A DNA stretch of 64,000 nt from the NCBI GenBank assembly GCA_050179755.1, contig JBFXEV010000001.1, positions 9,994 to 73,993 on the forward strand, given 5' to 3'. Made by a program: the position numbers and the translations under genes. The notes beneath the pieces are model-generated. The model was given only the letters and a program-made list of their open reading frames with translations, was not told where the DNA came from and did no database searches. How positions within the stretch are numbered: the stretch's first letter is position 1; every line of letters starts with the position of its first letter. This DNA comes from Candidatus Babeliales bacterium. Lineage in GTDB: Bacteria > Babelota > Babeliae > Babelales > JBFXEV01. This document shows, piece after piece, positions 1 through 64,000 of the stretch.

Positions 1-3000
1 CATTCTACAATTACTGAAAGTACTGGAGTTAAGTCACACGTTAATGTGCAATCAAAGTCAAGATTGGTGATTGTTGTATAAATATCACCAAGGATATTCC
101 AAGTAACTCTAAAGTTGCTTTGTGTTTGCTCGCAGCAATCTGCAATTGCCGTAAGAACCGGCGTTAAATCACAATCTAAGCTGCATGTTAGTTTAAGGTT
201 ATTAATAAGTGACTGTGTTTCTTCACAACACTCAATAATGATCGACCATGTATGCTCAAAATTACTTTGTGTTTGTTCACAGCATTCTACAATTGCTGAA
301 AGCACTGGAGTTAAGTCACAATCTAAGCTACATGTTAGTTTAAGATTATTAATAAGTGACTGTGTTTCTTCACAACACTCAATAATGATCGACCATGTAT
401 GCTCAAAATTACTTTGTGTTTGTTCACAGCATTCTACAATTGCTGAAAGCACTGGAGTTAAGTCACAATCTAAGCTACATGTTAGTTTAAGATTATTAAT
501 AAGTGACTGTGTTTCTTCACAACACTCAATAATGATCGACCATGTATGCTCAAAATTACTTTGTGTTTGTTCACAGCATTCTACAATTGCTGAAAGCACT
601 GGAGTTAAATCACAATCTAAGCTGCATGTTAGTTTAAGGTTATTAATAAGTGATTGTGTTTCTTCACAACACTCAATAATGAGCGACCATGTATGCTCAA
701 AATTGCTTTGTGTTTGTTCACAGCAGTCATCAACAAGACAGAAAATAGCTTCTAGACCATCTGCTACGGTGCAGAATGTGGTGCATGTAGGATTAAACGC
801 TCTTACTGGACCACACCCGCTATCTGGGCAACATGCAAACTCGCCTAATTTACAGTTAATTTCAAACAATAGTGAGTGCGTTTGTTGACAACATTCTTCA
901 ATTGCTGAAAGTACTGGAGTCAAGTCACACGATAATGTGCAATCACAGTTCAAATGTTCAATTAATGACCACGTGAATTCAAAGTTACTTTGTGTTTGCT
1001 CACAACACTCAATAATAAGTGATTGAGTTTCTCTGCAACACTCTATAATTAACGATTGTGTTTCTTTGCAGCATTCTAGAATGATTGTTTGTGTATCATA
1101 GATATCATCTGCAAGGTCATCACAACATTCGGTAATTGTTTCTTTAAGATCTCTCACTACGCAACACAATATTGTTTGCGTATCAAATATATCATCTGCA
1201 AGATCATCACAACATTGCGTTACTGTTTCAATAAGTTCATTGAGTAAGCTAAGCGTTTGTTCACAACATGCAGTTAATGTTTGCTTGATATCAGCAAGGA
1301 TTGACCACGTGATTTCAAAGTCTCTTTCAAGTGTGGTAAGCACATCAGTTAGATCACACTGCAAGCTACAGCTCACATTTAAGTGCTCAATAAGTGACCA
1401 GGTAAATTCAAAGTTACTTTGTGTTTGCTCACAACATTCAGTAATTAGCGATTGTGTTTGCTCACAACATGCTTCAATGCGTGACTGTGTTTGCTCACAA
1501 CATGCTTCAATGAGGGACCATGTGCGTATAAAGTTACTTCCTGTTGAATCACAACATTGAGTTACTTGGCAGAAGATTTCAGATAATCCGTCTGAAACAT
1601 TATCAAACTTTGGACATCTTTCATCATTACAATCACAATCAACACACTCGCAATTATCACATTGACATGATGCATTATCGCAATCATTACAATCTTTGAA
1701 ATCACCAAGTTTGCACTCTAAGAGGCATTCTAGGTCATTCACTTTTTGCACTAATACGTCACAGCATGTGCCAGTAACCGTGCCACCACAGCTAATGCTT
1801 CTAATTAAATCAGCTAAGAAAGCAGTGTCTTCAAATTGTTTACAATAAACTAAATTTAAAGCTTCAAAGAGTGAAAGCGTATTAGGCTCCCAAACACAAT
1901 CTTCTTGAGCCCTATTTCTAAGCACAGATGATCCACAAGTAAAACCATCTAGTTTACAAATAATGATACTTGTAGATTGAAGAATTTCATTGTTTACGGT
2001 GGTATTATCATTAAGAAGTGACCAGGTAATTACAAAGTTCTCATCAACATGCGCAGTTTGATCTGCTATTGCATCTAATATTTGATTACAGCACACTGAG
2101 CCTGTTTGAATACTGGCAATAAGTGACCTTGTTAAATCAAACTCATTTTCAATAAGTACTGTTTGTTCATCAATTGCATTAAGTATTTCATCACAGCATA
2201 CTGAGCCTGTTTGAATCGCTGTAATCAATGACCACGTAGTTTCAAAGTTATCTTGAATTGTTGCACAACACGCAGAAAGTGATGCTGCAAGTTCATCTGC
2301 GCGTTCATTAATAAGCTCTTCTTGCTCATCAAATTGCTCATCAAGATGTGCCGTTTGCTGTGCAATTGCATCAAGTATTTGATTGCAGCATGCTGAACCA
2401 GTTTGAATATTTTCAATCAAACTCCAGGTAATTTCAAAGTCTTCTCGTACACTTTGCTCTAATGCATCAATTGCATCTGTTAGTTCTTCACAACAGGCAC
2501 TCACTGTTGCTTCAATCTCAAATTGCTTGCAATAAATTAAGCGATCTGCTTCATGTTCATTTGGAAATCTATAATCTGGATTACACGGATCCGTGATTGC
2601 TCGAACTTGGTCTGCTGTAAGACAATCGGTATAAGGACCTTGTTTTGCAAGAATACAATCTAATTTTGCAATAGTTTCTGCACAGCAATTTGATTGAGTT
2701 ACAACTGCATCTAAAATATCTTTAAGCGCTTGAGAAATGCTGGTATCTGGCCCAAGGATTTCACATGCATCCCCAAGTATGCCTAACACTGAATCATCAC
2801 AAACAGCATCTTCTACAGTACCAATACGTTTTTTAATAATCAACAATAATTTAATAATTTGGCATATGCCTGCCGCAACTGAATCACAGCCATCATCTCT
2901 AAATGTTTCAAGAATAGGCCCTACCGGAGCTCCTGGAGCAAACGGATCTGATGGTCTTGGAGCTTTTGCTTGAGGGCGGTTAGTACGCATAGTATTTGCG

Positions 3001-3344
3001 TTAACCATGTCCTCATGCTTTGCAATCGCATAGCTCAGTAACTCAGGCATTGCTTCCATAACGTCTGCAACCAACACCGTTGTATGTCCGTTTACAATTC
3101 TTTCATAACAACGCATCAAAGCTTGCGACGGCATAGCATCACAATCCATCGATGCAGCTTTTTGCACCATTTCTATTATTAATCTATCAAGACCAGCTTC
3201 TTGCGACTCCATATATTCAAGCTGCATCTTACTATCACGCATTGACCTTTCAACAGCCAGCACGGTTGGTGCTACGCTATTGAACACCATACAGGCAAAT
3301 AAGCATTTGCCTAGTGTGCGTTTGAACCTTTTAATCACTTTCAT
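1..3344 (-). CDS. Giant secreted Cys-rich coiled-coil repeat protein, 3' end beyond the window (>=1114 aa); absent from the ORF track
   Basis: ATG at 3344 preceded by GAGGAG. Manual translation gives MKVIKRFKRTLGKCLFACMVFNSVAPTVLA (signal-peptide-like), then CC-doublet repeats such as ECCEQTQSNFEHTWSLII and IECCEETQSLI. The same frame still reads ...CDLTPVLSVIVE at base 3, with no stop found. Confidence 0.9.
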   Translation of the reverse strand, partial: MKVIKRFKRTLGKCLFACMVFNSVAPTVLAVERSMRDSKMQLEYMESQEAGLDRLIIEMVQKAASMDCDAMPSQALMRCYERIVNGHTTVLVADVMEAMPELLSYAIAKHEDMVNANTMRTNRPQAKAPRPSDPFAPGAPVGPILETFRDDGCDSVAAGICQIIKLLLIIKKRIGTVEDAVCDDSVLGILGDACEILGPDTSISQALKDILDAVVTQSNCCAETIAKLDCILAKQGPYTDCLTADQVRAITDPCNPDYRFPNEHEADRLIYCKQFEIEATVSACCEELTDAIDALEQSVREDFEITWSLIENIQTGSACCNQILDAIAQQTAHLDEQFDEQEELINERADELAASLSACCATIQDNFETTWSLITAIQTGSVCCDEILNAIDEQTVLIENEFDLTRSLIASIQTGSVCCNQILDAIADQTAHVDENFVITWSLLNDNTTVNNEILQSTSIIICKLDGFTCGSSVLRNRAQEDCVWEPNTLSLFEALNLVYCKQFEDTAFLADLIRSISCGGTVTGTCCDVLVQKVNDLECLLECKLGDFKDCNDCDNASCQCDNCECVDCDCNDERCPKFDNVSDGLSEIFCQVTQCCDSTGSNFIRTWSLIEACCEQTQSRIEACCEQTQSLITECCEQTQSNFEFTWSLIEHLNVSCSLQCDLTDVLTTLERDFEITWSILADIKQTLTACCEQTLSLLNELIETVTQCCDDLADDIFDTQTILCCVVRDLKETITECCDDLADDIYDTQTIILECCKETQSLIIECCRETQSLIIECCEQTQSNFEFTWSLIEHLNCDCTLSCDLTPVLSAIEECCQQTHSLLFEINCKLGEFACCPDSGCGPVRAFNPTCTTFCTVADGLEAIFCLVDDCCEQTQSNFEHTWSLIIECCEETQSLINNLKLTCSLDCDLTPVLSAIVECCEQTQSNFEHTWSIIIECCEETQSLINNLKLTCSLDCDLTPVLSAIVECCEQTQSNFEHTWSIIIECCEETQSLINNLKLTCSLDCDLTPVLSAIVECCEQTQSNFEHTWSIIIECCEETQSLINNLKLTCSLDCDLTPVLTAIADCCEQTQSNFRVTWNILGDIYTTITNLDFDCTLTCDLTPVLSVIVE
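111..724. repeat. Intragenic tandem repeat, 147-bp unit (49 aa), about 4 near-identical copies
   Basis: caaaatt(a/g)ctttgtg recurs at 257, 404, 551 and 698, with a degenerate copy at about 110. The minus-strand unit is ECCEQTQSNFEHTWSIIIECCEETQSLINNLKLTCSLDCDLTPVLSAIV. Confidence 0.95.
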
Positions 3345-3402
3345 ACAGTCTCCTCTTTGGGCTACCACTACATTAAACAACCACAACCAACTACCTTTAT
3401 AG

Positions 3403-3432
3403 TTGAAAGGCTACAATCCTTGTAGCCTTCAA
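3403..3432. other. Intergenic stem-loop between the barrel gene and the Cys-rich gene
   Basis: ttgaaaggctacaa-tcc-ttgtagccttcaa inverted repeat. It has no strong U tract, so it may be an mRNA-processing or stabilising hairpin, or a weak terminator. Confidence 0.5.
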
Positions 3433-3444
3433 TCATATAATCCT

Positions 3445-5238
3445 TTAAAAGAACATGCCAAAGCCAAGATACCAATCACTGTCGCGTTGGATATTCTTAC
3501 CAGCAAACGTATGCAACCAACCTCCAAATATTTCCCAACTACATGTTTTGTGGAACAATTCTACTTTAATGCGATGACCATGACGATTTGTATCATTTTC
3601 CAGAACGTCAGGATCAAGCGTTGCTGTTTGACCAATCAGGTTTAAAGCAGTTATTTGCTCAAAACGTATTTTATCTTTTGATTTAAAATATGGCTGATAC
3701 CCAATATCAACTCCAGAACAATTTTTCGCACACGGTACCACAAACGTAAAGTCAAAGTTACCAAGGAAATAATTCCATGATACTTTTGCATCCACTGTAG
3801 GGCCTATGTTACGAATTCTAGAACCCGTAAATGCAGCAGCAACTCGTTCTGTACGGCTAAACACGTGATAGAACTGAACATCACCTTTAAATGCAAACCA
3901 ATCACATGGCTGCGTTCCCATTTGCACGCCAAGTTTCCATTCAAAGTGACGGTTATTGCCAAGAGGTTGTTGCAATAGAAGACCAGGGTTACTTACTCGT
4001 TTGCCTGTTGGGAACCGAATACCAGTAATACCTTCAACATACCAATCACCATGGCATTCGCTGCAGAAATTTCTACGTGCATAGAAATCTAAATCAAAAT
4101 CACCCGCACCTGTTAAATGCACCGTATTAAATGTAATACCGCGCTCGCGCAAGAAATCAATTGGTGTAACAAGTGTTTGCGCAATTTGGCTAATTTCATC
4201 TTCAATCCAAGGAGTTACAGCACCACGAATATCTGCCGCAATAACTGAAATATCGCCATCATCATCTACTGTTGGAACGACCCATAATGTACGTTGATTA
4301 TCTCTATTAAATGCTAGATCTCCATAATCAGTAGCTGCATTAAAGCGAGCCCTCTGACCTACAGCCAATTCACCATTACCTGGTAAAAATGGCAATTGGT
4401 TAACTTGTTGTTGCGTCATAGAAAATGGTAACGCAGGCGTTTGACCAAATTCTACGGCAACCACATATACGGGATTGTTTTGCAAATCGTCAATTACTTT
4501 ATCATTAATTGCAACGTGCTCTGTTATAGGCCGACCATTTAAACCCGCTTTTGGATAATCAAAGCGCACCATCGCATCGTTAGGGCCCTCAGGATTAACA
4601 ACTTGCGCAAGTGCAGTAAGACAATCTAATCGATAGGCAAAAGAGAGCGGCACTGTATCAAAACCCAGCACAGGCGCAGTAGTCGTTATAATACGCTCAG
4701 CTGCTGGGTTATTAATCAAACACCTATCAACTGGATTAATCAGAGTACTCGTCGTAACTGATTCAAGAAGATCGCAACAATTTTCAAGCGAAACCGTTTG
4801 TGTAATAAATGGAATATTTGTACGAATACCCACATCCCACGTGCCGCAACACATACGGTGATTAATATTAAAACCAAACATTGCACCACTTGCATCGTAA
4901 TTAAAACGTGGTGAAAGCACAATGCTAAACTCTGCTGGCAACGGCGTACCTACCGGAAACAATTCGCTCAAAGCAAAATTGTCAGCGCCAAAATATAACC
5001 CTGCAAGGGTTTCTCTGTTTGTTCCACTGCTCAAAGCATCGGAGGCTTGTCTATGAAATGCACCAGCCCATACATCAAAATCCCAGCATTTATCTAAGTT
5101 CTCACATATATAGGGATAATGCTCAAAGCGTTGAAATCCATTTCTAAATGGAAGAGGAGCACGCATTTCACGCGCGCTCACCGATAGAATTTGAATCAAT
5201 GCCATTATGGCAATCAGACTCAGTATTTGTTTCTTCAT
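3445..5238 (-). CDS. Putative outer-membrane beta-barrel protein (Cys-containing)
   Basis: Signal peptide MKKQILSLIAIMALIQILSVSA (ATG 5238 with an AAGGA SD; the track starts at 5244). Alternating amphipathic strands and a C-terminal BAM-type signature WYLGFGMFF. Confidence 0.7.
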   Translation of the reverse strand: MKKQILSLIAIMALIQILSVSAREMRAPLPFRNGFQRFEHYPYICENLDKCWDFDVWAGAFHRQASDALSSGTNRETLAGLYFGADNFALSELFPVGTPLPAEFSIVLSPRFNYDASGAMFGFNINHRMCCGTWDVGIRTNIPFITQTVSLENCCDLLESVTTSTLINPVDRCLINNPAAERIITTTAPVLGFDTVPLSFAYRLDCLTALAQVVNPEGPNDAMVRFDYPKAGLNGRPITEHVAINDKVIDDLQNNPVYVVAVEFGQTPALPFSMTQQQVNQLPFLPGNGELAVGQRARFNAATDYGDLAFNRDNQRTLWVVPTVDDDGDISVIAADIRGAVTPWIEDEISQIAQTLVTPIDFLRERGITFNTVHLTGAGDFDLDFYARRNFCSECHGDWYVEGITGIRFPTGKRVSNPGLLLQQPLGNNRHFEWKLGVQMGTQPCDWFAFKGDVQFYHVFSRTERVAAAFTGSRIRNIGPTVDAKVSWNYFLGNFDFTFVVPCAKNCSGVDIGYQPYFKSKDKIRFEQITALNLIGQTATLDPDVLENDTNRHGHRIKVELFHKTCSWEIFGGWLHTFAGKNIQRDSDWYLGFGMFF

Positions 5239-5294
5239 ATGCATCCTTTAAATTTTACTTCCTACAAACCTACTACCCAAAAAGGGGGGTGCGG

Positions 5295-8200
5295 CTAAGC
5301 CACACCCATTATTTCTATCGCACTTATAACTTGGCCAGTGCTATCAGTAACAGCTATATTAACTGCTCCCCTACGCACTGAACGATCATAATCAGTATCA
5401 ATACCACTCGTATTGATTATAAGTTCGCGTAGTTGTCTATTAATTACTGTATTACTAGTCACAAAACCAAGTGTAGGTATAGTAACTCGATTAAGAGCAA
5501 TGGTAGATTTAGGAGCCAAATATGCATCATATGTTTGAACTCTTAAATATTGATACATAGTAGATGGCGTAAAGCCAGCAGCAGTTTGAGATCCGTTCTG
5601 CGGAGGCGTTATATTTAAGAATGCATCAGTAACTGCCCCATCTCTTAATAGATCTTTAGAAGCAAACAAGCCTACCAGTGAATTGCCTGTAATTGAACGC
5701 CCAGTCGTATTTTCTACAATAATAGGGAATGTTGCAAGTTGACATCCATCAACAAGTGCAAGATTACCACCACCTCTAATGATTGAGTTATTCACATTAA
5801 AGCTAAATCCATAGCTTTGCGCAGGCCCAAAAGCCATCAAGGAAGCAAGCGAATTATCTCCACTAAATATTTGATTATGAGTAAATGTTCCTTGAGGAAT
5901 ACTTATTGAGACGTTACCCACATTGCTCAAACATTGATACGTATATTCATTTGGCACGTTACCAAATACCGATACACCACCAATACCAAATAACACGAGG
6001 CCTTGACGTCTAATTTGGAATTCAGCACCAACGCCAGCAATAACCAAACTAAAGTTAATAGTAGCATCTTCAATATCTGCACGATTACCAACTTGGAACG
6101 TACCACCAAGATCATTAATATCGCCAACATTAAATGTAGCTTGGTCAGTAAGTGTCCATACAATATCAGTAAAGTTAGTACATTCAGGATCAGTCTCTAT
6201 TCCCAAGAACGTATCATTTGGTAACAATAAACTTGAACCTTCATTCATAGTCACTGCACCATTACCAATGAATTTAACCAAACGATCTTCTATAGCACCT
6301 GGTACCAAGTTTTGTAAGATATCAGTATCAAACACACGTTCAAAATTAATTGACATGGTATCAGTGAAACGCACATACGTACGATTATCTACAAATGGCT
6401 CTATTCCATTTGGCACACTTGAAAGAAGCAACTTAGCACCTGGCTCAAATACCAAACGCATGTTACCGCCAAATTCAACCACCTGATTTGGTCCTCTAAA
6501 TTCAGAAAGATCAAGCACGCCATTTGATTTAATGCGGAATTCTTTTGCGTCATCTGAGAAGAATACTAATGTTTGTGTCCCATCCGCACCAAAGTCTGGC
6601 CCCGGCATAATATGGCATACGTTATCAATAATAATATCTTCATTTAATTCAACAACACCATCACCTTTTGCAATAACGGTAATACCATTAATACCAAGTT
6701 TAATATTAGCATCGTTTGAATCATAATTACGTTTTGCAGAACCAAGCCCCACGCGGCCCCAATTATCTAAAACAATAGTTCCCATTGCAGCTTCTGCTGA
6801 ATTGAATCCGTTTAAGAATACAAGCTCGCGCACAAAACCACCTGGTCCTGCTTCAGATGAACCTATTTGAAGCGTAATTTGATCACCAAGGCGTGAACGT
6901 TTGACTTGCAATTGATCTACGGTGCCAAGTATTGTTGGTACAAGTGTTAAGTTCGCTTCAGTTACCGGCGGCACACGGCATGCAAGCGGCGTCATTTTAG
7001 GATCATATGGCACAAATGCTGTGCAGTCAGTTATAACTTGCATCCAATCTATGGTAAAGTCAGAGAAAAGCTCTCCCTGTTTTACTAATATATTGTCAAC
7101 CGTCATAGTTGGTCGCCAATCAGTTACACCAACTCGAGAATCAAAGAATATTTCTGTCTCAGGTAAAATAACTTGGCCGTTGCCACTGCGCACTACCATG
7201 GTAGAAATGTTGGCACGATTACGGTCTGCATTTTCAAACACACCGTTAGTATCCACAAAAATAGCACCTTGACCAAGAGTTCCTGTTAATTCTGGTAAGT
7301 GTGCCGAACCGCCATGTGTTTCAAACGAGAAGAACGCACCATCTATAATGACTGTTGGTTCAGTTGCCGGTGTAAATGGCGGAAGCCCAGGAGCAGTACC
7401 TATAGAAATATTGCTTTCATTTCCTAAGAAAATAGTTTGAATTGAGTTTTGATCGACAGGCGCCGTTGCCGTTACAGATACCGTAAAGCACGGATCGTTT
7501 GGTGCTGTATCAAGGCGCAACACGTGTGGTGTTGGTGCAAATTGATTTGATGTTTGGAACACATCTAAATGCGAGTTGTGATCAACAACTTGACCACCTC
7601 TGCATGAACGATCGCCATGATCAGTTCCTAATATTACAATACGGCCATTACCACGATCTACACAGAATCCGTTACTATAGAAGCGTAAGAAGCTTTCATT
7701 TCCTACATCAGGAGCTTCAAAGAAATTTGGCACTTGAATATCAACGCCCGTAAATCCTGCACTTTCATGGAATCGAATAATTGAGTTATACAGCGCAATA
7801 GTTGGGCGAGGCGCATCAGTTTTACATGCAACATGGAATTCACCACCAATATAGGTAGGCTCTGAGAATATGCGCGGATCACCTCTATCCAGATCATCAC
7901 GCTCAAGCACATGGTGGTTGTCATCAGTATGTACTAATGATGCATTACGAATTTCAAATCTATTATTAATTAAGAATACTGCTTTATTATAACGCAAGAA
8001 CTCGCCTTCAAAGTTCGTATTATGCGTAAGTGCGGGGAATACTAAATTCTCAGGGCATGAAGTTTCTGCAGCAATAATTACTGGGCAACCAGCATTTACT
8101 ACTTCATCAGATAATATGCGGATAGCATTACTGTTGGCAGAATCACCGTTAACAACTAAAATTCCTTCTACATCTAATACCACGTTGCCAGCACCACAAG

Positions 8201-9632
8201 CCGCAAGCACATCAAAACTGCCTAACGGATTTATAATAAAGCCTCCAGCTTCATTCACTTCACCACAACGATCAACCCCAGATCTAAAATAAAGGCCAGA
8301 ACAACCGAGCATGTTAATTTGTGCATGCACACAATCAGCTGGGTTTAAACAACTTGCATGATTTACACCATCCACAAAAAATGCTGAGGCGTTACGCGTT
8401 TTTACTAAGCATCCTGCCGCTCGTGTAAATTGCACGCAATCACAACCACCATCAGTATTGCTGCAGACGTTGCATATTGGAATATTAAGATCAAGTGATG
8501 CAATGAGTTCATCAATATCATAATCTTCATCATTAATATCCACCAAGCACGATGCTCGTGTTGCTGCTTTTTCTTGAGATCTCACTGGTATGAGCGTGCA
8601 AGTAGACACACAGCCACAATCAAGTTCACTTCCAAGGCACGTATTAATTGCCGCGCCAACGTAATCTAGATAACTCAAATTATCAATAGTTAAAATACCG
8701 TTAGCACCTAATACAAAACCAGTCAGATGGCCGGTGAATGAACCATCGCAGAATGGTTCTGCACGTAAATGTGGAAATACTGTATTCAAATTAATTACTT
8801 GCAAGTTGGCAACAAAATCATCCAAGTCACTTCCACTATTAAAGATAGTAAAGAGCGCCGAGCGACCACCAAGTGATGCAAAATCAACATCTTCATTGCT
8901 GAATTCGCCATTGGCATTGATATTTGCAAAATGTCCAGAAATATCAATGCCTGCTGCATCTAGCACACGTAGTTTCATAGAACCTGCGGGCACTGCATTT
9001 GCTGGACTAAACTGAAGAGAGCCTATAGCTAAATTATTATTAGGATCATTTGCATTTGCAAGATAGGTCATGAGCGAATCTCTACCTACCAGAACTTCCA
9101 CATGCTCGGCAGAACTATCATCTGCACGTGTGAATGTTACTGTGGAACCTTGCGTAGAATTATTCATCACTACAAAGAAATTTGTTCCTGCAGTTTGAGA
9201 TAATTCATCAGAGGCAAAAGCAACGCGATGACCGTTACCTAAAATAAATACTAATTGACCTTCACCTGAAAAGCTAATAAGTAATCGTGTTATTTTATCA
9301 GTAGAACCAAGAAAAGTAAGATCAGCACTTGTTAAATCAAAAAAGACCGTTTGGCCTGCTGCTGCAGAAATAAAAATCTGCCCTGGCTTGGGGCTATTTG
9401 AGCTCATAACGCTGGCATTAGAAAGCACTGTTGCCGTTACATTACGAGTAACAGCCGCAACATGTACTGGCCCTATTGCTACGTTGGCACCAGAAATAGT
9501 AAAATCATTATCTATATTATCAGTAATCGTCCCACCATTCCAATTACCAGCTTGTAATTGTACTATGCAGGTGAGTATACCTCCGAAAATAATACAACGC
9601 ATTATATTGGAAGGAATTAAAAAGCTTCTCAT
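5295..9632 (-). CDS. Large secreted beta-rich (beta-solenoid/adhesin-like) protein, 1445 aa
   Basis: N-terminal signal peptide, G/N/V/I/F/T-rich beta-strand pattern and a Cys-rich insert near aa 330-480. No enzyme motif recognised. Confidence 0.6.
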   Translation of the reverse strand: MRSFLIPSNIMRCIIFGGILTCIVQLQAGNWNGGTITDNIDNDFTISGANVAIGPVHVAAVTRNVTATVLSNASVMSSNSPKPGQIFISAAAGQTVFFDLTSADLTFLGSTDKITRLLISFSGEGQLVFILGNGHRVAFASDELSQTAGTNFFVVMNNSTQGSTVTFTRADDSSAEHVEVLVGRDSLMTYLANANDPNNNLAIGSLQFSPANAVPAGSMKLRVLDAAGIDISGHFANINANGEFSNEDVDFASLGGRSALFTIFNSGSDLDDFVANLQVINLNTVFPHLRAEPFCDGSFTGHLTGFVLGANGILTIDNLSYLDYVGAAINTCLGSELDCGCVSTCTLIPVRSQEKAATRASCLVDINDEDYDIDELIASLDLNIPICNVCSNTDGGCDCVQFTRAAGCLVKTRNASAFFVDGVNHASCLNPADCVHAQINMLGCSGLYFRSGVDRCGEVNEAGGFIINPLGSFDVLAACGAGNVVLDVEGILVVNGDSANSNAIRILSDEVVNAGCPVIIAAETSCPENLVFPALTHNTNFEGEFLRYNKAVFLINNRFEIRNASLVHTDDNHHVLERDDLDRGDPRIFSEPTYIGGEFHVACKTDAPRPTIALYNSIIRFHESAGFTGVDIQVPNFFEAPDVGNESFLRFYSNGFCVDRGNGRIVILGTDHGDRSCRGGQVVDHNSHLDVFQTSNQFAPTPHVLRLDTAPNDPCFTVSVTATAPVDQNSIQTIFLGNESNISIGTAPGLPPFTPATEPTVIIDGAFFSFETHGGSAHLPELTGTLGQGAIFVDTNGVFENADRNRANISTMVVRSGNGQVILPETEIFFDSRVGVTDWRPTMTVDNILVKQGELFSDFTIDWMQVITDCTAFVPYDPKMTPLACRVPPVTEANLTLVPTILGTVDQLQVKRSRLGDQITLQIGSSEAGPGGFVRELVFLNGFNSAEAAMGTIVLDNWGRVGLGSAKRNYDSNDANIKLGINGITVIAKGDGVVELNEDIIIDNVCHIMPGPDFGADGTQTLVFFSDDAKEFRIKSNGVLDLSEFRGPNQVVEFGGNMRLVFEPGAKLLLSSVPNGIEPFVDNRTYVRFTDTMSINFERVFDTDILQNLVPGAIEDRLVKFIGNGAVTMNEGSSLLLPNDTFLGIETDPECTNFTDIVWTLTDQATFNVGDINDLGGTFQVGNRADIEDATINFSLVIAGVGAEFQIRRQGLVLFGIGGVSVFGNVPNEYTYQCLSNVGNVSISIPQGTFTHNQIFSGDNSLASLMAFGPAQSYGFSFNVNNSIIRGGGNLALVDGCQLATFPIIVENTTGRSITGNSLVGLFASKDLLRDGAVTDAFLNITPPQNGSQTAAGFTPSTMYQYLRVQTYDAYLAPKSTIALNRVTIPTLGFVTSNTVINRQLRELIINTSGIDTDYDRSVRRGAVNIAVTDSTGQVISAIEIMGVA

Positions 9633-9767
9633 ACACCATCCCTTTTTTTAAACAACACCGCTACCACATTTTTTTTACAGCCTTCTTCATTTTTTTTGAG
9701 ACTGCTCAATACACTCTAATGATTATATTATCTTAACATCTTTGTCAAGAATTTTAAAAAAAAATTT

Positions 9768-10847
9768 TTAAGATCCTTTTAATGCAACCCAAATATTCTT
9801 AATTTGCTTTTCCGAAATCGTATTTTTAAAAAAATGTATATTTCGAGTCACCTGTGCAATAGCATTTTTAACCGACTGCCCACCAGGAACTTCTTGCATC
9901 AAAGATAACAAATCAATAGTTGCTGGAAAGAATCTATAGGTAGAAAAATGATATCGTATGTTTTGCGGCTCATATAAAAAATTAATGAATTGATAAACGT
10001 AATCTTCTTTATCACTGTTTTTTGGTATCACAAAATTATCAATCACCACGAAAGTTCCTTCTTGGGGAATAATAAATTGTATGTTATCATGCTGCCGAGT
10101 AATGCGCCACATTAATGGACTTTGCGATACTATAACCGAGCATACACCCGACGTTAGCAAAAAATCTGCACGCATTTCAGAATATGCAGCTACCCAATGC
10201 TTTTGCTCAAGCAACAAACTTTTTATTTTTTCCAATTTGTCTTGATCTAAATTATCTGTACTGCCAAACAAATAAAGTGCTGCAATCAATAGCACTTCGC
10301 GAGCCACGTCTGGCATCACTACACAATTTGCTCCAAAAGATCTATCAAATAATAATCCCCATGTAGCTTGTGGAACTTTATTATGAGAAAACAATGCAGT
10401 ATCAACCGCAAGGCCATACAACTGCCATAAATAAGGAATAGAATATTTGTTTTTTGGGTCATATTCATGGTCCAGCAATCTTGGATCCAGGCGATCCCAT
10501 AGCGTAATTTTTGTTCTATCTAGCGGCTTTAAGAGATCATCCTTAAGTAACCACGGCATTGCATAATCAGAAGGTACCAGCAAATCAAACCCCGCTCCAC
10601 CTGTTGCTTTAACTCGCGCATACAATTCCTCATTGCTTTCAAAATAGCTTACATGCACTTTTATGCCAGTTTTTTTTTCAAATTCCTTAATAATATGCGG
10701 ATCAATAAGCTCAGTCCAACTCATTATATTAATGGCTTTTTCTGTGCTTACTAAACTTGATAGGAATGGTAAACACAAAAAGAGCAGTATGATCCCTATC
10801 CAAAAGGCAACCATAAGGGCTCTGATTGAAAAAGAACTAATTTGCAT
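9768..10847 (-). CDS. potD: Spermidine/putrescine ABC transporter substrate-binding protein
   Basis: WTELIDP..FEKKTGIKV, ESNEELYA, DLLVPSDY and PQEG motifs; last gene of the pot operon. Confidence 0.9.
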   Translation of the reverse strand: MQISSFSIRALMVAFWIGIILLFLCLPFLSSLVSTEKAINIMSWTELIDPHIIKEFEKKTGIKVHVSYFESNEELYARVKATGGAGFDLLVPSDYAMPWLLKDDLLKPLDRTKITLWDRLDPRLLDHEYDPKNKYSIPYLWQLYGLAVDTALFSHNKVPQATWGLLFDRSFGANCVVMPDVAREVLLIAALYLFGSTDNLDQDKLEKIKSLLLEQKHWVAAYSEMRADFLLTSGVCSVIVSQSPLMWRITRQHDNIQFIIPQEGTFVVIDNFVIPKNSDKEDYVYQFINFLYEPQNIRYHFSTYRFFPATIDLLSLMQEVPGGQSVKNAIAQVTRNIHFFKNTISEKQIKNIWVALKGS

Positions 10848-10848
10848 G

Positions 10849-11634
10849 TTACCAAATCCTTGCGCGAGTGCGTAGCGAACAAAACAGTATAACCAAAATG
10901 CTACTTAATAAGATCATAAACGCAGATAAGGCGTTAATAGTAGGAGTAATGCCCGTGCGAATGCTACTAAATATATATAATGATAATGTTTGTGATGTTG
11001 GGCCTGCCATAAAGAAAGCAATAAAAAAATCATCAAATGATATAATAAATACCAAAAGCGAAGCTGCCACAATGGCAGGCGTTAAAAAAGGAATAACTAC
11101 ACGCAGAAGAGTTTGATGAATGGTAGCTCCTAAATCGAGTGAAGCCTCTACTATACTTTGATCTAATTCTTCAAATCTTGTTTTAATAATGGGAATGGCA
11201 AACCCTAACCCAATAACAGTGTGCCCTGCAATAAGAGTGGTAAGGCCCAAGGGTATAGCAAAAAATACAAACAAGCTTAAAAGCCCTATTGCAAGTACTA
11301 TTTCAGGAATAATGACATTCACAAAGAATAGTGGCATAAAACGTCCTGTGGACGTTCTACTACTATAAAAAACAAATAGCACGGCAAAAGTTATACTCAA
11401 TACTACTGCAGATGATGCCACCAGCAGCGAATTGACTACCGCTGGCCAAATATCCACCGATTGAAATAGCTGTCTGTACCAATCAAACGTAAACGAAACC
11501 CATCGATAAGGAAATGCCACGCTGTTAAACGAAAAGACAATTAAAATAATAATAGGTATATATAAAAATGCATACACAACTGCTACAAAAAAAGATAATG
11601 CATATCTTGAGATAAATGTGCGTAATGCGTTCAC
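10849..11634 (-). CDS. potC: Spermidine/putrescine ABC transporter permease
   Basis: FLYIPIIILIVFSFN, EAA loop (EASLDLGA) and SFDDF. Confidence 0.9.
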   Translation of the reverse strand: MNALRTFISRYALSFFVAVVYAFLYIPIIILIVFSFNSVAFPYRWVSFTFDWYRQLFQSVDIWPAVVNSLLVASSAVVLSITFAVLFVFYSSRTSTGRFMPLFFVNVIIPEIVLAIGLLSLFVFFAIPLGLTTLIAGHTVIGLGFAIPIIKTRFEELDQSIVEASLDLGATIHQTLLRVVIPFLTPAIVAASLLVFIISFDDFFIAFFMAGPTSQTLSLYIFSSIRTGITPTINALSAFMILLSSILVILFCSLRTRARIW

Positions 11635-12503
11635 TTAGAGCCTCCATATACCAAACGCGTGCTACGTGAAAGCAAACGATTAATACTATACAACGCAATT
11701 AATAATACTAGGCAGGCCACCACAGTAAAAGCTGCTGCAAAAGGCCAATCTCGTGCAATCAATACTTCATACGATATCAACCCACCTACAAAAAAATATT
11801 TATCACCACCCATTAATAAAGGAATCACAAACTCCCCGAATGCAGGCACAAACACCAAAAAAAATCCAGTTTTAATACCTGGCATGCTTAGTGGTAAAAC
11901 TACGCGTCGCCATGTTTGAAATGTTGTTGCACCCAAATCTTTTGACGCTTCAATAAGTGTGCGATCCATTTTTTCAAGTACCGTATAAATAGGAAAAATC
12001 ATAAAGGGCAAAAAACAATACAACATAACTATTGCTATCGCAAATATACTGTTCAATAACGCAAGCGGCTGTTGAATAATACCAAGGCCACGTAATACGT
12101 TATTAATGATCCCTTCTTTTTCCAAAATAAAAAACCAAGCATATACTTGCACTAAAATGTTGGTCCAAAATGGCAAAATGAGTAAAAATAATAGAGGGTT
12201 TTTCCATCGCTTTACATAAAAAGCAAGATAATAACTTACTGGATACCCAATACATAAACATAAAGTTGCGGTAGTAAGCGCAAGTACCAACGAGCGTAGT
12301 ATTATATATGCATATACTGGTAAAGCAAGCGCCTTATAGTGAGCAAGTGTAAAACTGAGAGACTCGGTATCGGTAACAGAGATAAAGCTAACACCAAGTA
12401 CAAATAGAAACGGCATACATAAAAATAAGATTTGCCAAAGCAACGCTGGCAAAGTCCAAAAAAACTTTTGTTCTTGTAAGAAAAACTCTCGTAAACGATT
12501 CAT
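11631..12503 (-). CDS. potB: Spermidine/putrescine ABC transporter permease
   Basis: LPFWTN, LPFMIFPIY, EASKDLGA and DWPFAAA. Confidence 0.9.
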   Translation of the reverse strand: MNRLREFFLQEQKFFWTLPALLWQILFLCMPFLFVLGVSFISVTDTESLSFTLAHYKALALPVYAYIILRSLVLALTTATLCLCIGYPVSYYLAFYVKRWKNPLLFLLILPFWTNILVQVYAWFFILEKEGIINNVLRGLGIIQQPLALLNSIFAIAIVMLYCFLPFMIFPIYTVLEKMDRTLIEASKDLGATTFQTWRRVVLPLSMPGIKTGFFLVFVPAFGEFVIPLLMGGDKYFFVGGLISYEVLIARDWPFAAAFTVVACLVLLIALYSINRLLSRSTRLVYGGSK

Positions 12504-12506
12504 TAC

Positions 12507-13601
12507 TCACCTTTCAAGGAGTACAGCATTTTCCTTCTGCCAATACAAATGAACGTGATCATCGTAATCTATCACTTCTTTTTGAAAATGCTCTTCATTT
12601 TGCTCAAAGACGTGCACCAGCCGTTCTCCAGAAATTCTTACATTGTATTGCGTAGATCTACCGTAATATACTATAGACTCTACTTGCCCAGTAGTGTGAT
12701 TAGAAAAACCTTCAACTTCTTTTTTAGAAATTAAGATTTTTTCTGGCCGAATACTCATTTTAATTTCATGACCGTCAATCATCCAACTTTTTTTCTCGGG
12801 TACCATAATAGTAAACATACCAAGTTGAGCAACTGCAACTTGTGCAAGATGCTCATCCGTGAACGTAAGAATACCAGAGAAAATATTTGTAGATCCTACA
12901 AACCGCGCAACAAATGAAGAAACAGGAAACTCATAAATTTCTTTAGGTGTTCCAATTTGTTCTATCTTGCCATCATAATTCATGATTGCCATTTTATCAG
13001 ACACCGTAAGCGCCTCAAACTGATCATGAGTTACATAAATAAAAGTAGTTTTAAGCTCATCTTGCAATTCAATGAGTTCAATAAGTAATCGCTCACGCAG
13101 TTTAACATCGAGCGCTGCCAATGGTTCATCAAGCAAAAGAACCTCAGGTTCATTGATCATAGCGCGAGCAAGAGCCACCCGTTGCTTTTGGCCTCCTGAA
13201 AGTTGCCCAATTGATTTATAAATATGCGCTTCCAAATGCACAGCTTTGAGCATGCGCTCGACTTTTTGTGCAATAACATCTGCCGGAACTTTACGCAACG
13301 TCAAACCATATGCCACATTATCAAATACATTTAGATGAGGAAATAATGCGTAATTTTGGAACACGGTGTTAACCTTGCGTTCATTGACTGGCACATTTGT
13401 AATTTCTGTGTCACCCAAATAAATATGGCCAGCATTTACTTGTTCAAAACCTGCAATGAGGCGCAAAATGGTTGTTTTGCCGCAACCACTCGGGCCCAGC
13501 AAGGCAAAAAATTGGCCTGCCGGCACAAAAAGATTCAAGTTCTCAAGAACCGAATCACCATTATATGATTTATAGACACCTTCAAGCCGTATGCTTTTCA
13601 T
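12507..13601 (-). CDS. potA: Spermidine/putrescine ABC transporter ATPase
   Basis: GPSGCGKT, FQNYALFPH, LSGGQKQR, LLLDEP and a C-terminal TOBE region. Confidence 0.93.
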   Translation of the reverse strand: MKSIRLEGVYKSYNGDSVLENLNLFVPAGQFFALLGPSGCGKTTILRLIAGFEQVNAGHIYLGDTEITNVPVNERKVNTVFQNYALFPHLNVFDNVAYGLTLRKVPADVIAQKVERMLKAVHLEAHIYKSIGQLSGGQKQRVALARAMINEPEVLLLDEPLAALDVKLRERLLIELIELQDELKTTFIYVTHDQFEALTVSDKMAIMNYDGKIEQIGTPKEIYEFPVSSFVARFVGSTNIFSGILTFTDEHLAQVAVAQLGMFTIMVPEKKSWMIDGHEIKMSIRPEKILISKKEVEGFSNHTTGQVESIVYYGRSTQYNVRISGERLVHVFEQNEEHFQKEVIDYDDHVHLYWQKENAVLLER

Positions 13602-14277
13602 TAACTTTGCCTAGCCTGCCACACAATACTGGCACAATAACATCTGAGAGTGTACACGGTAGTACCACTGCTCCCATTAACAATACAAACAAGATTCCCA
13701 TGTGATCATACCACGTGGTAAAACCTTCGGCAACTAAATACAATAATGAAGCTATTGCGCTTGTTGAAATGTGACTAAAATGGGTAAGAGCAGTAAATGA
13801 TTCGCGATTGGTACTGGTGTTTCTTATCATAACAAGACCATTGACTAACCCAATTGCCCAAAACGTAAGCACGTTAAAGATTTCTGTTCTTATGCATAAA
13901 TGAAGCGTAACGTTAAAGCCCAACAACACGCCACCAGCGTAGGGCATCAGAATGTCGGAAAGCGTACAAAAAACTATCGAGGAAAATAATGACATAAAAA
14001 TTGCAAAGTAAGGTTTGCGTGTAAATCGCATAAATGCAATATATGAACCGGTGGTTGCAAAAATAATATGCAAGAAGTGAAATACATGAAACAAAACGTG
14101 CGCATGTTTGTACATTGCGGGTGTATTGCCCACAATAAAGTATAAGAAGCCCACTACTATCAAGCTCAAGGCCACTGAAAATATACCATAGGGCATGTGG
14201 CAGATTACTTCTTGCCACACCGAGCAACTTGGATGTTCATCATACCCGTGGCATGCAAATTCGTGCTTATGTTCCAT
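13582..14277 (-). CDS. His-rich integral membrane protein of unknown function
   Basis: About 6-7 hydrophobic segments with duplicated HxxH and CTLSD motifs; overlaps the potA start. Confidence 0.7.
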   Translation of the reverse strand: MEHKHEFACHGYDEHPSCSVWQEVICHMPYGIFSVALSLIVVGFLYFIVGNTPAMYKHAHVLFHVFHFLHIIFATTGSYIAFMRFTRKPYFAIFMSLFSSIVFCTLSDILMPYAGGVLLGFNVTLHLCIRTEIFNVLTFWAIGLVNGLVMIRNTSTNRESFTALTHFSHISTSAIASLLYLVAEGFTTWYDHMGILFVLLMGAVVLPCTLSDVIVPVLCGRLGKVNEKHTA

Positions 14278-14491
14278 CTTTTCAAATCTTTCTTAAAAAT
14301 GAATTGTTTAATTTTCTATAATAAAATAACATAGCGCCTTTTGGCAAAATAGCAAAAAGGGCCAGAATAGACTTAATTATAGCATATTTTCTTGATATAT
14401 GTACTATATTGTAATACTATAAATTACATAATAAATATATAAAATATCCCTTAATTTTCTATTTGTACAAAACAACTTAAGGATAAGCTTC

Positions 14492-15445
14492 ATGAATCGC
14501 AAGCCCGAGATTTCTTTACAAATCATTATGCTGGCCATGGTGCTCAGCAATGTTTCTACCTTTAACTTACAAGCACATGAAGAATCTCCAAAGGATACCA
14601 CATCAGACAGCTGCTTTGAAATCGAAGATCAAAAAATGCCATCATGGCGTCAAGGGCTACACTGGTTTTTTGCCTGCGGTGATTTATTAACATTGAGTGG
14701 TACACGCTTGTATTCTTGTTTTAATACTAAAAATTTCATGAATTCGCTGCCCGAAAAACCGTTATCGCCAGAGTTAAAAGCTTCGCTTGAAGCAATTATT
14801 GGCGAAGCAAGCCCCCATGCACAAGACATTATTTTTAAATCTACACAGCTGCCTGAAGGTGCCGTGGCGGCAGCAATAGGAAATAATGCCATTGTGATTG
14901 ATCCTAGTCAAATGGAAAATGCCTCTGCGCGCGAATCGGAATTCATCATTCGTCACGAGCTTGCACATCTTGAACATGGTCATAACCTCAAACAAGGGTT
15001 GATGCTTCTTGCGTTACCGTGTATTGCGCATTTTGGATTAAAAGCCTGGGATTCTGCTGTAAAATCCACACTGAAGGGTATCAAAAAAACTTTCTGCATA
15101 GCAGATAATAGCCGAGCTGAGCAATTTCTTAAGAAATTAAATAGTGTTAATCATTGGCTTTCCACCTTTTGTTTGACAAAATGCGTCGTTGCATGGCAAC
15201 TATTTTATGCGTATTCCCGTTACTGTGAAAAACAAGCTGATTTACAAGCGGTCAAACAAATGGGGTCATACCAAGGTGCTCATGAATGCTTTAAGCATTT
15301 ACAAGAAATAGGCAAAAAACAGCGCAACCTACACCCTATAAATACATTTTTATATGATGAAAGTGGTGACGTTATCCCGCCATTAACGCATCCAAGGTCA
15401 GGTGAACGAATCGCCTACACCCAGCATTTTTTACTAAATTCCTAG
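14492..15445 (+). CDS. M48-family zinc metallopeptidase
   Basis: HELAH (HExxH), EKQAD and THP...ERI motifs; N-terminal signal-like segment. Confidence 0.8.
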   Translation: MNRKPEISLQIIMLAMVLSNVSTFNLQAHEESPKDTTSDSCFEIEDQKMPSWRQGLHWFFACGDLLTLSGTRLYSCFNTKNFMNSLPEKPLSPELKASLEAIIGEASPHAQDIIFKSTQLPEGAVAAAIGNNAIVIDPSQMENASARESEFIIRHELAHLEHGHNLKQGLMLLALPCIAHFGLKAWDSAVKSTLKGIKKTFCIADNSRAEQFLKKLNSVNHWLSTFCLTKCVVAWQLFYAYSRYCEKQADLQAVKQMGSYQGAHECFKHLQEIGKKQRNLHPINTFLYDESGDVIPPLTHPRSGERIAYTQHFLLNS

Positions 15446-18342
15446 AACGATTCGCCTAGGGTCAAGAACCATGCAAAGCGGGCTTCTTCTTCAGTGTCGC
15501 GATGCCATTTAAAGCCTATATCAAAGCGCACAGGGCCAATGGGCGTTAAATAACGCAAACCAAATCCGGTGGCAGCCAATAACCTGCCACCTTTAAGTTC
15601 TGCAAGTTCATTTTGCGCGAGCATACCAAGATCCTGAAACACCACACCACCAAGATTTCTAAAGATTGGAAAGCGAGCCTCAAAGCACGCATTTACCATT
15701 GATTTTCCACCTTGAGGTACAAACACCCGAGAACCGTCGTCATTTATAAAGCTACCAAGAGGTGGCGCAAAGTCTGCCCAATAACTACGTAAAGAATGTT
15801 CACCCCCTAGAAAGAATCGCTCAGGTGGCATAATACTTGAAAAATTCTTGGCAAAAATATACCCAAACCTAATTTTTGCCCCTAAAATAAGCCGAGCGTA
15901 CGGATCATAAAAAACTGATTGTTCAAACAATATCTTAAAAAATGATACGGCATGATGCTTCCAAGGAAACATACCTTTACAAGAAACCGCAGTCAATGAA
16001 CCTCGGCTTGGGTTCACTTGATCATCAAGAAAATCAACGAGCATGCTTCCTTCAAAGAAAGCCAATGGTATCTGACGGTCTCGCAGTTCTTGGTTAAAAT
16101 TTATCGCATGCGCCATCGCAGGCGATAAATTACCTGTCTCCATTAACTCAATGCCTATATTACCACCAGTATCAACACGTGAAAAAGCACGTGAAAGCCC
16201 AACTAAAAATCCTTGCTGCAAAACTTCATAAAGCGGCTCTTTGCACCCTTTTGATACCGGTTGAATATACCTATTACTATATAATTTAAACTGCGTTTGA
16301 TAGGGGCTATTGCCTAGCCATGGTCGATAATAACGCAACGAAACATTTCTAAAGAACTTAGTAACATCTGCGTCAAAACAAAAGTAATCGCCCACTTTAA
16401 ATGGATTACGCCATAGCAACGCACCACCAATCTTGTACGTACTTCCACTGCGAAATGTAAAATTTTTACTTATTTGCTGAAAGCCCACCCGAAATCTCAC
16501 TTCAAAAGGATCGTATTCTACGAGTTTGAGTAATATATTACGCTCTTGATGAGCTTCACCATTTTGCTGAGGGGAAACGTATACTGATTCAAAAACATTA
16601 AGATGCCGCAATGCAGCAAGCGAATCTTCTAGCGCTGTTTGATCCCAAATATCTCCTTGCTTATATCGCAACTGGCGCTGTATATATTCAAATTTGGTTC
16701 GCGTTCTACCCACCACAATTGTTTTACCAAATATTGCAGCCTTTTCTATATTTTCAAGAACCCACACTACCGAAGCACACATACCATCGTATGTCAAACG
16801 GGGCGTTACGCGCACTTGCAAAAACCCTAGTTCATGAAAATGATCTAAAAGCCAAAGCCGTTGTTTATGAAGTATGGCCGTATCAAAAGGGACTGGCAAT
16901 TGCGCCTTACATGAAGCAAAAGGACCACAATCCATGAGTTCAGGATGGCCTTCAATATCTACAGAGGATAAGAGGCGCTGCGCACCTTCATCAATCATTA
17001 AGACCAACTCAAAAGTGTCTGGCTTGCCTGTTGATAAAAATTCTTGCCGCAAAATCTGGGCCTCTGCATATCCTTGATGTTGATACCATGCAAGAAGCTT
17101 ACTCAGTTGTTCTTGCAACTCATCTTGATCAATGTAGGGCTGTTTAATAAGATGAGAAAACCATTTTTTTAGCATCTTATCTGCATCTTCAACAGTAACT
17201 CCTTCAAGCCGAACGTGCCGCAAACAAGAGCGAGTCCCTTCTCGAATGACAAAAATAAGTCGATCGTGTTCAGTTACGGTTTCAATTGCAATCTGCCAAA
17301 ACCCTTTTGCGCGATAGGCAGCTTCAAACTCCTGCGCAAGCACTTCTGCAGGCACCAGCCATGCAGTACGGCCAAAACTTGCAATAAGATCAAGCAATTG
17401 ATTTGAAGTGAAATAATGATTTCCAAAAAATTCAATTTCACGTCTATCATGCAACGTGATCATAAATTCTAACTTAATAGCAGCTTTGTTATAATTAATA
17501 CATTCGCGCATAGCAATAGTAGCTTCTAAGTAGCCTTTTTTTGCCAAATATCTACGAACTGCAGCACCGGCTTGGTCAACTAATAATTTTGTATAGCGTT
17601 TATTATGCACTCGAGTGTTAATCACACTGCGCAATTTATGTTTAATTTGATTACAATTTTCTTGATCACACGTGGCTGGCATATTAAGTTGAATATCAAC
17701 ATCTTGCACTCTAAATTGTTCTTGATGATCAAGAACAATATGCACGTCTACGGTTTTAGTGTCTGATTGATACTCAAGATAATCGGATATGGTACCGTTA
17801 TAAAAGCCTTCAGCCTTAAAAGAATGCTCAATGGCATCAAGTAATTGCTTATGATGATCTATAAAAAATGGTTCGCCAGATTCAATTGCATATAAGTGCT
17901 TATAGCGATCTTTGCCAAGTAATAACCCTGAAAAGGTTACGCGACCAAACGTCCACAGTGACTCAAATGCAAAATCAAGATGCTTGCCGCACAGCGTATC
18001 AGTTATTGCAATAGTTACTAATTTAAATTTGCGTTTAAGCTGAAAGGCCGTACAAGCAGTAAGTAAATCGGACCACGTAACAGTTGCGCCTTTTTGCAAA
18101 CCAATTAAATAAAATAATTCTGTTTGATCAATTTTACAATCCGCCGTACAGGTAATTTCTGCGGCAATAAATGGAAGTGGAAATTGTGCCTGTAGTTGCT
18201 GTGCAATGACGGAATTATCAAATGTTACATCAATAACGCAAGTGGTTAATGATGCGGGCATTGCTTGTTCGTCAATGCATCGCACAAAGCAAAAAGAGGC
18301 CAGTAGTACACTAAGCTGAAATATAAATATTCTTGTGGTCAC
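15442..18342 (-). CDS. Omp85-family (BamA/TamA-like) outer-membrane assembly protein
   Basis: Several POTRA-like repeats (e.g. YLAKKGYLEA, YQHQGYAEA), FFLGGEHSLRSY, GFGLRYLTPIGPVRFDIG and a C-terminal Phe. Confidence 0.88.
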   Translation of the reverse strand: MTTRIFIFQLSVLLASFCFVRCIDEQAMPASLTTCVIDVTFDNSVIAQQLQAQFPLPFIAAEITCTADCKIDQTELFYLIGLQKGATVTWSDLLTACTAFQLKRKFKLVTIAITDTLCGKHLDFAFESLWTFGRVTFSGLLLGKDRYKHLYAIESGEPFFIDHHKQLLDAIEHSFKAEGFYNGTISDYLEYQSDTKTVDVHIVLDHQEQFRVQDVDIQLNMPATCDQENCNQIKHKLRSVINTRVHNKRYTKLLVDQAGAAVRRYLAKKGYLEATIAMRECINYNKAAIKLEFMITLHDRREIEFFGNHYFTSNQLLDLIASFGRTAWLVPAEVLAQEFEAAYRAKGFWQIAIETVTEHDRLIFVIREGTRSCLRHVRLEGVTVEDADKMLKKWFSHLIKQPYIDQDELQEQLSKLLAWYQHQGYAEAQILRQEFLSTGKPDTFELVLMIDEGAQRLLSSVDIEGHPELMDCGPFASCKAQLPVPFDTAILHKQRLWLLDHFHELGFLQVRVTPRLTYDGMCASVVWVLENIEKAAIFGKTIVVGRTRTKFEYIQRQLRYKQGDIWDQTALEDSLAALRHLNVFESVYVSPQQNGEAHQERNILLKLVEYDPFEVRFRVGFQQISKNFTFRSGSTYKIGGALLWRNPFKVGDYFCFDADVTKFFRNVSLRYYRPWLGNSPYQTQFKLYSNRYIQPVSKGCKEPLYEVLQQGFLVGLSRAFSRVDTGGNIGIELMETGNLSPAMAHAINFNQELRDRQIPLAFFEGSMLVDFLDDQVNPSRGSLTAVSCKGMFPWKHHAVSFFKILFEQSVFYDPYARLILGAKIRFGYIFAKNFSSIMPPERFFLGGEHSLRSYWADFAPPLGSFINDDGSRVFVPQGGKSMVNACFEARFPIFRNLGGVVFQDLGMLAQNELAELKGGRLLAATGFGLRYLTPIGPVRFDIGFKWHRDTEEEARFAWFLTLGESF

Positions 18343-18415
18343 ACCTTACCCTACATCACGAAGCTTTCACAACGTGATCTAGTGTATCATAACGATAGGA
18401 TGCGACCAGTAATAA

Positions 18416-18694
18416 TTATTCTATAACGCGAAACACGCCTCTATAATCTCTATCTTTAATAAAGGGCTCAACTTCCACTGCATCCTTAAAATATTTAGCG
18501 CCTGCTGCATGCAAAGCATCTAAAAACATTTCTACTGATATTTTACTGCCGCACGCAATAATGCATATGATATCGTCTGCCTCTAGCTGTACTGTGCCTT
18601 CAAGATCTAAATCTCGAGCACTTTTTTTTATGAAATTATGCAAGAAGTCTTCTGGTAAATTCATCGTTACTACGATGCGTAGACATTGGCTCAT
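18416..18694 (-). CDS. Acylphosphatase-fold protein, catalytic motifs degenerate
   Basis: Size and pattern ARDLDLEGTVQ...IIACG...FRVIE resemble AcyP. Likely ATG at 18694 after AGGGAG; the track starts at 18718. Confidence 0.55.
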   Translation of the reverse strand: MSQCLRIVVTMNLPEDFLHNFIKKSARDLDLEGTVQLEADDIICIIACGSKISVEMFLDALHAAGAKYFKDAVEVEPFIKDRDYRGVFRVIE

Positions 18695-18871
18695 TGCCTG
18701 CTCCCTTTTTTTGAACAACTAATACTCCATGCACGAAGTTACCAGATCCGGGGGGGCAATGTCAAAAACTTCATAATAAGTGTGGTAAAAAACCAAATAT
18801 AGAGTATCTTTTATTAATATACTGTAAACATTAATGCCTCAAACTCTTCACACATTTACTAAGGCCGATCG

Positions 18872-18967
18872 CCCTGAGTAGTCCTACATTTATGTGTTGT
18901 ACATTAAGTTTCTATGACCATAAGTATGTTATGGGAAATAGGTAAATGACGGATGTAGCGCAAGGGC
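18872..18967. repeat. Degenerate REP-like palindromic element upstream of gltX
   Basis: ccctgagt...gtagcgcaaggg ends resemble the element at 60690-60727. Confidence 0.35.
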
Positions 18968-18994
18968 GCGAGCGAAACTATTTAAGGACTTTCT

Positions 18995-20419
18995 ATGACC
19001 GCAGGCTCAGTACGCGTTCGTTTTGCACCATCACCCACCGGGAGAATGCATCTTGGCGGCGTTAGAACCGCTTTGCTTAATTATCTATTTGCCCATCAAA
19101 AAGAGGGTACGTTCGTCTTACGTATTGAAGATACGGACCGTGAGCGTAACTTTGATCCGGGGGCAAAGCAAATCATTGCCGATTTACTTTGGCTTGGTCT
19201 CCTTTTTGAAGAGGGTCCTGGCGTTGAAGGACCATATGCCCCTTATTTTCAATCGGAACGTAATAATGTTTATAAGGAACATCTTGCTATATTGCAAGAT
19301 AAAAAATTAGTATATAAATGCTTTTGCACGTCCGAAGAGCTTGAAAAAAGACGTGAACGCCAAATTGCACTCAAACAACCACCACGTTACGATAAAACAT
19401 GCCTTAAACTGAGTAAAGAGGACGTTGCAAAAAAAGAGGCTGCTCATTTGCCATTTGTATGGCGTTTTGCTATTAAACCTAATACAAGCGTTACCATTAC
19501 TGATCTTGCAAAAGGCGTGATAACCTTTGATTTAAATCATTTTTCAGACTTTCCTTTAACACGGCAAGACGGTACTTTTACCTTTATTTTTGCAAATGCG
19601 GTAGATGACATGGTAATGCGCATGACCCATATTTTACGCGGTGAAGACCATTTATCAAATACGGCAAATCAAGCAGTGCTCTATGAGGGACTTGGCTTTA
19701 AATTACCTTTATTCTGGCATTTACCAATATTATGCAATACCGATGGTAAAAAGCTTTCCAAACGAGATTTTGGATTCTCATTAGAGGATTTGCAAAAAGC
19801 AGGTTACATTCCAGAAGCCATTACAAATTATTTAATGCTTATTGGCGGGGGCTCATTCCAAGACGAAATTATGAGCATGGACCAACTTATTAAGCTCATG
19901 CCATTTGATAACATTAATTCTACTGGCGCTATCAAATATGACGTTGAAAAATTAACATGGGTTAACCATAAATGGATTGAGCGACTTTCACCAGAAAAAT
20001 TATTGGCATATGCTAAACCCTTTTTACTTACAGCGTACCCACAAGCGCAAGGTTTGCCTGACACGCAAATTTCGGCACTACTGCAAATTGTAAAATCAGA
20101 AATGAAAACGATAGCGGATGTAGAAACTGCAACGCGGTTCTATTTTGAAGCTCCCAAAGTTACCGATACAGAGCTCCATGAATTAGTAGGCAGTGATGCA
20201 ACAAAACTAAGTCATGTACTCGCAAAGCATCTTGACCTGCTTGATAAGCCAGAACAATTTGTTCAATCAGTGAAAGCTGAAGCCCAAGAGCATAAAATAA
20301 GTATAAAAACACTATTTACCTATTTAAGATTAAAACTGACTGGTAGCACCAAAGGGCCGCAGCTCCATGATATTATTAATTTAATTGGCGTTCCGGAAGC
20401 AAAGAAGAGACTCACTTAA
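18995..20419 (+). CDS. gltX: Glutamate--tRNA ligase
   Basis: RFAPSPTG, HLGG (HIGH), LRIEDTD, RGEDH and KLSKR (KMSKS). Confidence 0.97.
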   Translation: MTAGSVRVRFAPSPTGRMHLGGVRTALLNYLFAHQKEGTFVLRIEDTDRERNFDPGAKQIIADLLWLGLLFEEGPGVEGPYAPYFQSERNNVYKEHLAILQDKKLVYKCFCTSEELEKRRERQIALKQPPRYDKTCLKLSKEDVAKKEAAHLPFVWRFAIKPNTSVTITDLAKGVITFDLNHFSDFPLTRQDGTFTFIFANAVDDMVMRMTHILRGEDHLSNTANQAVLYEGLGFKLPLFWHLPILCNTDGKKLSKRDFGFSLEDLQKAGYIPEAITNYLMLIGGGSFQDEIMSMDQLIKLMPFDNINSTGAIKYDVEKLTWVNHKWIERLSPEKLLAYAKPFLLTAYPQAQGLPDTQISALLQIVKSEMKTIADVETATRFYFEAPKVTDTELHELVGSDATKLSHVLAKHLDLLDKPEQFVQSVKAEAQEHKISIKTLFTYLRLKLTGSTKGPQLHDIINLIGVPEAKKRLT

Positions 20420-20670
20420 ACCTTACTAGCGGGCTCAAGCAAGCGATTTGGCAACTTTTTGATATCTTTTACTACACCCAAAAGCTCAAGACCCTGCATG
20501 CATTCTAAAAAAAGTGCTTCTAACTTTGGTGGTACAAAATATTCATTTATACCCGCATGCGCATCAATAGTGCGTTCAAAGGCAAGATGTTCAAAACTGT
20601 GCATGGTTGCTCCTACAAACCAACCTGCTGGTCGGTCAATAGTAACTTGATAATAAACGCAATAATGCAT
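20416..20670 (-). CDS. Small conserved protein, DUF4911-like
   Basis: Pattern F..SFEHLAFERTID..G...FVPP matches my recollection of DUF4911. Confidence 0.55.
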   Translation of the reverse strand: MHYCVYYQVTIDRPAGWFVGATMHSFEHLAFERTIDAHAGINEYFVPPKLEALFLECMQGLELLGVVKDIKKLPNRLLEPASKV

Positions 20671-20751
20671 ACACTAAAGTTTCCATAGCTATGAGTGAAA
20701 TTAAAAAATTATAGAAAAAGTATACCCTAAATAGGGCCAGAAAGGAATCCC

Positions 20752-21954
20752 ATGAGTGGAACACAAACTGAAAAAATAGGATTAGCAGTTGCCATTATTG
20801 TAGGCATGAATGCCATGATTGGCGCCGGTATTTTTGCCGTTCCTGCTGCTCTTGCTACTTCAGTTGGCCCAGCAGGGATTCTTACCTATGCATTTGTTAT
20901 TGCAGCTGTCTGGTGTATGGCTCATTCACTTGCACGGCTTGCATCGCTCTACCCAGAAGAAGGATCATTTTACGTCTATGCAAAGCAATGGGGCGGCCAT
21001 GCTATGGGCCTTATTGCCACTGGTGCTTACTTGCTTGGCTTAACAATTGCTATGGGCCTACTAACGCAAGTAGTAGGCGCTTATTTGCATCACGCATTCC
21101 CTCTTTTGACCTGCATGCAGTGGGGAGCTCTCGCGCTCTTTTTACTTGTGCTACTTAATAGTATGGGCGTAGTGCTTTCTGAAATTGGTCAAATAATATT
21201 GATTTGCTGCACCGTATTCCCTATTATAACTACCACGCTTTTATGTTTGAATCATGCCAATTTTGATAATCTTACCCCTTTCATGCCATATGGTATTAAA
21301 AACTTATTCTCTGCAACGCGCGCTGTTATTTTTGGATTCTTTGGTTTTGAATGCGCAGCATCGCTCTTTGCAGTTGTTAAAGATCCGCAGCGTAATGTAC
21401 CGAAAGCTCTTACGTATGCTATTGTAATTGTTGGCGCGTTATATCTTTTGTTTGTAGCATCGCTCATTCTTGCAGTGCCATTGCACCTATTTGCCGATCC
21501 GAATATGCCATTACCTAAAATTCTTGCCAACATGTTCCCCAACAATACGTGGCTACTCTATGGAATTCATGCTGCAATACTTTCAGCTACCATTGGTACG
21601 CTGCATTCTATGATTTGGTCTTCCGGCGCTTTATTACTTGCTTTTATGAAACATTTTAAAAATCCTACCGTACATCGCTTAATCACAAGTGGACGTTTTG
21701 GCGCACGCGAAGCGGTTATTTTTATGGGTTCATGTATTGCAGTTAGTTTTTTAGTCTTAAGTAAACCAAATTTATTTTTTAGCTTAACGGCTTTAGGGAT
21801 TGTATTTGCATTTGTAAGCTCCATGATCACCTTACTTGTAAAGCATACAAAATCATGGTGGGATAAAGAAACAATTATTACTATCATTGGTATTGCAACG
21901 GCCTTTGTAATCATGGCTTTCGCCATTGAAGGAGTAATAGAAGCCATTTGTTAA
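20752..21954 (+). CDS. APC-family amino acid/polyamine permease
   Basis: MIGAGIF in TM1, GFFGFE in TM6, VKDPQRNVPKA; multi-pass membrane protein. Confidence 0.9.
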   Translation: MSGTQTEKIGLAVAIIVGMNAMIGAGIFAVPAALATSVGPAGILTYAFVIAAVWCMAHSLARLASLYPEEGSFYVYAKQWGGHAMGLIATGAYLLGLTIAMGLLTQVVGAYLHHAFPLLTCMQWGALALFLLVLLNSMGVVLSEIGQIILICCTVFPIITTTLLCLNHANFDNLTPFMPYGIKNLFSATRAVIFGFFGFECAASLFAVVKDPQRNVPKALTYAIVIVGALYLLFVASLILAVPLHLFADPNMPLPKILANMFPNNTWLLYGIHAAILSATIGTLHSMIWSSGALLLAFMKHFKNPTVHRLITSGRFGAREAVIFMGSCIAVSFLVLSKPNLFFSLTALGIVFAFVSSMITLLVKHTKSWWDKETIITIIGIATAFVIMAFAIEGVIEAIC

Positions 21955-22055
21955 ATACACAACCAGATTGTGTATTTTGAAGAATAATGGTATATCTTAA
22001 ACAAGCAACTTATTTCTACTTTGCAAATTTGTGATGACAGCAAAAAAGGATACTT

Positions 22056-23855
22056 ATGAAACGACTTGCAATTATAGTGTTGGGATTCTTTATCGCCTTC
22101 AATAGCCCATTGATTGCAGAAATTATTACCACACTACAAAAGAATGACCCTGCGCCATTATGGAGCACTTATTTTCCACTCGATTTTTTACTTGCAGGCC
22201 GTAAAGGATATTATAAAGGCGTAGTACGCGAAAATTTTCCAGAAACATTTTCATTAGCGATTTCACCTTTTTATCAAAAAGCAAGTAGAGGTAGAACCTT
22301 TCAAAACGAACGCGTACCGCTCAGCGATCTTGAAGGCAGATGGAACATGCTTGGTTTATTATATGGTGGCATACCGGCAGAAGTAAGTGCATTACTTGGT
22401 ACCGGCGTGCCAAGCCCTCTACAACTTGGAAATGCAAAAGCTGCAATATTTAGTGATTTGCCCGCGCTTCCCAATACTATCATTGATAATAGAAATCCTA
22501 ACACACAACGGTATTTACTTGATGATGTATGTAAACGCGTTGGCTATCTTTCTGTTCCGTTCCGTTACCGCAAAACAGGTTTACGCTTTGAACTTCAATT
22601 ACAACCACTCTTTGATTTTGGAATCACCATACGTGGTGGTGTTGCTGAAATAAAACAAACATACACAAAAATTTTCAATCGCATACCACATACTGATGTT
22701 TGTTGTACTGATGTTACGTGCACAACATCACGTGTAGTGCGCACCGTTGAATGCTGCCCTATTCGTGTTGACACAGCACGTATCCCTCCAGAATTTCTTG
22801 AAAGTATTTCTATCATCCCCGCCCTACAACCGAATGATGGATGCTCTACACTTGCAACATGCACACCACGTTATGCTGCCATTAATGAACAACTGATGAC
22901 GCAAGAAAATTTTGAACGCATCTTTGAAGAAATTTGTCTTGATCCATGCAACTTCCGCGATACCTCTGTGGAAGACACTTATATTAGTGTATGGTTCCGC
23001 CATGCGTTCCCCATAAATATTTGGGGAAACGGCCAAGCAGATGCCTATGGCAATGGTAGATTAACAAACTGTACCGCCTGTTCGGGTAATAGAAGCGATG
23101 CTATCTATACGCAAGATGTTGATACGCGAGACCCACTTTCATATCATGCAGATTATGGATGCGGTGATTTATGTGCCGATACTTCTTATTGTTATGATTA
23201 TTCTGCATTCTTATTTATACCGTTTGTATCATTTAACGTGAGCTTGCCTACCGCCAAAAAATTAGACCGCAATAAACTCTTTGCGCTGCCCTTTGGCAAT
23301 GATGGCCATAAAGGTATTGGTATGGATGCAGGCTTTGATTTTGACTTTTATGAAACAATAGAGTTTGGCATGGAAGCAGGCGTGATGTATTGGGATTGCC
23401 GTGAAATTAGTTCCTTACTTAATTGTTCGGAAAATGGTCAATGTGAAAACCGTTGGTTTAGAGGCATGCGTTTGCCAACCCAGCAATTACAAAGCGGCGT
23501 GTTTCCTTTTGCAACTACTGTGCAGAGAAAACCCGGCACTAACTACCATTTTAGCATAGTCTTAAGCGCCTTTAGGTTCCTATGTAACCTTTCAGGCTTT
23601 GCTCAATATGTGTTTATTTCACACGCAGAAGACAAGCTCTTTATACCAAATCCCGAGGTAAATAACCCAGGTGATATATTTAGGGTTCGTCAGGCAGAAT
23701 GTCTTTCTAAGTTTGAATCACAGGTATTTAATACTGGGTTAAATTACGAAATTGGCGATAACTTTAGCCTTGGCTTCTTGGTGCAGTGGCCTGTAGCACA
23801 GCGTAATGCATACCGTAGCACTACGTATATGGGATCACTGAGAATGATATTTTGA
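22056..23855 (+). CDS. Putative outer-membrane beta-barrel protein, paralog of 3445..5238
   Basis: Signal peptide; LPTAK...LPFGNDGH matches FPTGK...QPLGNNRH of the paralog; Cys-rich loops; C-terminus YMGSLRMIF. Confidence 0.65.
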   Translation: MKRLAIIVLGFFIAFNSPLIAEIITTLQKNDPAPLWSTYFPLDFLLAGRKGYYKGVVRENFPETFSLAISPFYQKASRGRTFQNERVPLSDLEGRWNMLGLLYGGIPAEVSALLGTGVPSPLQLGNAKAAIFSDLPALPNTIIDNRNPNTQRYLLDDVCKRVGYLSVPFRYRKTGLRFELQLQPLFDFGITIRGGVAEIKQTYTKIFNRIPHTDVCCTDVTCTTSRVVRTVECCPIRVDTARIPPEFLESISIIPALQPNDGCSTLATCTPRYAAINEQLMTQENFERIFEEICLDPCNFRDTSVEDTYISVWFRHAFPINIWGNGQADAYGNGRLTNCTACSGNRSDAIYTQDVDTRDPLSYHADYGCGDLCADTSYCYDYSAFLFIPFVSFNVSLPTAKKLDRNKLFALPFGNDGHKGIGMDAGFDFDFYETIEFGMEAGVMYWDCREISSLLNCSENGQCENRWFRGMRLPTQQLQSGVFPFATTVQRKPGTNYHFSIVLSAFRFLCNLSGFAQYVFISHAEDKLFIPNPEVNNPGDIFRVRQAECLSKFESQVFNTGLNYEIGDNFSLGFLVQWPVAQRNAYRSTTYMGSLRMIF

Positions 23856-24007
23856 CCTGTCCGCTGGCCGCGCCCGCCGTAGCTTTATGCAAAGGCTGGG
23901 AGCATGCCAAGCCGAAGGCCTGGACCTGCGTAGTAGGAACCTGTCCGGCGTAGCTCGATACAACCCGTCATTTTCTTTCGAAAATTTCGGGTCACTCGGG
24001 ATGAGCG
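23855..24007. repeat. GC-rich cluster of REP-like palindromic remnants
   Basis: acctgtccg occurs twice; gcccgccgtagctttatgcaaaggctggg forms a hairpin; tcgataca...ttttctttcgaaaa...cactcggg matches the reverse complement of 60690-60727. Confidence 0.5.
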
Positions 24008-24118
24008 ATGGAATTTGGAGGGATGCATAAGAGAATTGATTTTCCCCAGGAATTAGGCTATAATCGTATGGTATCTATAGTATAGGTGTAAATTAACTTA
24101 AAATAAGGCTATAATTTG

Positions 24119-24334
24119 ATGAGTAAACGTAAACCGAACGTACAAGTTCAGGTAACTTCAGACAATATTGAACGAACTATCCGTAAATTCAAAAAAATGC
24201 TTGAACGCGAAGGCGTTACTCGTGATATCAAACGCGGTGTTTACTTTGAACCTGTGACTCAGAAAAAGCGCAAACGCCTTATGCGCGCTATCAAATTGAA
24301 CTATATCCGTATGGCAAACCAGCACCTTATTTAA
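24119..24334 (+). CDS. rpsU: 30S ribosomal protein S21
   Basis: DNIERTIRKFKK..EREGV..DIKR..YFEP...KRKR pattern. Confidence 0.85.
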   Translation: MSKRKPNVQVQVTSDNIERTIRKFKKMLEREGVTRDIKRGVYFEPVTQKKRKRLMRAIKLNYIRMANQHLI

Positions 24335-24354
24335 GTATTTGGTTCTCATACCCT

Positions 24355-24723
24355 ATGTCAACGCCAGTAAGCGATATCAAAAAAGCTCAAAAAGAAAAAA
24401 TCATCCAACGAGAAGTTGCAACCCTTTTTATGGAAGCAGCGCAAGATGATCCTGAACTTGCTGGCATTATGGTCACGCGCGTAGAGCTTACCCCCGATAA
24501 AGGCATGTGCTATATATACATGTATGTTGATGGTGGCCTTGCTACTTTTAAAGAAAAACTCAAATACCTCAAATTATTTAAACCTTCTCTGCGAAAGTCT
24601 TTGGCTGACGCATTAAAATTCAGATACACCCCGGATCTTACCTTTGCCTTTGATTCTCAGTATGAAAAAGAGATGGAAATTAACAATCTCTTTGAAACGT
24701 TAAAGGAAAAAGGAGAATTATAA
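24355..24723 (+). CDS. rbfA: Ribosome-binding factor A
   Basis: DPEL.GIMVTRVELTPD and LKFRYTPDLTFAFD. Confidence 0.9.
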   Translation: MSTPVSDIKKAQKEKIIQREVATLFMEAAQDDPELAGIMVTRVELTPDKGMCYIYMYVDGGLATFKEKLKYLKLFKPSLRKSLADALKFRYTPDLTFAFDSQYEKEMEINNLFETLKEKGEL

Positions 24724-25478
24724 TTCTTACTTTTATAGCACCTTACGTACTAACATTAGGGGGATCGTTACTTACTCGATTTGGCAACTCACTTATTACG
24801 GGCGCATCCTATAAAGAACTATCACTTTGTGATAATTGCACAACTCCTTGCTCTTTATTAAATAACATACCTCTATTTTCATGGATACAACAAAAAGGTA
24901 TTTGTTCAAACTGCAAAAAACCGTTGAGTTTCCTTTACTTACTAATACCTATCATAACTACTGCGGCTTTTTATCTGTTACTGCATTATATACCGGCACC
25001 TTATCAAGGCGCCTATAGCTTCTTTTATGCTGCTTTACTTATTACCATATTTACCGATGCACGCTATATGCTCATCTCTCGATTTGTAACAGTATATTTA
25101 CTACCAATTCCGGTACTCTTAAGTCTTTTAAAACTTCTACCACTTACACCACATCAAGTAATGCTTGGTGCGCTTTCTGGTTATTTTGTACTTACCGGAA
25201 TTTCTTATATATTTTCGCACCTTATGAAAAAACAAGGCATGGGGCAAGGTGATATAGATTTACTTTGTTTTATTGGCGCATTTCTAGGAGTTGGTGGTTG
25301 GTGGATTAGTTTACTGATCGCATCGTGCGTGGGGTCTGTTATTGGCATTCCTTATTTACTAATTACAAAACAAGACAAACAAACACGAATTCCATTTGGT
25401 CCATTCTTGGCACTGGGCGCAATGATCTACACCTTGTGGGGTGATATATTATTTGCGTTGCTTTTCCCTACTTTTTAA
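24720..25478 (+). CDS. pilD: Prepilin peptidase (A24) with N-terminal Zn-binding domain; non-canonical start
   Basis: The track ORF (TTG 24924) carries IFTD and MGQGDIDL aspartates and IPFGPFL. The same open frame upstream encodes SLCDNC...NIPLFSW...GICSNC back to ATA/ATT at 24717-24725, after an AGGAG SD. Confidence 0.85.
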   Translation: MILTFIAPYVLTLGGSLLTRFGNSLITGASYKELSLCDNCTTPCSLLNNIPLFSWIQQKGICSNCKKPLSFLYLLIPIITTAAFYLLLHYIPAPYQGAYSFFYAALLITIFTDARYMLISRFVTVYLLPIPVLLSLLKLLPLTPHQVMLGALSGYFVLTGISYIFSHLMKKQGMGQGDIDLLCFIGAFLGVGGWWISLLIASCVGSVIGIPYLLITKQDKQTRIPFGPFLALGAMIYTLWGDILFALLFPTF

Positions 25479-25553
25479 AGAAAATCATCAAGCACTCTCT
25501 AGCGGATAATAAATCGAGAAATTATATCTTAAAAAAACCAATTATTTTCTCTG

Positions 25554-26219
25554 CTATTTAAGTTTACTCACCTCTTTTTGGCTCTGCAGCAGGATCACTT
25601 TTTCTGCAAGTGATGAATCAAGCATTCTGCGTAAAACATCAGGCCTACATCCCCTTTGTGCAAAATAATCTAAAAAAGTGTATCCAGCATTATCTTTTGC
25701 CTCTGTAGGCACACCAAATTCAATAAGCTTTGTGGTAAAATCTTGTATATAATTGACGCAATGATTGTTAGAATTGCGTGCCATTACATGAAGCGCGGTA
25801 CGGCCTTGCCTATCGACCGCCTTGGGGTCAACACCCATCTTACGGTATTCATCTAACCATTCAAGGGGCATATCTTCAACATGCTTATTTTTTCGATAGC
25901 ATGCCATCAAATGGAAAACGGTTCCATATTCATTATTTGATTTCCACGAAAAATCCTCTTTACGCACTCGCAAAAATCTCCGCATCTTGTCTTTAGGTGG
26001 CTGATTGCGTTTTGCATTTCTAAGCGCTTGAGCATCAAAAATTGATACACCAAATTCCTGCGCTTCATCGATTGTTGTTTGACGTATAGGCCACCAATCA
26101 CCATCATGCCAAATGGTCACAAATTCTTCTTTTTTTTGAGGAACTTGATCCATGGCTTGGAATAGTGATAGTTGGCACAATAAACATATATGCAACACAT
26201 ACAATAACTTTTTAATCAA
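25554..26219 (-). CDS. Secreted ankyrin-repeat protein
   Basis: Signal peptide; GTVFHLMA, DRQGRTALHVMA and DNAGYTFLDY ankyrin-like units. Confidence 0.75.
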   Translation of the reverse strand: MIKKLLYVLHICLLCQLSLFQAMDQVPQKKEEFVTIWHDGDWWPIRQTTIDEAQEFGVSIFDAQALRNAKRNQPPKDKMRRFLRVRKEDFSWKSNNEYGTVFHLMACYRKNKHVEDMPLEWLDEYRKMGVDPKAVDRQGRTALHVMARNSNNHCVNYIQDFTTKLIEFGVPTEAKDNAGYTFLDYFAQRGCRPDVLRRMLDSSLAEKVILLQSQKEVSKLK

Positions 26220-26348
26220 ATGAACACTCCCATATGATAAATTGACTTAGACATGCTTTCAAATAATGTACTAAGAATCAGCAAAATTACCAAATCAAAA
26301 TAATTTCACCTTCTAGACAATATTAACCTTCTAAAAGAAAAATGAAAC

Positions 26349-26387
26349 GTGACCTAAAGGTGAGAAAAATTCTCATCTTTAGGTCAC
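26349..26387 (-). terminator. Long hairpin downstream of the pilin gene, probable intrinsic terminator
   Basis: gtgacctaaaggtgagaa-aaa-ttctcatctttaggtcac inverted repeat, followed by T-rich sequence on the minus strand. Confidence 0.65.
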
Positions 26388-26414
26388 AAGCGAATATTAT
26401 GGTATAAAAAAGTA

Positions 26415-26903
26415 TTAACTTAGATCATCTTTTAAAATTTTAATATCATGCTGATCATTCACGGTAATCACATCAGCCTCTCCATCACCATCAATATCAC
26501 CTGCAGCCGCTGCAACAAAACGCGTAGCATTTGCCGTGGTACCTTGCAAGCTTGATGCTGCCGTTTCTAATTTACCGGTAAAATGATGCGAGCCTTCTTG
26601 GCCTTGCGCAAACCCATACGTATAATAAAAACGCTCATCAGCACCGCCGCCAGTATACCCTTCTGGTGCCCAGCCAATGCCCCCAGCACCTTTGAGCACA
26701 GAAGAATAAGCGCCAGTTTCTGCCCAATGCGATTTTTGTGCAACGTAAAGTGAGCCTAAGTTCATGTATGCTTCTGCACGTTTTGCTTTGGCAAGAAATT
26801 TAAAAAAACTTGGAATAGAAACCATTGATAAGAACGCCACAATGGCAACAACAATCATTAATTCAATTAATGTAAAACCTGAGCATACACTTTTTTGCTT
26901 CAT
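26415..26903 (-). CDS. Type IV pilin
   Basis: Class III signal G|FTLIELMIVVAIVAFL, AKRAEA helix and a C-terminal GDIDGDGEAD loop. Confidence 0.9.
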   Translation of the reverse strand: MKQKSVCSGFTLIELMIVVAIVAFLSMVSIPSFFKFLAKAKRAEAYMNLGSLYVAQKSHWAETGAYSSVLKGAGGIGWAPEGYTGGGADERFYYTYGFAQGQEGSHHFTGKLETAASSLQGTTANATRFVAAAAGDIDGDGEADVITVNDQHDIKILKDDLS

Positions 26904-26957
26904 AACCCATCTCCCCTTGCTATAACCCCTCCATCTGTTAGTAGAGCATAAGAAGCT

Positions 26958-27605
26958 CTACTTGGTCAAGGGTTTTAGAAACGGCGCTCCATATAATGCT
27001 TCTAGTTCATTAATTGCATACGCGCCCTCGCGCACTACACGTACCTGAACTTGCGTGCAATCAAGAATAGTAGAGGGGATTACTTGTTTTTTTTCTGATT
27101 CGTCTGTCACAACGCATGCGACTGCTTGAAGAATCTTGGGATCAATATCGCTTACCGTTTCTGGAATTGGTTGACCATGTAAATTAGCACTCGTTGAAAA
27201 TAAGCCCGACATATCTTTAAGAATATCTAATAATCCTGCATGTTGTGGCACTCTCAATGCCACAGTGCCATCGGGCCCCTTTACATAAGAAGGCAATGAT
27301 TCCCTTGCCTTAAAAATTAAGGTTACTGGCCCTGGCCAGCAAGAATCTATCATGCGCTGAAGCCCTGCACTTAAAGGCAGATCAATAAAGTGATTAAGCT
27401 TGCTCTTATCTGCCATTACTATTAAATAAGGCTTATTCTCCCTTTGTTTCAGGCTGTCAAGTTTTTTGAACCCTTCCAGGGTTACAGGCGCTAAAAAACC
27501 AAGAACCGTATCGGATGAGGTAATCGCAATGCTGCCATGAGCCAAAGAGTGTGCCAAAGTGGCTCTAGATGCAGGTTTAGACCAGGTAAGAAATCTTGGA
27601 GACAT
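26958..27605 (-). CDS. tsaC: L-threonylcarbamoyladenylate synthase (TsaC/Sua5/YrdC)
   Basis: SDTVLG, K.R..KP, WPGPVT, VALRVP, STSAN, PSTILD and REGA. Confidence 0.9.
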   Translation of the reverse strand: MSPRFLTWSKPASRATLAHSLAHGSIAITSSDTVLGFLAPVTLEGFKKLDSLKQRENKPYLIVMADKSKLNHFIDLPLSAGLQRMIDSCWPGPVTLIFKARESLPSYVKGPDGTVALRVPQHAGLLDILKDMSGLFSTSANLHGQPIPETVSDIDPKILQAVACVVTDESEKKQVIPSTILDCTQVQVRVVREGAYAINELEALYGAPFLKPLTK

Positions 27606-27803
27606 TTTTAATCTTTTGTAAATAAAGTGATAGAGATTATACGCTATTATTCAATGATTGACATTTTTATAATATAACGTATATTTAATAGTAAGTCATC
27701 TGGTGCCTATTTGCACTATGATCCAGGGTAAAACAGCAAAGCGCATGTTACCCAGTTATCATAACAAAAGGTACTCAATTGAAGAAAAAGCATCAAACTG
27801 GAG

Positions 27804-29231
27804 ATGGACATGATCGACACAAATAAGCGTAAAGAATCAACGCGTACCTCTGACCTTGGCTCGCAACGTAGTTATAACGACGTTGTTGAATTTCTGAATG
27901 CCAATTGGTCGGCCGAACGTACCGATAAAAAATTAACTACTATCAAGCAACTTGATAAAGCACTTGGTTATCCCTCAAAAGCTACCAATGCAATTCTTGT
28001 AGCTGGTACCAATGGTAAAAGTTTAACTATTAACTTTGCCACACAGCTTCTAAAAGAAGAAGGCCTTTCAGTAGGTGCGCTTTATGCACCACACATACTT
28101 ACCTATAACGAGCGATTTGCAGTAGATGGCCAATCTATTGCCAATAAACAATTTACTGATATTGCAAATGAAGTCATTTCAGCTGCACATATTAATAATA
28201 TTGCTGCAGATACACAAGATATGCTCGTTGCAATTGCTTTGCTTTATTTTAAAGAACAAAAAGTTGATGTTGCCTTCTTAGAAGTAGCAGCTAACAGTGT
28301 ATGCGATCCGGTTAATATTTGCGCTCCAAAAGTTCTTGCTATTACGCGTATTACTGATGATCAAATAGATTTACAAGATCTGAGCGTTGCTGCATGGATT
28401 GACCGCTTAACTGAAATGGTGCAACCAGGCACGTGGGTGGCATCTGCTGATCAAAGCAAATTGAACTTACAAGTGGTCCTTAAAAATGTAAGTGAACGTG
28501 GCGGCCAATGGGGCATGCCAATTAGAAAATTAGCACCTTTAGGTTATCCTTTTGAACAATTACATGGCCGTTGTGCAGCACTTGCTGAGCGAATTTGCCA
28601 ATTGTACATCGATAACTATGTAACAAATGATTCAATTATTGTATCGGACAGCCTTCTTGCAAAAGAAAAAGGCCGCCGTGGTCGACCAACGCTTGAGGCA
28701 AAACGCCAAGCGGAATTGAATCCAAAGAAAACTATTGATCAATACTGGCGTGACGTGGTGAGCACGTTGCCAGGTAGATTCCAAATTCTTTCAAAAGAAA
28801 AACCAACTATATTACTTGATAACGCATGCAATATTGATGCGCTCAAAAATTTATTCTTAGGCATTCGCTTGCTCCATTATCAACGCCCACTTAAAGGTAT
28901 TACTTTTATTTTGGCTTGCGATAAAGACAGCATGCATACGGAAGAGTTTTTACGTGCGTTACGTTACTTTGCAAAAAAGAATACTACAAATGTGGTCTTT
29001 TGCCCTCTTGAAAACCAAATTGCTGGTGTACACGAAAATTCATGGGACGTTGAGCAAATAACTAATGATGTAAAAACATTAAAAATCAAGGCTCGTTCTG
29101 CAAAATCATTTGATGATGCATTTGAAATGGCAAAGAAATCTGTAGATGAACGGCAAGGACTGGTGGTTATTACCGGCTCTAAATCAATCATTGCACAATT
29201 CTGGCATCACAAAGGCATCAAGAAGTTCTAA
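27804..29231 (+). CDS. Divergent FolC/Mur-ligase-family protein
   Basis: VAGTNGKS P-loop, PH..YNERF, LPGRFQ, LLDNACN (for DGAHN) and VITGS. Confidence 0.75.
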   Translation: MDMIDTNKRKESTRTSDLGSQRSYNDVVEFLNANWSAERTDKKLTTIKQLDKALGYPSKATNAILVAGTNGKSLTINFATQLLKEEGLSVGALYAPHILTYNERFAVDGQSIANKQFTDIANEVISAAHINNIAADTQDMLVAIALLYFKEQKVDVAFLEVAANSVCDPVNICAPKVLAITRITDDQIDLQDLSVAAWIDRLTEMVQPGTWVASADQSKLNLQVVLKNVSERGGQWGMPIRKLAPLGYPFEQLHGRCAALAERICQLYIDNYVTNDSIIVSDSLLAKEKGRRGRPTLEAKRQAELNPKKTIDQYWRDVVSTLPGRFQILSKEKPTILLDNACNIDALKNLFLGIRLLHYQRPLKGITFILACDKDSMHTEEFLRALRYFAKKNTTNVVFCPLENQIAGVHENSWDVEQITNDVKTLKIKARSAKSFDDAFEMAKKSVDERQGLVVITGSKSIIAQFWHHKGIKKF

Positions 29232-29235
29232 TTGC

Positions 29236-29550
29236 ATGATACTTGGCCCTACGCTACTATCCATGTTGATTGGTATAGTAACAGGAATATTTTATTACGG
29301 CCTTTCTTTTGTAGGAATACAAAGGAACGGCCGTTTCTATTCTCACCAAAAAACTAGGCCAACAACATTCCCCTTTTCTTACCTTTATATGTCTACCATT
29401 CGCATACTCATAATATCTTGTCTATTCTATCTAATATTGCGCTTACCACACATTAACCCTATACTAGTAGTAATAATGTTTATGTGTGCGTTCTGGTCAT
29501 TATTATTAGGTAGGGATCTTAATCTATGGAATCGTTTGACCACCTTTTAG
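29236..29550 (+). CDS. atpI: ATP synthase protein I-like membrane protein
   Basis: Small hydrophobic protein immediately before atpB. Likely ATG at 29236; the track starts at 29146. Confidence 0.55.
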   Translation: MILGPTLLSMLIGIVTGIFYYGLSFVGIQRNGRFYSHQKTRPTTFPFSYLYMSTIRILIISCLFYLILRLPHINPILVVIMFMCAFWSLLLGRDLNLWNRLTTF

Positions 29551-30257
29551 ATCCTAAAACAATCAATCTTCTTGCCCCATTTGGCATAGACAACAAATTA
29601 TTCTATGTTAATGAGGAAATAATTCTTAATACGTGGCTGGTTCTTTTCATTATACTACTACTGGTGCTTGTTTTACGGTATTATACACGAAAAAAAAGGA
29701 GCATTGGCAGGTCTATTGCTATTTCTATAGTATCGGCATTTATTGATTTAACTACAGAAACTCTTGGCGCATTCCATTATAATCATACCGTCTTTATAGG
29801 CAGCATATTTATTTTTATTCTCATATGTAACTGTATTGTGGTAATTCCTGGCGCAGATGAGCCAACGCGTGATTTAAATACTACAATCGCCCTTGGAGCA
29901 ATTTCCTTTTTATATAAAGAATATTTTTCTATTAAAGCACACGGCTTTTTGGGATATCTAAAAGAATTTACACATCCATTTGCTGTAATGTTTCCACTGA
30001 ATGTAATTGGTCATCTTTCTAAAGTTGTTTCACTCTCATTTCGGCTTTTTGGAAACATCTTTGGTGGTGCAATTATTTCCACCATCTATAAAGGATTTAT
30101 AACATCATCGATTATCTATCAACTTGCTGGCTTATTCAGTGGTCTCAATTTAATAGTACTATTATTTTTTGGTATATTTGAAGGACTTATTCAAGCCTTT
30201 GTTTTTGCAATGCTCTCACTTACCTATCTATCAATAGCGCTTCAAGGGGAAGAATAA
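29526..30257 (+). CDS. atpB: F0 ATP synthase subunit a
   Basis: PT.DLNTT, SLSFRLFGNIF with the essential Arg, and EGLIQAFVFAML. Confidence 0.95.
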   Translation: MESFDHLLDPKTINLLAPFGIDNKLFYVNEEIILNTWLVLFIILLLVLVLRYYTRKKRSIGRSIAISIVSAFIDLTTETLGAFHYNHTVFIGSIFIFILICNCIVVIPGADEPTRDLNTTIALGAISFLYKEYFSIKAHGFLGYLKEFTHPFAVMFPLNVIGHLSKVVSLSFRLFGNIFGGAIISTIYKGFITSSIIYQLAGLFSGLNLIVLLFFGIFEGLIQAFVFAMLSLTYLSIALQGEE

Positions 30258-30261
30258 AAAC

Positions 30262-31212
30262 ATGGAACAATATGCATACTTTCTCCATTTTATAAGCATT
30301 GGACTAGTAGTAGCATTAACATCTATTGGTGTGGGCATTGGAGCGGGATTTACCGGGCAAGCTACCGTGCGCAATTTATATCGCCAGCCTGGTGCCGCAA
30401 CTGATCTTTATAAAGCTTCATTTATCAGCTTAGCTCTTGTGGAAACCTCCGGTATTTTTAGTATTGTTATGGCATTTATTCTTCTTTTTAATAAAGAAGT
30501 GCCCAATTTTTTTGGCAGTATTGGCACGCTTGGTATTGCTTTTGGACTTGGGATTGCAGGATTTGTAACGGGCATTTATTCATCATTGCCTGCGCAAGCA
30601 GCCTTTAAAGCGATTGCTCGTCAGCCCTTTTTTGCTCCTCGCATTATTAACTTGATGGTCATCGCCCAATCACTCATTCAAACACCAGTAATTTTTGGGC
30701 TCATTGTCTCATTACTTATTAGCGCATCTATCAGCTCCGCTCAAATGCTTGCAGAAGGCACTCAACTACTTGCTGCTGGCCTGTGTATTGGCCTTGGCAG
30801 CATTGGTCCAACTATTGGCCTTGGCAGATTTACGTATGAAGCTTGTTATACTGCAGGAATCAATCGCTCAGCATATGGCAAGATTGTACCGTTTACTCTT
30901 ATAAGTGGTGCCATTATTGAAACGCCGCTTATTTTTACACTTATTGTTGCCTTACTAGTTACCCAAACAACATTTGAAAATTCATTTGTAGAGATAGTAA
31001 TTCCGTTTATGGCAGCTTTGTGTATGGGATTAGGAGCACTCGGCGCTGGCCTTGCCTCATCACGCACAGCAACTGCTGCATGTATTGGCATTGGCAAAGA
31101 TCCACATGCAACTTCTTTAATCTCTAAAGCAAGTTTGGTAGCACAAGCGCTTATTGACGCGATTGCTATATATGCTTTGCTTATTGCCTTGTTAATGATA
31201 TTCTTAAGATAA
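30262..31212 (+). CDS. atpE: F0 ATP synthase subunit c with four fused hairpins (316 aa)
   Basis: Four GxGxGxG helix-loop-helix units with loops RQP, RQP, INR and KDP; follows atpB. Confidence 0.9.
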   Translation: MEQYAYFLHFISIGLVVALTSIGVGIGAGFTGQATVRNLYRQPGAATDLYKASFISLALVETSGIFSIVMAFILLFNKEVPNFFGSIGTLGIAFGLGIAGFVTGIYSSLPAQAAFKAIARQPFFAPRIINLMVIAQSLIQTPVIFGLIVSLLISASISSAQMLAEGTQLLAAGLCIGLGSIGPTIGLGRFTYEACYTAGINRSAYGKIVPFTLISGAIIETPLIFTLIVALLVTQTTFENSFVEIVIPFMAALCMGLGALGAGLASSRTATAACIGIGKDPHATSLISKASLVAQALIDAIAIYALLIALLMIFLR

Positions 31213-31221
31213 AAAATAGAT

Positions 31222-31304
31222 AACCCTACTTGGCTAAAGCTACCAAGGGTTCTACTTGCCTTTCATCGGCAACTTAAGCAACGAGGTTTTTAGGCGAAGT
31301 AGAA
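31222..31304. other. Two adjacent imperfect hairpins after atpE (terminator or REP-like)
   Basis: aaccct..ttgg/ccaagggtt and ttctactt.gcct/aggc.aagtagaa inverted repeats. Confidence 0.4.
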
Positions 31305-31311
31305 AAAATGA

Positions 31312-32463
31312 ATGAGAGAGCAAGCAATGAAAAAACAACCCCATATCATCTACATTATCACCAAACTTGAACTTGGTGGTGCTCAAAAAATTTGTCTTGC
31401 ATTATTTAATAACGCAGACCCATCTTGCACTTCCTTAATTTCTGGAACTAAAGGGCCGCTTACTGAACTTGTTAAAGACAAACAAAATGTATATTTATTA
31501 CCACAGTTAACGCGTGAGATTTCTTTTTTTGGCGTATTCAATGAACTCAGTGCGCTCTGGGCGATTACTCAAAAATTACGACAATTAAAGCGAATGCATG
31601 GCAATGTAATCGTACACACGCATAGCACCAAAGCTGGCTTACTTGGCAGATGGGCAGCTTTCTTTGCGGGCATACAAACACGCATACATACCGTACATGG
31701 TTATTATGCGTTTCATGAAAATCAAAATATTATTATTTGGACTATTACCTATCTATGTGAACTAATCACTAGTTTTGTAACAACTCATTATGTTTGTACT
31801 ACCTCACACGATGTAGAAGAAGGAATTCGATTATTACCACATTTTAGTTCTCGCCATTCAATAATTCGCCCTGCTGTAAGTGTAGAGCAATTTATCCCAG
31901 CTCATCAAGCTGCATCTTTTCCTCAAGAAAAAGAATTATTTGTTTTTGGTTGTGTGGCATGCTTTAAACCACAAAAAAATATTTTTGATCTACTACAAGC
32001 ATTTCGCTTAGTACATATCCATAATCCAAAAACTCGTTTGGAACTTATTGGTGACGGCGCATTGCGACCTGCCATTGAAGATTGGATTCAAGCTCATCAA
32101 TTAACAGAAGTAATCACCTTGCATGGCTGGCAAGATAACGTGGCGGCTATCATGAGCTCGTGGCATGCTTTTGTATTAAGTTCATTGTGGGAAGGAATCT
32201 GTATGGCAATAGTAGAAGCGCGTCTGCTTAAATTACCAATACTATCCTATAATACTGGTGGCATTAAAGACGTTGTAATACATGGTAAAAATGGTTTTTT
32301 ATATCCTCAAAAACAATGGCAACAACTTTCACATGGCATGCTTGCACTAAGCACAAATGCTTTATTACATACCAAATTACAATCTCATGCTGATAACCTT
32401 AATGAATTTTATATTGAAGATATGATTGATCGACATCGAAAACTATATCAATTAATAAAATAA
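31312..32463 (+). CDS. GT4-family glycosyltransferase
   Basis: ELGGAQ, HTHSTKAG, HTVHG, KPQKN and SSLWEG...EA. Confidence 0.9.
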   Translation: MREQAMKKQPHIIYIITKLELGGAQKICLALFNNADPSCTSLISGTKGPLTELVKDKQNVYLLPQLTREISFFGVFNELSALWAITQKLRQLKRMHGNVIVHTHSTKAGLLGRWAAFFAGIQTRIHTVHGYYAFHENQNIIIWTITYLCELITSFVTTHYVCTTSHDVEEGIRLLPHFSSRHSIIRPAVSVEQFIPAHQAASFPQEKELFVFGCVACFKPQKNIFDLLQAFRLVHIHNPKTRLELIGDGALRPAIEDWIQAHQLTEVITLHGWQDNVAAIMSSWHAFVLSSLWEGICMAIVEARLLKLPILSYNTGGIKDVVIHGKNGFLYPQKQWQQLSHGMLALSTNALLHTKLQSHADNLNEFYIEDMIDRHRKLYQLIK

Positions 32464-32551
32464 GCTTATAAAAATAAGTGACAAATCACTGATTTTTTTG
32501 CTATCTTAATACTGATATCAATTTTTTGATAATAATCATTACGAGGCGACA

Positions 32552-33526
32552 ATGCAAAACACTACCATTCAAGAAATCAACAAGAAAACACCCAGTACTC
32601 ATCACGAACCAATACACTATAAAACTCTTCTTGAATCCATTGGGAATACGCCATTGGTAAAATTGAATGTTGACGTACCATGCACCGTTCTTGCAAAACT
32701 CGAATTCTTGAATCCCGGTGGTAGTTTAAAACCACGATGCGCACTCTACATGATAGAACAAGCTGAAAAAAATGGTTCTCTTCTACCAGGTGGCACTATT
32801 GTTGAAGCATCATCAGGTAATCAAGGTATTGCGGCAGCCATGATAGGAGCTTTAAAGGGTTATAACGTAATTATTACCGTGTCTCAAAAAATTAGTGCTG
32901 AAAAATTAGCCACCATTAAAGCTTTTGGCGCACAAGTGCTTATGTTTCCACCAGCACCAACGCTTGAACACCCTGATAGCTATCAAAGTAAAGCATGGGA
33001 AATTCATAGAAACACGCCAAACTCCATTATGCTTAATCAATATTATAATCCGGTAAATGCAGATGGCCATTACTGGTCACTTGGGCCCGAACTGTGGCAT
33101 GGCACACATGGTCAGATTACACATTATTTTGGTGCAGCAGGATCAGGTGGTCACGTAAGTGGCGTAGGCAGGTATTTAAAAGAACAAAATCCACTTGTAA
33201 AAGTTATTGCATTAGATGCTGCAAATTCATGGTATTCAACAAAAGGCAATCCAAAACCATATAAGATTGAAGGCCTTGGCATTGACGCTGATTCTCCGGT
33301 ACTTGATAAAAAAACGATTGATCAAATTATTCCGGTAACTGATGAAAATGGGCTTGCCATGACTAAACGTCTTGCACGAGAATTTGGTATTCTTGTAGGG
33401 CCTAGTTCTGGCGCTGTTGCTCACGGCGCATTTGAATACGCAAAAAATCTCTTACCACATGACGTTCTTGTTATGGTTTTTGGTGATGCTGGCCAAGCGT
33501 ATTTGAGCAAGGGTTTTTACGATTAA
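32552..33526 (+). CDS. PLP-dependent cysteine synthase / cystathionine beta-synthase family enzyme
   Basis: IGNTPLV, KLEFLNPGGSLK (PLP Lys), SSGN, NQYYNP.N, YKIEGLG (CBS-like) and GPSSGA. Confidence 0.88.
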   Translation: MQNTTIQEINKKTPSTHHEPIHYKTLLESIGNTPLVKLNVDVPCTVLAKLEFLNPGGSLKPRCALYMIEQAEKNGSLLPGGTIVEASSGNQGIAAAMIGALKGYNVIITVSQKISAEKLATIKAFGAQVLMFPPAPTLEHPDSYQSKAWEIHRNTPNSIMLNQYYNPVNADGHYWSLGPELWHGTHGQITHYFGAAGSGGHVSGVGRYLKEQNPLVKVIALDAANSWYSTKGNPKPYKIEGLGIDADSPVLDKKTIDQIIPVTDENGLAMTKRLAREFGILVGPSSGAVAHGAFEYAKNLLPHDVLVMVFGDAGQAYLSKGFYD

Positions 33527-33527
33527 T

Positions 33528-34559
33528 ATGCACGCCCGGTTAAGCTCACTACTCTACATTATGTTCTGTGGAATGCTCTGCCCAATATATTCTTGCAAGC
33601 CTATGGAGCATAGCGTAAATCAACCACAAACAAATGCGAGCAGTTCAAGTATACAAAAATCTCTTACGTATATTAAAAGTGAGGCAGTTAAAGCAGCATT
33701 TCTCGCGGGTGCACCGATCAGACATGAGGATGGCACAGAGACGACTCCTTTAATGCGCGCTGCTTCTCTTAATGATCCTGCTTTAACTGAATGGCTCCTT
33801 GCACACCCTATTGCAATTGACTGTAGCGACAGTCATTTTGCATCACCTCTGCACGCTCTTTTTGGTATTAGGCGATTTGAAATGGGTGATAATAATACAC
33901 TTTTAGAAAAAATAATAGCTTTATATCGCGCTCGTTTTCCCTTTTCACAAGAAATACTAATAGTCGAACTCCTTGCAGGCAAGATGCCTCTGCTCGTCGC
34001 TGCTAAGACTGATAATGAAAAATTGGCAAGAACATGCCTTGCATATGGTCTTTCTCCGAATGCCAAAGACACAAAAAGCAGAACGGCACTCATGTTTGCA
34101 ATACAAAATAATGCATATGGCGTTATAAATGCACTATTGGAATTTGGAGTAGACACACAAGCAATAGATGATGCCGCACGCACTCCTCTGGATTATGCAA
34201 GAAATGGATTCCCTGCTGACTTACAAAAAACTATCACACAATCTCTCGGATTTAGCTCGAATAAAATACCATTACAGTATAGGGAATCAACAGCAGATGA
34301 TGAAGCGTTAGCAAATAACTTTCTCATAGAGTGTACCCAAATTCTTGCAAAAGAGTCTGCACCGCCGGAATTTGTACAAACATCAAAAAAAATTCAACCA
34401 CAAAGAAAATCTGGATCAAGGAAAAAGGTACATCTAGAATATACTGAAAGCGATAATATTTCTTGGGAGGAGCCACTTCCTGAAGTTATATCAATAACAG
34501 GTTTTAATAGACCAAATCTATTATCTCCTACAAAAAAAACCAAAGTTAAAAAACGCTAA
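33528..34559 (+). CDS. Ankyrin-repeat protein with signal-like N-terminus
   Basis: TPLMRAA, SPLHAL, RTALMFAI and RTPLDYA units; basic, low-complexity C-terminal tail. Confidence 0.8.
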   Translation: MHARLSSLLYIMFCGMLCPIYSCKPMEHSVNQPQTNASSSSIQKSLTYIKSEAVKAAFLAGAPIRHEDGTETTPLMRAASLNDPALTEWLLAHPIAIDCSDSHFASPLHALFGIRRFEMGDNNTLLEKIIALYRARFPFSQEILIVELLAGKMPLLVAAKTDNEKLARTCLAYGLSPNAKDTKSRTALMFAIQNNAYGVINALLEFGVDTQAIDDAARTPLDYARNGFPADLQKTITQSLGFSSNKIPLQYRESTADDEALANNFLIECTQILAKESAPPEFVQTSKKIQPQRKSGSRKKVHLEYTESDNISWEEPLPEVISITGFNRPNLLSPTKKTKVKKR

Positions 34560-35524
34560 ATGCGTTGGCCAACTTTAGCGATAATAAGATGTTCAAGTGC
34601 AAGCCCTGCTTTCTGCCAAGCTTCTTGCAAATGCTCAAGTGGCGTTGCAAAATGATCAACCCCAAAATGAAATGTGCCCCAATGCATAGGGATCATGCGC
34701 TTTGCTTTTAAATCCTTAAATGCCTGTACCGTATGCTGCGCACTCATATGCACATGCTCCATCCAACGCTTTGGCTCACACGGCCCAATAGGCAATAAGG
34801 CTGTATGGATATTAGGAAAATGTTCGCTAATTTCTTTAAAATGTCCTGCATATGACGTATCACCTGCAAAATAAATAGAATGATCTTTAAAGGTTAAAAG
34901 CCAACTGCCCCATAACGTTTTATTGCGATCAAAAAGATTTCGTTGTGACCAATGCCATGAGGGTAAAAATGTAAACGTTATAGGTTCGCCCTCTTGCCTT
35001 GAAGGTATCGAATACGATTGCCACCAATCATGCTCGTGCACAGCTTTATATCCTCGAGAGCTAAACCAATTGCCAAGCTTTAAAGGCACAAGCACTCGCG
35101 GCTGTCTTTTCTTAAGAGCGCGCAAACAAGAAGCACTCATGTGATCAGGATGGTTATGAGAAATCAAAAGCACATCTGGCTTAGGCAATTTTTTAAGAGC
35201 TATGCCAGGCGGCAAAATTCTTCTAAATAAGAGTGACGGACTAGAGAATAGAGGATCAGTGAGAATGTTAATACCGCCAATTTGTATCAAAAATGTTGCA
35301 TGGCCGATCCAGGTAATTACCGGCTGATCGCTACGCTCAAGCGGCGATTGCTTGATAACCCAATCTTCTTTTTTTATCTTAGGCCCAAACCACCTGCGTA
35401 TCCAAGAACCTGCATACATTAATGCGGAAGGTAGCAAAACATGATGCACATATTCATTAGGCTTATTATAAAACCTATCATTATGCACGTGAGGACGAGT
35501 TTTAGGCTTATTCTGCATTTGCAA
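34556..35524 (-). CDS. MBL-fold metallo-hydrolase (NAPE-PLD/RomA-like)
   Basis: TWIGHAT, ILTDP, SHNHPDH, HWS.R, FAGDT, LPIG and PMHWGTF. Confidence 0.88.
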   Translation of the reverse strand: MQMQNKPKTRPHVHNDRFYNKPNEYVHHVLLPSALMYAGSWIRRWFGPKIKKEDWVIKQSPLERSDQPVITWIGHATFLIQIGGINILTDPLFSSPSLLFRRILPPGIALKKLPKPDVLLISHNHPDHMSASCLRALKKRQPRVLVPLKLGNWFSSRGYKAVHEHDWWQSYSIPSRQEGEPITFTFLPSWHWSQRNLFDRNKTLWGSWLLTFKDHSIYFAGDTSYAGHFKEISEHFPNIHTALLPIGPCEPKRWMEHVHMSAQHTVQAFKDLKAKRMIPMHWGTFHFGVDHFATPLEHLQEAWQKAGLALEHLIIAKVGQRI

Positions 35525-35747
35525 ACTTTGAGTTTGGTACTAAAAAGTAACCCCTATCCAGACAGAAAGTCAAGGACAGGGGAAATGGAGGTTATCTTGT
35601 ATAAAGAACTTACTTTATTTTGCAAGTTCATTATGAAGTTTACAGGAGGTAATCAGAAAAAGCAACTAGTTTCATATGTTTATTTTTTTATAGCATACTA
35701 GAAATTTTTTACATCACCCTAAGCCATAAAGTTGCCAACAAGAAACC

Positions 35748-37991
35748 CTACAATTGCGCAAGTTCTACTGCCACCTGCTTTTTTAAGGCAGCAGATAAAT
35801 CTGGCAATGCTTGGGCCGTTAATAAAGCCTCCCGTGCCTTCACTTTATTGCCAAGCGCGTCATGGCAACTTGCAAGGCGCAAGAACAAGTTAGACCCCTT
35901 AAAGCCAGTTTCTTGTGCCTTGATCAAATAAGTAACGCCCTTTTCATACGCTTCTAATTGATAGGCAGACTCGCCAGCATTAAACCAATACTTACATTCA
36001 CCTGGATTTGCCTGAGCAAGAGACTCAAAAAGAGTAAGTGATTTATCATATTGCTTATCGAGTAAATACGCTTGGCCAAGCTGCGCCTTATATTCCAAGC
36101 TATTAGGGCAAAAATAGCACAACTTAGAGAGGGCTAAAATTGCTTCTGGCCAGTTTTGTAGCTTATAGGCCACTTGCGCGTAAATTTTAAATCCGGCCTC
36201 ATTATCCATATCAGCCTCTAAACACGCTTTTTTAAAGTATGGTAACGATTCTTCAAGCTTATCCTGCTGCAAATAGAGCTTTCCGTAATTAAAATAGGCT
36301 TTGCCATAATGTTTGCGCAGTTTAAGCGCAATCTTAATCATCTTTTCAGCCTCATCGTATTCTTTTTTCTGCAGTAAAAAGGAAGCCATATTATTATAAG
36401 CTTCTGGATAATAGGGCTGAATTCTAATCGTTTGCTTCATTGCTTCAATTGCGCCATCAAGATCACCAAGCAAAGAATAGATAACTGCCAGGTTATTCCA
36501 AGGATCTGGATACTTGCCATCCATTTGAACGGCTTTCTTATAAAACGGAATCGACTCTCGATATTTCTTTTGATCAGAAAGCGCTACGGCAAAATTATTA
36601 TATGCGCGCGCCTTGCCTGGAGCATTTTGCATAACGTTGCCCCAAAAATCAAGCCCTGAGCGCCACACCTTATTACGTTCATGCGTGGCAAATCCTGTGA
36701 GTAATAATATACACGCAAGGCTTGCATAGGTAACCGGCATGGATGCTTTGGTTGATTTTATTTTTGCAATAAAAAACTGTACTAGCCATACAAGCGCACA
36801 TGCAAGAACAAATAACATTCCCATGGAAGCAAGATATGTTTTATAATCAACCAACAATTCAGATGATGGAATAATGCTGCTACGTGGAAGAACTGCAACA
36901 AAAAACCATGCAAACCCGAATGCTATAACATTGGCACTATTTTTTTTAAGCGCATACGCCAGACAACTCCACAATGTAGCAAGCGCCATAAAAGGCAGAA
37001 AACAATCAGCAGCAAAAAAACTTGTTGATAACATCCAATCGTATTCTACACTAATATTAAATGGCCACACGAACATAACCATATAATGAAGCATCACTTT
37101 AAATTGTGAGATTGCAAAATGAACCGGATAAATTTTGGATTGCGGATCTTGTGTTAATTGATTACCTATATTGTTACGCGATTCAAGCTGAAATGTGGCA
37201 GCCTTAAGCATAAAATCTGCTTTAAAATATATATAGGTTGCAAGAATTGCAGCCCACACTGTTGCATGATGCAGCCAACGCTTTTTAATCTCATTAACAT
37301 CACCTTGTGCAATAAAAAACCAATCTGTTAGTAGCACAAGTACGGGCGCCACAACAGTAATTTCTTTTGCACCAATAGAAAGTGCACATATAAATATTAA
37401 TAACGCACCAAGTCCGTACTTACCAAAAGTTGTTTTAGCTTGTAGCCATTTAACAAAACAAAGGACAATGCCGATAGTCAAAACTCCTGCCAAGCCTTCA
37501 AGTTGACCTTGAATGACATACGAAACAGTTTGTGTTTGCACCGGATGCAATAAAAATAACCCAGCAGTTGTCGCTGCAATTAACAAGCTATTACGCTTAA
37601 AGAAACTATCTTTGCGCAATCCAGAAAGCAATGTGTAGAGTAAATAAAAAACTAAAATTCCACCTACCGAATGTATGATAACATTGCCAATGCGATAAAG
37701 CATAGGATTAAATTGTACATGGCTATAATAAATGGTATTGAGCCATTGACTAATCCAACGCGGTCGCTGGAAAAATAATTTTGCAAAAGTATCATGACGA
37801 ATATCAAACATCTTTTTAATGTTTGCAATATCGTCAAACTGAAATCCATAACTAAGTGATGAAAAGTAACTGGCAACAGTTGCCGCAACAAGCCCTAAAG
37901 GGATACTACTAATTTGCCACCAAGAGTACACGGATTCTTGACGAATCTCAGATGATGACGGTTCGTTCAATTTTTGTTTCATAATAATCAA
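35748..37991 (-). CDS. TMTC-like membrane glycosyltransferase (GT-C) with C-terminal TPR repeats
   Basis: FQFDD loop after TM1, RP, LFLLHPVQTQTV, KE, WPFNISVEY, RNKVW...PGKAR, then multiple TPRs. Confidence 0.8.
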   Translation of the reverse strand: MIIMKQKLNEPSSSEIRQESVYSWWQISSIPLGLVAATVASYFSSLSYGFQFDDIANIKKMFDIRHDTFAKLFFQRPRWISQWLNTIYYSHVQFNPMLYRIGNVIIHSVGGILVFYLLYTLLSGLRKDSFFKRNSLLIAATTAGLFLLHPVQTQTVSYVIQGQLEGLAGVLTIGIVLCFVKWLQAKTTFGKYGLGALLIFICALSIGAKEITVVAPVLVLLTDWFFIAQGDVNEIKKRWLHHATVWAAILATYIYFKADFMLKAATFQLESRNNIGNQLTQDPQSKIYPVHFAISQFKVMLHYMVMFVWPFNISVEYDWMLSTSFFAADCFLPFMALATLWSCLAYALKKNSANVIAFGFAWFFVAVLPRSSIIPSSELLVDYKTYLASMGMLFVLACALVWLVQFFIAKIKSTKASMPVTYASLACILLLTGFATHERNKVWRSGLDFWGNVMQNAPGKARAYNNFAVALSDQKKYRESIPFYKKAVQMDGKYPDPWNNLAVIYSLLGDLDGAIEAMKQTIRIQPYYPEAYNNMASFLLQKKEYDEAEKMIKIALKLRKHYGKAYFNYGKLYLQQDKLEESLPYFKKACLEADMDNEAGFKIYAQVAYKLQNWPEAILALSKLCYFCPNSLEYKAQLGQAYLLDKQYDKSLTLFESLAQANPGECKYWFNAGESAYQLEAYEKGVTYLIKAQETGFKGSNLFLRLASCHDALGNKVKAREALLTAQALPDLSAALKKQVAVELAQL

Positions 37992-38014
37992 TCTCCTTCG
38001 TAAGTTACGTATTG

Positions 38015-39121
38015 TTATATCATTAATCGCTTATAGAGCTCTTTATATGCGGTTGCCATAGCTGTGAGCGAATAATGCTCACGCACCAAAGCTTGTGCAC
38101 ATGCTGCGAAAGCCTTACCTTGATCTTTGAGTAACATAAATTCTTTAAGAGCATAAAAAACCGCTTCTACGCTCGGTTTCTGAATTAAAATACCTGTGCT
38201 TTCTGTGCTTATTATTTCATGCCGGCCATGATTACCCGTTGTTATACACGGCACACCACAAGAAACTGCCTCAAGCAATGCTATCGAAAGTCCTTCATAA
38301 TGAGAGGATAATACAAATGCGTTCATCAGTGAATAGTAACCATATGCTGTCTTTCCTACTACAAATTGTACAACATCTTTAATACCAAGTTCTTGCGCAT
38401 GCACGCGCAATGCCTCTTCTTGCGAACCGCTGCCCACAAGAAGTAACCTTGTATGTGGATAGAGAGCGTTTAAACTTGCAAACGCTTCCAATAACGTGTG
38501 ATAGTTTTTCTGTTCTTCAAACCTGCCTACGCTACCAAATACAATTTCTTTATCTGTCCAACCAAATTGTTCTCGAGACTGCTGTTGGCTGTGTGCACGC
38601 TTTTGAATAGCATCCACGTCAATGCCATTAGGGATGCATTCCATCTTTTTTTCATCATAGGGAAAGCGCTTTCCGCTAGAAACCACTACCGATCCTATGC
38701 CTACTACCGCATCTGCAAGCGGTAATGACACAAAATCAATCGTATTTCTGAACGCACCTTGAAACATTAATTTATTATGAATGGTATTGACCGCGGGAAT
38801 GCCAAGCAACTTACCAATAATACGCGCTGATAAATTTGCCGCCCATAAGTGTGCATGAATAAGATCCGGTTTGATTGCCTTAATACAGGTAAATAAACGC
38901 ACCCAAAATACGGGATCACACAACATAATAGCGCCTTTAATGTGATATACAGGAATGCCTCGTTCTTGTATGCGCGTAACACTTGGTCCGCTATGAAAAT
39001 ATATCACGTGATGCTCAAAGTCTTTATCACCAAGCTGATCAATTAAACTGGCAAGCACCGATTCTGCACCACCAAGTTGCAAAATAGAAATAATATGCAC
39101 TAACTTAATCTTTTTTGTCAT
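38015..39121 (-). CDS. GT4-family glycosyltransferase
   Basis: LGGAE, IPNGID, VGRFEEQKN and SSHYEGLSIALLEA. Confidence 0.9.
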   Translation of the reverse strand: MTKKIKLVHIISILQLGGAESVLASLIDQLGDKDFEHHVIYFHSGPSVTRIQERGIPVYHIKGAIMLCDPVFWVRLFTCIKAIKPDLIHAHLWAANLSARIIGKLLGIPAVNTIHNKLMFQGAFRNTIDFVSLPLADAVVGIGSVVVSSGKRFPYDEKKMECIPNGIDVDAIQKRAHSQQQSREQFGWTDKEIVFGSVGRFEEQKNYHTLLEAFASLNALYPHTRLLLVGSGSQEEALRVHAQELGIKDVVQFVVGKTAYGYYSLMNAFVLSSHYEGLSIALLEAVSCGVPCITTGNHGRHEIISTESTGILIQKPSVEAVFYALKEFMLLKDQGKAFAACAQALVREHYSLTAMATAYKELYKRLMI

Positions 39122-40652
39122 GCTCTGCCCTTAATTGCTTCTTATCAATTTTTCCCATTGCGGTTATTGGCAATGCGCTTTTGACTATAAACATACGTGG
39201 TATTTTATAGGTTGCAAGTTGTTGTGCACAAAGTGCATGTAATTCAGCTTGTGCATCTTTTAACACATGTTTGAGAGTGACGTATGCCACGGGAATTTCA
39301 TCACTACCACCATCTTTTACACCAATGACTGCAGCCATCAGCACGCTCGGATGAGATAGTAGCACGTTCTCAATTTCTTGTGGATAAATTTTAAAGCCTT
39401 TGTTACTTATCAAATCTTTTTCACGACCAACTATATGCAAGCGACCCGCACTATCAAATTGCGCCAAATCACCCGTATTTAACCAGCCATCTTTGAGAAT
39501 AGCGTGCGTTGCTTCTTGAGCATTATAATAGCCAAGCATTACATTATCACCTTTAACCCAGAGCACGCCAACCTCACCTTGTGCTACTTCTTGATCATCT
39601 TTGCGTAGAGAACATTGCATACCAAGTACCGGATCACCAACGGTATCGGCACTCACTCGTTCATCAATTACATGCGCTGCAATGAGTGGTGATGTTTCTG
39701 TCATACCATACCCATTACAAATTTTTCGTCCATAGATCAAGGCAAACGCAGCACGTATCTTATCAGGCAATGCATCCCCACCAGAAATGAAATAACGCAC
39801 GTTCTTAAATGGTGCTGTTTTCATTAAACAAAAAATAGCATACAATGATGGGACTGCAAGAATTACCGTAGGATTATGCTTAAGCCCGTCAAGCAATGCA
39901 CGCCGATCTATTTTAGGCACCACAACACAAGACGCACCCATGAATATAGTTGACCATACAGCTGCATTTTGCGCCAAGCTATGAAACAACGGCACCGGCA
40001 CGTAGCAACGATCTTGTGGTGATAATTTTAACAATGAAATAGCCTGGACCACGTTCATTAAAAGGTTACGTGAACTAAGCATCACTCCTTTCGGCATGCC
40101 CGTGGTTCCCGAAGTATATAACAATACCGCAAGAGCATCAGGATCTTTTTTTGCAATGTCACAACGGCTGGGCCCTGGCAGTTCGCGCGTATTTTCAATA
40201 TATGCTTGATCAATACGTAGAGGCAAGTTATTCTTAATTGCATCATCTAATTTTGCAAGAAGTTGATCAGAAATAATAACTACTTTTGGACGGGCGTCGG
40301 TAATAATATGCTCAAATTCACGTGGATGTAAAAAAACGTTAAGGGCAGCAACAACGGCACCTGTATGCCACACGCCATAATAAGCTATAAAAAACTCTAT
40401 TGAATTTTCATACCAAATAAGCACTTTTTCTTCAGACCCCACACCAAGAGCACGTAATTGATTACTCACCAAGCATGCACGTCTAAATAATTCTCGATAA
40501 GTGATACTTTCATCACCACATATATAGGCAATACGCTTGGGCCATTGCTTTGCAGCACGCTCAAGCAACTTACCGGCAAACATGAGCGTGCCATCTTGAT
40601 GCAGTGACTGCCAATAGGCATTAAACCGTTCTTGTTCTTGTGCTGAAATCAT
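39105..40652 (-). CDS. Long-chain fatty acid--CoA ligase (AMP-binding family)
   Basis: YTSGTTGMPKG, GYGMTE, TGDL, GREKDLI and GKIDK. Confidence 0.9.
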   Translation of the reverse strand: MISAQEQERFNAYWQSLHQDGTLMFAGKLLERAAKQWPKRIAYICGDESITYRELFRRACLVSNQLRALGVGSEEKVLIWYENSIEFFIAYYGVWHTGAVVAALNVFLHPREFEHIITDARPKVVIISDQLLAKLDDAIKNNLPLRIDQAYIENTRELPGPSRCDIAKKDPDALAVLLYTSGTTGMPKGVMLSSRNLLMNVVQAISLLKLSPQDRCYVPVPLFHSLAQNAAVWSTIFMGASCVVVPKIDRRALLDGLKHNPTVILAVPSLYAIFCLMKTAPFKNVRYFISGGDALPDKIRAAFALIYGRKICNGYGMTETSPLIAAHVIDERVSADTVGDPVLGMQCSLRKDDQEVAQGEVGVLWVKGDNVMLGYYNAQEATHAILKDGWLNTGDLAQFDSAGRLHIVGREKDLISNKGFKIYPQEIENVLLSHPSVLMAAVIGVKDGGSDEIPVAYVTLKHVLKDAQAELHALCAQQLATYKIPRMFIVKSALPITAMGKIDKKQLRAEHDKKD

Positions 40653-40744
40653 GCGACCTCATCCTTTTTTTCTATATCATTCGTTTAAAATTAGATATAC
40701 TAGATGCTAATTATATTACCACAAAATCTAGGTACTCATAACAC

Positions 40745-41401
40745 ATGCAACAATCACGTGGATTTCTGGTTGCCTTTGAAGGCATTGATGGTTCTGGCAA
40801 AAGTTCACTTATACAAACAGTGGCGCAAGCACTTTCACAAAAATACATACCCGTTGTACTCACCAAAGAACCAGGGGGATCGCAACTGGGCAAAACATTA
40901 CGTGCTTTACTGCAAGAACAACCAGTTCCAATTGACCATCGTGCTGAATTTTTATTGTTTGCAGCAGATCGCGCACAACACATGCAAGAAATTATTAAAC
41001 CAGCGCTTGCACAAGGAAAGTTAGTTCTTTCTGACCGCCTTGCCGATTCTTCTATTGTCTATCAAGGATACGGCCGAGGTCTTGACATTACTATGATTAA
41101 ATCAGTGAACGCGTGGGCGCTTGATGGCGTTGCACCCGATCTTACTATTTATGTCTATATTGACGGACAAACTGCTACTGAACGTGTTATAGAGCGTGGC
41201 AAAGAATTAACCGCTTTTGAAAAAGAAGCACAGGATTTTTTTAATAAATTAATTAATGGCTATACTATGCTCTATAAAGATCGCAGCGATGTACTCGTGA
41301 TCGATGGTAGACAACCGCGTGAAGTAATGGCACAACAAGTTTATGATGCATTATTTACCTTATATATAGCCGGCTCAAGTACAAACGATACGTATGCATA
41401 A
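40745..41401 (+). CDS. tmk: Thymidylate kinase
   Basis: FEGIDGSGKS, KEPGG, LFAADRAQH and DR...SS..YQG. Confidence 0.96.
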   Translation: MQQSRGFLVAFEGIDGSGKSSLIQTVAQALSQKYIPVVLTKEPGGSQLGKTLRALLQEQPVPIDHRAEFLLFAADRAQHMQEIIKPALAQGKLVLSDRLADSSIVYQGYGRGLDITMIKSVNAWALDGVAPDLTIYVYIDGQTATERVIERGKELTAFEKEAQDFFNKLINGYTMLYKDRSDVLVIDGRQPREVMAQQVYDALFTLYIAGSSTNDTYA

Positions 41402-42122
41402 TCATCTACACCCTGCTCAGTTGTGGTTAGGCTCGCATGAACAACTTGCTTTAGAAACACTCAGTTATTTACAACAACAATTCTGCATGCAAAATGGTTG
41501 TGGGCTATGCACACCGTGCACGCAGGTATATGATAAACAGCATCATGGTCTTTTATGGTTAGAACCAGAAAAAAATTATACGCTAGAATCACTTGAACCA
41601 ATTAAAACAGCATGTGCTTATACACTTGAAGCTAATGAACATTTCTATTTTGTACTCAATAAAGCAGAACTATTATCAGTTGTTTGCCAAAATAGTTTAC
41701 TCAAAATTATAGAAGAACCGCCAACAGGTTATCATTTTATTTTACTTGCTACACACAAAGATGCAATTTTACCCACCATACAGTCACGTTGTATTCTTAA
41801 ATATGTCTCTTCTACCGGCGATACGTCAACTCATCCACTTGTTACTTTTTTTAAAGCAAGTATCAAACAAGATCCCAGCATATTATTAAAATTACTTGAA
41901 GAGCATAAACCTTCCGAACAAGAAAGCAATGCGCTTGTAAATCAATTACTTAACTTTTGGCTTAAAGAATTTAAACATACTGCTTCTCTACAAGAATCTC
42001 CACGGTACAATCAAGCTCAGCGCTTTATTATGATCTTAAATGAATGTCTTTTGAACCCACCAATGCCTGGTGGTACTGCTTTATTTTGGAAAAATGTATA
42101 TTTACAATTTTATACCTCATAA
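41394..42122 (+). CDS. holB: DNA polymerase III delta-prime-like subunit (short)
   Basis: Zn motif C...CGLCTPC, NSLLKIIEEPP and LPTIQSRC; conserved position after tmk. Confidence 0.8.
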   Translation: MHNHLHPAQLWLGSHEQLALETLSYLQQQFCMQNGCGLCTPCTQVYDKQHHGLLWLEPEKNYTLESLEPIKTACAYTLEANEHFYFVLNKAELLSVVCQNSLLKIIEEPPTGYHFILLATHKDAILPTIQSRCILKYVSSTGDTSTHPLVTFFKASIKQDPSILLKLLEEHKPSEQESNALVNQLLNFWLKEFKHTASLQESPRYNQAQRFIMILNECLLNPPMPGGTALFWKNVYLQFYTS

Positions 42123-42328
42123 TAAAACATTTTTCCCTTTTTTTTCGGCTTATTGGCAGCATCTTTTTTAAGCCATTGACATATAGCTTACACCTCTTTA
42201 GAATTGACTGTAGTCATCTATGGTAAAAAAGAAAGGAGCGTCTTGATATCTTATACTTGATTCACACGATTCAAAAATCTCAAATAATTTTAAAACTAAT
42301 CTCATAATTTCTTTAAAGGAAAACGTAT

Positions 42329-44332
42329 ATGAAAAGCCCCATTACTTTGAGTATAATGCTTTTAAGCATGTCGCTCGTGGCAACTCCACTTTTTGCAAAG
42401 TCTGATACAAACAAATTTACTTGCTGTCCAAAAATAAAACACGAACATAAATGTAAATCAGTTATTAACATTACAGCACACGATATTAATGAAGCTTCAA
42501 AGCATAGCGCTGAGGGTTTAGTTCTTCGCCATCCTGGTAACTATAAAGTTTGTGAGAATGTAAGATGGAAAACAAAAAGATCAGAAAGTTATGCAATAAC
42601 GATTAAGGCTGATAACGTATCGCTTGATCTAGATGGACATTTTATTAAACAACACGATACAACGCTTGCAAATAATTACGCAATACAAGTTACTGGTGAT
42701 ACACAATATACCCTTATCCACAATGGTACATTACAGCAAATTTCCGGTGGCGGTGTGATCGTGCAAGGGGGTGCGCGTGGCATAACTATTGATCAAATAG
42801 AGTGCAATAGATGCTGCTATGCGGGCCAACTTAATAATGACATATTCCCTATTCCATTCTTATCAGCAATAACTCTTTTTGGAACTTCAACTGCACCAAT
42901 TCAAAATGCTGTGATCACAAATTGTAATGTTACTGATAATGGAATCATTGGCATAGAACCAGTATGGTTCCAAGCAACAATAGCAGGCACTACTTTAACA
43001 CTGACTGAACCTCCGCTCTATCCACTTACTCCAGGTTTTGAGCTAAGACTTTCTGATGGCACAACTTCAGTTGGTATGGTTATCGCCAACATTGTTGAAC
43101 AACTCTCTCCAACTACATTTACCATTACGCCAACAGCACCCATTGGAGTTCCTACCACTATGACGGTAACGGATCCGAATGGCGCATTTGTTCCAGCATT
43201 ACCAATTGTTTCACCATTTGGACCTACATTCACTGGGTATACGTTTGCCATTAGTACACTCGGCACTTCAAATGTTTCGGTAGAACATAACATTGTAAAT
43301 AAGAGCTTTGGCTATACAGCATCATATGCACTGACATTCGTTGGTAGCCGTGGACTTGTTGTATCAAATAATCTTGTACACAATCTCACCACCTTTGGTT
43401 TAACAAAAGGTCTTTTCTTGGTATTTATGCAAGATTGTTTAGTAGAAGATTTGGCAGTAGATAATCTGGTTTGCAACGCCATACCACTTTTCTCAGACAC
43501 TTCAATTGGCCATGGAGCTGAAGGAACAAAAGTATCTGGAGTATCCAATACAATCTTGCGCAGAGTTACTTATGATGGAAGCACAGTGCAAACTGAAATA
43601 CCTACAACGCTCACTCACCCTACAGCATACTATGATTGTGTTGGATTAATCACTGATTTTATTGGATTATCTGATCTTTTAATTGAAGATTGTGTTGCTA
43701 AAAATATGATAAATGATGGTGGCCGAGTGGCAAGCAATCCATCATACACTGCAGGTTTTAACGCAGCAACATTCTTTGGCAATATTCAAAACTTGCACTA
43801 TTCACGTTGCACTGCCTTTAATATTACTGCCTCAGCAGGATATGCATGGGGCTTTGGTTGCAATCCAGGAGCACAGGCACTTGGCGATCCAAGCAATCTT
43901 ACATATTCAGATTGCGTGGTTCACAATGTAAGAACCATAAATGATGGTATCTACGCTGCAGGATTCTTAATTAATGGTACTGAAAACCAAGTGGTGCGAT
44001 GCTCTGCAAACCAAGTTGTAGGAAGCTCAGCTTATGGCATTCTTCTAGGTTCTACAAATTCTAGCCAAGGTACTCGTTGTATTATTGCCAATAACAGAGT
44101 AACTCATTGTGACACCTACGGGATCGTTGATGCTACAAATTGGAATGTTTCACATAACATTTTCAATAGCAACTATGCATACTTAAATGGCATTGCTGGC
44201 AACAATAATTACCAAATTAATTTTACAGTCAACCCAGTTCGTGCTTGGAGTACTACTGGTGCCCCAGACCCGGTAGATCAGTTTGGTATTCTTGATCCAG
44301 AACTTGATAACCTCGATATTCGTAGTTCCTAA
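42329..44332 (+). CDS. Secreted right-handed beta-helix protein
   Basis: Signal peptide, ITIKADNVSLDLDG and parallel beta-helix-type repeats with Cys/Asn ladders. Confidence 0.8.
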   Translation: MKSPITLSIMLLSMSLVATPLFAKSDTNKFTCCPKIKHEHKCKSVINITAHDINEASKHSAEGLVLRHPGNYKVCENVRWKTKRSESYAITIKADNVSLDLDGHFIKQHDTTLANNYAIQVTGDTQYTLIHNGTLQQISGGGVIVQGGARGITIDQIECNRCCYAGQLNNDIFPIPFLSAITLFGTSTAPIQNAVITNCNVTDNGIIGIEPVWFQATIAGTTLTLTEPPLYPLTPGFELRLSDGTTSVGMVIANIVEQLSPTTFTITPTAPIGVPTTMTVTDPNGAFVPALPIVSPFGPTFTGYTFAISTLGTSNVSVEHNIVNKSFGYTASYALTFVGSRGLVVSNNLVHNLTTFGLTKGLFLVFMQDCLVEDLAVDNLVCNAIPLFSDTSIGHGAEGTKVSGVSNTILRRVTYDGSTVQTEIPTTLTHPTAYYDCVGLITDFIGLSDLLIEDCVAKNMINDGGRVASNPSYTAGFNAATFFGNIQNLHYSRCTAFNITASAGYAWGFGCNPGAQALGDPSNLTYSDCVVHNVRTINDGIYAAGFLINGTENQVVRCSANQVVGSSAYGILLGSTNSSQGTRCIIANNRVTHCDTYGIVDATNWNVSHNIFNSNYAYLNGIAGNNNYQINFTVNPVRAWSTTGAPDPVDQFGILDPELDNLDIRSS

Positions 44333-44348
44333 AGACTATTTTTACAAG

Positions 44349-44374
44349 ATGGGCCACTCACACGAGTGGCCCAT
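44349..44374. other. Perfect GC-rich hairpin between beta-helix paralogs
   Basis: atgggccactc-acac-gagtggcccat; no U tract on the plus strand. Confidence 0.6.
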
Positions 44375-44390
44375 ACACTAAAGGGAAACT

Positions 44391-46385
44391 ATGAAAAATT
44401 TGTTATATCTGGCCATGTTGTTTTTTAGCGCATCATTAATCAATGAACAAATATTTGCAGAAACTCTAAACAGAAACAACAATCGATTATGTTGTCCAAA
44501 TAAAAAACAATGTAAAACATTCATCAACATTACTGCGCACGATATTAACCAAGCATCACAAGACAGCGCACAAGGATTGGTACTTGATAAGCCAAATACT
44601 AATTATAAGCTGTGCGAAAATGTAAACTGGACAACTTCAAGACCTAATAGTTTTGCTATTACCATTGCTGCTGATAACGTAACTCTTGATCTTAACGGTC
44701 ATACTATAAAACAACAAGATATAACCCAAGCTGCCAGCTTTGCCATTAACGTATTAGGCACCACAAATTTTACGATTATACAAAATGGAACTTTACAACA
44801 AATTTCTGGTGGCGGGATTCTTGTGAATGCCGGAGCACATTGTCTTACTATTGACGCAATCACCTGTAATCAGTGTTGCTACAATGGTCAAACTGCGGTG
44901 GTTCCTCCGCTTCCTGGACTAGATAATGCTGCTTCGGCACTGTTATTTAATGGATCTCCAGATGCCCTGATAGAAGACGTTATTATTACTAATTGCAGAT
45001 TCTGTGATAATGGAATAATTGGTACGGCTCCCGTATGGTTCACAGGAACAGTTTCTAATAGCACTACGTTAACTTTAACAGAGCCTCCGTTATATCCTGT
45101 GACGCCCGGCTTTATTCTTTCAAGCGGTGGAACTATACTTGGCACAATTGTTTCACAAGAATCACCAACAACATTTACTATTTCTCCAACGTCAGATATC
45201 GGGCCAGTGGCCATGACCGTAACTGATCCAAATGGTGCCTTTATTCCGTTTGGCAATGTTTCATTTATGTATGTAGCTTTTGCATCAAATATTACCGTTG
45301 AAAACTGCATTGGCTCTGGTAACTTTGGTTATTTTTTCTCGTTTGCTTTATTCTTTGTAAAATCTGAATTTATCAACATCTCTAATGTAAAAATAAATAG
45401 CCCAACTACTTTTGTACTATGCAAGGGTATGGAATTCGCGGGTTGCAATAATGTCATTGCACAAGACATAGATATAACTAATCTAACTATGAATTTTACA
45501 CCTGACGCAGATAACTTTGCTATTGGCCATGGCGCAGAAGGTATCAAATGTGGATCGAGCTTTGATTGTATTTTCCGCCGCATCAACTTTAGCCGTAGTC
45601 GCGTACAAACACAGGTGCCAACTGCCTTGACAGCGCCGACTGCTTATGTAGATTGCTGCGGCATATTTTATGATGTGCTTTCCGGCCTTGGTCCTATTAG
45701 AAATATCGTTGTAGAAGATTGTACAGCAGTAGATATGCGCAGTGATGGTGGCAAAGTCGCAAGTAATGTCTCGTATACTGCCGGCTTTAATAATAGCTCA
45801 GCAATTCTCTTTGGAACTATCCAAGAAGAAATGAATAATTTACGTTATGAAGGTTGTTCAGCTTCAGGCATTTTTGCAGAAGTTGGTTGGGCTTATGGAT
45901 TTGGTTCTTCACCAGAACCAAACTTTATTGCAATTGAAAACGATATTTCGTATGTAAATTGCATGGCGGAGGATATTACTATTACAGGTTCAGGCATTTT
46001 CGCAGCAGGATATATTCTTACAGCTGAAAGAAATATTATACGCGATTGCTCAGCAAATCGTATTTTGGATGAACGACCAAATCCTGCAGCGTATGGTGTT
46101 TTACTCGATAATTTAGGTGATGGCAACCAAGCAAGAGCGTGTATCATTGCAGAAAATACTATCACTAATTGTTCGACAACTGGAATTTTGGACATTAGTA
46201 CCTTAAATAACAATATCGTAAACAGTAATTATGCAGCATTGAACGGATTTTTAGGAGCTGGACCAAACTATGTTGGCCTTGCGCCAAGCAGTGCAGCCTT
46301 AATTCAAGATTGGCCACTAAATGGCGTGCCTGCAGCTCCGCCGGTGGGTGGGCCCGTATTGGCAAACGTTTCTGTACATAACTAA
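44391..46385 (+). CDS. Secreted right-handed beta-helix protein, tandem paralog
   Basis: Shares INITAHDIN, NGTLQQISGGG, LTLTEPPLYP, TDPNGAF and IGHGAEG with 42329..44332. Confidence 0.8.
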   Translation: MKNLLYLAMLFFSASLINEQIFAETLNRNNNRLCCPNKKQCKTFINITAHDINQASQDSAQGLVLDKPNTNYKLCENVNWTTSRPNSFAITIAADNVTLDLNGHTIKQQDITQAASFAINVLGTTNFTIIQNGTLQQISGGGILVNAGAHCLTIDAITCNQCCYNGQTAVVPPLPGLDNAASALLFNGSPDALIEDVIITNCRFCDNGIIGTAPVWFTGTVSNSTTLTLTEPPLYPVTPGFILSSGGTILGTIVSQESPTTFTISPTSDIGPVAMTVTDPNGAFIPFGNVSFMYVAFASNITVENCIGSGNFGYFFSFALFFVKSEFINISNVKINSPTTFVLCKGMEFAGCNNVIAQDIDITNLTMNFTPDADNFAIGHGAEGIKCGSSFDCIFRRINFSRSRVQTQVPTALTAPTAYVDCCGIFYDVLSGLGPIRNIVVEDCTAVDMRSDGGKVASNVSYTAGFNNSSAILFGTIQEEMNNLRYEGCSASGIFAEVGWAYGFGSSPEPNFIAIENDISYVNCMAEDITITGSGIFAAGYILTAERNIIRDCSANRILDERPNPAAYGVLLDNLGDGNQARACIIAENTITNCSTTGILDISTLNNNIVNSNYAALNGFLGAGPNYVGLAPSSAALIQDWPLNGVPAAPPVGGPVLANVSVHN

Positions 46386-46404
46386 TGTAATACAAAATCC
46401 TTAC

Positions 46405-46439
46405 AAAGAAAGGCCACATTGCTGTGGCCTTTCTTTTTT
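46405..46439 (+). terminator. Intrinsic terminator
   Basis: aaagaaaggccaca-ttgc-tgtggcctttc followed by tttttt. Confidence 0.85.
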
Positions 46440-46535
46440 AACTGGCATCTTAATACTTTAAGTACTTGTAGTACACATAGAGTTACAGTATACTACGAGC
46501 ACCTAGATATTATTAATTAAGAGCTCGTAGATATT

Positions 46536-48086
46536 ATGAACATACACCTCAAAAAAAATATATTTTTCCCTTTTCTTCTTAGTTTTACTCTCGTATGCCT
46601 TGCCCACGTCTATACACAAAAAAATGAAGCATCCTCCAAAATTATATACATTACCGAAACTGAAATTAACGCAGCTTCATTACAGAACGCTCATGGCTAT
46701 GTTATTAACAAGCCTGGCATATATATTTTGGAGAATGTTAATTGGAATGTAGCAAAGCCTGACAATTTTGCTTTAACCATTGCAACAGACAATGTACAGC
46801 TCGATGGTACAAATACACGTATTAAACAAATGGATTCTTTAATTAAACACGCTATTGCTATTCAAATACAAGAAAATTGTAAGAATATACAAATTAGTAA
46901 CGTTGTTTTTGATTCTCTTTCCGGTGGCGGCATATGGTGCCGTGGCAACAACACAAATATTATCATTAAAAACTGCAAATTTACTAATTGCGGCTATTTT
47001 GGCAACACACAACTAGATTCAAAAAATTTACCTTTTAATGCACCACGAGCGTGCACGCAAGGCATATTATTTGATGGAGGCCATGGCAAGCCAATTGTTA
47101 ATGCACAGGTAGTTGATTGCCTTTTTGCAGAATCCGGCATTCTGCGTACAGGTCAACAAGTTTTTGAATCAGATTGTGGTGCAGTACTTGCTTACCATGT
47201 ACATGACCTAACGATTAAAGGTTGCACTATTGATGGCTGTGTAGGCAAAAACACAGCCTATGCTATAAGCCTCATTGATATATCAAACGCATTAGTTTCC
47301 GATATATTTATCACTGATATTTTTTCAAGTGGCCATGCAGAAGGAATTTTTGCCTATGATGTTGATGGGCAAGTTATTGATGCATCGCAAACTGCTATTT
47401 TGTCTGGTTTGCCAGCGCATAAATATAGTTACATGCTTGATACGCATGACAGTTATAAGGAATTTGTGCTTCCTGATCCAAATTACCAGATAGAAGCCAA
47501 TCATCTAAAAGGTATAATACCCAAACATACGCAAATGATTGAAACCTTATTCAATGAACATAAATGGCGTGAATTTAGAACGCTTGGCAGATTAGTATGC
47601 CATCATGCAGATAAACGATCTGAAACTACAAGAATTTATGGAAAATGGGTAGAGCTTTTATGTGAACGAGTTCTTAATGTAAAAGTAAAAGTAGTGGGAG
47701 CATTTGCTAATTTATATGAAAACGGCAACATCCCGTTACCAGCACATCGTGACCAATATAAAAAATGGATTATTGGTTTAAGTTTTGGAGGTCCGAGAAC
47801 ATTAGAATTTGTGCCTGATGATCCTAGAGCTCAAATTGCATCGTTTGTAATGGATTCAGGTGACGTATTTATTTTTTCACCTGATGTAAATAATCGTTAT
47901 CAACATAGAATGCAAGAAGAACCAAGCAGCACTAGCCGCCGCATTAATCTCACCTATTTTATAGATATTTTACCAGGTCAAAATGCAAACAACTTAGTAC
48001 ACGCACCAAATATCAACGCTTCAATTATTCCTACCTATGAAGAAGCAGAAACTCTTTACAATCTACAAAAAGGAGCTGTTATATAA
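46536..48086 (+). CDS. Secreted beta-helix protein fused to an AlkB-like 2OG-Fe(II) dioxygenase domain
   Basis: N-terminal half is paralogous to the two upstream genes. C-terminal part has NLY..G, HRD, LSFG..R, GD, YQH and RRINLT. Confidence 0.8.
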   Translation: MNIHLKKNIFFPFLLSFTLVCLAHVYTQKNEASSKIIYITETEINAASLQNAHGYVINKPGIYILENVNWNVAKPDNFALTIATDNVQLDGTNTRIKQMDSLIKHAIAIQIQENCKNIQISNVVFDSLSGGGIWCRGNNTNIIIKNCKFTNCGYFGNTQLDSKNLPFNAPRACTQGILFDGGHGKPIVNAQVVDCLFAESGILRTGQQVFESDCGAVLAYHVHDLTIKGCTIDGCVGKNTAYAISLIDISNALVSDIFITDIFSSGHAEGIFAYDVDGQVIDASQTAILSGLPAHKYSYMLDTHDSYKEFVLPDPNYQIEANHLKGIIPKHTQMIETLFNEHKWREFRTLGRLVCHHADKRSETTRIYGKWVELLCERVLNVKVKVVGAFANLYENGNIPLPAHRDQYKKWIIGLSFGGPRTLEFVPDDPRAQIASFVMDSGDVFIFSPDVNNRYQHRMQEEPSSTSRRINLTYFIDILPGQNANNLVHAPNINASIIPTYEEAETLYNLQKGAVI

Positions 48087-48156
48087 AAATAATTGTAACT
48101 CTTGCATTTAAGTGCCTCTTCTTGGCATACTACAAACAACAAAGCAAGAGGCTCCA

Positions 48157-49590
48157 ATGCAGCATCACCTCACTCTCTGCATCTTCACCATCACCATGCC
48201 AATCTTTACGATGGAACCTTTTCTCTTAACAGATCAAGTACCTCAACTTCACGAACTGTGCATGCGCCATATTGTAAAAGCCATAAGCTCTCATAAACCA
48301 GAATTTTGCCGTGACCGCGAGTTCCACATAGGCAAACTGCAACAAGAAAATGCTACACTTCTTGAACAAGAAACCTGTGAAGATCTTAGAATAAAACTTA
48401 AAACACTTATACTTGAATGTTACCATGCATACCTTGAAGGTTGCCCCTGGCAAGAAGTAAAACCAACGCTAACCCCGACAGCTTCTCTTCTTAATGATCC
48501 AACGTTTTGCTATGATTATGCACCAGACCAAAAACTGCTTGCAGCTTTTATTAAAACACAAAAACAAAAATCTCTTCTACAGCTCTTTAGTCTTAAAAAG
48601 AAAGCTTTAATCTCGTTAGTAAGCATGGATCTAAGTACGTATAATAATGTACATAGTATTAAATTTAGCCCTCGTGGATCATATGTAGCAGTAGCTTATG
48701 GTGAACCTAACCATCGCCTTGAACATGTACTTATTCCCATTATACAATGCGCTCCAGGCTACATGCAAAAACGGCGTTTCCACATGCCTTCACTAAAAAA
48801 AGTACATGTCTATTCTGTGCATTTCAGCCCTGATGAGAGATATTTAATTACTCGTTCACTCCATAAAGTAACAATCAGCGATTTATTAAGTGACCAAATG
48901 AAACACTCTGAGATTGTGCCAATTACTGGCACCATCAAAAAAGATTATGCGTATGTGATGATAAGCCCTACCAGTTACCATCTTGCAGCACGTCAATATG
49001 GAGGCACTATTGATATTTATTCATATGCCAATGGCACACCTTATTTAATCTCCAGATTTGTATCTAATTTTCTTAATAATAGATTTCATTGGATGCCTTG
49101 TGGCACCAAATTGCTTATACAAGAAGCAAATACCAATCTTTATTGGAGCCCCTACACAGATACTATGCAAAATCTCACCACGCGCTTTCCACTTATTCAT
49201 GATCATGTGATGGCGCACAGCCCATGCCAAAAATATCTTGCATATAGTTCGCCAGTTGGAACAGTAATACTTGATAGCAAACTAAATAAATATTGGATTC
49301 TTAGTAAATTTCTTCCAAGCAGAATGACCTTTGATAAGCAGAGCAACCTGAGCATATTGCAATCAGATGGCACTACTACCACCCATGCACCATATGAATA
49401 TGGTGCAATGTCATTACCACAACTTCTATCAGTATGTTGGCTTGCAAAAAGTGTGCTTAATCCACATAAAAATACCAGTGCATTAGATAGCCACCATGCT
49501 GCCCATTGTATTACTGCCACAGAGGGGTTTCAATCTTTGCCAAGGCCAATACAGCTAGTGTTTATAAAGCGGATTAAAGGAAAACTATAA
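48157..49590 (+). CDS. Secreted WD40/beta-propeller-like protein
   Basis: IKFSPRGSYVAV, VHFSPDERYLIT, ISPTSYHLA and HSPCQKYLA blade motifs. Likely ATG at 48157; the track starts at 48112. Confidence 0.65.
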   Translation: MQHHLTLCIFTITMPIFTMEPFLLTDQVPQLHELCMRHIVKAISSHKPEFCRDREFHIGKLQQENATLLEQETCEDLRIKLKTLILECYHAYLEGCPWQEVKPTLTPTASLLNDPTFCYDYAPDQKLLAAFIKTQKQKSLLQLFSLKKKALISLVSMDLSTYNNVHSIKFSPRGSYVAVAYGEPNHRLEHVLIPIIQCAPGYMQKRRFHMPSLKKVHVYSVHFSPDERYLITRSLHKVTISDLLSDQMKHSEIVPITGTIKKDYAYVMISPTSYHLAARQYGGTIDIYSYANGTPYLISRFVSNFLNNRFHWMPCGTKLLIQEANTNLYWSPYTDTMQNLTTRFPLIHDHVMAHSPCQKYLAYSSPVGTVILDSKLNKYWILSKFLPSRMTFDKQSNLSILQSDGTTTTHAPYEYGAMSLPQLLSVCWLAKSVLNPHKNTSALDSHHAAHCITATEGFQSLPRPIQLVFIKRIKGKL

Positions 49591-50124
49591 TATATATTTT
49601 TTTAATACGCGATGCTGCGCGCCTTCAGCAGTAAGTTTAGACTCTTTTAGCACAAAAGAATTTATCTTAAAAGTGCATGAAGGAATATCAATACGTTCAA
49701 GTCTTTCTAAAAACTTAATTTGATCTTTAATAAATTTCACACGCGCAATGGTAATATGACTTAAAAAAGCACGATCTTCCACCACAGCATATTCTTTTGC
49801 AATGGATTGAATGTGCGCCACAAGCTCAAGCAATTCCTGGCCAAGTAAATCAATATACACTATTCTTAAGTCTTTATTTTGTGGCAAAATGCCTAATTGC
49901 CCTAATCTGACAGTAAAAGGGCTAAACTTAATTGCATCTAATGCAAGTCGTAGCGCACTAACTTTATTCTCAGGAACTTCGCCAAAAAAGTGCAACGTAA
50001 GATGCAACTGATCCCGTAGCACCAAGCGCAAATCACCACAACCAAGGTCTAATATTTTTCTTTGAATAGCAACTAATATATCTTTAACTTGCTCAGGAAA
50101 TTCCAGTGCAACAAAGATGCGCAT
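49585..50124 (-). CDS. thpR: RNA 2',3'-cyclic phosphodiesterase (2H family)
   Basis: MRIFVAL, two HxT motifs (HLTL and HITIAR) and ESKLT..GA.H. Confidence 0.92.
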   Translation of the reverse strand: MRIFVALEFPEQVKDILVAIQRKILDLGCGDLRLVLRDQLHLTLHFFGEVPENKVSALRLALDAIKFSPFTVRLGQLGILPQNKDLRIVYIDLLGQELLELVAHIQSIAKEYAVVEDRAFLSHITIARVKFIKDQIKFLERLERIDIPSCTFKINSFVLKESKLTAEGAQHRVLKKYIL

Positions 50125-51582
50125 TTACCCACCTTTAATTACTGCTAAAGGTGTCAAGCGCACAACTTTGCGCGCAATTTTAGATTTTTGCACCACATCA
50201 ACCACATCTTCTACGTCTTTATAAGCAATAGGTGCCTCTTCAGAAAGGCCTGCATCTGAATCACAACGAATTAGAATGCCATGCGCTTCAAGGTCTTTAC
50301 GTAATTCTGTACCACGAATAGTTTTTTTAGCTTTTGCCCGCGAAAGCCTACGCCCTGCTCCATGGCATGATGATCCAAATGCAACTTGCATACCTTCTTC
50401 TGTACCCACAAGTACATATGAAGACGTGCCCATGGTTCCAGGAATAAGAACTGGATGGCCGTATGCACGGTATTGCTCCGGAACCTCAGGATGCCCTGCT
50501 GGGAATGCACGCGTTGCGCCCTTGCGATGCACTAATAATTTTGTTGGTTTATCATTCAGAATATGTGTTTCTAATTTGCCCATGTTATGTGAAAGATCAT
50601 ACACCATAGACACTTTAGCATCTTTGCCCACTGTAGCCTCAAATGCTTCGCGCACCCAATGGCCAATCAAGTGCCGATTTGCCCATGCAAAATTTGCAGC
50701 GCCTTTCATAGCACTAAAATACTCTTGCGCTTCACGCGTTTGAAAGGGCGCACATACAAGCTCTCGGTCAGGTAATTCAATACCCCATTCTTTTACTTTT
50801 GGCATCATCAAACGCACATAGTCAGTGCATACTTGATGACCAAGTCCACGGGAGCCACAATGAATCATCACAACGACTTGATTGAGCTTTAAGCCAAAGG
50901 CTTGTGCAATTTTTGCATCAAAAATTTCATCAACACGTTGTACTTCAAGAAAGTGATTACCTGAACCTAAAGTTCCAAGTTGATCAGACCCTCTTTTTTT
51001 TGCTTGCTCAGAAATAGAACGCGGATCAGCATCAGGCATGCACCCATTTTCTTCACAACGGTCAATATCACCGAGCTGGCCATACCCTTGCGTAAGCATA
51101 TATGGCGCACCACCTTTAATAACGTTATCAAGCTCACCAAGAGATAATTTAACTTTGCCTCCTTGCCCCACGCCAGAGGGCACGCGTGCAAAAAGTTCAT
51201 CAGCAAGTTTGGGCAAATACGGTTTGAGTTCATCAGCATTCATATTTACCGCAAGCAAGCGAACGCCACAATTAATATCATAGCCAATGCCACCAGGAGA
51301 AATAACACCACCTTGATCAACAATTGTTGCTGCTACGCCGCCAATTGGAAAACCATATCCTTGATGAATATCTGGCATGGCCAGTGCACGCTTTGCAATA
51401 CCAGGAAGCGTTGCTACATTTGCAAGCTGCCATAATGAACGATCTTCTAAAATATCATCTATTATTGCTTCACTTGCAAATAAACGCGCGGGAACTTGCA
51501 TATCTGCTCTGAATTCTCTTGGAATTTCATAAACAGTTTCATCAAGTTTTATTAAATCTTTTTTCTTTACTTCTTGTTCCAT
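50125..51582 (-). CDS. rtcB: RNA-splicing/repair ligase RtcB
   Basis: MPDIHQGYGFPIGG, GYDINCG, GTLGSGNHFLE, HCGSRG, HRKGATRA and HGAGR. Confidence 0.97.
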   Translation of the reverse strand: MEQEVKKKDLIKLDETVYEIPREFRADMQVPARLFASEAIIDDILEDRSLWQLANVATLPGIAKRALAMPDIHQGYGFPIGGVAATIVDQGGVISPGGIGYDINCGVRLLAVNMNADELKPYLPKLADELFARVPSGVGQGGKVKLSLGELDNVIKGGAPYMLTQGYGQLGDIDRCEENGCMPDADPRSISEQAKKRGSDQLGTLGSGNHFLEVQRVDEIFDAKIAQAFGLKLNQVVVMIHCGSRGLGHQVCTDYVRLMMPKVKEWGIELPDRELVCAPFQTREAQEYFSAMKGAANFAWANRHLIGHWVREAFEATVGKDAKVSMVYDLSHNMGKLETHILNDKPTKLLVHRKGATRAFPAGHPEVPEQYRAYGHPVLIPGTMGTSSYVLVGTEEGMQVAFGSSCHGAGRRLSRAKAKKTIRGTELRKDLEAHGILIRCDSDAGLSEEAPIAYKDVEDVVDVVQKSKIARKVVRLTPLAVIKGG

Positions 51583-51590
51583 TTTAAAAC

Positions 51591-52028
51591 CTATATATCA
51601 AACACAATATCTACTTGATACCCATCATTAGTTTTAAGTATTTTAAGATCGTGATAAGTAACCGCTTTAATTTCAATGCCAAACCGTTTAACTGGCACAC
51701 CCTTAATCGTTGCTTCTAATGCGCGTTCATTAAATATGTGTACATCAACCGCAAGATAAGCCTCATTATGCACATCACTTAAATATAACGCTTCAGATAA
51801 AAAATCAATAAGGAGCAAATCAACTTCAGATGAAGCTATTTTAATAGTGTGATGCGCAGGTAATAATTGGCAAACCACTCGCTCATCTATAATCTTACAT
51901 TGAGGAACAACGGGCTCAATAGATTGGAACATACCAATAAGAGCATTAGAAAATAATTCAGACAATGATGCCCCATAAACCCGAATTTTTAAATCGGCTG
52001 TATGGGGCAACGCTTCAAAATCTCTCAT
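51591..52028 (-). CDS. Archease
   Basis: HTAD, EIKAVTYH and terminal VFDI; directly upstream of rtcB. Confidence 0.93.
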   Translation of the reverse strand: MRDFEALPHTADLKIRVYGASLSELFSNALIGMFQSIEPVVPQCKIIDERVVCQLLPAHHTIKIASSEVDLLLIDFLSEALYLSDVHNEAYLAVDVHIFNERALEATIKGVPVKRFGIEIKAVTYHDLKILKTNDGYQVDIVFDI

Positions 52029-52039
52029 GAATATCTTAT

Positions 52040-52600
52040 CTAGTAATTACCACAACCACTTGACCAACACGATGCACCGCAAGCCTCAGCAACTACTCTT
52101 TTTGGAACTTTAACAAGAACTGTTTTCCAATAACCTGGAAATATAATTTCTTCTGTTCTTATCTCATATTCATCTTCTTGAGGTCGAGTTGAAGCTCCTT
52201 CTGCCGTTGGCTTTTCTGCTACCATTACTCTTGCAGCAGCATTTAATTGTTCTTGAGATGCTACTCGAGCCACGCCAATAGCCGCAACCCTTGCCACTAA
52301 TCCTGAGCTGCCCGCATCCATTCTTTCTTGAGGTGCAGTGGCGACATGGTCTGTAGCATCTGTCATCGCAACAGCTGACGGTGCTTGAGCATGCAGATTG
52401 GTAATATCTTTAAGCGGAACTTTATTACTATCGGAAGAAGAAGAAAGCTGCGTACGGCCTTGGTCTGGTAAATCTGCCAATTCTTGTCTTGATGGTATTC
52501 TAGTAACAGTACCAGGAATAGCTACGCTGGGCAGCATTCCTTGTGCCACATCAAAAAATCCGAAAAAAACCAACCCGAAAAAAAACGAACGTTTGAGCAT
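52040..52600 (-). CDS. Hypothetical secreted low-complexity protein
   Basis: Signal-peptide-like start MLKRSFFFGLVFFGFFDVAQG; Ala/Ser-rich body. Confidence 0.55.
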   Translation of the reverse strand: MLKRSFFFGLVFFGFFDVAQGMLPSVAIPGTVTRIPSRQELADLPDQGRTQLSSSSDSNKVPLKDITNLHAQAPSAVAMTDATDHVATAPQERMDAGSSGLVARVAAIGVARVASQEQLNAAARVMVAEKPTAEGASTRPQEDEYEIRTEEIIFPGYWKTVLVKVPKRVVAEACGASCWSSGCGNY

Positions 52601-52773
52601 AAAACATCCTTGTTTGAAAATAATATTAATTTTATTGCATATGCCGCATAAAACTCTTGATTAGTGTAGCAGATCTTATGTGCGTGTCGAACGATTTTTT
52701 TAAAAAAGACCATTTGTTAATTACCTAAATCTGGAGTACACCTAGTATAAGTTATTTTTAAAAAGGGATTTTT

Positions 52774-54234
52774 ATGAACAAATTTTGCTCTTTCATGTAC
52801 CTTATGCTTATATTTGCTTCACTAAACGCACACGAAAATAAACTACCCAGAGCGCGTTCAAAAGAACTGGCGTATGAACGCCACTTACTAAGTTCTTTTT
52901 GTTTTGACCAAACAATGGACCCAATTGTTTTTAAATATCTATTTTCAAATAATCTCCAGTATGCTCAAGATTTTGCAGATCGTCTTAATGCTATCATTAA
53001 AGTTTTTTTTAATCTCGTAAGCGCAGATATTTGTATGCGCACGCACGCATGCCTTATCTTTACCAAACTTCAGATTGAAGAACCCTATAATGGTACGCTG
53101 CAAAAAGTAATTAATGAACTTATCCCTCTCTATTTTGATTCCCATGGTTGCCTTGTGCATCTTGACGCACAAGACACAAAAACACGTAATTTTTGCATTG
53201 CACAGTTATTAAAAAATGGCATAGATAATGATACTTATAAAAAGCTTCTTCATATCTTTAATTTCAATGATGTGGCGTGCTATGAAGAAAAAACAAGCTC
53301 ATATATAAGTGAAAACCTCTATCATTTTGCTACAGGCGGCTGGCTGCCATCTATTACCTGGTACCCACATAACATTAAACAACGTATTGCTGAGCACGCG
53401 CACAATCGGCACATTGAAGAATTACTTACTTTATGCGTAGACACTGACTTTATTGTTGCTCATAGTTTTATTACTACGCATTCACACCCAGTATTACGCG
53501 AGCTTTTTACTGAAAGTTATAAAGACTATACGCAAAAATACTGTAATGCCTGCGGCATTATCAAAGAATATGAAGATGATCCTTATTGGGCATCGCTCTC
53601 ACCCGAAGATCAAGCGCACTATAGCAATGATTTAGAAAAAATTATGGCGCTAAATACGACATTAAAAAAGCGATCCGAACAAAAAAGGAAACTCCAAGAA
53701 AATTGGGCAATAGATGAACATGCACCTACCTATGTGCATGCAACGCTTTTTGAACTCCTTGAATTTCTTGAAACAACCAGTTATTGTATAGGCCATATAT
53801 TTGAAATCATGCAAAAATATTCCGCTGACGAACAGCAAGAATTGCAAAAAGCTCTCTTTCTCAAAAACGGGATCCTTAAACAATTTGCTCTTTTTAGCGA
53901 TTCTTCACGTTATTCTTTCCCGCAGCAACTTTTTTCTGAACCAGATATGCTTCTTGAAATAAATAAACTTTTCTATCTTCAGCATATGCATCAAAATTCA
54001 TATGAAGGTATTATTGCTCGTATTACCTTAGATCAACTGCATGCATTCTATGATCCGCAACTTAACAAAATGCCCAAATTGATTGATTATGATTTAGAGA
54101 CGATGCAAAATCCCAGCTTTTTTACACGCATGCAATCAAGAATAGAGAAAATTACAAATCGCATGCCATATTACACAACAACCTATACTTCGATTAAGAA
54201 GGCAATTGCATATATCATAAGTAATTTTTCTTAA
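52774..54234 (+). CDS. Secreted protein paralogous to the central region of the downstream toxin, without the nuclease tip
   Basis: RTHACLIF, ELIP.YFD, LKNGI, ATG.WLPS.TWYP and ALFL.NGILK are shared with 54299..57130. Confidence 0.8.
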   Translation: MNKFCSFMYLMLIFASLNAHENKLPRARSKELAYERHLLSSFCFDQTMDPIVFKYLFSNNLQYAQDFADRLNAIIKVFFNLVSADICMRTHACLIFTKLQIEEPYNGTLQKVINELIPLYFDSHGCLVHLDAQDTKTRNFCIAQLLKNGIDNDTYKKLLHIFNFNDVACYEEKTSSYISENLYHFATGGWLPSITWYPHNIKQRIAEHAHNRHIEELLTLCVDTDFIVAHSFITTHSHPVLRELFTESYKDYTQKYCNACGIIKEYEDDPYWASLSPEDQAHYSNDLEKIMALNTTLKKRSEQKRKLQENWAIDEHAPTYVHATLFELLEFLETTSYCIGHIFEIMQKYSADEQQELQKALFLKNGILKQFALFSDSSRYSFPQQLFSEPDMLLEINKLFYLQHMHQNSYEGIIARITLDQLHAFYDPQLNKMPKLIDYDLETMQNPSFFTRMQSRIEKITNRMPYYTTTYTSIKKAIAYIISNFS

Positions 54235-54298
54235 CCATTGCTTAAATAAGAAAACTATAGTACAAATAGTAGGTCGGTATGTACATCACAGGAGCCAT

Positions 54299-57130
54299 AT
54301 GCTACAAAGACCTCGATTACGAAAATTAGCTTTATGTTTATTGATATTAATTCTATTCGATGAAATAGTTATACAAAAATGTAAACCAATTGCTCCTGCT
54401 GTGGCGTTAGCACCAATAGCCTATGAAACAATCTTACTCAGTGCTGCTGCAGCAACTTCAATTTATAGTGCATACTTGTTAACACAAATTTCAGACCCTG
54501 TCTTGCGCACTCATAGTCAAACATTGCCAACTATAGCTCAAGAACTAAAAGAAATTTTCCCAAGCACACCTTCTCATGTCCCTCACTCGCCAGATTTTAT
54601 CGCACAGGCTTTAGAAGAATCTGTTGGTCAGGCTTCCTATAAAAAAGCTTATAAAAGCCAATTCACTAAAATCCAAGAGCAATCTTTAATAAACACAATC
54701 AATACAAATATAGTCCATCCTGCTATCGCACGTAATAAGCATATTAACTCAATACCTTCACAACAATTAAGTACAACGCCACTTACACCCTCATTACCAA
54801 GTTCACCAATACAATTTACCTATCAACCAAATGCAATCCATTTTGAAGTCCCACATATCAATACATATGGATCAATAGCGGTAACTGAGGAAAGACCACT
54901 ATCCTCAGTTCGTCAACAAATCATTAACAATTGCCATGAACATGCACTAGATGAATTTCTTTTCAATGAACGGTGCAAACATATTCCAGGTTATCTGGCT
55001 AATTTTACCGAGCAGCTTAACGAGATCATCTTAGTTTTTCATGATTTAGTAAGTGAGGATATCTATAAACGCACACATGCTTGCCTTATTTTTCCTCATA
55101 TAAGTATTGAAGGGCCATTTAACTATACGCTGCAAAATGTAATTCATGAGCTCATTCCCTTCTACTTTGACACTGAAGGAAAATTGGAAAGGCTGTTTCC
55201 GCATAACAAAGTAACTCATGATTTTATTATCGCAAAATTTCTTAAAAATGGTATCAATAGATCCACGTACCTACAACTTCTTAAAACCTTCAATTTTAAG
55301 GAAGTCCTTGAACATGAAGAAAACCTCGGGTCTTATCTTTGGAATGGGGTCAAACATACGGCAACTGGGGCTTGGTTGCCAAGCCTCACTTGGTATCCTC
55401 GCGATATTAAAAAATTAATCAGCCACAACAACTTTAATCATGGGCTTGAACAAATTTTAACGCTCTGTAGTAAAAATAAATTTGTAGAAGCACAAAATAT
55501 TGTTAACTCCGCGGGGCTTGAAGTTCTTGCGTGGCAAGAACTCTACCAACAATGTTATCATGCATTCAAAAGTAAATACTGTGATAGTTATGGCATATTA
55601 ATCGAGTATCTAAGCGATCCTCTCTGGGCGAATGCCACTAACGAAGCTAAAGCTGAACTTGCAAGAAACATAATGGATGTCACTACCTTTAATAATGCGC
55701 TTGCAGTTCGCTCAATTCAAAAAAAGTCTATAGAAAAGTCTTGGGGCATAGCATCAGACGCACCTACGTGTGTGCATAACGCGGTCTATTGTCTTATAGA
55801 CCTTCTAGGAACAGGTACCGAATTTATTGATAAAGTTCATGAATTAATCGCACAAGAAGATAAATTTAAACGAGATGCATTAATTGAAGCGCTTTTTTTA
55901 CCAAACGGTATCTTAAAAGATTTTAGCCATTTTTCTGCAATTGATACGTATCATTTTCCAAAAGATATTCTTACTCAACCAAAATTGCTAAAGAAAATAA
56001 ATACGTTATTTTATCAGCAACATATATTTGCTGGAAGTGAGCAGGGAACTAATGCTGCTATTAAATTAAATACACTTCAAGCGATATATGATACTAGATT
56101 CTCAAGTAACATTCCACAAGCAAAAACTAGCGAATACTGGCCATTTGACCAAGAGAATACAAACTTTAAGGAACAAATACTCAAACGAGCCCTTGCAGTG
56201 AGTCACTACCTTGCTGATTATTCTAATACAATGTATAAATCAGTGCGCAATGCTATTCTGGATATTGCACCCTCTTTATTCCTTGCAAATGAAAATACTG
56301 AACCAACGCCACAGAATGAGCCGCCGCCTGGCGAACAAGTTCCTTTTGAGGAAGATGCACCAACGCCTGAAACAAAGCCAGATTCAGAAGAAGAGGTAAT
56401 TGCTCCAGAAGTAGTTTTTGAACCAACTAAGCCAAGTAAATCGACCCCTTCAAGCTCTGGAAGTAATTTATTAGATCCAAGCAATGGAACTCCACCTCTT
56501 GAAAATGAACCCTCAATATATTATATTCCACGTGAACTACCTAATGATCCTGAGGATTGGGCCAAAGAGAAGAATGGAATAAAACCTTGGGTTCCACCTT
56601 CAAGTAATTGGAAGTCTGAACAAGCAAAGGCTTATTTGCAATTTCTTGGGCAAGGATTTTTGCGCACGGGCTTGGCAGCAATGGGTATTCCCTTTGAAGA
56701 CTTTGAATACGCTTTAGAAATATTTAAAAATATTCCTGGTTTCTTATCCAACAATAGTGCATTCCAACAAATCATACGCTATTGCTATAGACAGCCAATT
56801 AAAAACTGGCATCAAATTAAAGGTTTTATTTATGAAATTCAGACGGCATTACGGGTTGACACAAATCGAGAGCAAATAATTGAGTTTGGTAGAAAAGTGC
56901 CAAGCGGGGAAATTGATATTATTACAACGACACGTTTTATTGAATGTAAAAATATTAAATGGGAAAATAATATTGACGCAATTAATGATTGTAAGAATAC
57001 TATTGGAAAACAAATAAAACATATTCATGAAGAATTAGGCAAAAGGCTTACAGTCTTTTCAAAAGAACCGCTACCACAAGAATTAAAAAATTGGTTTATT
57101 AAAAAAAATATAGAATATTTCGAGGGTTAA
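54299..57130 (+). CDS. Putative polymorphic toxin with C-terminal PD-(D/E)xK (restriction-endonuclease-like) domain
   Basis: Signal-like N-terminus, helical carrier region, Pro/Glu-rich linker, then KGFIYE...EIDII....IECK; followed directly by small homologous genes. Confidence 0.7.
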   Translation: MLQRPRLRKLALCLLILILFDEIVIQKCKPIAPAVALAPIAYETILLSAAAATSIYSAYLLTQISDPVLRTHSQTLPTIAQELKEIFPSTPSHVPHSPDFIAQALEESVGQASYKKAYKSQFTKIQEQSLINTINTNIVHPAIARNKHINSIPSQQLSTTPLTPSLPSSPIQFTYQPNAIHFEVPHINTYGSIAVTEERPLSSVRQQIINNCHEHALDEFLFNERCKHIPGYLANFTEQLNEIILVFHDLVSEDIYKRTHACLIFPHISIEGPFNYTLQNVIHELIPFYFDTEGKLERLFPHNKVTHDFIIAKFLKNGINRSTYLQLLKTFNFKEVLEHEENLGSYLWNGVKHTATGAWLPSLTWYPRDIKKLISHNNFNHGLEQILTLCSKNKFVEAQNIVNSAGLEVLAWQELYQQCYHAFKSKYCDSYGILIEYLSDPLWANATNEAKAELARNIMDVTTFNNALAVRSIQKKSIEKSWGIASDAPTCVHNAVYCLIDLLGTGTEFIDKVHELIAQEDKFKRDALIEALFLPNGILKDFSHFSAIDTYHFPKDILTQPKLLKKINTLFYQQHIFAGSEQGTNAAIKLNTLQAIYDTRFSSNIPQAKTSEYWPFDQENTNFKEQILKRALAVSHYLADYSNTMYKSVRNAILDIAPSLFLANENTEPTPQNEPPPGEQVPFEEDAPTPETKPDSEEEVIAPEVVFEPTKPSKSTPSSSGSNLLDPSNGTPPLENEPSIYYIPRELPNDPEDWAKEKNGIKPWVPPSSNWKSEQAKAYLQFLGQGFLRTGLAAMGIPFEDFEYALEIFKNIPGFLSNNSAFQQIIRYCYRQPIKNWHQIKGFIYEIQTALRVDTNREQIIEFGRKVPSGEIDIITTTRFIECKNIKWENNIDAINDCKNTIGKQIKHIHEELGKRLTVFSKEPLPQELKNWFIKKNIEYFEG

Positions 57131-57556
57131 ATGGGAATCATGCATAGCGTGAAAATTAAAGTTCATGCCTTCTTTCAAGAAAACTCAATTGAATTAATAC
57201 TACAGCAAGCCGTAGACGCTCGGTATAAACTGTATATTGCAGAAGATTATGAATATTTCAAGCCTGAAAAAAATTCAATAATTTCGCCTCGAACTGCTAC
57301 AAAAACAATTTTCAAAATATATCAGGAAACTAACTATGGTGGCCCGATTATTGCAAAACTTGATGAAACGGAAGTTCTTTTATCTTTTAATTTCGAAAAT
57401 CCATACCTTATAGTTAAAATAACACTTTTTTCAAATGACTGGGAAAAGGAATTCCCAAATGGCGAAAGTCAAAAAGATTTTGCCCGTTACATTTCCTTTT
57501 TGCTCAAAATCACACAGGATTTCCCAATAAGCAATTTGGAAATTAAATACCTTTAA
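57131..57556 (+). CDS. Putative cognate immunity protein 1
   Basis: ATG immediately follows the toxin TAA; family motif NGESQKDFARYISFLLKITQDFPI. Confidence 0.7.
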   Translation: MGIMHSVKIKVHAFFQENSIELILQQAVDARYKLYIAEDYEYFKPEKNSIISPRTATKTIFKIYQETNYGGPIIAKLDETEVLLSFNFENPYLIVKITLFSNDWEKEFPNGESQKDFARYISFLLKITQDFPISNLEIKYL

Positions 57557-57579
57557 GCTTAATTATATTTGAGGGCTAA

Positions 57580-58005
57580 ATGGGAATCATGCACACAATT
57601 AAGATAGTCCTTAAAGATTACCTAAAAGAAGAATCTGTTGAATCAATATTAAAGAGAGCAATTGAAGCTAATTGCGGTATATATATATCAGAAGATTACA
57701 TATTTTTTGAAGATGAAAAAAATCATGCTATTTCTGCTGATATAGCCACTAAAAAAATTTTTAAAACAAACCACGAAACGGATGATGTTAAAGGGATTAT
57801 TATTAAAATTAACAATACAGAAATTGCTTTATCATTTAATCATGATGATTCAAATCTTGTTGCGTATTTAACTCCATTAGTATCCCGCTCAGAAAGAGAT
57901 TTTCTCAATGGCGAATCTCAAAAAGATTTTGCCCGCTATATTTCTTTGTTGCTGACTATCACTCAAGATTTTCCATTAATAGATATAGAAATACTGTACC
58001 AATAA
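57580..58005 (+). CDS. Putative immunity protein 2 (paralog)
   Basis: MGIMH start and NGESQKDFARYISLLLTITQDFPL. Confidence 0.7.
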   Translation: MGIMHTIKIVLKDYLKEESVESILKRAIEANCGIYISEDYIFFEDEKNHAISADIATKKIFKTNHETDDVKGIIIKINNTEIALSFNHDDSNLVAYLTPLVSRSERDFLNGESQKDFARYISLLLTITQDFPLIDIEILYQ

Positions 58006-58059
58006 ATTAATTTATAATGTTTAAAACTTAAAACATAATACTTACTAAATAGAAACACT

Positions 58060-58464
58060 ATGGAAAAAATACCTACTGCTAGAATCATCCTTAATGATTA
58101 CTTAGTAAAAGAATCAGTTGAATTAATATTAAAAAGAGCACTAGAAGATCACTGTACATTATATATCTTAGAAGAACAGAATAACCACCTTGCTTCTGCA
58201 CAAATAGCAACTCAGTTTATTTTTAAAATGCACAACGAAACTAATCAAGGAGGCACAATCATTGTAAAAGTTGAAAATACCACGATGCTATTATCCTTTA
58301 AATCTAATTTACCAGATCTGCTAGTCGATATAACACCCCTTTCTAATCATTGGAAAAAAACATTCTTGAATGGCGAATATCAAATTGACCTTGCACGATA
58401 TCTTTCGTTGCTATTATTAATTACTCAAGATTTTCCCATTATTAATATAGAAATTTTACACTAA
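58060..58464 (+). CDS. Putative immunity protein 3 (paralog)
   Basis: ESVELILKRA and NGEYQIDLARYLSLLLLITQDFPI. Confidence 0.7.
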   Translation: MEKIPTARIILNDYLVKESVELILKRALEDHCTLYILEEQNNHLASAQIATQFIFKMHNETNQGGTIIVKVENTTMLLSFKSNLPDLLVDITPLSNHWKKTFLNGEYQIDLARYLSLLLLITQDFPIINIEILH

Positions 58465-58514
58465 CCCCAACCTTCGGATGATATTAAAATGAGCAAGCTA
58501 CTTATGAGGGCTAA

Positions 58515-58927
58515 ATGGGCTTAGATCGCATAATCAAATTAACATTCACAGAACCATTAGAAAAAAATCACATTAGAAGTATTGTTACAAAACCATAGAC
58601 TTAGGTTCTGTATTTTATAATTATCCAGAAGAAGAATTTGCATGTAATCTTCTTTCTACAACGGATATTGTAGAACACTTCTATCAAAAAAATAACAACG
58701 GGGACTTTGGTGGAGGCCTTTTTGTGTATATTGATTCTAGTTATTTTATGCTCTCCATATATCAACAAAAAAACAAAAAAGCTACATTGAGTATATTCCT
58801 TGAAGTAGATTATTGGGAACATCCCCAATTTGAGTATGATTGTGACTACGAAAGATATATTAGATTTTTACTTAAAATTATTCAGCAAGTGCCATTGCAC
58901 ACTATCTCAATTGAATTCGAAATGTAA
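58515..58927 (+). pseudogene. Frameshifted immunity-like paralog 4
   Basis: ATG 58515 after gagggctaa reads MGLDRIIKLTF...IVTKP then stop. Restoring one base near 58590 continues through IDLGSVFYNY... into the track ORF ending DYERYIRFLLKIIQQVPL. Confidence 0.7.
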
Positions 58928-58931
58928 TAAG

Positions 58932-59408
58932 ATGCATAATATACCATTAATACAAATACAATTAGCATGTAGCTTCAGTGAAGAATATATTACACTTATT
59001 TTAAAACGTCTTCATAACGTAAATTGCTTCTTTTTTCATCTTTCTGAGAAAGAGAAAAGCCCTGAAATAAGAAATAAAATTTCATTAGAAACTGCTGCAG
59101 AATATCTCAGTAATCCATTAAACCGGGAGCCCAATATCCTGGGTATTTTAGTAAATATCAAAACTTATTATTTTGTACTTACTATTTATAGCAATGATTC
59201 ATTAGCAAGCGCTTTATGCTTAGGCATTTCACCTTTGGAAGCAACTACAGACATTAGTCCTTGGGTTTTATCATTATTAAATATTGTTCAGGGCGCGCCT
59301 ATTGAATCTATAAGCACCATCAATAAGGGATCGTCATCTTATTGGGAGTATGGTCGAATTGCTGAATCCAAAAGATTACGCGAAGAAGAAACAAACAAAT
59401 CTTCTTGA
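58932..59408 (+). CDS. Divergent immunity-like paralog 5
   Basis: Likely ATG at 58932 (the track starts at 58830). EEYITLILKR, ISLETA, GILVNI and DISPWVLSLLNIVQGAPI align with the family. Confidence 0.55.
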   Translation: MHNIPLIQIQLACSFSEEYITLILKRLHNVNCFFFHLSEKEKSPEIRNKISLETAAEYLSNPLNREPNILGILVNIKTYYFVLTIYSNDSLASALCLGISPLEATTDISPWVLSLLNIVQGAPIESISTINKGSSSYWEYGRIAESKRLREEETNKSS

Positions 59409-59439
59409 TAGATGCAATAAGTCACTATACGCTATATGC

Positions 59440-59892
59440 ATGGCTACATCACTCAAAGACTTATTACAAAATATAGTCCCACATCAAACTTCATGGAAAA
59501 CTGAGCTACAACAAAACTGGCACCATATTGTGGGCCATTTGGCCACTCATGTACAATTACTCAAAGTATATGAGAACGCATTACTCCTTGGTGTAAAAGA
59601 TTCAAGTTGGTTGCAAGAGATGTACCTGTTGTCCCCGCTTTTAATTGAGACAATTAATAAAAGTCTTGATAAACCCTACATTAATAAGCTACATTTTAAG
59701 AATGTAGGGGATGGTGAACAAACACAACAGACACGGGCTCCCCAGCCTAAAGAGAAAAAACCGCTGCCACCACAACTCATAAAAAAACATGTAACAAAGT
59801 TCCAGCAAGAAACGCTCGAACGAGTTGAGGATCCGGAATTACGTGAATCTCTTAAACAACTGTTGCTTACTTGCCGCGAGGAGCCAGAATGA
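59440..59892 (+). CDS. DUF721/DciA-like protein
   Basis: LQQNWHHIVG.LA.H...L.LGV.DSSWLQE...LIETIN pattern; likely ATG at 59440. Confidence 0.75.
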   Translation: MATSLKDLLQNIVPHQTSWKTELQQNWHHIVGHLATHVQLLKVYENALLLGVKDSSWLQEMYLLSPLLIETINKSLDKPYINKLHFKNVGDGEQTQQTRAPQPKEKKPLPPQLIKKHVTKFQQETLERVEDPELRESLKQLLLTCREEPE

Positions 59893-60680
59893 AGCGAGTA
59901 TATATACTTCTACTTGCAGGGGAATTTGCAGCCTATGCTAACCCAGAAGCACTAACTCCTGCAGACATAAAAAAAGAAGCCGATGAAGTAAATCATTATC
60001 ATTGGTCATTATGGGGCAACTATCAATATAGGCAAGGCAACATTAAACAAGCTGCCAATTGGTATTCTAAAATACTTGGCGATAATCCCACGCCCTATGC
60101 ACTGCATGGCTATGTAACAGCACTCTATAAATCTCATAATTATCCTGCCATATTAAACGTATTACCTGCTCTTGATGAACAATTTGCAAATGATCGTGAC
60201 ATGCAATTAATTTTTGCGCAAGCACTCCTTTATACCAAAAACTTTAAAGACGCTCACGCCAAATTTTCAAGCATATATGAAAAAAATAAAACACATGCAG
60301 AATCTGCATATTTTGCAGCAGAATCGTATTCACGACTTCAAGAATATACCAAAGCAATGGATGTTATTGATACGTATTTAAAACATTCAACCCAACAGCA
60401 CACTGACTTTCTATTTTATTTTTTAAAAGCACAAATATTTGCCGTGCAACATTATCTTGAAAAAGCACGTGAATTTGCTCTCAAAACATTGGAAATGAAT
60501 CCACGCTTTGAGCAAGCGGCAGTGTTTTTGCAACTTCTTGATAATATAGAGCGTGAAATACTCAAAAGTGGGGCAAAGAATATGACCCAATCTGCCTTGC
60601 GTAAATTTATACCGCAAGTGCAAAAACAATCAAATAATTTTTATCAAACAGAAAAAACGATATACTTTAGTAGATTATAA
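59889..60680 (+). CDS. TPR-repeat protein with signal peptide
   Basis: ATGA overlap with the previous gene; TPR-like helical pairs such as ALKTLEMNPRF. Confidence 0.7.
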   Translation: MKRVYILLLAGEFAAYANPEALTPADIKKEADEVNHYHWSLWGNYQYRQGNIKQAANWYSKILGDNPTPYALHGYVTALYKSHNYPAILNVLPALDEQFANDRDMQLIFAQALLYTKNFKDAHAKFSSIYEKNKTHAESAYFAAESYSRLQEYTKAMDVIDTYLKHSTQQHTDFLFYFLKAQIFAVQHYLEKAREFALKTLEMNPRFEQAAVFLQLLDNIEREILKSGAKNMTQSALRKFIPQVQKQSNNFYQTEKTIYFSRL

Positions 60681-60689
60681 CCCCACTCT

Positions 60690-60727
60690 CCCTGAGTGTT
60701 TTTTCGTAGAAAAAATGTATCGAAGGG
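60690..60727. repeat. REP-like palindromic element
   Basis: ccctgagtg-ttttttcgtagaaaaaa-tgtatcgaaggg; related copy at 23955-24007 (inverted) and a degenerate copy at 18872. Confidence 0.5.
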
Positions 60728-60748
60728 TTGTAGTATAAAAGAACTCTT

Positions 60749-61768
60749 ATGATAAACACCTATTGCTTTGTAGCTGCCAAATCTGCAGGCCACATTTTAC
60801 CCGCTCTTGCTCTTGCAAGACAGACCAAACAGGCTAACCCAAACGCTGAAATAATTTTTATTTCTACAAACACTCTGCTTGATCAGAAATTATTAAACCG
60901 TAATCAAGATATTACGAGGCATATCCCTTTTATGCTCCCTAATATCCCGTATTACAAACCTTGGCGTTTACCAATATTTTTGTGGCAACTAATAAAATGC
61001 ACATATCAAAATTATATGTTACTCAAAAGTATACGCCCTAAATCCATTGTTTCCACCGGTGGCCTTATTGCATTACCAACCTGTCTTGCAGGTTGGTGGC
61101 TCAATATTCCCATTGATTTATATGAGCTTAATGCTGAACCTGGCATGGCAATTAATTGGCTTTCAAAACTTGCAACTCATGTATATTATTGTTTTGACGA
61201 AACGGCACATGCGCTGCCAGCTAAAAAAAGACGCAAAGCACATTACCCGCTCTATATTTCATTAAATACTGCGGCAAAATCATATGCCGATCTTAATTTT
61301 GATAAGAATAAAAAAACTATTTTTCTTTTAGGTGGTTCACAAGGATCCGAAAAACTTAATCAAGCCCTCAAAAATATACTTTCACATAATAAACAACTTG
61401 CAGGATCCGTAAATATAATACACCAAATTGGTGGGCATGAAACTAACCTTGAAACTTGGCGTTCATGGTATAAAGAACATCATATTCCGGCGTATCTATT
61501 TACCTATGAACCAACATGTGTACCATATTATAAATTAGCTGATGTGGTCATTTGTAGATCCGGTGCAGGAACGCTTTTTGAACTTGAAGCACTCCAAAAG
61601 CAGTATATCACTATTCCGCTTGAAACCAAATCAACGCAGCACCAAGTGACAAATGCTGTGGCAATGGAACGCAAGTACCCAAAACTTGTAAAAGTAGTGC
61701 GCCAAAAAGATAATACTCACCATGCTGCCCTTGCGAAAGAAATACAGGCAATATTAGAATCACTATAA
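60749..61768 (+). CDS. murG: UDP-GlcNAc:lipid I transferase MurG
   Basis: SAGHILPA, STGG, ELNAEPG..N, GGSQGS..LN and RSGAGT. Confidence 0.88.
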   Translation: MINTYCFVAAKSAGHILPALALARQTKQANPNAEIIFISTNTLLDQKLLNRNQDITRHIPFMLPNIPYYKPWRLPIFLWQLIKCTYQNYMLLKSIRPKSIVSTGGLIALPTCLAGWWLNIPIDLYELNAEPGMAINWLSKLATHVYYCFDETAHALPAKKRRKAHYPLYISLNTAAKSYADLNFDKNKKTIFLLGGSQGSEKLNQALKNILSHNKQLAGSVNIIHQIGGHETNLETWRSWYKEHHIPAYLFTYEPTCVPYYKLADVVICRSGAGTLFELEALQKQYITIPLETKSTQHQVTNAVAMERKYPKLVKVVRQKDNTHHAALAKEIQAILESL

Positions 61769-61780
61769 AAAAGAGAAGCT

Positions 61781-63301
61781 ATGAACAATCGAATAGCATA
61801 TGCCAAAGATATGCAAAAACAAGTTAAACACGCAGGCAACATACTTTTACTTGGATGCGGCGCGATCGCTCGAGCATCATTGCCATTACTTTTTCAACTT
61901 ATTGATTTTGACCCCAAGAAGCTCACCATAATTGATTTTGCAGACACCAGAAACACGATAACTGACTATTTAAACCAAGGCGTGATTTTTAAACAAGAAA
62001 AAATAACCCCAGAAAATTATAAAAGTATACTGTCACGAACTCTTACTAAAGGCGATTTGCTTCTAGACTTATCCTGGAACATTGATACGTGTGATCTACT
62101 AACATATTGCCATGAGCATGGAATTCTTTATGTAAATACGAGCATTGAAGAATGGAATCCTTACCAACAATTTGCAACGCTCCATGAATCAACGCTCTAC
62201 TATCGCCATCAAGTCATCCGTAAATTGCTTGGAAATTGGCACAACACTATAAGCCAACCAACCGCTATTCTTGATCACGGCGCAAATCCCGGCATGATAT
62301 CTCATTTGGTCAAAAAAGGACTCTGTGACATTGTTACGCAAAAACTTATTCCATCAGAAAAGCTTGTGGATCACGAAAAAGATTCAATGCTGTCTTACAT
62401 TAAAAATAATCAGTTTAATCTGTTGGCGCAAAAAATTGGTTTAAAAGTAGTTCATATTTCTGAGCGCGATACACAAATTTCCAATGATCCCAAAAAACCT
62501 GATGAGTTTGTAAACACGTGGTCTGTTGAAGGCTTGATTGAAGAAGGCTTAGCGCCGGCAGAACTTGGTTGGGGAACTCATGAAAAAGCATTACCACCGG
62601 ACGCATTTACGCATCCAAAGGGCAACAGAAATCAAATCTTTTTAAAATCACGCGGCATGAATACCCTAATGAAAAGTTGGATCAAAAGTGGTCCTATTAT
62701 TGGCATGCTGATCAGACATGGTGAATCATACAGTATTAGTGATCGACTGGCCGTTTTTCCTGACGAACAACAGACAAGTTATATACATCATCCTTTACGG
62801 CATCATGACCGCAAACTGCAAGCACTCTATCGCCCTACCGTGCATTATGTGTATTGCCCCAGCGATAGCGCACTCGCATCTTTACACGAATTTAGAATGC
62901 ATAATTATGAACGGCAAAAAAAACAACGAATTTTATATAATGACATTATATCAGGCACTGATGAATTAGGTTGTCTCTTAATGGGTGATTTTGGTGTGTG
63001 GTGGGTAGGTAGCTTATTGAGTATTGAAGAAGCGCGTGCCATTATTGACCCTAAAAAAAATAAAATTAATGCAACTTCGTTGCAAGTTGCGTCAAGTTTT
63101 GTAGCTTCTGCAATTTATGCGTTGCGCCATCCCAATGTAGGTATTTGTATGGCTGATGATATTGACCATCGAGAAATCTTGGAACTTGCAAGTCCTTTTT
63201 GGGGAGAGATTTGGAGTGGGGAGATTAAACTATCGCCCGATGAAGCACAGAAGATCCGTGAATATCAATTTGAAGACTTCCACGTAACTGAACAACAATG
63301 A
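61781..63301 (+). CDS. hss: Homospermidine synthase
   Basis: LLGCGAI, HGANPG, HISERD, EFVNTWS.EG..EEG..PAELGWG.HE, YRPTVHYVY and NATSLQV. Confidence 0.9.
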   Translation: MNNRIAYAKDMQKQVKHAGNILLLGCGAIARASLPLLFQLIDFDPKKLTIIDFADTRNTITDYLNQGVIFKQEKITPENYKSILSRTLTKGDLLLDLSWNIDTCDLLTYCHEHGILYVNTSIEEWNPYQQFATLHESTLYYRHQVIRKLLGNWHNTISQPTAILDHGANPGMISHLVKKGLCDIVTQKLIPSEKLVDHEKDSMLSYIKNNQFNLLAQKIGLKVVHISERDTQISNDPKKPDEFVNTWSVEGLIEEGLAPAELGWGTHEKALPPDAFTHPKGNRNQIFLKSRGMNTLMKSWIKSGPIIGMLIRHGESYSISDRLAVFPDEQQTSYIHHPLRHHDRKLQALYRPTVHYVYCPSDSALASLHEFRMHNYERQKKQRILYNDIISGTDELGCLLMGDFGVWWVGSLLSIEEARAIIDPKKNKINATSLQVASSFVASAIYALRHPNVGICMADDIDHREILELASPFWGEIWSGEIKLSPDEAQKIREYQFEDFHVTEQQ

Positions 63302-63306
63302 AAATA

Positions 63307-64000
63307 TCAAGAAACAATACCATTTGTTGATTGTGCAAATCCATTTTTTGGGACCAAGATAGTCATTGCACCCGGCGCATTCTGTGCAACTTCCATGCCA
63401 GTTTTTGCATCAACTGTCATCGCTTTAAGTGAATGATCAAACGTAAATCGCTTGCTGTTACATGGAACATCTTTGTGTAAACCAAACCAAATAGGGAACG
63501 CCATGCGCGATGCATAGCAGTTTACACCCATTGGCCGGTTATCATCGCAGCCAATGTATATTGCAGTGGTTAATTCTGGTGTTGCTCCTGCAAACCACGT
63601 AGTGCGCCAATCGTTAGTTGTCCCTGTTTTGCCGATCGCTTCACTATCAATCCATTCTTTGCGTCGTTTCTTACCACGTTCCATACTGGCTTGCAAAACA
63701 CTATTAACTTGATCGGCAACATGCGGCTTTACTACCATCTTTTGTTCAGGCAATGACTTATATATTTTTTTACCCAATGCATCTTTTATCCACACAATAT
63801 AATGCGGTTTTGTATATACGCCATGATTGGCAAAAATATTAAATGTACATGCAACATCAATTAATGTGCGATCAATACAACCAAGCGCAAGCGAAGGATA
63901 AGCAGGCACCAAGCCTAATTGGCCTTTTTCTATAATCTCTGCAGCTTTTTCTGGCCCTACGGTAAGCAATGCTTTAATGCTCACAATATTATTAGAACGA
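63307..64000 (-). CDS. Class A penicillin-binding protein (PBP1A family), C-terminal part; start outside the window
   Basis: SNN (SxN) at the window edge, YPSLALG, GKTGTTND and WFAG.TP.L. Confidence 0.88.
   Translation of the reverse strand, partial: RSNNIVSIKALLTVGPEKAAEIIEKGQLGLVPAYPSLALGCIDRTLIDVACTFNIFANHGVYTKPHYIVWIKDALGKKIYKSLPEQKMVVKPHVADQVNSVLQASMERGKKRRKEWIDSEAIGKTGTTNDWRTTWFAGATPELTTAIYIGCDDNRPMGVNCYASRMAFPIWFGLHKDVPCNSKRFTFDHSLKAMTVDAKTGMEVAQNAPGAMTILVPKNGFAQSTNGIVS

Follow-up and report, generated by a model that had tools for sequence, protein, structure and literature searches.

What protein is encoded by the open frame that runs on the minus strand from an ATG at position 3344 to the edge of the window (the whole 64,000-nucleotide stretch analysed here, from a Candidatus Babeliales bacterium), and what might its many paired cysteines do? 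The sequence-only reading had described a giant cysteine-rich fibre protein missed by the ORF track, and translation of positions 1-3344 bears out the open frame, with 1114 codons and 0 in-frame stops (P0001). The ORF listing shows it only when open ends are allowed (3..3386, 3' open), which is probably why it was missed. At its 5' side the gene is laid out as follows:

3..3344, minus strand: N-terminal part of the fibre gene (P0001), 1114 codons, from a stop-free translation; the remainder lies past a 10-N gap
3350..3356, minus strand: Shine-Dalgarno AGAGGAG with a 5-nt spacer to ATG 3344, from direct sequence reading
3409..3427, minus strand: 7-bp hairpin GGCTACA/TGTAGCC, then TTTC, past the upstream gene's stop codon, from direct sequence reading

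The hairpin is possibly a weak terminator between the upstream gene and the fibre gene; it was not called by a consensus terminator scan.

As had been expected, the gene continues past the window, but not as one continuous frame: a 10-N assembly gap just outside the window (G000:C1:9984-9993) interrupts it, and the remainder is found beyond the gap in another frame (L001:8158-9981, minus strand; 607 residues and a stop, P0002). Extending the contig, as previously suggested, located the C-terminus, P0002 comprising about 235 further repeat residues, then a beta-helix head and the stop. Across the gap, the 1114 and 607 residues add up to a fibre protein of at least 1721 residues. Public protein collections hold it as a called but unnamed protein and, because the gene is split by the gap, public records carry two unnamed partial proteins. 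Among the sequencing runs listed as containing the sequence, none is an RNA run, and the three DNA runs that contain it in full may come from the source sample. The C-terminal head, a conserved N-terminal domain, two Cys-knot inserts, the assembly gap and a second paralog are all features beyond those in the earlier description.

The domain order comprises a Sec-type leader, the N-terminal domain, a very long, predicted alpha-helical rod and a right-handed parallel beta-helix as C-terminal head. Within the window, the parts are:

3255..3344, minus strand: putative Sec-type signal peptide, residues 1 to ~30, from n/h/c regions read in the translation; same pattern in relatives
2700..3227, minus strand: conserved N-terminal domain, residues ~40-215, the family hallmark and the best-matching stretch in many relatives (alignment A3)
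1965..2699, minus strand: rod segment I, residues 216-460, 35-40-aa units SACC..ILDAI...NFE.TWSLI..IQTGS, from translation; hydrophobic period 3.54
1557..1766, minus strand: Cys-knot insert 1, residues 527-596, from CKLGDF through many cysteines to FDNVSDGLSEIFC, from translation; module recurs in relatives
834..1556, minus strand: rod segment II, residues 597-837, runs of 11-aa ECCEQTQSLI units and 18-aa units, from 33-bp periods; AF2 helices of 60-70 residues
726..833, minus strand: Cys-knot insert 2, residues 838-873, from translation
3..725, minus strand: rod segment III, residues 874-1114, four units of 49 aa leading into the opening unit of a 90-aa repeat, from a 147-bp period; the 90-aa repeat goes on past the gap

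Read by eye, the N-terminus (MKVIKRFKRTLGK-CLFACMVFNSVAPTVLA-VE) shows the three parts of a leader (basic n-region, hydrophobic core, small-x-small site), and most full-length relatives start with the same leader; the signal peptide claimed earlier is thus retained as a putative Sec-type leader, by our own reading of the n/h/c regions and the pattern common to relatives. The N-terminal domain that follows (~180 aa) carries the motifs ALMRCYERI, AMPELL.YA and IKKRIGTV.D..C..S.LGILGDAC. It found no Pfam, NCBIfam or PDB match in sequence and profile searches, and no usable match in a protein atlas search.

The 11-aa, 18-aa and linker modules quoted in the sequence-only reading are all present in the rod. 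The 11-aa units (IEACCEQTQSR/IEACCEQTQSL, IIECCRETQSL) coincide with 33-bp periods at 990-1084 and 1419-1514 (2.4-2.9 copies, 77-85% matches; Tandem Repeats Finder), the 18-aa unit reads ECCEQTQSNFEHTWS[LI]II, and the linker LTCSLDCDLTPVLSAI sits within a 147-bp repeat at 111-725 (4.2 copies, 95% matches; Tandem Repeats Finder). Rod length changes via near-identical tandem DNA repeats: units 2 and 3 of the 49-aa repeat are identical in DNA, and a 270-bp period past the gap runs for 2.3 copies with 98% matches. The rod is broken by the two small Cys-knot inserts, the first of which recurs as a module in P0005, P0013 and at the C-terminus of the paralog, as well as by short DCDLTP-type breaks. 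P0001 holds 107 cysteines and 29 Cys-Cys pairs in 1114 residues (9.6% Cys overall, 13% in residues 560-1114), with at least 36 pairs in the rod, which is the longest and most Cys-rich among the relatives compared (9.6% vs 1.0-8.8%). Sequence searches of Pfam, NCBIfam and PDB offer no match that accounts for it, so that the earlier failure to recognise a described family stands, and applies to the N-terminal domain as well.

The C-terminal head is a confidently predicted right-handed parallel beta-helix of the pectate-lyase-like fold, on both profile and structural grounds. P0002 scores 63.3 bits against Pfam Beta_helix (PF13229; cut-off 25.9, 3 stretches) and 36.5 bits against NosD (cut-off 23.6), and its AF2 model reaches pLDDT > 90 for 242 residues, with residues 245-580 mostly above that value and made of regular short strands. 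Structural comparison with VIA-align gave Z of at least 30 for all 50 entries listed (Z 30-36, rmsd 1.8-3.2, ~300 residues), including AlgE4/6 A-modules, phi29 gp12, the Sf6 and CBA120 tailspikes, NosD and the PfbA adhesin, with AlgE6 at Z 35.6 (305 residues, rmsd 2.1). Sequence and profile searches of the PDB gave no match to P0001, to P0002 or to the profile of the N-domain; the A1 alignment profile reached beta-helix proteins only, within its head columns. The right-handed parallel beta-helix is the fold type of phage tailspikes and polysaccharide-active enzymes; as monomeric enzymes such as AlgE4 score equally good Z values, the head is uninformative on stoichiometry. The protein ends ~25 residues past the beta-helix. 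An N-x-S/T sequon near the C-terminus was rejected as a conserved feature (12/25 heads against a chance expectation of ~27%), the conserved C-terminal element of the heads being instead [WYF]-x-N-[IVL].

The family is rare, with 72 representatives among 1.84 billion proteins, and a search of phylum genomes, as had been proposed, found it in 14 of 261. It carries no name, and sequence comparison shows a modular family in which one type of base and rod is joined to differing heads. A Beta_helix follows the repeats in 23 of the 50 scanned representatives, 2 of which also carry WD40 propellers (CC rod, Beta_helix and WD40 in P0052 and P0055), unlike the present fibre with its plain beta-helix lacking an inserted propeller. 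The same-genus genome G121 encodes four tandem paralogs with a common leader, N-domain and CC rod and differing C-termini, including an intact 1433-aa ortholog with a beta-helix head, and at the present locus a second, head-less paralog lies ~10 kb away. The neighbours are of surface type (Big_9, DUF11 and cadherin-like genes, an outer-membrane-barrel paralog), together with an ABC-transporter binding protein. We consider it highly probable that the protein is an exported fibre with base, rod and head, in which the conserved N-domain would form the cell-proximal base and the variable head a ligand-binding or glycan-cleaving distal tip; the family probably serves to contact the host cell, with a head of sugar-binding type. 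Pfam and NCBIfam scans of P0001 and P0002 turned up no signature known for surface anchoring or outer-membrane secretion. A 599-aa barrel encoded next to the fibre gene (P0003) was considered as a fibre exporter and is unsupported in that role, its homologues being present in 5/5 fibre-bearing relatives at distances of 17 kb to > 400 kb from the fibre genes, that is, not linked to them.

How is the rod built? It is very likely helical: the AF2 monomer model is all-alpha, with five long helices and short breaks between them, albeit at low confidence (mean pLDDT 59, pTM 0.40; pLDDT 33-44 for the rod portion of the P0002 model), and its hydrophobic residues recur with a period of 3.46-3.62, at a power of 161-259 vs a shuffle 95th percentile of 66-69 (in segment I, period 3.54 and power 168 vs 69), far above shuffles and in agreement with the helical repeat block put forward before. 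Relatives P0006, P0007 and P0008 have the same amphipathic periodicity, and the rod shows over long stretches the amphipathic helix of 3.5-3.67 period that serves as the generic coiled-coil criterion. The 11-residue periodicity originally claimed survives in part, as a family-wide hendecad register and as short 11-aa runs, but not as the dominant period, since 3.66 is a secondary peak only, confined to residues 590-870 (segment II: 3.56, second peak 3.66). With an overall period of 3.5-3.6 and not 3.67, the rod does not behave as a right-handed coil of hendecads throughout; it is made of heptad and hendecad units.

The register emerges from the cysteine pairs themselves. In 453 windows of other family members anchored on CC (0/+1), the hydrophobic positions are -3, 0/1, +4, +8, +11/12 and +15, with hydrophobic fractions of 0.90 at -3, 0.66 at +4, 0.95 at +8, 0.73 at +12 and 0.84 at +15. 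The earlier interpretation of the 18-aa unit as 11+7 is borne out by this pattern, which reads as two consecutive a-d-e-h hendecads with CC and then T-W at d/e. In alignment A1 the CC columns vary little or not at all; when motifs of other representatives are anchored on F..TW, CC occupies -8/-7 in 202 of 359 and a single cysteine appears in 3, while motifs without the pair have L, I or T at -8 and a polar residue (Q, E or T) at -7, the rod motif being otherwise the same. Family-wide, the pair sits at hendecad core d/e and, with these 3 exceptions, its two cysteines are present both or not at all.

These observations are consistent with a rod that is a parallel in-register homo-oligomer, favoured as a trimer, in which the vicinal cysteines at hendecad d and e would face neighbouring chains; we give this arrangement an even chance. 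In the 49-aa block the cysteines fall at offsets 9, 27 and 41 of a ~44-aa helix, which by our own geometric reasoning would be mismatched in a tight antiparallel hairpin and aligned in a parallel in-register homomer. The AF2 model, taken at face value, would suggest something else, namely a monomer whose 45-70-residue helices fold back wherever a DCDLTP-type break occurs and so form a long antiparallel bundle of the spectrin or apolipoprotein kind, with cysteine pairs making intra-chain disulfides between neighbouring helices, or none. Such a protein would still be a base-rod-head fibre, only single-chain, shorter and thicker. We think this unlikely, although it draws on several observations besides the five-helix model. 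A Foldseek search with the rod model returned nothing at E <= 0.001 (best E-value 0.02), and its best resemblances, none of them significant, are to the 5-helix constructs of gp41, which are single-chain up-down bundles (TM 0.53-0.66, by target length), a likeness suggesting that AF2 is folding the helices back on themselves; the ortholog has weak Pfam matches to apolipoprotein-like helical families; and a few CC pairs in residues 590-800 are roughly opposed in hairpins (597/727, 615/711, 693/769), at approximately chance level by our own arithmetic. Against the monomer, in addition to the offsets in the 49-aa block and the low confidence of the model, AF2 given a lone monomer often folds back regardless of the true state, and it is not obvious why a contact between two helices, for which one cysteine on each would do, should call for a both-or-none pair.

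Returning to the parallel homo-oligomer, rings of inter-chain disulfides may staple the rod covalently outside the cell. Such stapling is plausible, but we advance it only tentatively, at less than an even chance. The both-or-none rule counts in favour of rings because a ring needs one cysteine towards each neighbour. The genome encodes a VKOR homologue (95.6 bits), indicating that the cell can oxidise thiols outside the cytoplasm; DsbA, DsbB and Thioredoxin_4 models found no match in the genome (96% complete), an absence that counts against staples and would suit a reading in which the pairs are not staples at all and act as small hydrophobic core residues suiting a tight d/e layer, or as metal or redox ligands (vicinal dithiol or metal sites). 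The substitution of L, I or T at -8 in pair-less motifs, with the rest unchanged, likewise suggests that cysteine is replaceable in the core. We nevertheless judge this improbable, given that -7 is polar when not cysteine, that simple core packing does not explain the both-or-none rule, that VKOR is present and that the putative export leader would bring the protein to an oxidising compartment.

The very high cysteine content (9.6-13%) and the existence of a head-less second paralog could also fit a brick of a disulfide-cross-linked coat around an extracellular infectious stage, the cysteine pairs linking molecules in a lattice that is reduced after host entry. Coats of this kind are represented by the cysteine-rich outer-membrane complex of chlamydial elementary bodies and the baculovirus polyhedron envelope/calyx, and four rods do exceed the Baculo_PEP_C cut-off of 38 (P0007 65.4, P0024 54, P0038 44.4 and P0042 44.2 bits). 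These matches, however, contain no single stretch that passes alone, and they are probably repeat artefacts, since the same rods gather summed matches to Cullin_Nedd8, TOP_N and DUF5340; P0001 itself stays below the cut-off at 23.6 bits. A conserved base, a rod of variable length and swappable heads fit a projecting fibre instead, and we hold the coat to be improbable.

Overall, we favour an exported modular surface fibre with a parallel oligomeric rod and inter-chain disulfide staples that the reducing interior of the host cell could open, a composite that we rate as possible, at somewhat less than an even chance. Its most specific form is doubtful: a nearly straight parallel coiled coil, probably three-stranded, in which Cys-d of one chain would bond Cys-e of the next to give dozens of closed rings along > 150 nm, redox-switchable and with no described bacterial counterpart. 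If true, the stapled rod would be stiff outside the host, where it would withstand proteases and shear, and would be unzipped by host reductants after uptake. Chlamydial elementary bodies, whose envelope is under redox control, would then have a parallel in a separate phylum and with a different protein architecture. Strictly paired as they are, the cysteines at hendecad d/e provide a natural experiment on whether disulfide rings can close da-layers; if so, the motif would be reusable for covalently stapled protein rods.

For the attachment of Babeliales (Dependentiae) to their hosts and their entry into them, the fibre family offers a concrete candidate, having a base-rod-head layout with swappable heads, as expected of host-range determinants, and a rod varied by repeats. 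Literature searches on Dependentiae/Babeliales surface, beta-helix and cysteine-rich proteins and on disulfide hendecad coils found no paper on the family, and among the matches listed vicinal cysteines with an inter-chain disulfide in coiled coils are confined to eukaryotic or engineered cases. In term searches, the genome paper PMC6561590 mentions only "surface antigens of unknown function", and cysteine, adhes, fibr, disulfide and coiled have no occurrence in it.

Several known systems share parts of this architecture. Phage tailspikes (phi29 gp12, P22, Sf6, CBA120) likewise have an N-terminal attachment part, a neck and a C-terminal beta-helix, and the head matches them at Z 32-34 over 305-339 residues, with the non-phage enzymes AlgE4/6 equally high at Z 35-36; unlike them, the fibre is a cellular gene product with a Sec-type leader and a > 1000-residue rod. 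Membership among phage tailspikes or tail fibres was rejected, given cellular neighbours and no PHROG match for P0002; P0001 has a summed weak match to a tape-measure PHROG family with 0 stretches, and as a query it found no relative on viral contigs. Baculo_PEP_C (PF04513) is the only curated family reached by some rods (4/50 representatives above cut-off), P0001 lying below the gathering threshold.

The trimeric autotransporter adhesins (YadA, SadA, BadA; type Vc) are bacterial surface fibres that also combine a head with a coiled-coil stalk that has non-heptad segments and a length varied by repeats. The order is reversed in the present fibre, whose conserved part is N-terminal and whose right-handed beta-helix head is C-terminal, and YadA anchor, stalk and Hep_Hag models found no match in it (Pfam, NCBIfam scans). 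A classical autotransporter (type Va) was likewise rejected, P0002 having no Pfam match to a 12-strand barrel translocator and ending in the beta-helix head.

For the rod, the nearest analogue is the tetrabrachion stalk of Staphylothermus marinus, a parallel right-handed four-helix coiled coil of 11-residue repeats. The likeness is in working only: a long rod outside the cell, in part of hendecad a-d-e-h register, would keep functional domains at a distance from it. Tetrabrachion is absent from the 8 Pfam rows of P0001 at E up to 1 and from the PDB searches of the rod, and the present rod differs in alternating hendecads with heptads (mean period 3.5-3.6), in its invariant cysteine pairs at d/e and in belonging to a bacterium, not an archaeon. 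For the proposed staples, the closest parallels are the C-terminal Cys-Cys knot of collagen III and the coiled coils of COMP and matrilin, where adjacent cysteines in each chain tie parallel oligomers into a covalent ring. In contrast to these eukaryotic knots, placed singly at a helix end, the proposed stapling would set dozens of such rings along the rod of a bacterial protein.

The gene at the window edge is real and very probably encodes an exported base-rod-head fibre of a rare, unnamed family, in which an N-terminal domain would form the base, a helical repeat region with Cys pairs the rod and a C-terminal beta-helix the head. As first read by eye, its minus-strand frame (P0001, window 3..3344) runs from the ATG at position 3344 to the window edge through 1114 codons without a stop. 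It escaped the ORF track probably because it is open-ended, as an ORF listing leaves it out unless such frames are asked for, and public collections hold it as a called, unnamed protein. This start is credible, with the sequence AGAGGAG placed 5 nt before the ATG; between the fibre gene and the stop codon of its upstream neighbour there is also a 7-bp hairpin. The signal peptide suspected by the sequence-only reading is likewise retained as a predicted Sec leader, based on a basic, hydrophobic and small-x-small layout read by eye and similar in most full-length relatives.

The window covers positions 9994-73993 of a single 1,525,295-bp contig (C1 of genome G000), and a run of 10 N (C1:9984-9993) lies immediately beyond its edge. 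Read directly across this gap, the fibre frame meets a stop 28 codons past it; in another frame the repeat goes on without a stop as P0002, a 607-aa continuation (L001:8161-9981), where the contig extension proposed earlier reaches the C-terminus. Because both flanks belong to one repeat (270-bp period, 2.3 copies, 98% matches) and the sequence directly past the gap is 95% identical to P0001 residues 1072-1114, the gap stands for tandem copies that the assembly left unresolved, and the change of frame results from the arbitrary length given to the gap. P0001 and P0002 together give a fibre protein of at least 1721 residues, entered in public records as two partial proteins, and an intact 1433-aa ortholog of equal layout is encoded by G121, a genome of the same genus.

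All of the repeat modules quoted by the sequence-only reading are present in P0001, which carries 107 Cys among its 1114 residues and 29 Cys-Cys pairs:

Repeat units of P0001
Window 990-1084 and 1419-1514, minus strand: 11-aa ECCEQTQSLI-type units in 33-bp periods
Rod, minus strand: 18-aa ECCEQTQSNFEHTWSLI units
Window 111-725, minus strand: LTCSLDCDLTPVLSAI linker inside a 147-bp repeat, 4.2 copies, 95% matches

Within the 147-bp array, units 2 and 3 are identical in DNA, and unit 1 differs from them by five nucleotide changes in synonymous codons and one in a non-synonymous codon; the units may thus have been duplicated recently, or converted, while their protein sequence was conserved.

To describe the rod we modelled P0001 residues 590-900 with AF2 from A1, an alignment of 25 sequences. 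The model is all-helical (model residues 2-69, 77-139, 144-212, 220-247 and 265-310, with breaks at Cys/Asp/Pro linkers) and of low confidence, with a mean pLDDT of 59 and a pTM of 0.40; the rod part of the P0002 model reaches a pLDDT of just 33-44. Fourier analysis of hydrophobicity places the period at 3.54 residues in P0001 280-460, 3.56 in 590-870 (second peak at 3.66), 3.50 in 870-1114 and 3.46 in P0002 1-235, with a power of 161-259 versus a shuffle 95th percentile of 66-69, and the relatives P0006, P0007 and P0008 peak at 3.58-3.62. In 453 windows anchored on each isolated CC in other family representatives, the hydrophobic fraction is 0.90 at -10, 0.75 at -7 and 0.90 at -3 upstream, and 0.66 at +4, 0.95 at +8, 0.73 at +12, 0.84 at +15 and 0.67 at +18 downstream, with T at +11 in 57%. 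This pattern fits one heptad and then two hendecads, with C-C at the d/e positions of the first hendecad and T-W at those of the second, and supports a hendecad register for the Cys-pair motif. The 11 and 11+7 periodicity of the sequence-only reading is thus correct locally, and gives way over the whole rod to a heptad/hendecad mixture; since this mixture averages 3.5-3.6 residues per turn, the rod is predicted to be nearly straight and not uniformly right-handed.

The CC columns of A1 are invariant or nearly so. When Cys were counted relative to an independent motif, F..TW[ST][IL][LI], CC was found at -8/-7 in 20 of 25 motifs in the fibre's own genome and in 202 of 359 in other representatives, with a single Cys in none and three, respectively, whereas independence at 57% Cys per position would leave about half of the motifs with a single Cys. 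Motifs without the pair have L, I or T at -8 and Q, E or T at -7. Plain core packing fails to account for this both-or-none rule. It is what we infer an inter-chain ring to require, with Cys-d bonded to the next chain and Cys-e receiving the bond from the previous one, and a vicinal dithiol or a metal site would require it equally. A rod made of a single chain folded back on itself is a serious rival, because the low-confidence monomer model most resembles single-chain up-down bundles, namely gp41 5-helix constructs, with TM scores of 0.53-0.66 normalised to target length and no significant match. In the 49-aa repeat block, Cys lie at offsets 9, 27 and 41 of a helix of about 44 residues; by our own geometric reasoning, these could not oppose one another in a tight antiparallel hairpin and would coincide in a parallel in-register homomer. 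The genome encodes a VKOR homologue (95.6 bits), making thiol oxidation outside the cytoplasm possible, and has no match to the DsbA, DsbB or Thioredoxin_4 profiles. The homologue is a stand-alone protein of 132 aa (G000:C1:397223-397591; L010 1492-1890, plus strand) and adjoins a DoxX-like membrane protein. Overall, we regard a parallel oligomer as evenly poised and inter-chain disulfide rings as rather doubtful, and a covalently stapled multi-chain rod would be the most attractive mechanism.

P0002 contributes about 235 further rod residues and then a right-handed parallel beta-helix, which matches Pfam Beta_helix at 63.3 bits (cut-off 25.9) and NosD at 36.5 bits. Its AF2 model, built from a 20-sequence alignment, places 242 head residues above a pLDDT of 90 and features regular short strands over nearly all of residues 245-580. 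In VIA-align, about 300 residues of the head superpose at Z 30-36 and rmsd 1.8-3.2, with matches that include the A-modules of the AlgE4/AlgE6 epimerases, phi29 gp12, NosD, PL6 alginate lyases, the Sf6, CBA120 and Dettilon tailspikes, and the pneumococcal adhesin PfbA. These tied scores settle the fold and not the activity, which may be glycan binding, glycan cleavage or something else. P0002 and 24 further representatives with a beta-helix have a conserved [WYF]-x-N-[IVL] motif within their final ~10 residues (for example YDNVSAV, FDNISAL, WTNISVN and WANVF), which could have a sorting, capping or assembly role.

Among 1.84 billion proteins, exhaustive HMMER searching recovered 72 representatives at E <= 1e-3, of which 39 reach E <= 1e-10, and a word-indexed search found five other proteins among 5.8 billion, four without a source name and one labelled 'hypothetical protein'. 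In the 50 of 72 representatives covered by a domain scan, Beta_helix follows the repeats in 23, including P0022, the fibre gene's own C-terminal fragment, and two carry WD40 propellers as well. Nine match Baculo_PEP_C at E <= 1e-5, four above cut-off, and no stretch passes alone in any of them; as the rods also draw summed matches to Cullin_Nedd8, TOP_N, DUF5340 and others, we regard the Baculo_PEP_C matches as repeat artefacts. The earlier proposal to search Dependentiae genomes returned matches at E <= 1e-5 in 14 of 261 (13 of 260 without the fibre's own), all of the same order and spread over 6 of 21 families; copy numbers are lower bounds because scoring took in two candidates per genome. 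The viral contigs searched yielded no relatives, the head has no PHROGs match, and rod and N-domain have no PDB match by sequence or profile. The sequence-only reading recognised no described family, and the sole membership that holds is that of the head in the generic beta-helix fold. The family is rare, unnamed and apparently confined to one order of Dependentiae. Literature searches returned no report of repeated hendecad d/e Cys pairs along a bacterial rod; in the part of the Chromulinavorax genome paper available (PMC6561590), surface antigens whose function is unknown are the only mention.

The fibre gene is surrounded by other candidate surface-protein genes:

Features around the fibre gene
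G000:C1:1-1296, minus strand, with the final ~1.3 kb of C1 (L006-L009): second CC-repeat paralog, ~800 aa of CCxxTQSNFEFTWSLI units
L001 1958-8073, minus strand: three Big_9/DUF11/cadherin-like genes (Pfam), between the two paralogs
Window 3445-5244, minus strand: P0003, 599 aa, with a leader, ending GFGMFF
Window 5295-9632, minus strand: P0004, 1445 aa, with a leader

The second paralog, which spans the two contig ends, has a leader and a terminal Cys-knot and lacks a beta-helix; as the contig ends overlap within its repeats, the circular junction lies in an unresolved repeat of this gene. Together with the Big_9/DUF11/cadherin-like genes, the paralogs would form a surface-protein island. Neither P0003 nor P0004 has a Pfam, NCBIfam or PHROG match. 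P0003, the product of the gene upstream of the fibre gene, shares 32% identity with its paralog, an outer-membrane barrel (G000:C1:722128-723882), and we do not claim it as a dedicated fibre exporter because its homologues, present in five of five relatives checked, occupy unrelated positions, never adjacent to fibre genes. P0004 is probably another beta-helical surface protein, its protein-atlas leads falling in adhesin clusters of beta-strand-repeat, pertactin and Pmp-like type at scores of 0.81-0.83, below the trustworthy range.

The G121 locus (L018; G121:C1:503000-522000) features four tandem fibre genes with a common leader, N-domain and CC rod and differing C-termini: the 1433-aa protein ends in a beta-helix, those of 1100 and 443 aa have a C-terminal domain of ~250 aa without a Pfam match, and behind a frame of at least 1736 aa lies a Gly-rich ORF. 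DUF11-type genes come next (L018 16138-19000), in the arrangement seen in the fibre's own genome. The longest frame has a long His/Lys/Gln-rich helical segment before its CC rod, and the Gly-rich ORF (454 aa) lies in another frame, so that the two may represent a frameshift or a split gene. Phage fibres and bacterial fibrillar adhesins follow the same plan, in which a conserved base carries exchangeable tips on a rod whose length varies, and by this resemblance the N-domain would sit at the cell and the head at the distal end.

The fibre shares no sequence relation with tetrabrachion, trimeric autotransporters or phage tailspikes, and differs further from autotransporters by having neither a YadA-type anchor nor an autotransporter barrel, and from tailspikes by having no phage context. 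Its order of an N-terminal attachment and a C-terminal beta-helix is nonetheless that of the tailspikes, and the systems working most like it are the stalks of tetrabrachion and the trimeric autotransporters, extracellular rods with non-heptad coiled-coil segments.

Follow-up and report, generated by a model that had tools for sequence, protein, structure and literature searches.

A four-hairpin F-type c subunit with a conserved blank site beside atpB in a Candidatus Babeliales bacterium and its proposed place in a hybrid rotor ring

The atpB locus and its fused c gene

The window, a stretch of 64,000 nucleotides from a Candidatus Babeliales bacterium (GCA_050179755.1, JBFXEV010000001.1:9994-73993), contains a gene for an F-type a subunit, atpB, followed directly, with 4 bases between them, by a gene for an F-type c subunit composed of four fused hairpins, here called c4 (Table 1). 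This atpB is the sole PF00119 match in a genome-wide scan, and its product keeps the essential arginine of the a subunit in the motif SLSFRLFGN. A small membrane ORF precedes atpB; its listed start is at 29146, and an internal Met at 29236 removes the overlap with the folC-like gene that lies upstream. AtpI is a ring assembly factor, and the product of the small ORF may be AtpI-like, with a weak match to PF03899 (ATP-synt_I) that falls below the cut-off (E value of 0.024, 15.5 bits). A GT1 glycosyltransferase gene lies downstream of c4.

The same arrangement recurs in 62 related loci from Dependentiae (Babeliales, Vermiphilus pyriformis, Chromulinivoraceae, and TM6 bins). In all 62, atpB is directly upstream of the fused c gene, often with a 4-base overlap, while folC lies upstream in 56 and GT1 downstream in 38, and a homolog of the small ORF (83–109 aa, E<1e-5) occupies the same place in 25. 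An earlier note on this DNA, made from the sequence alone, had described the other atp genes as non-adjacent; for atpB this is incorrect, both here and in every one of the related loci.

Table 1. Features of the atpB–c4 locus, in positions of the window, and the loci of the F1Fo gene set
Feature	Position	Strand	Basis or content
Small membrane ORF, possibly AtpI-like	29236..29550	+	Between folC and atpB
atpB, F-type a subunit, 243 aa	29526..30257	+	PF00119, 136.6 bits
c4, four-hairpin F-type c subunit, 316 aa + stop	30262..31212	+	ORF, PF00137, AF2
Hairpin 1, residues 1-80	30262..30501	+	Loop YRQPG; E61 codon 30442-30444 in LVETSGIF
Hairpin 2, residues 81-160	30502..30741	+	Loop ARQPFF; Q140 codon 30679-30681, 'blank' site
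Hairpin 3, residues 161-238	30742..30975	+	Loop GINRS; E220 codon 30919-30921 in IIETPLIF
Hairpin 4, residues 239-316	30976..31209	+	Loop GKDPH; D299 codon 31156-31158 in LIDAIAIY
F1Fo loci (4)			AtpI-like ORF+atpB+c4 / single c+b'+b+delta+alpha / beta+epsilon / gamma

Translation of the window gives a c4 ORF that starts with ATG and runs for 316 codons with zero internal stops. Against Pfam PF00137 (ATP-synt_C) the protein matches in four stretches with 116.4 bits (cut-off 24). In a whole-genome PF00137 scan all four hairpins fall inside one 324-aa open frame and, scored singly, reach 26.7 to 45.1 bits each. The uninterrupted frame and the domain count of four confirm the reading of the earlier note that four c units share one ORF.

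To place the carboxylate column, the four units were aligned with one another and with the single-hairpin c subunit encoded elsewhere in the genome (described below). E61 (LVETS), Q140 (LIQTP), E220 (IIETP), and D299 (LIDAI) share this column; the buried carboxylate of helix 2 is kept in three hairpins and hairpin 2 has Q140 instead, as had been proposed from the sequence. The loops of units 1 to 4 read YRQPG, ARQPF, GINRS, and GKDPH in the alignment, and the reported absence of RQP from units 3 and 4 also holds. Hairpin 1 has an alanine (Ala28) at the position of the Gln ligand of Na+-type c subunits, and hairpin 4 is the unit nearest to the single c of the genome, with a mean identity of 31%, the highest of the four.

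The AlphaFold2 model of c4, built with 118 homologs, predicts eight helices arranged as four hairpins (mean pLDDT 95.3, pTM 0.90), with short periplasmic linkers of 3–7 residues between the hairpins. When NCBIfam models are ranked on c4, those for F0F1 subunit C come out on top (TIGR01260, 58.8 against a cut-off of 43.95), whereas V-type K models reach 38–50 bits against cut-offs of 101–211. By sequence and gene context, c4 is an F-type c subunit.

Conservation of c4 and the second c gene of Dependentiae

When a large protein collection was searched with c4, 248 of the 8000 candidates scored were homologs at E≤0.001. We aligned 118 of the 120 homologs listed, which are 315–325 aa long; the few that carry names among those listed are from Candidatus Dependentiae or Babeliales. 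At the acid position, hairpin 1 has Glu in 116 sequences and Asp in 2; hairpin 2 has Gln in 113, Met in 4, and Val in 1, and never an acid; hairpin 3 has Glu in all 118; and hairpin 4 has Asp in 81, Glu in 34, Gly in 2, and Ser in 1. The acid-blank-acid-acid pattern is fixed across the homologs, and chance or decay is ruled out. The best-conserved positions of the protein include Q140 and its surroundings, and the R-Q-P-F-F loop of the same hairpin is its best-conserved loop, nearly invariant in the 118 sequences (R120 in 117, Q121 and P122 in all). In hairpin 3, E220, P222, and F225 are invariant (118/118), and in hairpin 4 Y304 is present in 117/118. The Gln-ligand position of hairpin 1 varies across the family, with Glu in 56 sequences, Gln in 35, Gly in 18, Ala in 7, and Cys and His in 1 each.

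Identity between the c4 hairpin classes is 21–28% and inside one class 44–55%, and by this measure the four classes are old paralogs. Quick trees of hairpins were built from every fourth of the 118 aligned c4 homologs (30 in all) and 21 single c sequences. Each hairpin class forms a clade with a support of 88–99.5, and hairpins 1 and 2 are split from hairpins 3 and 4 and the single c with a support of 87. The grouping of hairpin 4 with the single c has a support of only 52, and these trees, on ∼80 columns, do not resolve the deep order of the hairpin duplications.

The genome is a single 1.525-Mb contig, estimated to be 96% complete, and the genome-wide scan identified a fifth PF00137 hairpin (C1:762576-762767) ∼720 kb from c4. 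It is an 81-aa, single-hairpin c subunit with an intact site, Q...ESTxxY, and its gene heads a c-b'-b-delta-alpha operon, in which the next ORFs are two b-like ORFs (120 and 163 aa, with no Pfam match), delta (OSCP), and alpha. Beta (496 aa) and an 83-aa epsilon are encoded together at one further locus and gamma (287 aa) at another; the motifs of beta are intact (P-loop GGAGVGKT, GERTRE, and DELSDED). The third ATP-synt_ab match in the genome is Rho, and so there is no second rotary ATPase. V/A-type catalytic subunits are absent from the genome. The genome encodes one rotary ATPase, F-type and complete, with genes scattered over four loci. A normal c subunit encoded elsewhere, which the earlier note had allowed for, is thus present with an intact site, as are the remaining atp genes (b', b, delta, alpha, beta, epsilon, and gamma).

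Both c genes are a feature of the phylum. A PF00137 scan of 121 Dependentiae genomes, from 17 families and 81 genera, gave a match in all 121, with five hairpins in 111, four in 9, and two in 1, the last a 120-contig assembly. Five is the count expected of one single plus four fused hairpins, and the open frames among the rows listed are either 82–136 or 315–354 aa long. Since five hairpins are found in 111 of the 121, both c genes persist in genomes of 0.8–1.9 Mb; the phylum, for all its genome reduction, has kept the pair. For 20 Dependentiae genomes we fetched the single-c locus. The c gene is followed by delta and alpha in 20/20, with b' and/or b detected in 18/20. All 20 proteins have the site Glu and Tyr; the Ser/Thr that follows the Glu and the Gln of helix 1 are each kept in 19. 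Their loop reads [KR]-x-P, its Gln not being conserved.

Related multi-hairpin c subunits

The top PDB match of c4 by sequence is the c1 subunit of Acetobacterium woodii (PDB ID: 4BEM_J, E value of 5.6e-11, residues 12–153 on 29–175), in an alignment that pairs E61 with Glu and Q140 with the Gln of the second c1 hairpin. In the alignment with A. woodii c2, A28 falls on Gln and E61 on Glu. A Foldseek search with the c4 model also ranks 4BEM_J first (TM score of 0.76 on the target), followed in ranks 2–18 by V/A-type proteolipids such as Enterococcus hirae NtpK and eukaryotic V-type c; no solved chain in the Foldseek results covers all four c4 hairpins. The analogy with A. woodii c1 drawn in the earlier note is therefore well founded by both sequence and fold. 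The best PDB match of the single c of the genome is 4BEM as well, with the Gln and Glu of the single c matched to the corresponding residues in hairpin 1 of A. woodii c1.

The A. woodii rotor ring is described as nine single-hairpin c subunits and one c1 (PMC9171764), and Clostridium aceticum is reported to have this pair too, reading Q....ET and then Q....QT (PMC7911925). Like c4, the c1 subunits of these acetogens stand in an F-type context, directly after atpB, with a separate single-hairpin c gene, and in A. woodii c1, as in c4, hairpin 1 carries the acid in ETSGIFS and hairpin 2 has Gln instead. The genome of c4 has both kinds of gene expected of a hybrid rotor like that of A. woodii, a multi-hairpin c with a Gln blank and a separate single c. 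In its operon layout c4 follows atpB, as in A. woodii, and the single c heads another operon, ∼720 kb away, whereas in A. woodii it is adjacent. The two proteins also differ in that c4 has four hairpins rather than two and both extra hairpins keep their acids, giving three sites per four hairpins in c4 against one per two in A. woodii c1, and in that c4 hairpin 1 has Ala at the Gln-ligand position. The host of c4 differs too, in that none of the respiratory pump families searched for, Rnf among them, was found in it.

Fused hairpins are also found in V/A-type proteolipids (NtpK, yeast c/c'/c'', and archaeal K with 2, 3, or 13 hairpins), some of which have lost carboxylates, as in c4, and which can form mixed rings with one odd copy (yeast c''). 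In contrast to these, c4 best matches F0F1 subunit C models and adjoins an F-type a subunit. In the literature that we covered, fused c subunits that have lost sites count as a V/A-type characteristic, to which A. woodii c1 forms the F-type exception, and within that coverage we found no description of an F-type c subunit with more than two hairpins in Dependentiae or elsewhere.

Among the first matches of the c4 search were two proteins, of 483 and 487 aa, with six hairpins that read E,Q,Q,Q,Q,Q at the acid position. A search with one of these six-hairpin proteins gave 1887 proteins at E≤0.001 among 8000 scored, with lengths mostly near 322, 404, and 485 aa, those that carry names being called ATP synthase F0 subunit C from Deltaproteobacteria, Desulfobacterales, Desulfobacteraceae, Desulfosalsimonas, and Thermodesulfobacteriota. 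Of twelve relatives inspected, ten have Glu in the first hairpin alone and Gln in all others, and two (P0230 and P0212) have Glu in the last hairpin too; P0212 starts inside the first hairpin. The proteins longer than 553 aa, one with 15 hairpins and one with 8, were set aside as unrelated: both have Glu in every unit and look like archaeal A-type subunits.

Gene order was analyzed in the 32 metagenome loci, of 80 kept, that are 8 kb or longer. The multi-hairpin c is preceded directly by atpB in 31 of the 32, the remaining locus starting at the c gene itself, and is followed directly by a c ORF of single-hairpin size in all 32. The fused proteins are 322–327 aa long in 25 loci, 404–405 aa in 3, and 487 aa in 3, with one over-called ORF. 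In locus L174 the genes beyond the single c are b', delta, alpha, gamma, and beta. The four-hairpin examples read E,Q,Q,Q in 12/12, and their partner single c reads ESTGIY.

One of the Desulfobacterota proteins, P0150, aligns with c4 colinearly (33% identity, residues 4–315 on 6–322), which pairs E61 with a Glu and each of Q140, E220, and D299 with a Gln. This identity is higher than that between the hairpins of c4, and the four-hairpin architecture therefore looks shared; a one-to-one pairing of hairpins between Dependentiae and Desulfobacterota was not resolved by the hairpin tree. Colinearity with c4 extends to the Desulfobacterota proteins of 322–327, 404–405, and 487 aa (for example, P0150, P0166, and P0127), which have in common with it the motifs ET/ES..IF, then RQP...QTP.IF, then ..ST.IY. 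Like c4, they are encoded right after atpB and are partnered with a single c. They differ from it in usually keeping one acid, in hairpin 1, where c4 keeps three, and in having the single c as the next gene in the same operon, whereas in Dependentiae it is at a separate locus. Their hosts also differ, being free-living anaerobes in which ATP is presumably synthesized.

Ring composition, direction of pumping, and coupling ion

The earlier note had cast the organism as an energy parasite, and the genome agrees with this description. It encodes three TLC nucleotide transporters, and searches for four families of respiratory pumps (COX1, cytochrome bd, Rnf/Nqr, and complex-I/Mrp antiporters) found none of them in the genome, while control genomes responded to each search. 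With ATP import through TLC and none of the searched respiratory pumps, the F1Fo probably energizes the membrane as an ATP-driven ion pump. Yeoh et al. described TM6 bacteria as being without an electron transport chain and proposed that ATP hydrolysis keeps the gradient (PMC4776705). A membrane pyrophosphatase is present in the genome, and it may leave room for a gradient that is used in ATP synthesis. The epsilon subunit of the genome, at 83 aa, consists of the N-terminal sandwich alone, and epsilon open frames are 79–123 aa long in the 60 Dependentiae genomes, of 61, that gave a match. The inhibitory domain of bacterial epsilon is described as the C-terminal helix pair (PMC9317440).

The ligands of Na+ in c subunits are given as Gln/Glu in helix 1 and Glu, Ser/Thr, Thr/Ser, and Tyr in helix 2, at positions 32, 65, 66, 67, and 70 in the numbering of Ilyobacter tartaricus and Fusobacterium nucleatum (PMC3692424). 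By alignment the full set is present in the single c of the genome, which suggests Na+, as a reasonable guess, as the ion of the single-c sites. The c4 hairpins have A, S, L, and S at position 32, and units 1–3 have Phe at position 70. The c4 sites are without the full Na+ ligand set, and so a uniform Na+ ring is not obvious.

As to the ring itself, we think it moderately probable that c4 is a rotor subunit of the sole F1Fo, placed in a hybrid ring with the single c and working as an ATP-driven pump. In such a ring c4 would supply four adjacent hairpins, three of them carrying ions (on E61, E220, and D299), and the Q140 hairpin would always stay uncharged, a blank that carries no ion past the arginine of the a subunit. 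The copy number of c4 would be low, probably one, with c4 co-translated with the a subunit and assembled with several copies of the single c, as A. woodii c1 is with c2/c3. The ring would then have (number of single c + 3) sites on (number of single c + 4) hairpins. In the Desulfobacterota proteins, with one acid per four to six hairpins, a ring built solely from fused subunits would have long arcs that carry no ion, which is implausible there. Mixed rings would be required in these relatives, and c4, as their homolog, most likely forms one as well.

The earlier note had put a different ring first, one of two or three fused copies with 6 or 9 sites, and had offered the hybrid with a normal c encoded elsewhere as a fallback. 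The order is better reversed: the fallback has the better support, from the intact single c in the operon of b', b, delta, and alpha, from the five hairpins of 111 of the 121 genomes, and from the neighboring multi-hairpin and single c genes behind atpB in Desulfobacterota. More generally, a ring of c4 alone would hold 6 sites on 8 hairpins with two copies, 9 on 12 with three, or 12 on 16 with four. The single c would then be either a relic or the building block of another kind of ring, used, for example, in a different life stage. We regard this as less likely than the hybrid ring and, taken by itself, as unlikely. It has the appeal of a complete, highly conserved, and confidently folded four-hairpin arc with short periplasmic linkers, encoded with the a subunit and with three of its four sites under strong selection, and single-gene multi-hairpin rotors have been reported in archaea (PMC9171764). 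The tight spacing of atpB and c4 speaks only for a low copy number of c4, which a c4-only ring of 2–4 copies fits too, and the co-conservation of the two c genes would fit two alternative rings equally well. Nor does the DNA hint at a stoichiometry: c4 and the single c have similar GGGG-type ribosome-binding sites, and so no difference in expression is apparent between them. Yet in 20/20 genomes the single c still has an intact site and still belongs to the stator/F1 operon, and the five hairpins of 111 of the 121 genomes show that it is no relic. There is moreover one a subunit and one F1 in the genome for a second ring to share, and the Desulfobacterota relatives, with their single acid, always adjoin a single c, which argues for mixed rings in the family.

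In nature, the 'gear' of a rotary ATPase lies mainly in the number of ion sites on its c-ring, which sets how many ions are moved per ATP. One site lost out of perhaps 10–12 shifts this ratio only slightly, and 're-gearing' by itself therefore explains the conservation of Q140 poorly. A further reading gives c4 a mainly structural role, as the single asymmetric keystone of a hybrid ring that nucleates assembly on the a subunit together with the AtpI-like protein, the blank hairpin 2 providing the sole canonical RQP loop of the ring as a fixed docking point for gamma/epsilon. The near-invariant R-Q-P-F-F loop of hairpin 2 would suit this, as would the [KR]-x-P loop of the single c and the loss of RQP from c4 hairpins 3 and 4. 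A possibly AtpI-like ORF precedes atpB, and in the enzymes of A. woodii and C. aceticum AtpI is named as an assembly factor (PMC7911925). However, the evidence for a docking role is one of sequence conservation, and the match of the small ORF to AtpI is weak; we consider this reading quite improbable, and it would in any case refine the hybrid-ring explanation rather than exclude it. Finally, that c4 lies outside the rotor, in a separate membrane device with the a subunit or as a non-functional fusion carried along, would agree with the distance of atpB and c4 from all F1 genes but is very unlikely, because the a subunit is the only one in the genome and the single c and F1 genes need one, because identity across the c4 family is 40–83% with invariant site residues, and because the same gene pair stands inside complete atp operons of Desulfobacterota (L174).

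Whatever the composition of the ring, c4 is an F-type four-hairpin c subunit whose acid-blank-acid-acid pattern is strict throughout a phylum of energy parasites, and its enzyme helps to explain how the membrane could be energized from imported ATP in non-respiring Dependentiae. The phylum-wide count of a single c plus c4, the short epsilon, and the link to the operon-adjacent c genes of Desulfobacterota are results of this analysis. We speculate, with considerable doubt, that the c4 of Dependentiae and the four- to six-hairpin c subunits of Desulfobacterota might be one old, widespread, and undescribed class of hybrid rotor. A keystone subunit made together with the a subunit would here blank one to five sites and so allow fine steps in the ion/ATP ratio, the blank RQP hairpin would fix stalk docking and the register of the rotor, and the parasite, keeping three sites and having no inhibitory epsilon domain, would run the enzyme as an ATP-driven Na+ pump only. 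Metagenomes of sulfate-reducer type commonly contain colinear relatives with four to six hairpins, most of which have a single acid. If the ring is hybrid, they and c4 would represent rotors with anything from 1 to 5 blank sites, a naturally occurring series in which the tolerance of blanks and the effects of ring asymmetry on assembly and coupling could be tested.

Dispersed atp genes and their neighbourhoods

The atp operon of the Babeliales genome (single contig, G000:C1) is split into four pieces, of which those carrying the four-hairpin c subunit (c4) and the ordinary single-hairpin c subunit keep constant neighbours (folC, dNK) throughout the Dependentiae. The folC-like and GT1 surroundings of the atpB-c4 pair constitute a stable neighbourhood, although no link in function is evident.

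Coordinates of atp gene pieces and of the genes flanking atpB-c4
Feature	Position	Remark
AtpI-like/a/c4	G000:C1 39.5-41.2 kb	
beta/epsilon	G000:C1 401-403 kb	
c/b'/b/delta/alpha	G000:C1 762.5-765.7 kb	
gamma alone	G000:C1 907.6-908.5 kb	
epsilon	G000:C1:~402520-402771 (locus L008 2520-2771)	N-terminal beta-sandwich alone
folC-like Mur-ligase gene	window 27804-29231	upstream of atpB-c4; same place in 56/62 related loci
GT1 glycosyltransferase gene	window 31312-32463	downstream of atpB-c4; same place in 38/62 related loci

Multi-hairpin c subunits beyond the phylum

F-type c subunits with four, five or six hairpins form a large family (1887 matches at E<=0.001 among 8000 scored), whose named members belong to Desulfobacterota-type bacteria. 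Those examined include proteins of 483-490 aa (P0082, P0109, P0127, P0131, P0140), 404-406 aa (P0138, P0166, P0186, P0209, P0215) and 322-323 aa (P0150, P0151); most of the sequences read retain the carboxylate in the first hairpin only, with Gln in the others. Of the metagenome loci L100-L179, the 32 of at least 8 kb place the multi-hairpin gene behind atpB (31 loci) and ahead of an ORF the size of a single-hairpin c (all 32). A literature search found no publication describing 4- to 6-hairpin F-type c subunits of Desulfobacterota-type bacteria.

Two longer c-type proteins, P0121 (1147 aa, 15 hairpins) and P0122 (642 aa, 8 hairpins), retain Glu in every hairpin, within the motif AEALGIY, and look like archaeal A-type rotors of single-chain or near-single-chain form.

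Epsilon and a deviant single c subunit

Epsilon measures ~80-95 aa and comprises the N-terminal beta-sandwich alone in this genome and 60 other Dependentiae genomes; among these 61 genomes, the 60 that gave a match have open frames of 79-123 aa. Phylum-wide, epsilon therefore lacks its C-terminal helical domain, which in other bacteria is the part that inhibits ATP hydrolysis (PMC9317440).

Among the 20 single c subunits retrieved, the one at locus L095 (G077:C2) has GMG in place of GQG and EAV in place of ES/ET, and thus has lost two Na+ ligands; Glu and Tyr are retained. This lineage may have changed its ion.

Follow-up and report, generated by a model that had tools for sequence, protein, structure and literature searches.

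In Neisseria, MafB proteins are exported through the Sec pathway and consist of a signal-like N-terminus, a conserved carrier and a variable C-terminal toxin, EndoU among others; the MafI immunity gene lies directly downstream and is accompanied by extra immunity genes. The locus described here, which lies in a window of 64,000 nucleotides (the whole stretch of DNA that was analysed) from a Candidatus Babeliales bacterium, shares with MafB/MafI the signal-like N-terminus, the conserved carrier, a variable tip that in relatives can be EndoU, and both a downstream and several extra putative immunity genes. It differs from the Neisseria system in four respects: the carrier matches neither MafB_N nor any other Pfam carrier, a second hydrophobic segment follows the signal-like one, the locus has no orphan toxin cassettes, and it belongs to another phylum. 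A table in the accessible part of Zhang et al. (2012, PMC3482391) carries the entry 'T2SS (MafBN)'.

A PD-(D/E)xK tip with adjacent immunity, which in our locus is putative, is also found in CdiA-CT/CdiI of Burkholderia pseudomallei (PDB 4g6v) and in the T6SS VRR-Nuc effectors TseV/TsiV (PMC9635880). The tip of our protein aligns with 4g6v at a Foldseek probability of 0.91 over 108 columns (E 0.08, rmsd 4.9 Å, 11% identity). CdiA-CT, however, is delivered by a two-partner secretion filament, whose repeats were not found by Pfam in the 943-aa protein. TsiV measures ~330-360 aa against 141 aa for the first small gene of our locus, and no PAAR or T6SS parts were seen within the window. The model of the small gene resembles the immunity protein PA0821 (7drg_B) with probability 0.94, TMq 0.41 and E 0.011, a weak match below significance. 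Toxin and immunity modules inside eukaryotic cells have been described in Odyssella (accessible part of PMC3482391), Ca. Bodocaedibacter (accessible part of PMC8163844) and Rickettsia (CRCT/CRCA, PMC9111745). Those loci rely on carriers, tips or immunity families that are already known (Rhs/CDI-like, AHH, Imm43, Imm49 and others), whereas the present locus, from the phylum Dependentiae, has a carrier and small genes of unnamed families. Polymorphic toxins as such are well known, and full immunity sets in obligate intracellular bacteria are rarely documented. No report on polymorphic toxins in Dependentiae was found in the literature, and neither 'toxin' nor 'immunity' occurs as a word in the portions of Dependentiae genome papers that were searched by term.

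Taken as a whole, the locus is most readily understood, with a probability of about 0.68, as a polymorphic toxin of Babeliales (Dependentiae) with an exported nuclease tip, immunity provided by small genes, and related bacteria as targets. According to this reading the 943-aa protein would be exported by way of its N-terminal hydrophobic region, and a metal-dependent PD-(D/E)xK nuclease tip would hang on a flexible Pro/Glu linker, within which recombination would allow strains to swap the tip together with the downstream small gene. The first small gene would be translationally coupled to the toxin and its product would bind and neutralise the tip inside the producer, and the diverged further copies may guard against the tip variants of related strains. 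The likely targets would be related bacteria in the same host cell or vacuole.

The toxin precursor (P0001) is encoded by an ORF of 943 aa at 54299..57130 on the forward strand, as are all features described below. Small gene 1 (57131..57556, 141 aa), the presumed cognate immunity gene, adjoins it with zero gap, its start codon lying directly after the toxin stop; the junction reads GAGGGTTAAATG, and its form GAGGG(T/A)TAAATG is the same in the window and in a second locus, L002. This arrangement of a 943-aa protein with a zero-gap small gene agrees with the original prediction, which further described five small homologs of decreasing similarity. Four additional small genes do follow, one of them broken: small gene 2 (57580..58005, 141 aa), small gene 3 (58060..58464, 134 aa), small gene 4 (58515..58927) and small gene 5 (58932..59408, 158 aa counted from ATG), with 50, 47, 24 and 18% identity to gene 1, respectively, so that gene 5 is the most diverged. 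Small gene 4 consists of a 27-aa piece (58515-58598) and a remainder in a different frame (58577-58927); split over two frames, it is either a frameshifted pseudogene or the result of a sequencing error at an A-run. The homology of all five and the decrease in similarity hold, and the number of intact genes is four.

The homology of the small genes was assessed with HMMs in both directions, against a target of 953 six-frame pieces. The HMM built from copies 1-3 matches copy 4 (second piece) at E 1e-9 and copy 5 at 3.5e-4, and the HMM built from the copy-5 group matches copies 1-4 at 2e-5 to 4e-10. This non-circular comparison of profiles supports the homology of all five small genes. Small gene 5 is orthologous to the final small gene of locus L001 (42% identity), and P0155 is 84% identical to small gene 5. 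The family defined by these genes is unnamed and, as far as the word-indexed search reaches, tiny: small gene 1 as a lone query matched itself only, and the family profile returned 7 clusters, which come from one small set of genomes. Beyond noise, the small genes matched nothing in Pfam or NCBIfam, including Imm-SUKH, Imm7 and the other Pfam Imm models. The model of small gene 1 (pLDDT 85.8) has no Foldseek match at E≤1e-3; its best fold neighbour by TM is BPSL2088 (4rho), on which no literature was found. In PDB sequence searches, no match of the tip, of small gene 1 or of either family profile fell below E 0.17. The G+C content of the tip and the small genes, 0.29-0.325, is the lowest within the window (against 0.384), and no orphan tip fragments lie beside the extra small genes in the window or in the related loci.

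The toxin tip (aa 761-943; 56579..57130) was characterised by an AlphaFold2 model, conserved columns and Foldseek. A PD-(D/E)xK tip had been proposed from the letters of the sequence, and its motifs can be located as GFIYE (G842/E846), GEIDI (D873) and IECK (E882/K884). The model of these C-terminal 183 aa has a pLDDT of 89 and a pTM of 0.84. A helical subdomain (aa ~771-835) precedes a restriction-endonuclease-like core containing E846, D873, E882 and K884, which correspond to E86, D113, E122 and K124 in tip numbering. In an alignment of 41 tip sequences D113, E122, K124 and W128 are fully conserved, while G82 and E86 are almost so. The secondary structure of the model is alpha-beta-beta-beta-alpha-beta, the first alpha being 77-95 in tip numbering, and the model places a Glu in helix 1, an Asp at strand 2 and the (D/E)xK in strand 3, the arrangement of a PD-(D/E)xK core. 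All top Foldseek matches are PD-(D/E)xK nucleases (probability 0.95-1.00), with a best E of 1.9e-3 and therefore none at E≤1e-3. VC1899, Card1, Can2 and NucS (rmsd 3.1-3.3 over 108 columns, probability 1.00) are among the best, and EndoMS, AF1548 and the CdiA-CT toxin 4g6v_A (probability 0.91) are further close neighbours. In the Atlas the neighbours are Tox-REase-7, -3 and -5. The fold model points to a PD-(D/E)xK nuclease, whose metal-dependent activity is predicted.

Tox-REase-3 (Pfam PF15647; Zhang et al. 2012) is likewise a toxin tip of the restriction-endonuclease fold, and the consensus of our tip family, REFDII...IECK, resembles KEFDVI...AEAK of P0053, a bona fide Tox-REase-3 member. 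The Atlas neighbour score between the tip and Tox-REase-3 is 0.90, and 13 of the 41 tip family members match the Tox-REase-3 model at E≤1 (best 2.3e-5); the window's own tip has no match to it at E≤1. Tip relatives score 20.1-25.1 bits, where the gathering cut-off is 25 bits, and among the best 150 of 335 relatives one of the 78 tip-only proteins reaches it (P0071, 25.1 bits). The hhalign alignment of the tip family with P0053 covers 29 columns only (E 0.029). Moreover, the published Tox-REase-3 motif, in the accessible part of PMC3482391, is ExQxK, whereas the window tip family has ExK; the window tip has an extra N-terminal helical subdomain, and its putative immunity is neither Imm-SUKH nor Imm7. 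By these comparisons the tip is a distant relative of Tox-REase-3, and the locus defines a distinct branch of restriction-endonuclease-fold toxins with at least 95 representatives. The newness claimed for the locus accordingly stands for the carrier and small-gene families, neither of which has a Pfam or NCBIfam model, and is reduced for the tip.

An exhaustive profile search with a cut-off of E≤1e-3 yielded 335 relatives, the best 150 of which comprise 78 proteins with the tip only, 56 with the carrier only and 16 with both. The tip extends to the end of the protein in 91 of the 95 tip-bearing proteins. The original prediction had named a carrier always joined to the same C-terminus as the observation that would count against it; 14 of the 56 carrier-only relatives (from the best 150 of 335) end in other recognised toxin domains, namely EndoU_bacteria in 10 and Tox-REase-3, RNAse_A_bac (CdiA-CT RNase A), Ntox37 and Ntox21 in one each. 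The C-terminal tails of 62 carriers form 25 BLAST clusters. Because the carrier relatives carry differing C-termini, the polymorphic toxin reading survives, and the unnamed carrier family, with at least 75 proteins among the matches of the carrier profile that were listed, accepts many tips. The converse is also observed. This carrier is absent, even after HMM iteration, from 36 of the 54 tip-bearing proteins that have more than 250 aa upstream, 22 of the 36 forming a second carrier cluster, and PT-HINT is present in two tip-only proteins. The tip thus closes proteins whose N-terminal parts are of two or more further kinds.

Exchange of tips can be followed among close relatives. Relatives from Candidatus Babeliales include toxins at loci L001 and L002. 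P0003, the one full-length ortholog of the toxin precursor that was found, is 47% identical to it. Between P0003 and L001 the identity is 83% in the N-terminus, 82% in the core and 33-39% in the tip, and between the window and P0003 it is 48-49% in the carrier and 74% and 60% in the tip. The phylogenies of tip and carrier are discordant among four close relatives. The linker between them (aa 656-760; 56264..56578), recognised by its composition and by the drop in identity, is rich in Pro, Glu and Ser (P 20%, E 16%), as the original prediction had it. Across window aa ~680-740 the identity of P0003 and L001 falls from 0.7-0.8 to 0.25-0.4, and from aa ~770 that of the window and P0003 climbs to 0.73-0.80. 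These identity profiles place the switch point inside the Pro/Glu linker and indicate recombinational tip replacement among close relatives. Together with the presence of the tip on other carriers and the discordant phylogenies, such swaps uphold the original interpretation: judged from sequence, this is a genuine polymorphic toxin locus of predicted toxicity, in which neither the carrier nor the putative immunity family has been described before.

The gene order is also conserved. DNA context is available for three loci of two or three related genomes; in each of them at least two small genes follow the tip, at a distance of 0 or -4 nt. Those of L001 match the window family at E 4e-16 and 7e-7, and the two of L002 are weakly linked to it (hhalign P 2.3e-5 and 5.5e-3). 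The toxin gene of L001, a locus of a syntenic Babeliales genome, is disrupted by one frameshift and two in-frame stops, and both small genes there are intact.

Against whom, then, is the toxin directed? One alternative is an effector that acts on the protist host: the nuclease would be secreted there and degrade host nucleic acids, and the small proteins would do no more than protect the producer before export. Relatives come from Candidatus Babeliales, and the accessible part of PMC6561590 describes Dependentiae as obligate intracellular parasites, for which many secreted nucleases have been proposed as effectors; intracellular bacteria, according to the accessible part of Zhang et al. (2012, PMC3482391), often direct toxin domains at the host. 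The same part of that paper, however, notes that such toxins of intracellular bacteria are typically without immunity genes, whereas here there is a diverged array of five copies, and both the exchange of tips between near-identical carriers and the retention of small genes in L001 after loss of the toxin are patterns expected from interbacterial conflict. An effector aimed at the host is therefore unlikely, and the locus looks like a weapon against related bacteria for which the small genes are likely antidotes.

The least understood part of the protein is its carrier, the conserved core of which (aa 196-655; 54884..56263) belongs to no known family. Known carrier signatures had been reported as absent, and the searches of Pfam and NCBIfam with the 943-aa protein agree, with no RHS/YD, haemagglutinin/CdiA, LXG, PAAR, MafB_N or PT-HINT/Hint match. 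At E≤1 Pfam gave DUF1548 (17.2 bits, below the cut-off) and BRWD1_N only, and NCBIfam gave nothing. The DUF1548 match, in the carrier (E 0.0067), was rejected, being absent from the 56 carrier-only relatives. In the Atlas the core has no feature match, and its structural TM is at most 0.29 on a poor model (pLDDT 0.38). Neither tip nor carrier was matched in the plasmid and phage collections.

At the N-terminus (aa 1-62; 54299..54484) hydropathy reveals a basic start and two adjacent hydrophobic segments, one at aa 6-28 and an Ala-rich one at aa 30-56, in keeping with the signal-like start and Ala-rich segment of the original prediction. All 44 full-length carrier relatives have the basic start and a hydrophobic run, and 38 of them have at least two hydrophobic segments within the first ~65 aa. 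This second segment makes the membrane topology ambiguous: the region could be a signal or anchor with an Ala/Gly-rich helix after it, or the two segments could form a membrane hairpin. A hairpin could keep the nuclease in the cytoplasm of the producer, which would not fit an exported toxin, and the locus would then be a membrane-anchored toxin-antitoxin or defence module whose cytoplasmic nuclease the small protein releases under stress or during infection. The paired segments in 38 of the 44 carriers are consistent with such a module, as are the canonical signal-peptidase motif not being evident by eye in the alignment and the defence nucleases Card1, Can2 and Cdn1 among the best structural neighbours of the tip. 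It is nevertheless very improbable, since the tip also occurs on PT-HINT proteins and the carrier also bears EndoU, CdiA-CT RNase A and Ntox tips, as is characteristic of exported polymorphic toxins; PADLOC gives no match at E≤0.1 for the toxin or any small gene, and several diverged antidote copies are atypical for toxin-antitoxin pairs. Least credible of all is a host-addiction module, in which the bacterium would supply its host with toxin as well as antidote and the host would die on losing the bacterium, as hypothesised in the accessible part of PMC8163844 for a Bodo saltans endosymbiont with polymorphic toxin loci, because the small genes have no signal-like start by eye and cultured Dependentiae are, in the accessible part of PMC6561590, lytic pathogens and not retained symbionts.

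If the exported, interbacterial toxin is accepted as the preferred reading, a more speculative and on balance doubtful extension is that the carrier, through its two-lobed hydrophobic N-terminus, gives these obligate intracellular protist parasites a self-sufficient, Sec-only means of toxin delivery, in which the second helix would aid crossing of the rival's membrane and no type V, VI or VII machinery would take part; the toxin might then serve kin discrimination in a shared vacuole, and the immunity arrays might record past encounters. The carrier could also show how toxins are delivered by means other than the common injection machines. Should the toxins act between bacteria, these parasites would be competing within their hosts, and the locus would give practical access to the ecology of an uncultured phylum.

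Some minor observations concern the window as a whole. The promoter scan gave 29 sites against 32.3 +/- 5.8 in shuffles, with no excess, the terminator-like sites are mostly intragenic, and the Rfam and tRNA scans of the whole window gave no matches. Upstream of the toxin precursor lies a paralog of the carrier core, an ORF of 486 aa (52774..54234), which the original prediction left unmentioned although it falls inside the span that the prediction covered. Its single weak match to a CARF_PDDEXK model (PADLOC, 18 bits, E 3e-4) is regarded as noise, and it has no second hydrophobic segment, linker or toxin tip (no match of the tip profile). It begins with a signal-peptide-like start (hydrophobic run at aa 3-19), shares 38% identity with the 943-aa protein over aa 199-653 of the latter (E 1e-97), and is matched by the carrier HMM at 3e-138.

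On the sequence evidence, the window carries a real polymorphic toxin locus, which is not categorically new and whose function is predicted. It consists of seven consecutive reading frames on the plus strand (52774-59408). The first (52774-54234) encodes a 486-aa protein with a signal-like start and without a tip, a paralog of aa 199-653 of P0001 (38% identity, E 1e-97), which the original prediction left undescribed within the range it covered. P0001, the 943-aa toxin precursor (54299-57130), is followed by the presumed immunity array, which is composed of small gene 1 (57131-57556, 141 aa), starting on the base right after the P0001 stop codon, small gene 2 (57580-58005, 141 aa), small gene 3 (58060-58464, 134 aa), small gene 4 and small gene 5 (58932-59408, 158 aa counted from its ATG). 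Comparison of frames shows that small gene 4 is broken: a 27-aa piece (58515-58598) gives way, after an A run, to another frame (58577-58927), and the gene has either become a pseudogene through a frameshift or looks broken because of a sequencing error. The predicted arrangement of P0001 with zero-gap small genes therefore stands, but the expected five whole small genes do not, the fourth being frameshifted. The G+C content is the lowest in the window at the tip and the small genes (0.29-0.325 in the region 56001-60000, compared with 0.384 overall) and higher in the Pro/Glu linker (0.425).

According to hydropathy, the N-terminus of P0001 (aa 1-62) begins with basic residues, followed by two hydrophobic runs, one at aa 6-28 and an Ala-rich one at aa 30-56. 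Conservation among relatives delimits a core (aa 196-655), for which no match was found in Pfam or NCBIfam, and which is followed by a linker (aa 656-760) with 20% Pro and 16% Glu and by the predicted C-terminal nuclease domain, the tip (aa 761-943). The tip model (pLDDT 89, pTM 0.84, input alignment of 41 relatives) contains four N-terminal helices, then helix 77-95, strands 100-107, 110-116 and 119-124, helix 132-152 and strand 156-161, which is how a restriction-endonuclease-like core is ordered. In the 41 sequences D113, E122, K124 and W128 (D873, E882, K884 and W888 in P0001) are invariant, and G82 and E86 (G842 and E846) nearly so; the predicted fold order and the conserved E846, D873, E882 and K884 agree with the PD-(D/E)xK tip proposed originally. 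Foldseek against PDB gave nothing at E<=1e-3, and the top matches, all nucleases of the restriction-endonuclease-like fold, were VC1899, Card1, Can2, NucS (rmsd 3.1-3.3 Å, 108 columns), EndoMS, AF1548 and the CdiA-CT toxin 4g6v_A. The feature neighbours in the protein atlas are the Tox-REase-7 (0.91), Tox-REase-3 (0.90) and Tox-REase-5 (0.88) clusters. Tox-REase-3 is the nearest known family and, by sequence, the only Pfam family recurring among the tip relatives (13/41 at E<=1, best 2.3e-5); because these relatives match it and the tip of P0001 itself does not (E<=1), the tip is treated as a distinct branch that is related to Tox-REase-3 but lies outside the family itself.

A word-indexed search yielded one full-length relative, P0003 (897 aa, 47% identity), and an exhaustive profile search yielded 335 proteins at E<=1e-3, 148 of them at E<=1e-10. 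When the profile was split into parts, the best 150 of the 335 comprised 78 tip-only proteins, 56 carrier-only proteins and 16 that combine the two. The tip reaches the protein end in 91 of 95 tip-bearing proteins, 52 of these 91 ending in Glu-Gly. Of the tip-bearing proteins, 54 have more than 250 aa ahead of the tip; the P0001-type carrier is present in 18 of them and absent in 36, and three rounds of HMM iteration did not change this. A second unnamed carrier cluster accounts for 22 of these 36 (including P0032, P0036 and P0043); it has the same nuclease tip, signal-like starts in most members and no Pfam match, and two tip-bearing proteins lacking the P0001-type carrier contain the PT-HINT pretoxin domain. 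Conversely, other named toxin domains end 14 of the 56 carrier-only proteins: EndoU_bacteria in ten (one just below the cut-off) and Tox-REase-3, RNAse_A_bac, Ntox37 and Ntox21 in one each. For 62 carriers whose tails are 100 aa or longer, single-linkage BLAST clustering of the last 150 aa gave 25 clusters, the biggest of which is possibly inflated by linker similarity. The original prediction named a carrier always found with the same C-terminus as grounds for its rejection; the carrier bears various toxin tips, and the interpretation survives. The occurrence of the tip on other carriers and of the carrier with other tips is the two-way modularity that defines polymorphic toxins.

Exchange of tips is also seen among close relatives. 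A genome scan found two related loci, L001 and L002, in a single Candidatus Babeliales MAG; L001 shares synteny with the window both upstream (RtcB, archease, a small secreted protein) and downstream (DciA, a TPR protein, MurG, a 506-aa enzyme), and L002 sits elsewhere in the same genome. P0003 and L001 are 83% identical in the N-terminal part and 82% in the core, 44% in the linker and 33-39% in the tip, and the window and P0003 are 48%, 49% and 34% identical in the first three of these parts and 74% and 60% in the tip; the switch falls within aa ~680-770 of P0001, i.e. in the linker. Since the L001 tip matches the family profile (3e-43) and retains the catalytic residues, it is a different tip subtype and not a decayed copy. 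The L001 toxin gene is broken: it has a frameshift near codon 35-38, and two in-frame stops interrupt its helical subdomain. The two small genes downstream of it are intact; conflict between strains would be expected to produce just this loss of the toxin with retention of immunity. In L001, the interval from the small-gene array to DciA (13481-15663) contains a second, partial copy of the DciA 5' end together with an inserted gene of 388 aa, bicupin-like by eye; the insertion is absent from the window.

Genes 2, 3, 4 and 5 are 50, 47, 24 and 18% identical to small gene 1, in line with the decreasing similarity noted originally. In leave-out tests against 953 six-frame pieces, copy 4 (1e-9) and copy 5 (3.5e-4) are both recovered by an HMM built from copies 1-3, and the HMM built from the copy-5 group recovers the remaining four (4e-10 to 2e-5); the homology of all five thus holds. 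At least two small genes follow the tip in all three loci with DNA context, with a gap of 0 nt (window, L002) or a 4-nt overlap (L001). The junction GAGGG(T/A)TAAATG is common to the window (57122-57133) and L002 (12515-12526); here the last two toxin codons, for Glu and Gly, supply a Shine-Dalgarno-like GAGGG that sits 4 nt ahead of the small-gene ATG. We infer that the toxin and small gene 1 are translationally coupled, and the conserved Glu-Gly end may also provide the ribosome-binding site for the gene that follows. The L001 small genes belong to the window family (4e-16 and 7e-7), the array-final genes of the two loci being orthologous (42%), and the two of L002 are weakly linked to it (hhalign P 2.3e-5 over 119 columns, and 5.5e-3). 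The family has no match in Pfam, NCBIfam, PADLOC or PDB sequences, and its profile finds in the word-indexed database only seven clusters, all tied to the same few genomes. The model of small gene 1 (pLDDT 85.8) has no PDB neighbour at E<=1e-3; a weak fold lead is PA0821 (prob 0.94, TMq 0.41), an immunity protein against a PD-(D/E)xK type VI effector.

The data show the anatomy, fold, modularity and gene order of the locus; beyond these, we infer export, entry, substrate and binding as follows. P0001 would be made with the small gene 1 product bound to its tip and exported by Sec via the N-terminal hydrophobic region; the tip would reach a neighbouring bacterium, where E846, D873, E882 and K884 would cut nucleic acid, and copies 2, 3 and 5 could protect against variant tips. 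For the phylum, an apparatus for type II secretion or type IV pili has been reported (PMC4776705), and the window also encodes a prepilin peptidase and a pilin-like gene. The main difficulty for an exported toxin is the second hydrophobic segment, which is kept in 38/44 carriers: should it function as a hairpin or as a stop-transfer sequence, the nuclease would remain in the cytoplasm, which would favour a toxin-antitoxin-like role. In layout and predicted function, the locus matches the Sec-exported polymorphic toxins, its closest analogue being MafB/MafI. The carrier family, the small-protein family, the tip branch and the phylum are new for such loci. The locus should interest specialists who study conflict among bacteria or intracellular parasites. 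Polymorphic toxin loci have already been described in the intracellular Odyssella (PMC3482391), Ca. Bodocaedibacter (PMC8163844) and Rickettsia (PMC9111745); no paper joining Dependentiae with a polymorphic toxin was found in the literature searched.

An RNA-repair cluster of a LigT-like 2',5' RNA ligase/phosphoesterase, RtcB and archease (49585-52028) is encoded on the opposite strand immediately upstream of the toxin locus, with the same adjacency in the syntenic L001 (6769-9390, minus strand). EndoU and RNase A tips, borne by many carriers of the family, leave ends sealable by RtcB. The adjacency may be due to chance, because the window and L001 are orthologous loci that make up a single case, and L002 is without the cluster. 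The space from archease to the toxin locus is occupied by a minus-strand gene (52040-52600) for a small protein rich in Ala and Ser, which has a signal-like start and ends in a Cys-rich tail; L001 has a counterpart in the same place (9410-9898, minus strand), and neither matches a family.

Elsewhere in the window, three large ORFs, 5298-9632 (minus, 1445 aa), 3448-5244 (minus, 599 aa) and 22056-23852 (plus, 599 aa), have no Pfam match at E<=1e-5 and match none of the carrier, tip and small-gene profiles. Two tandem paralogs on the plus strand (42329-44329 and 44391-46382; 46% identity over 648 aa) have signal-like starts and no Pfam match. The usual c subunit of ATP synthase has about 80 aa; the c-subunit gene at 30262-31209 (plus) encodes 316 aa with three matched ATP-synt_C stretches and thus represents a fused multi-hairpin form.
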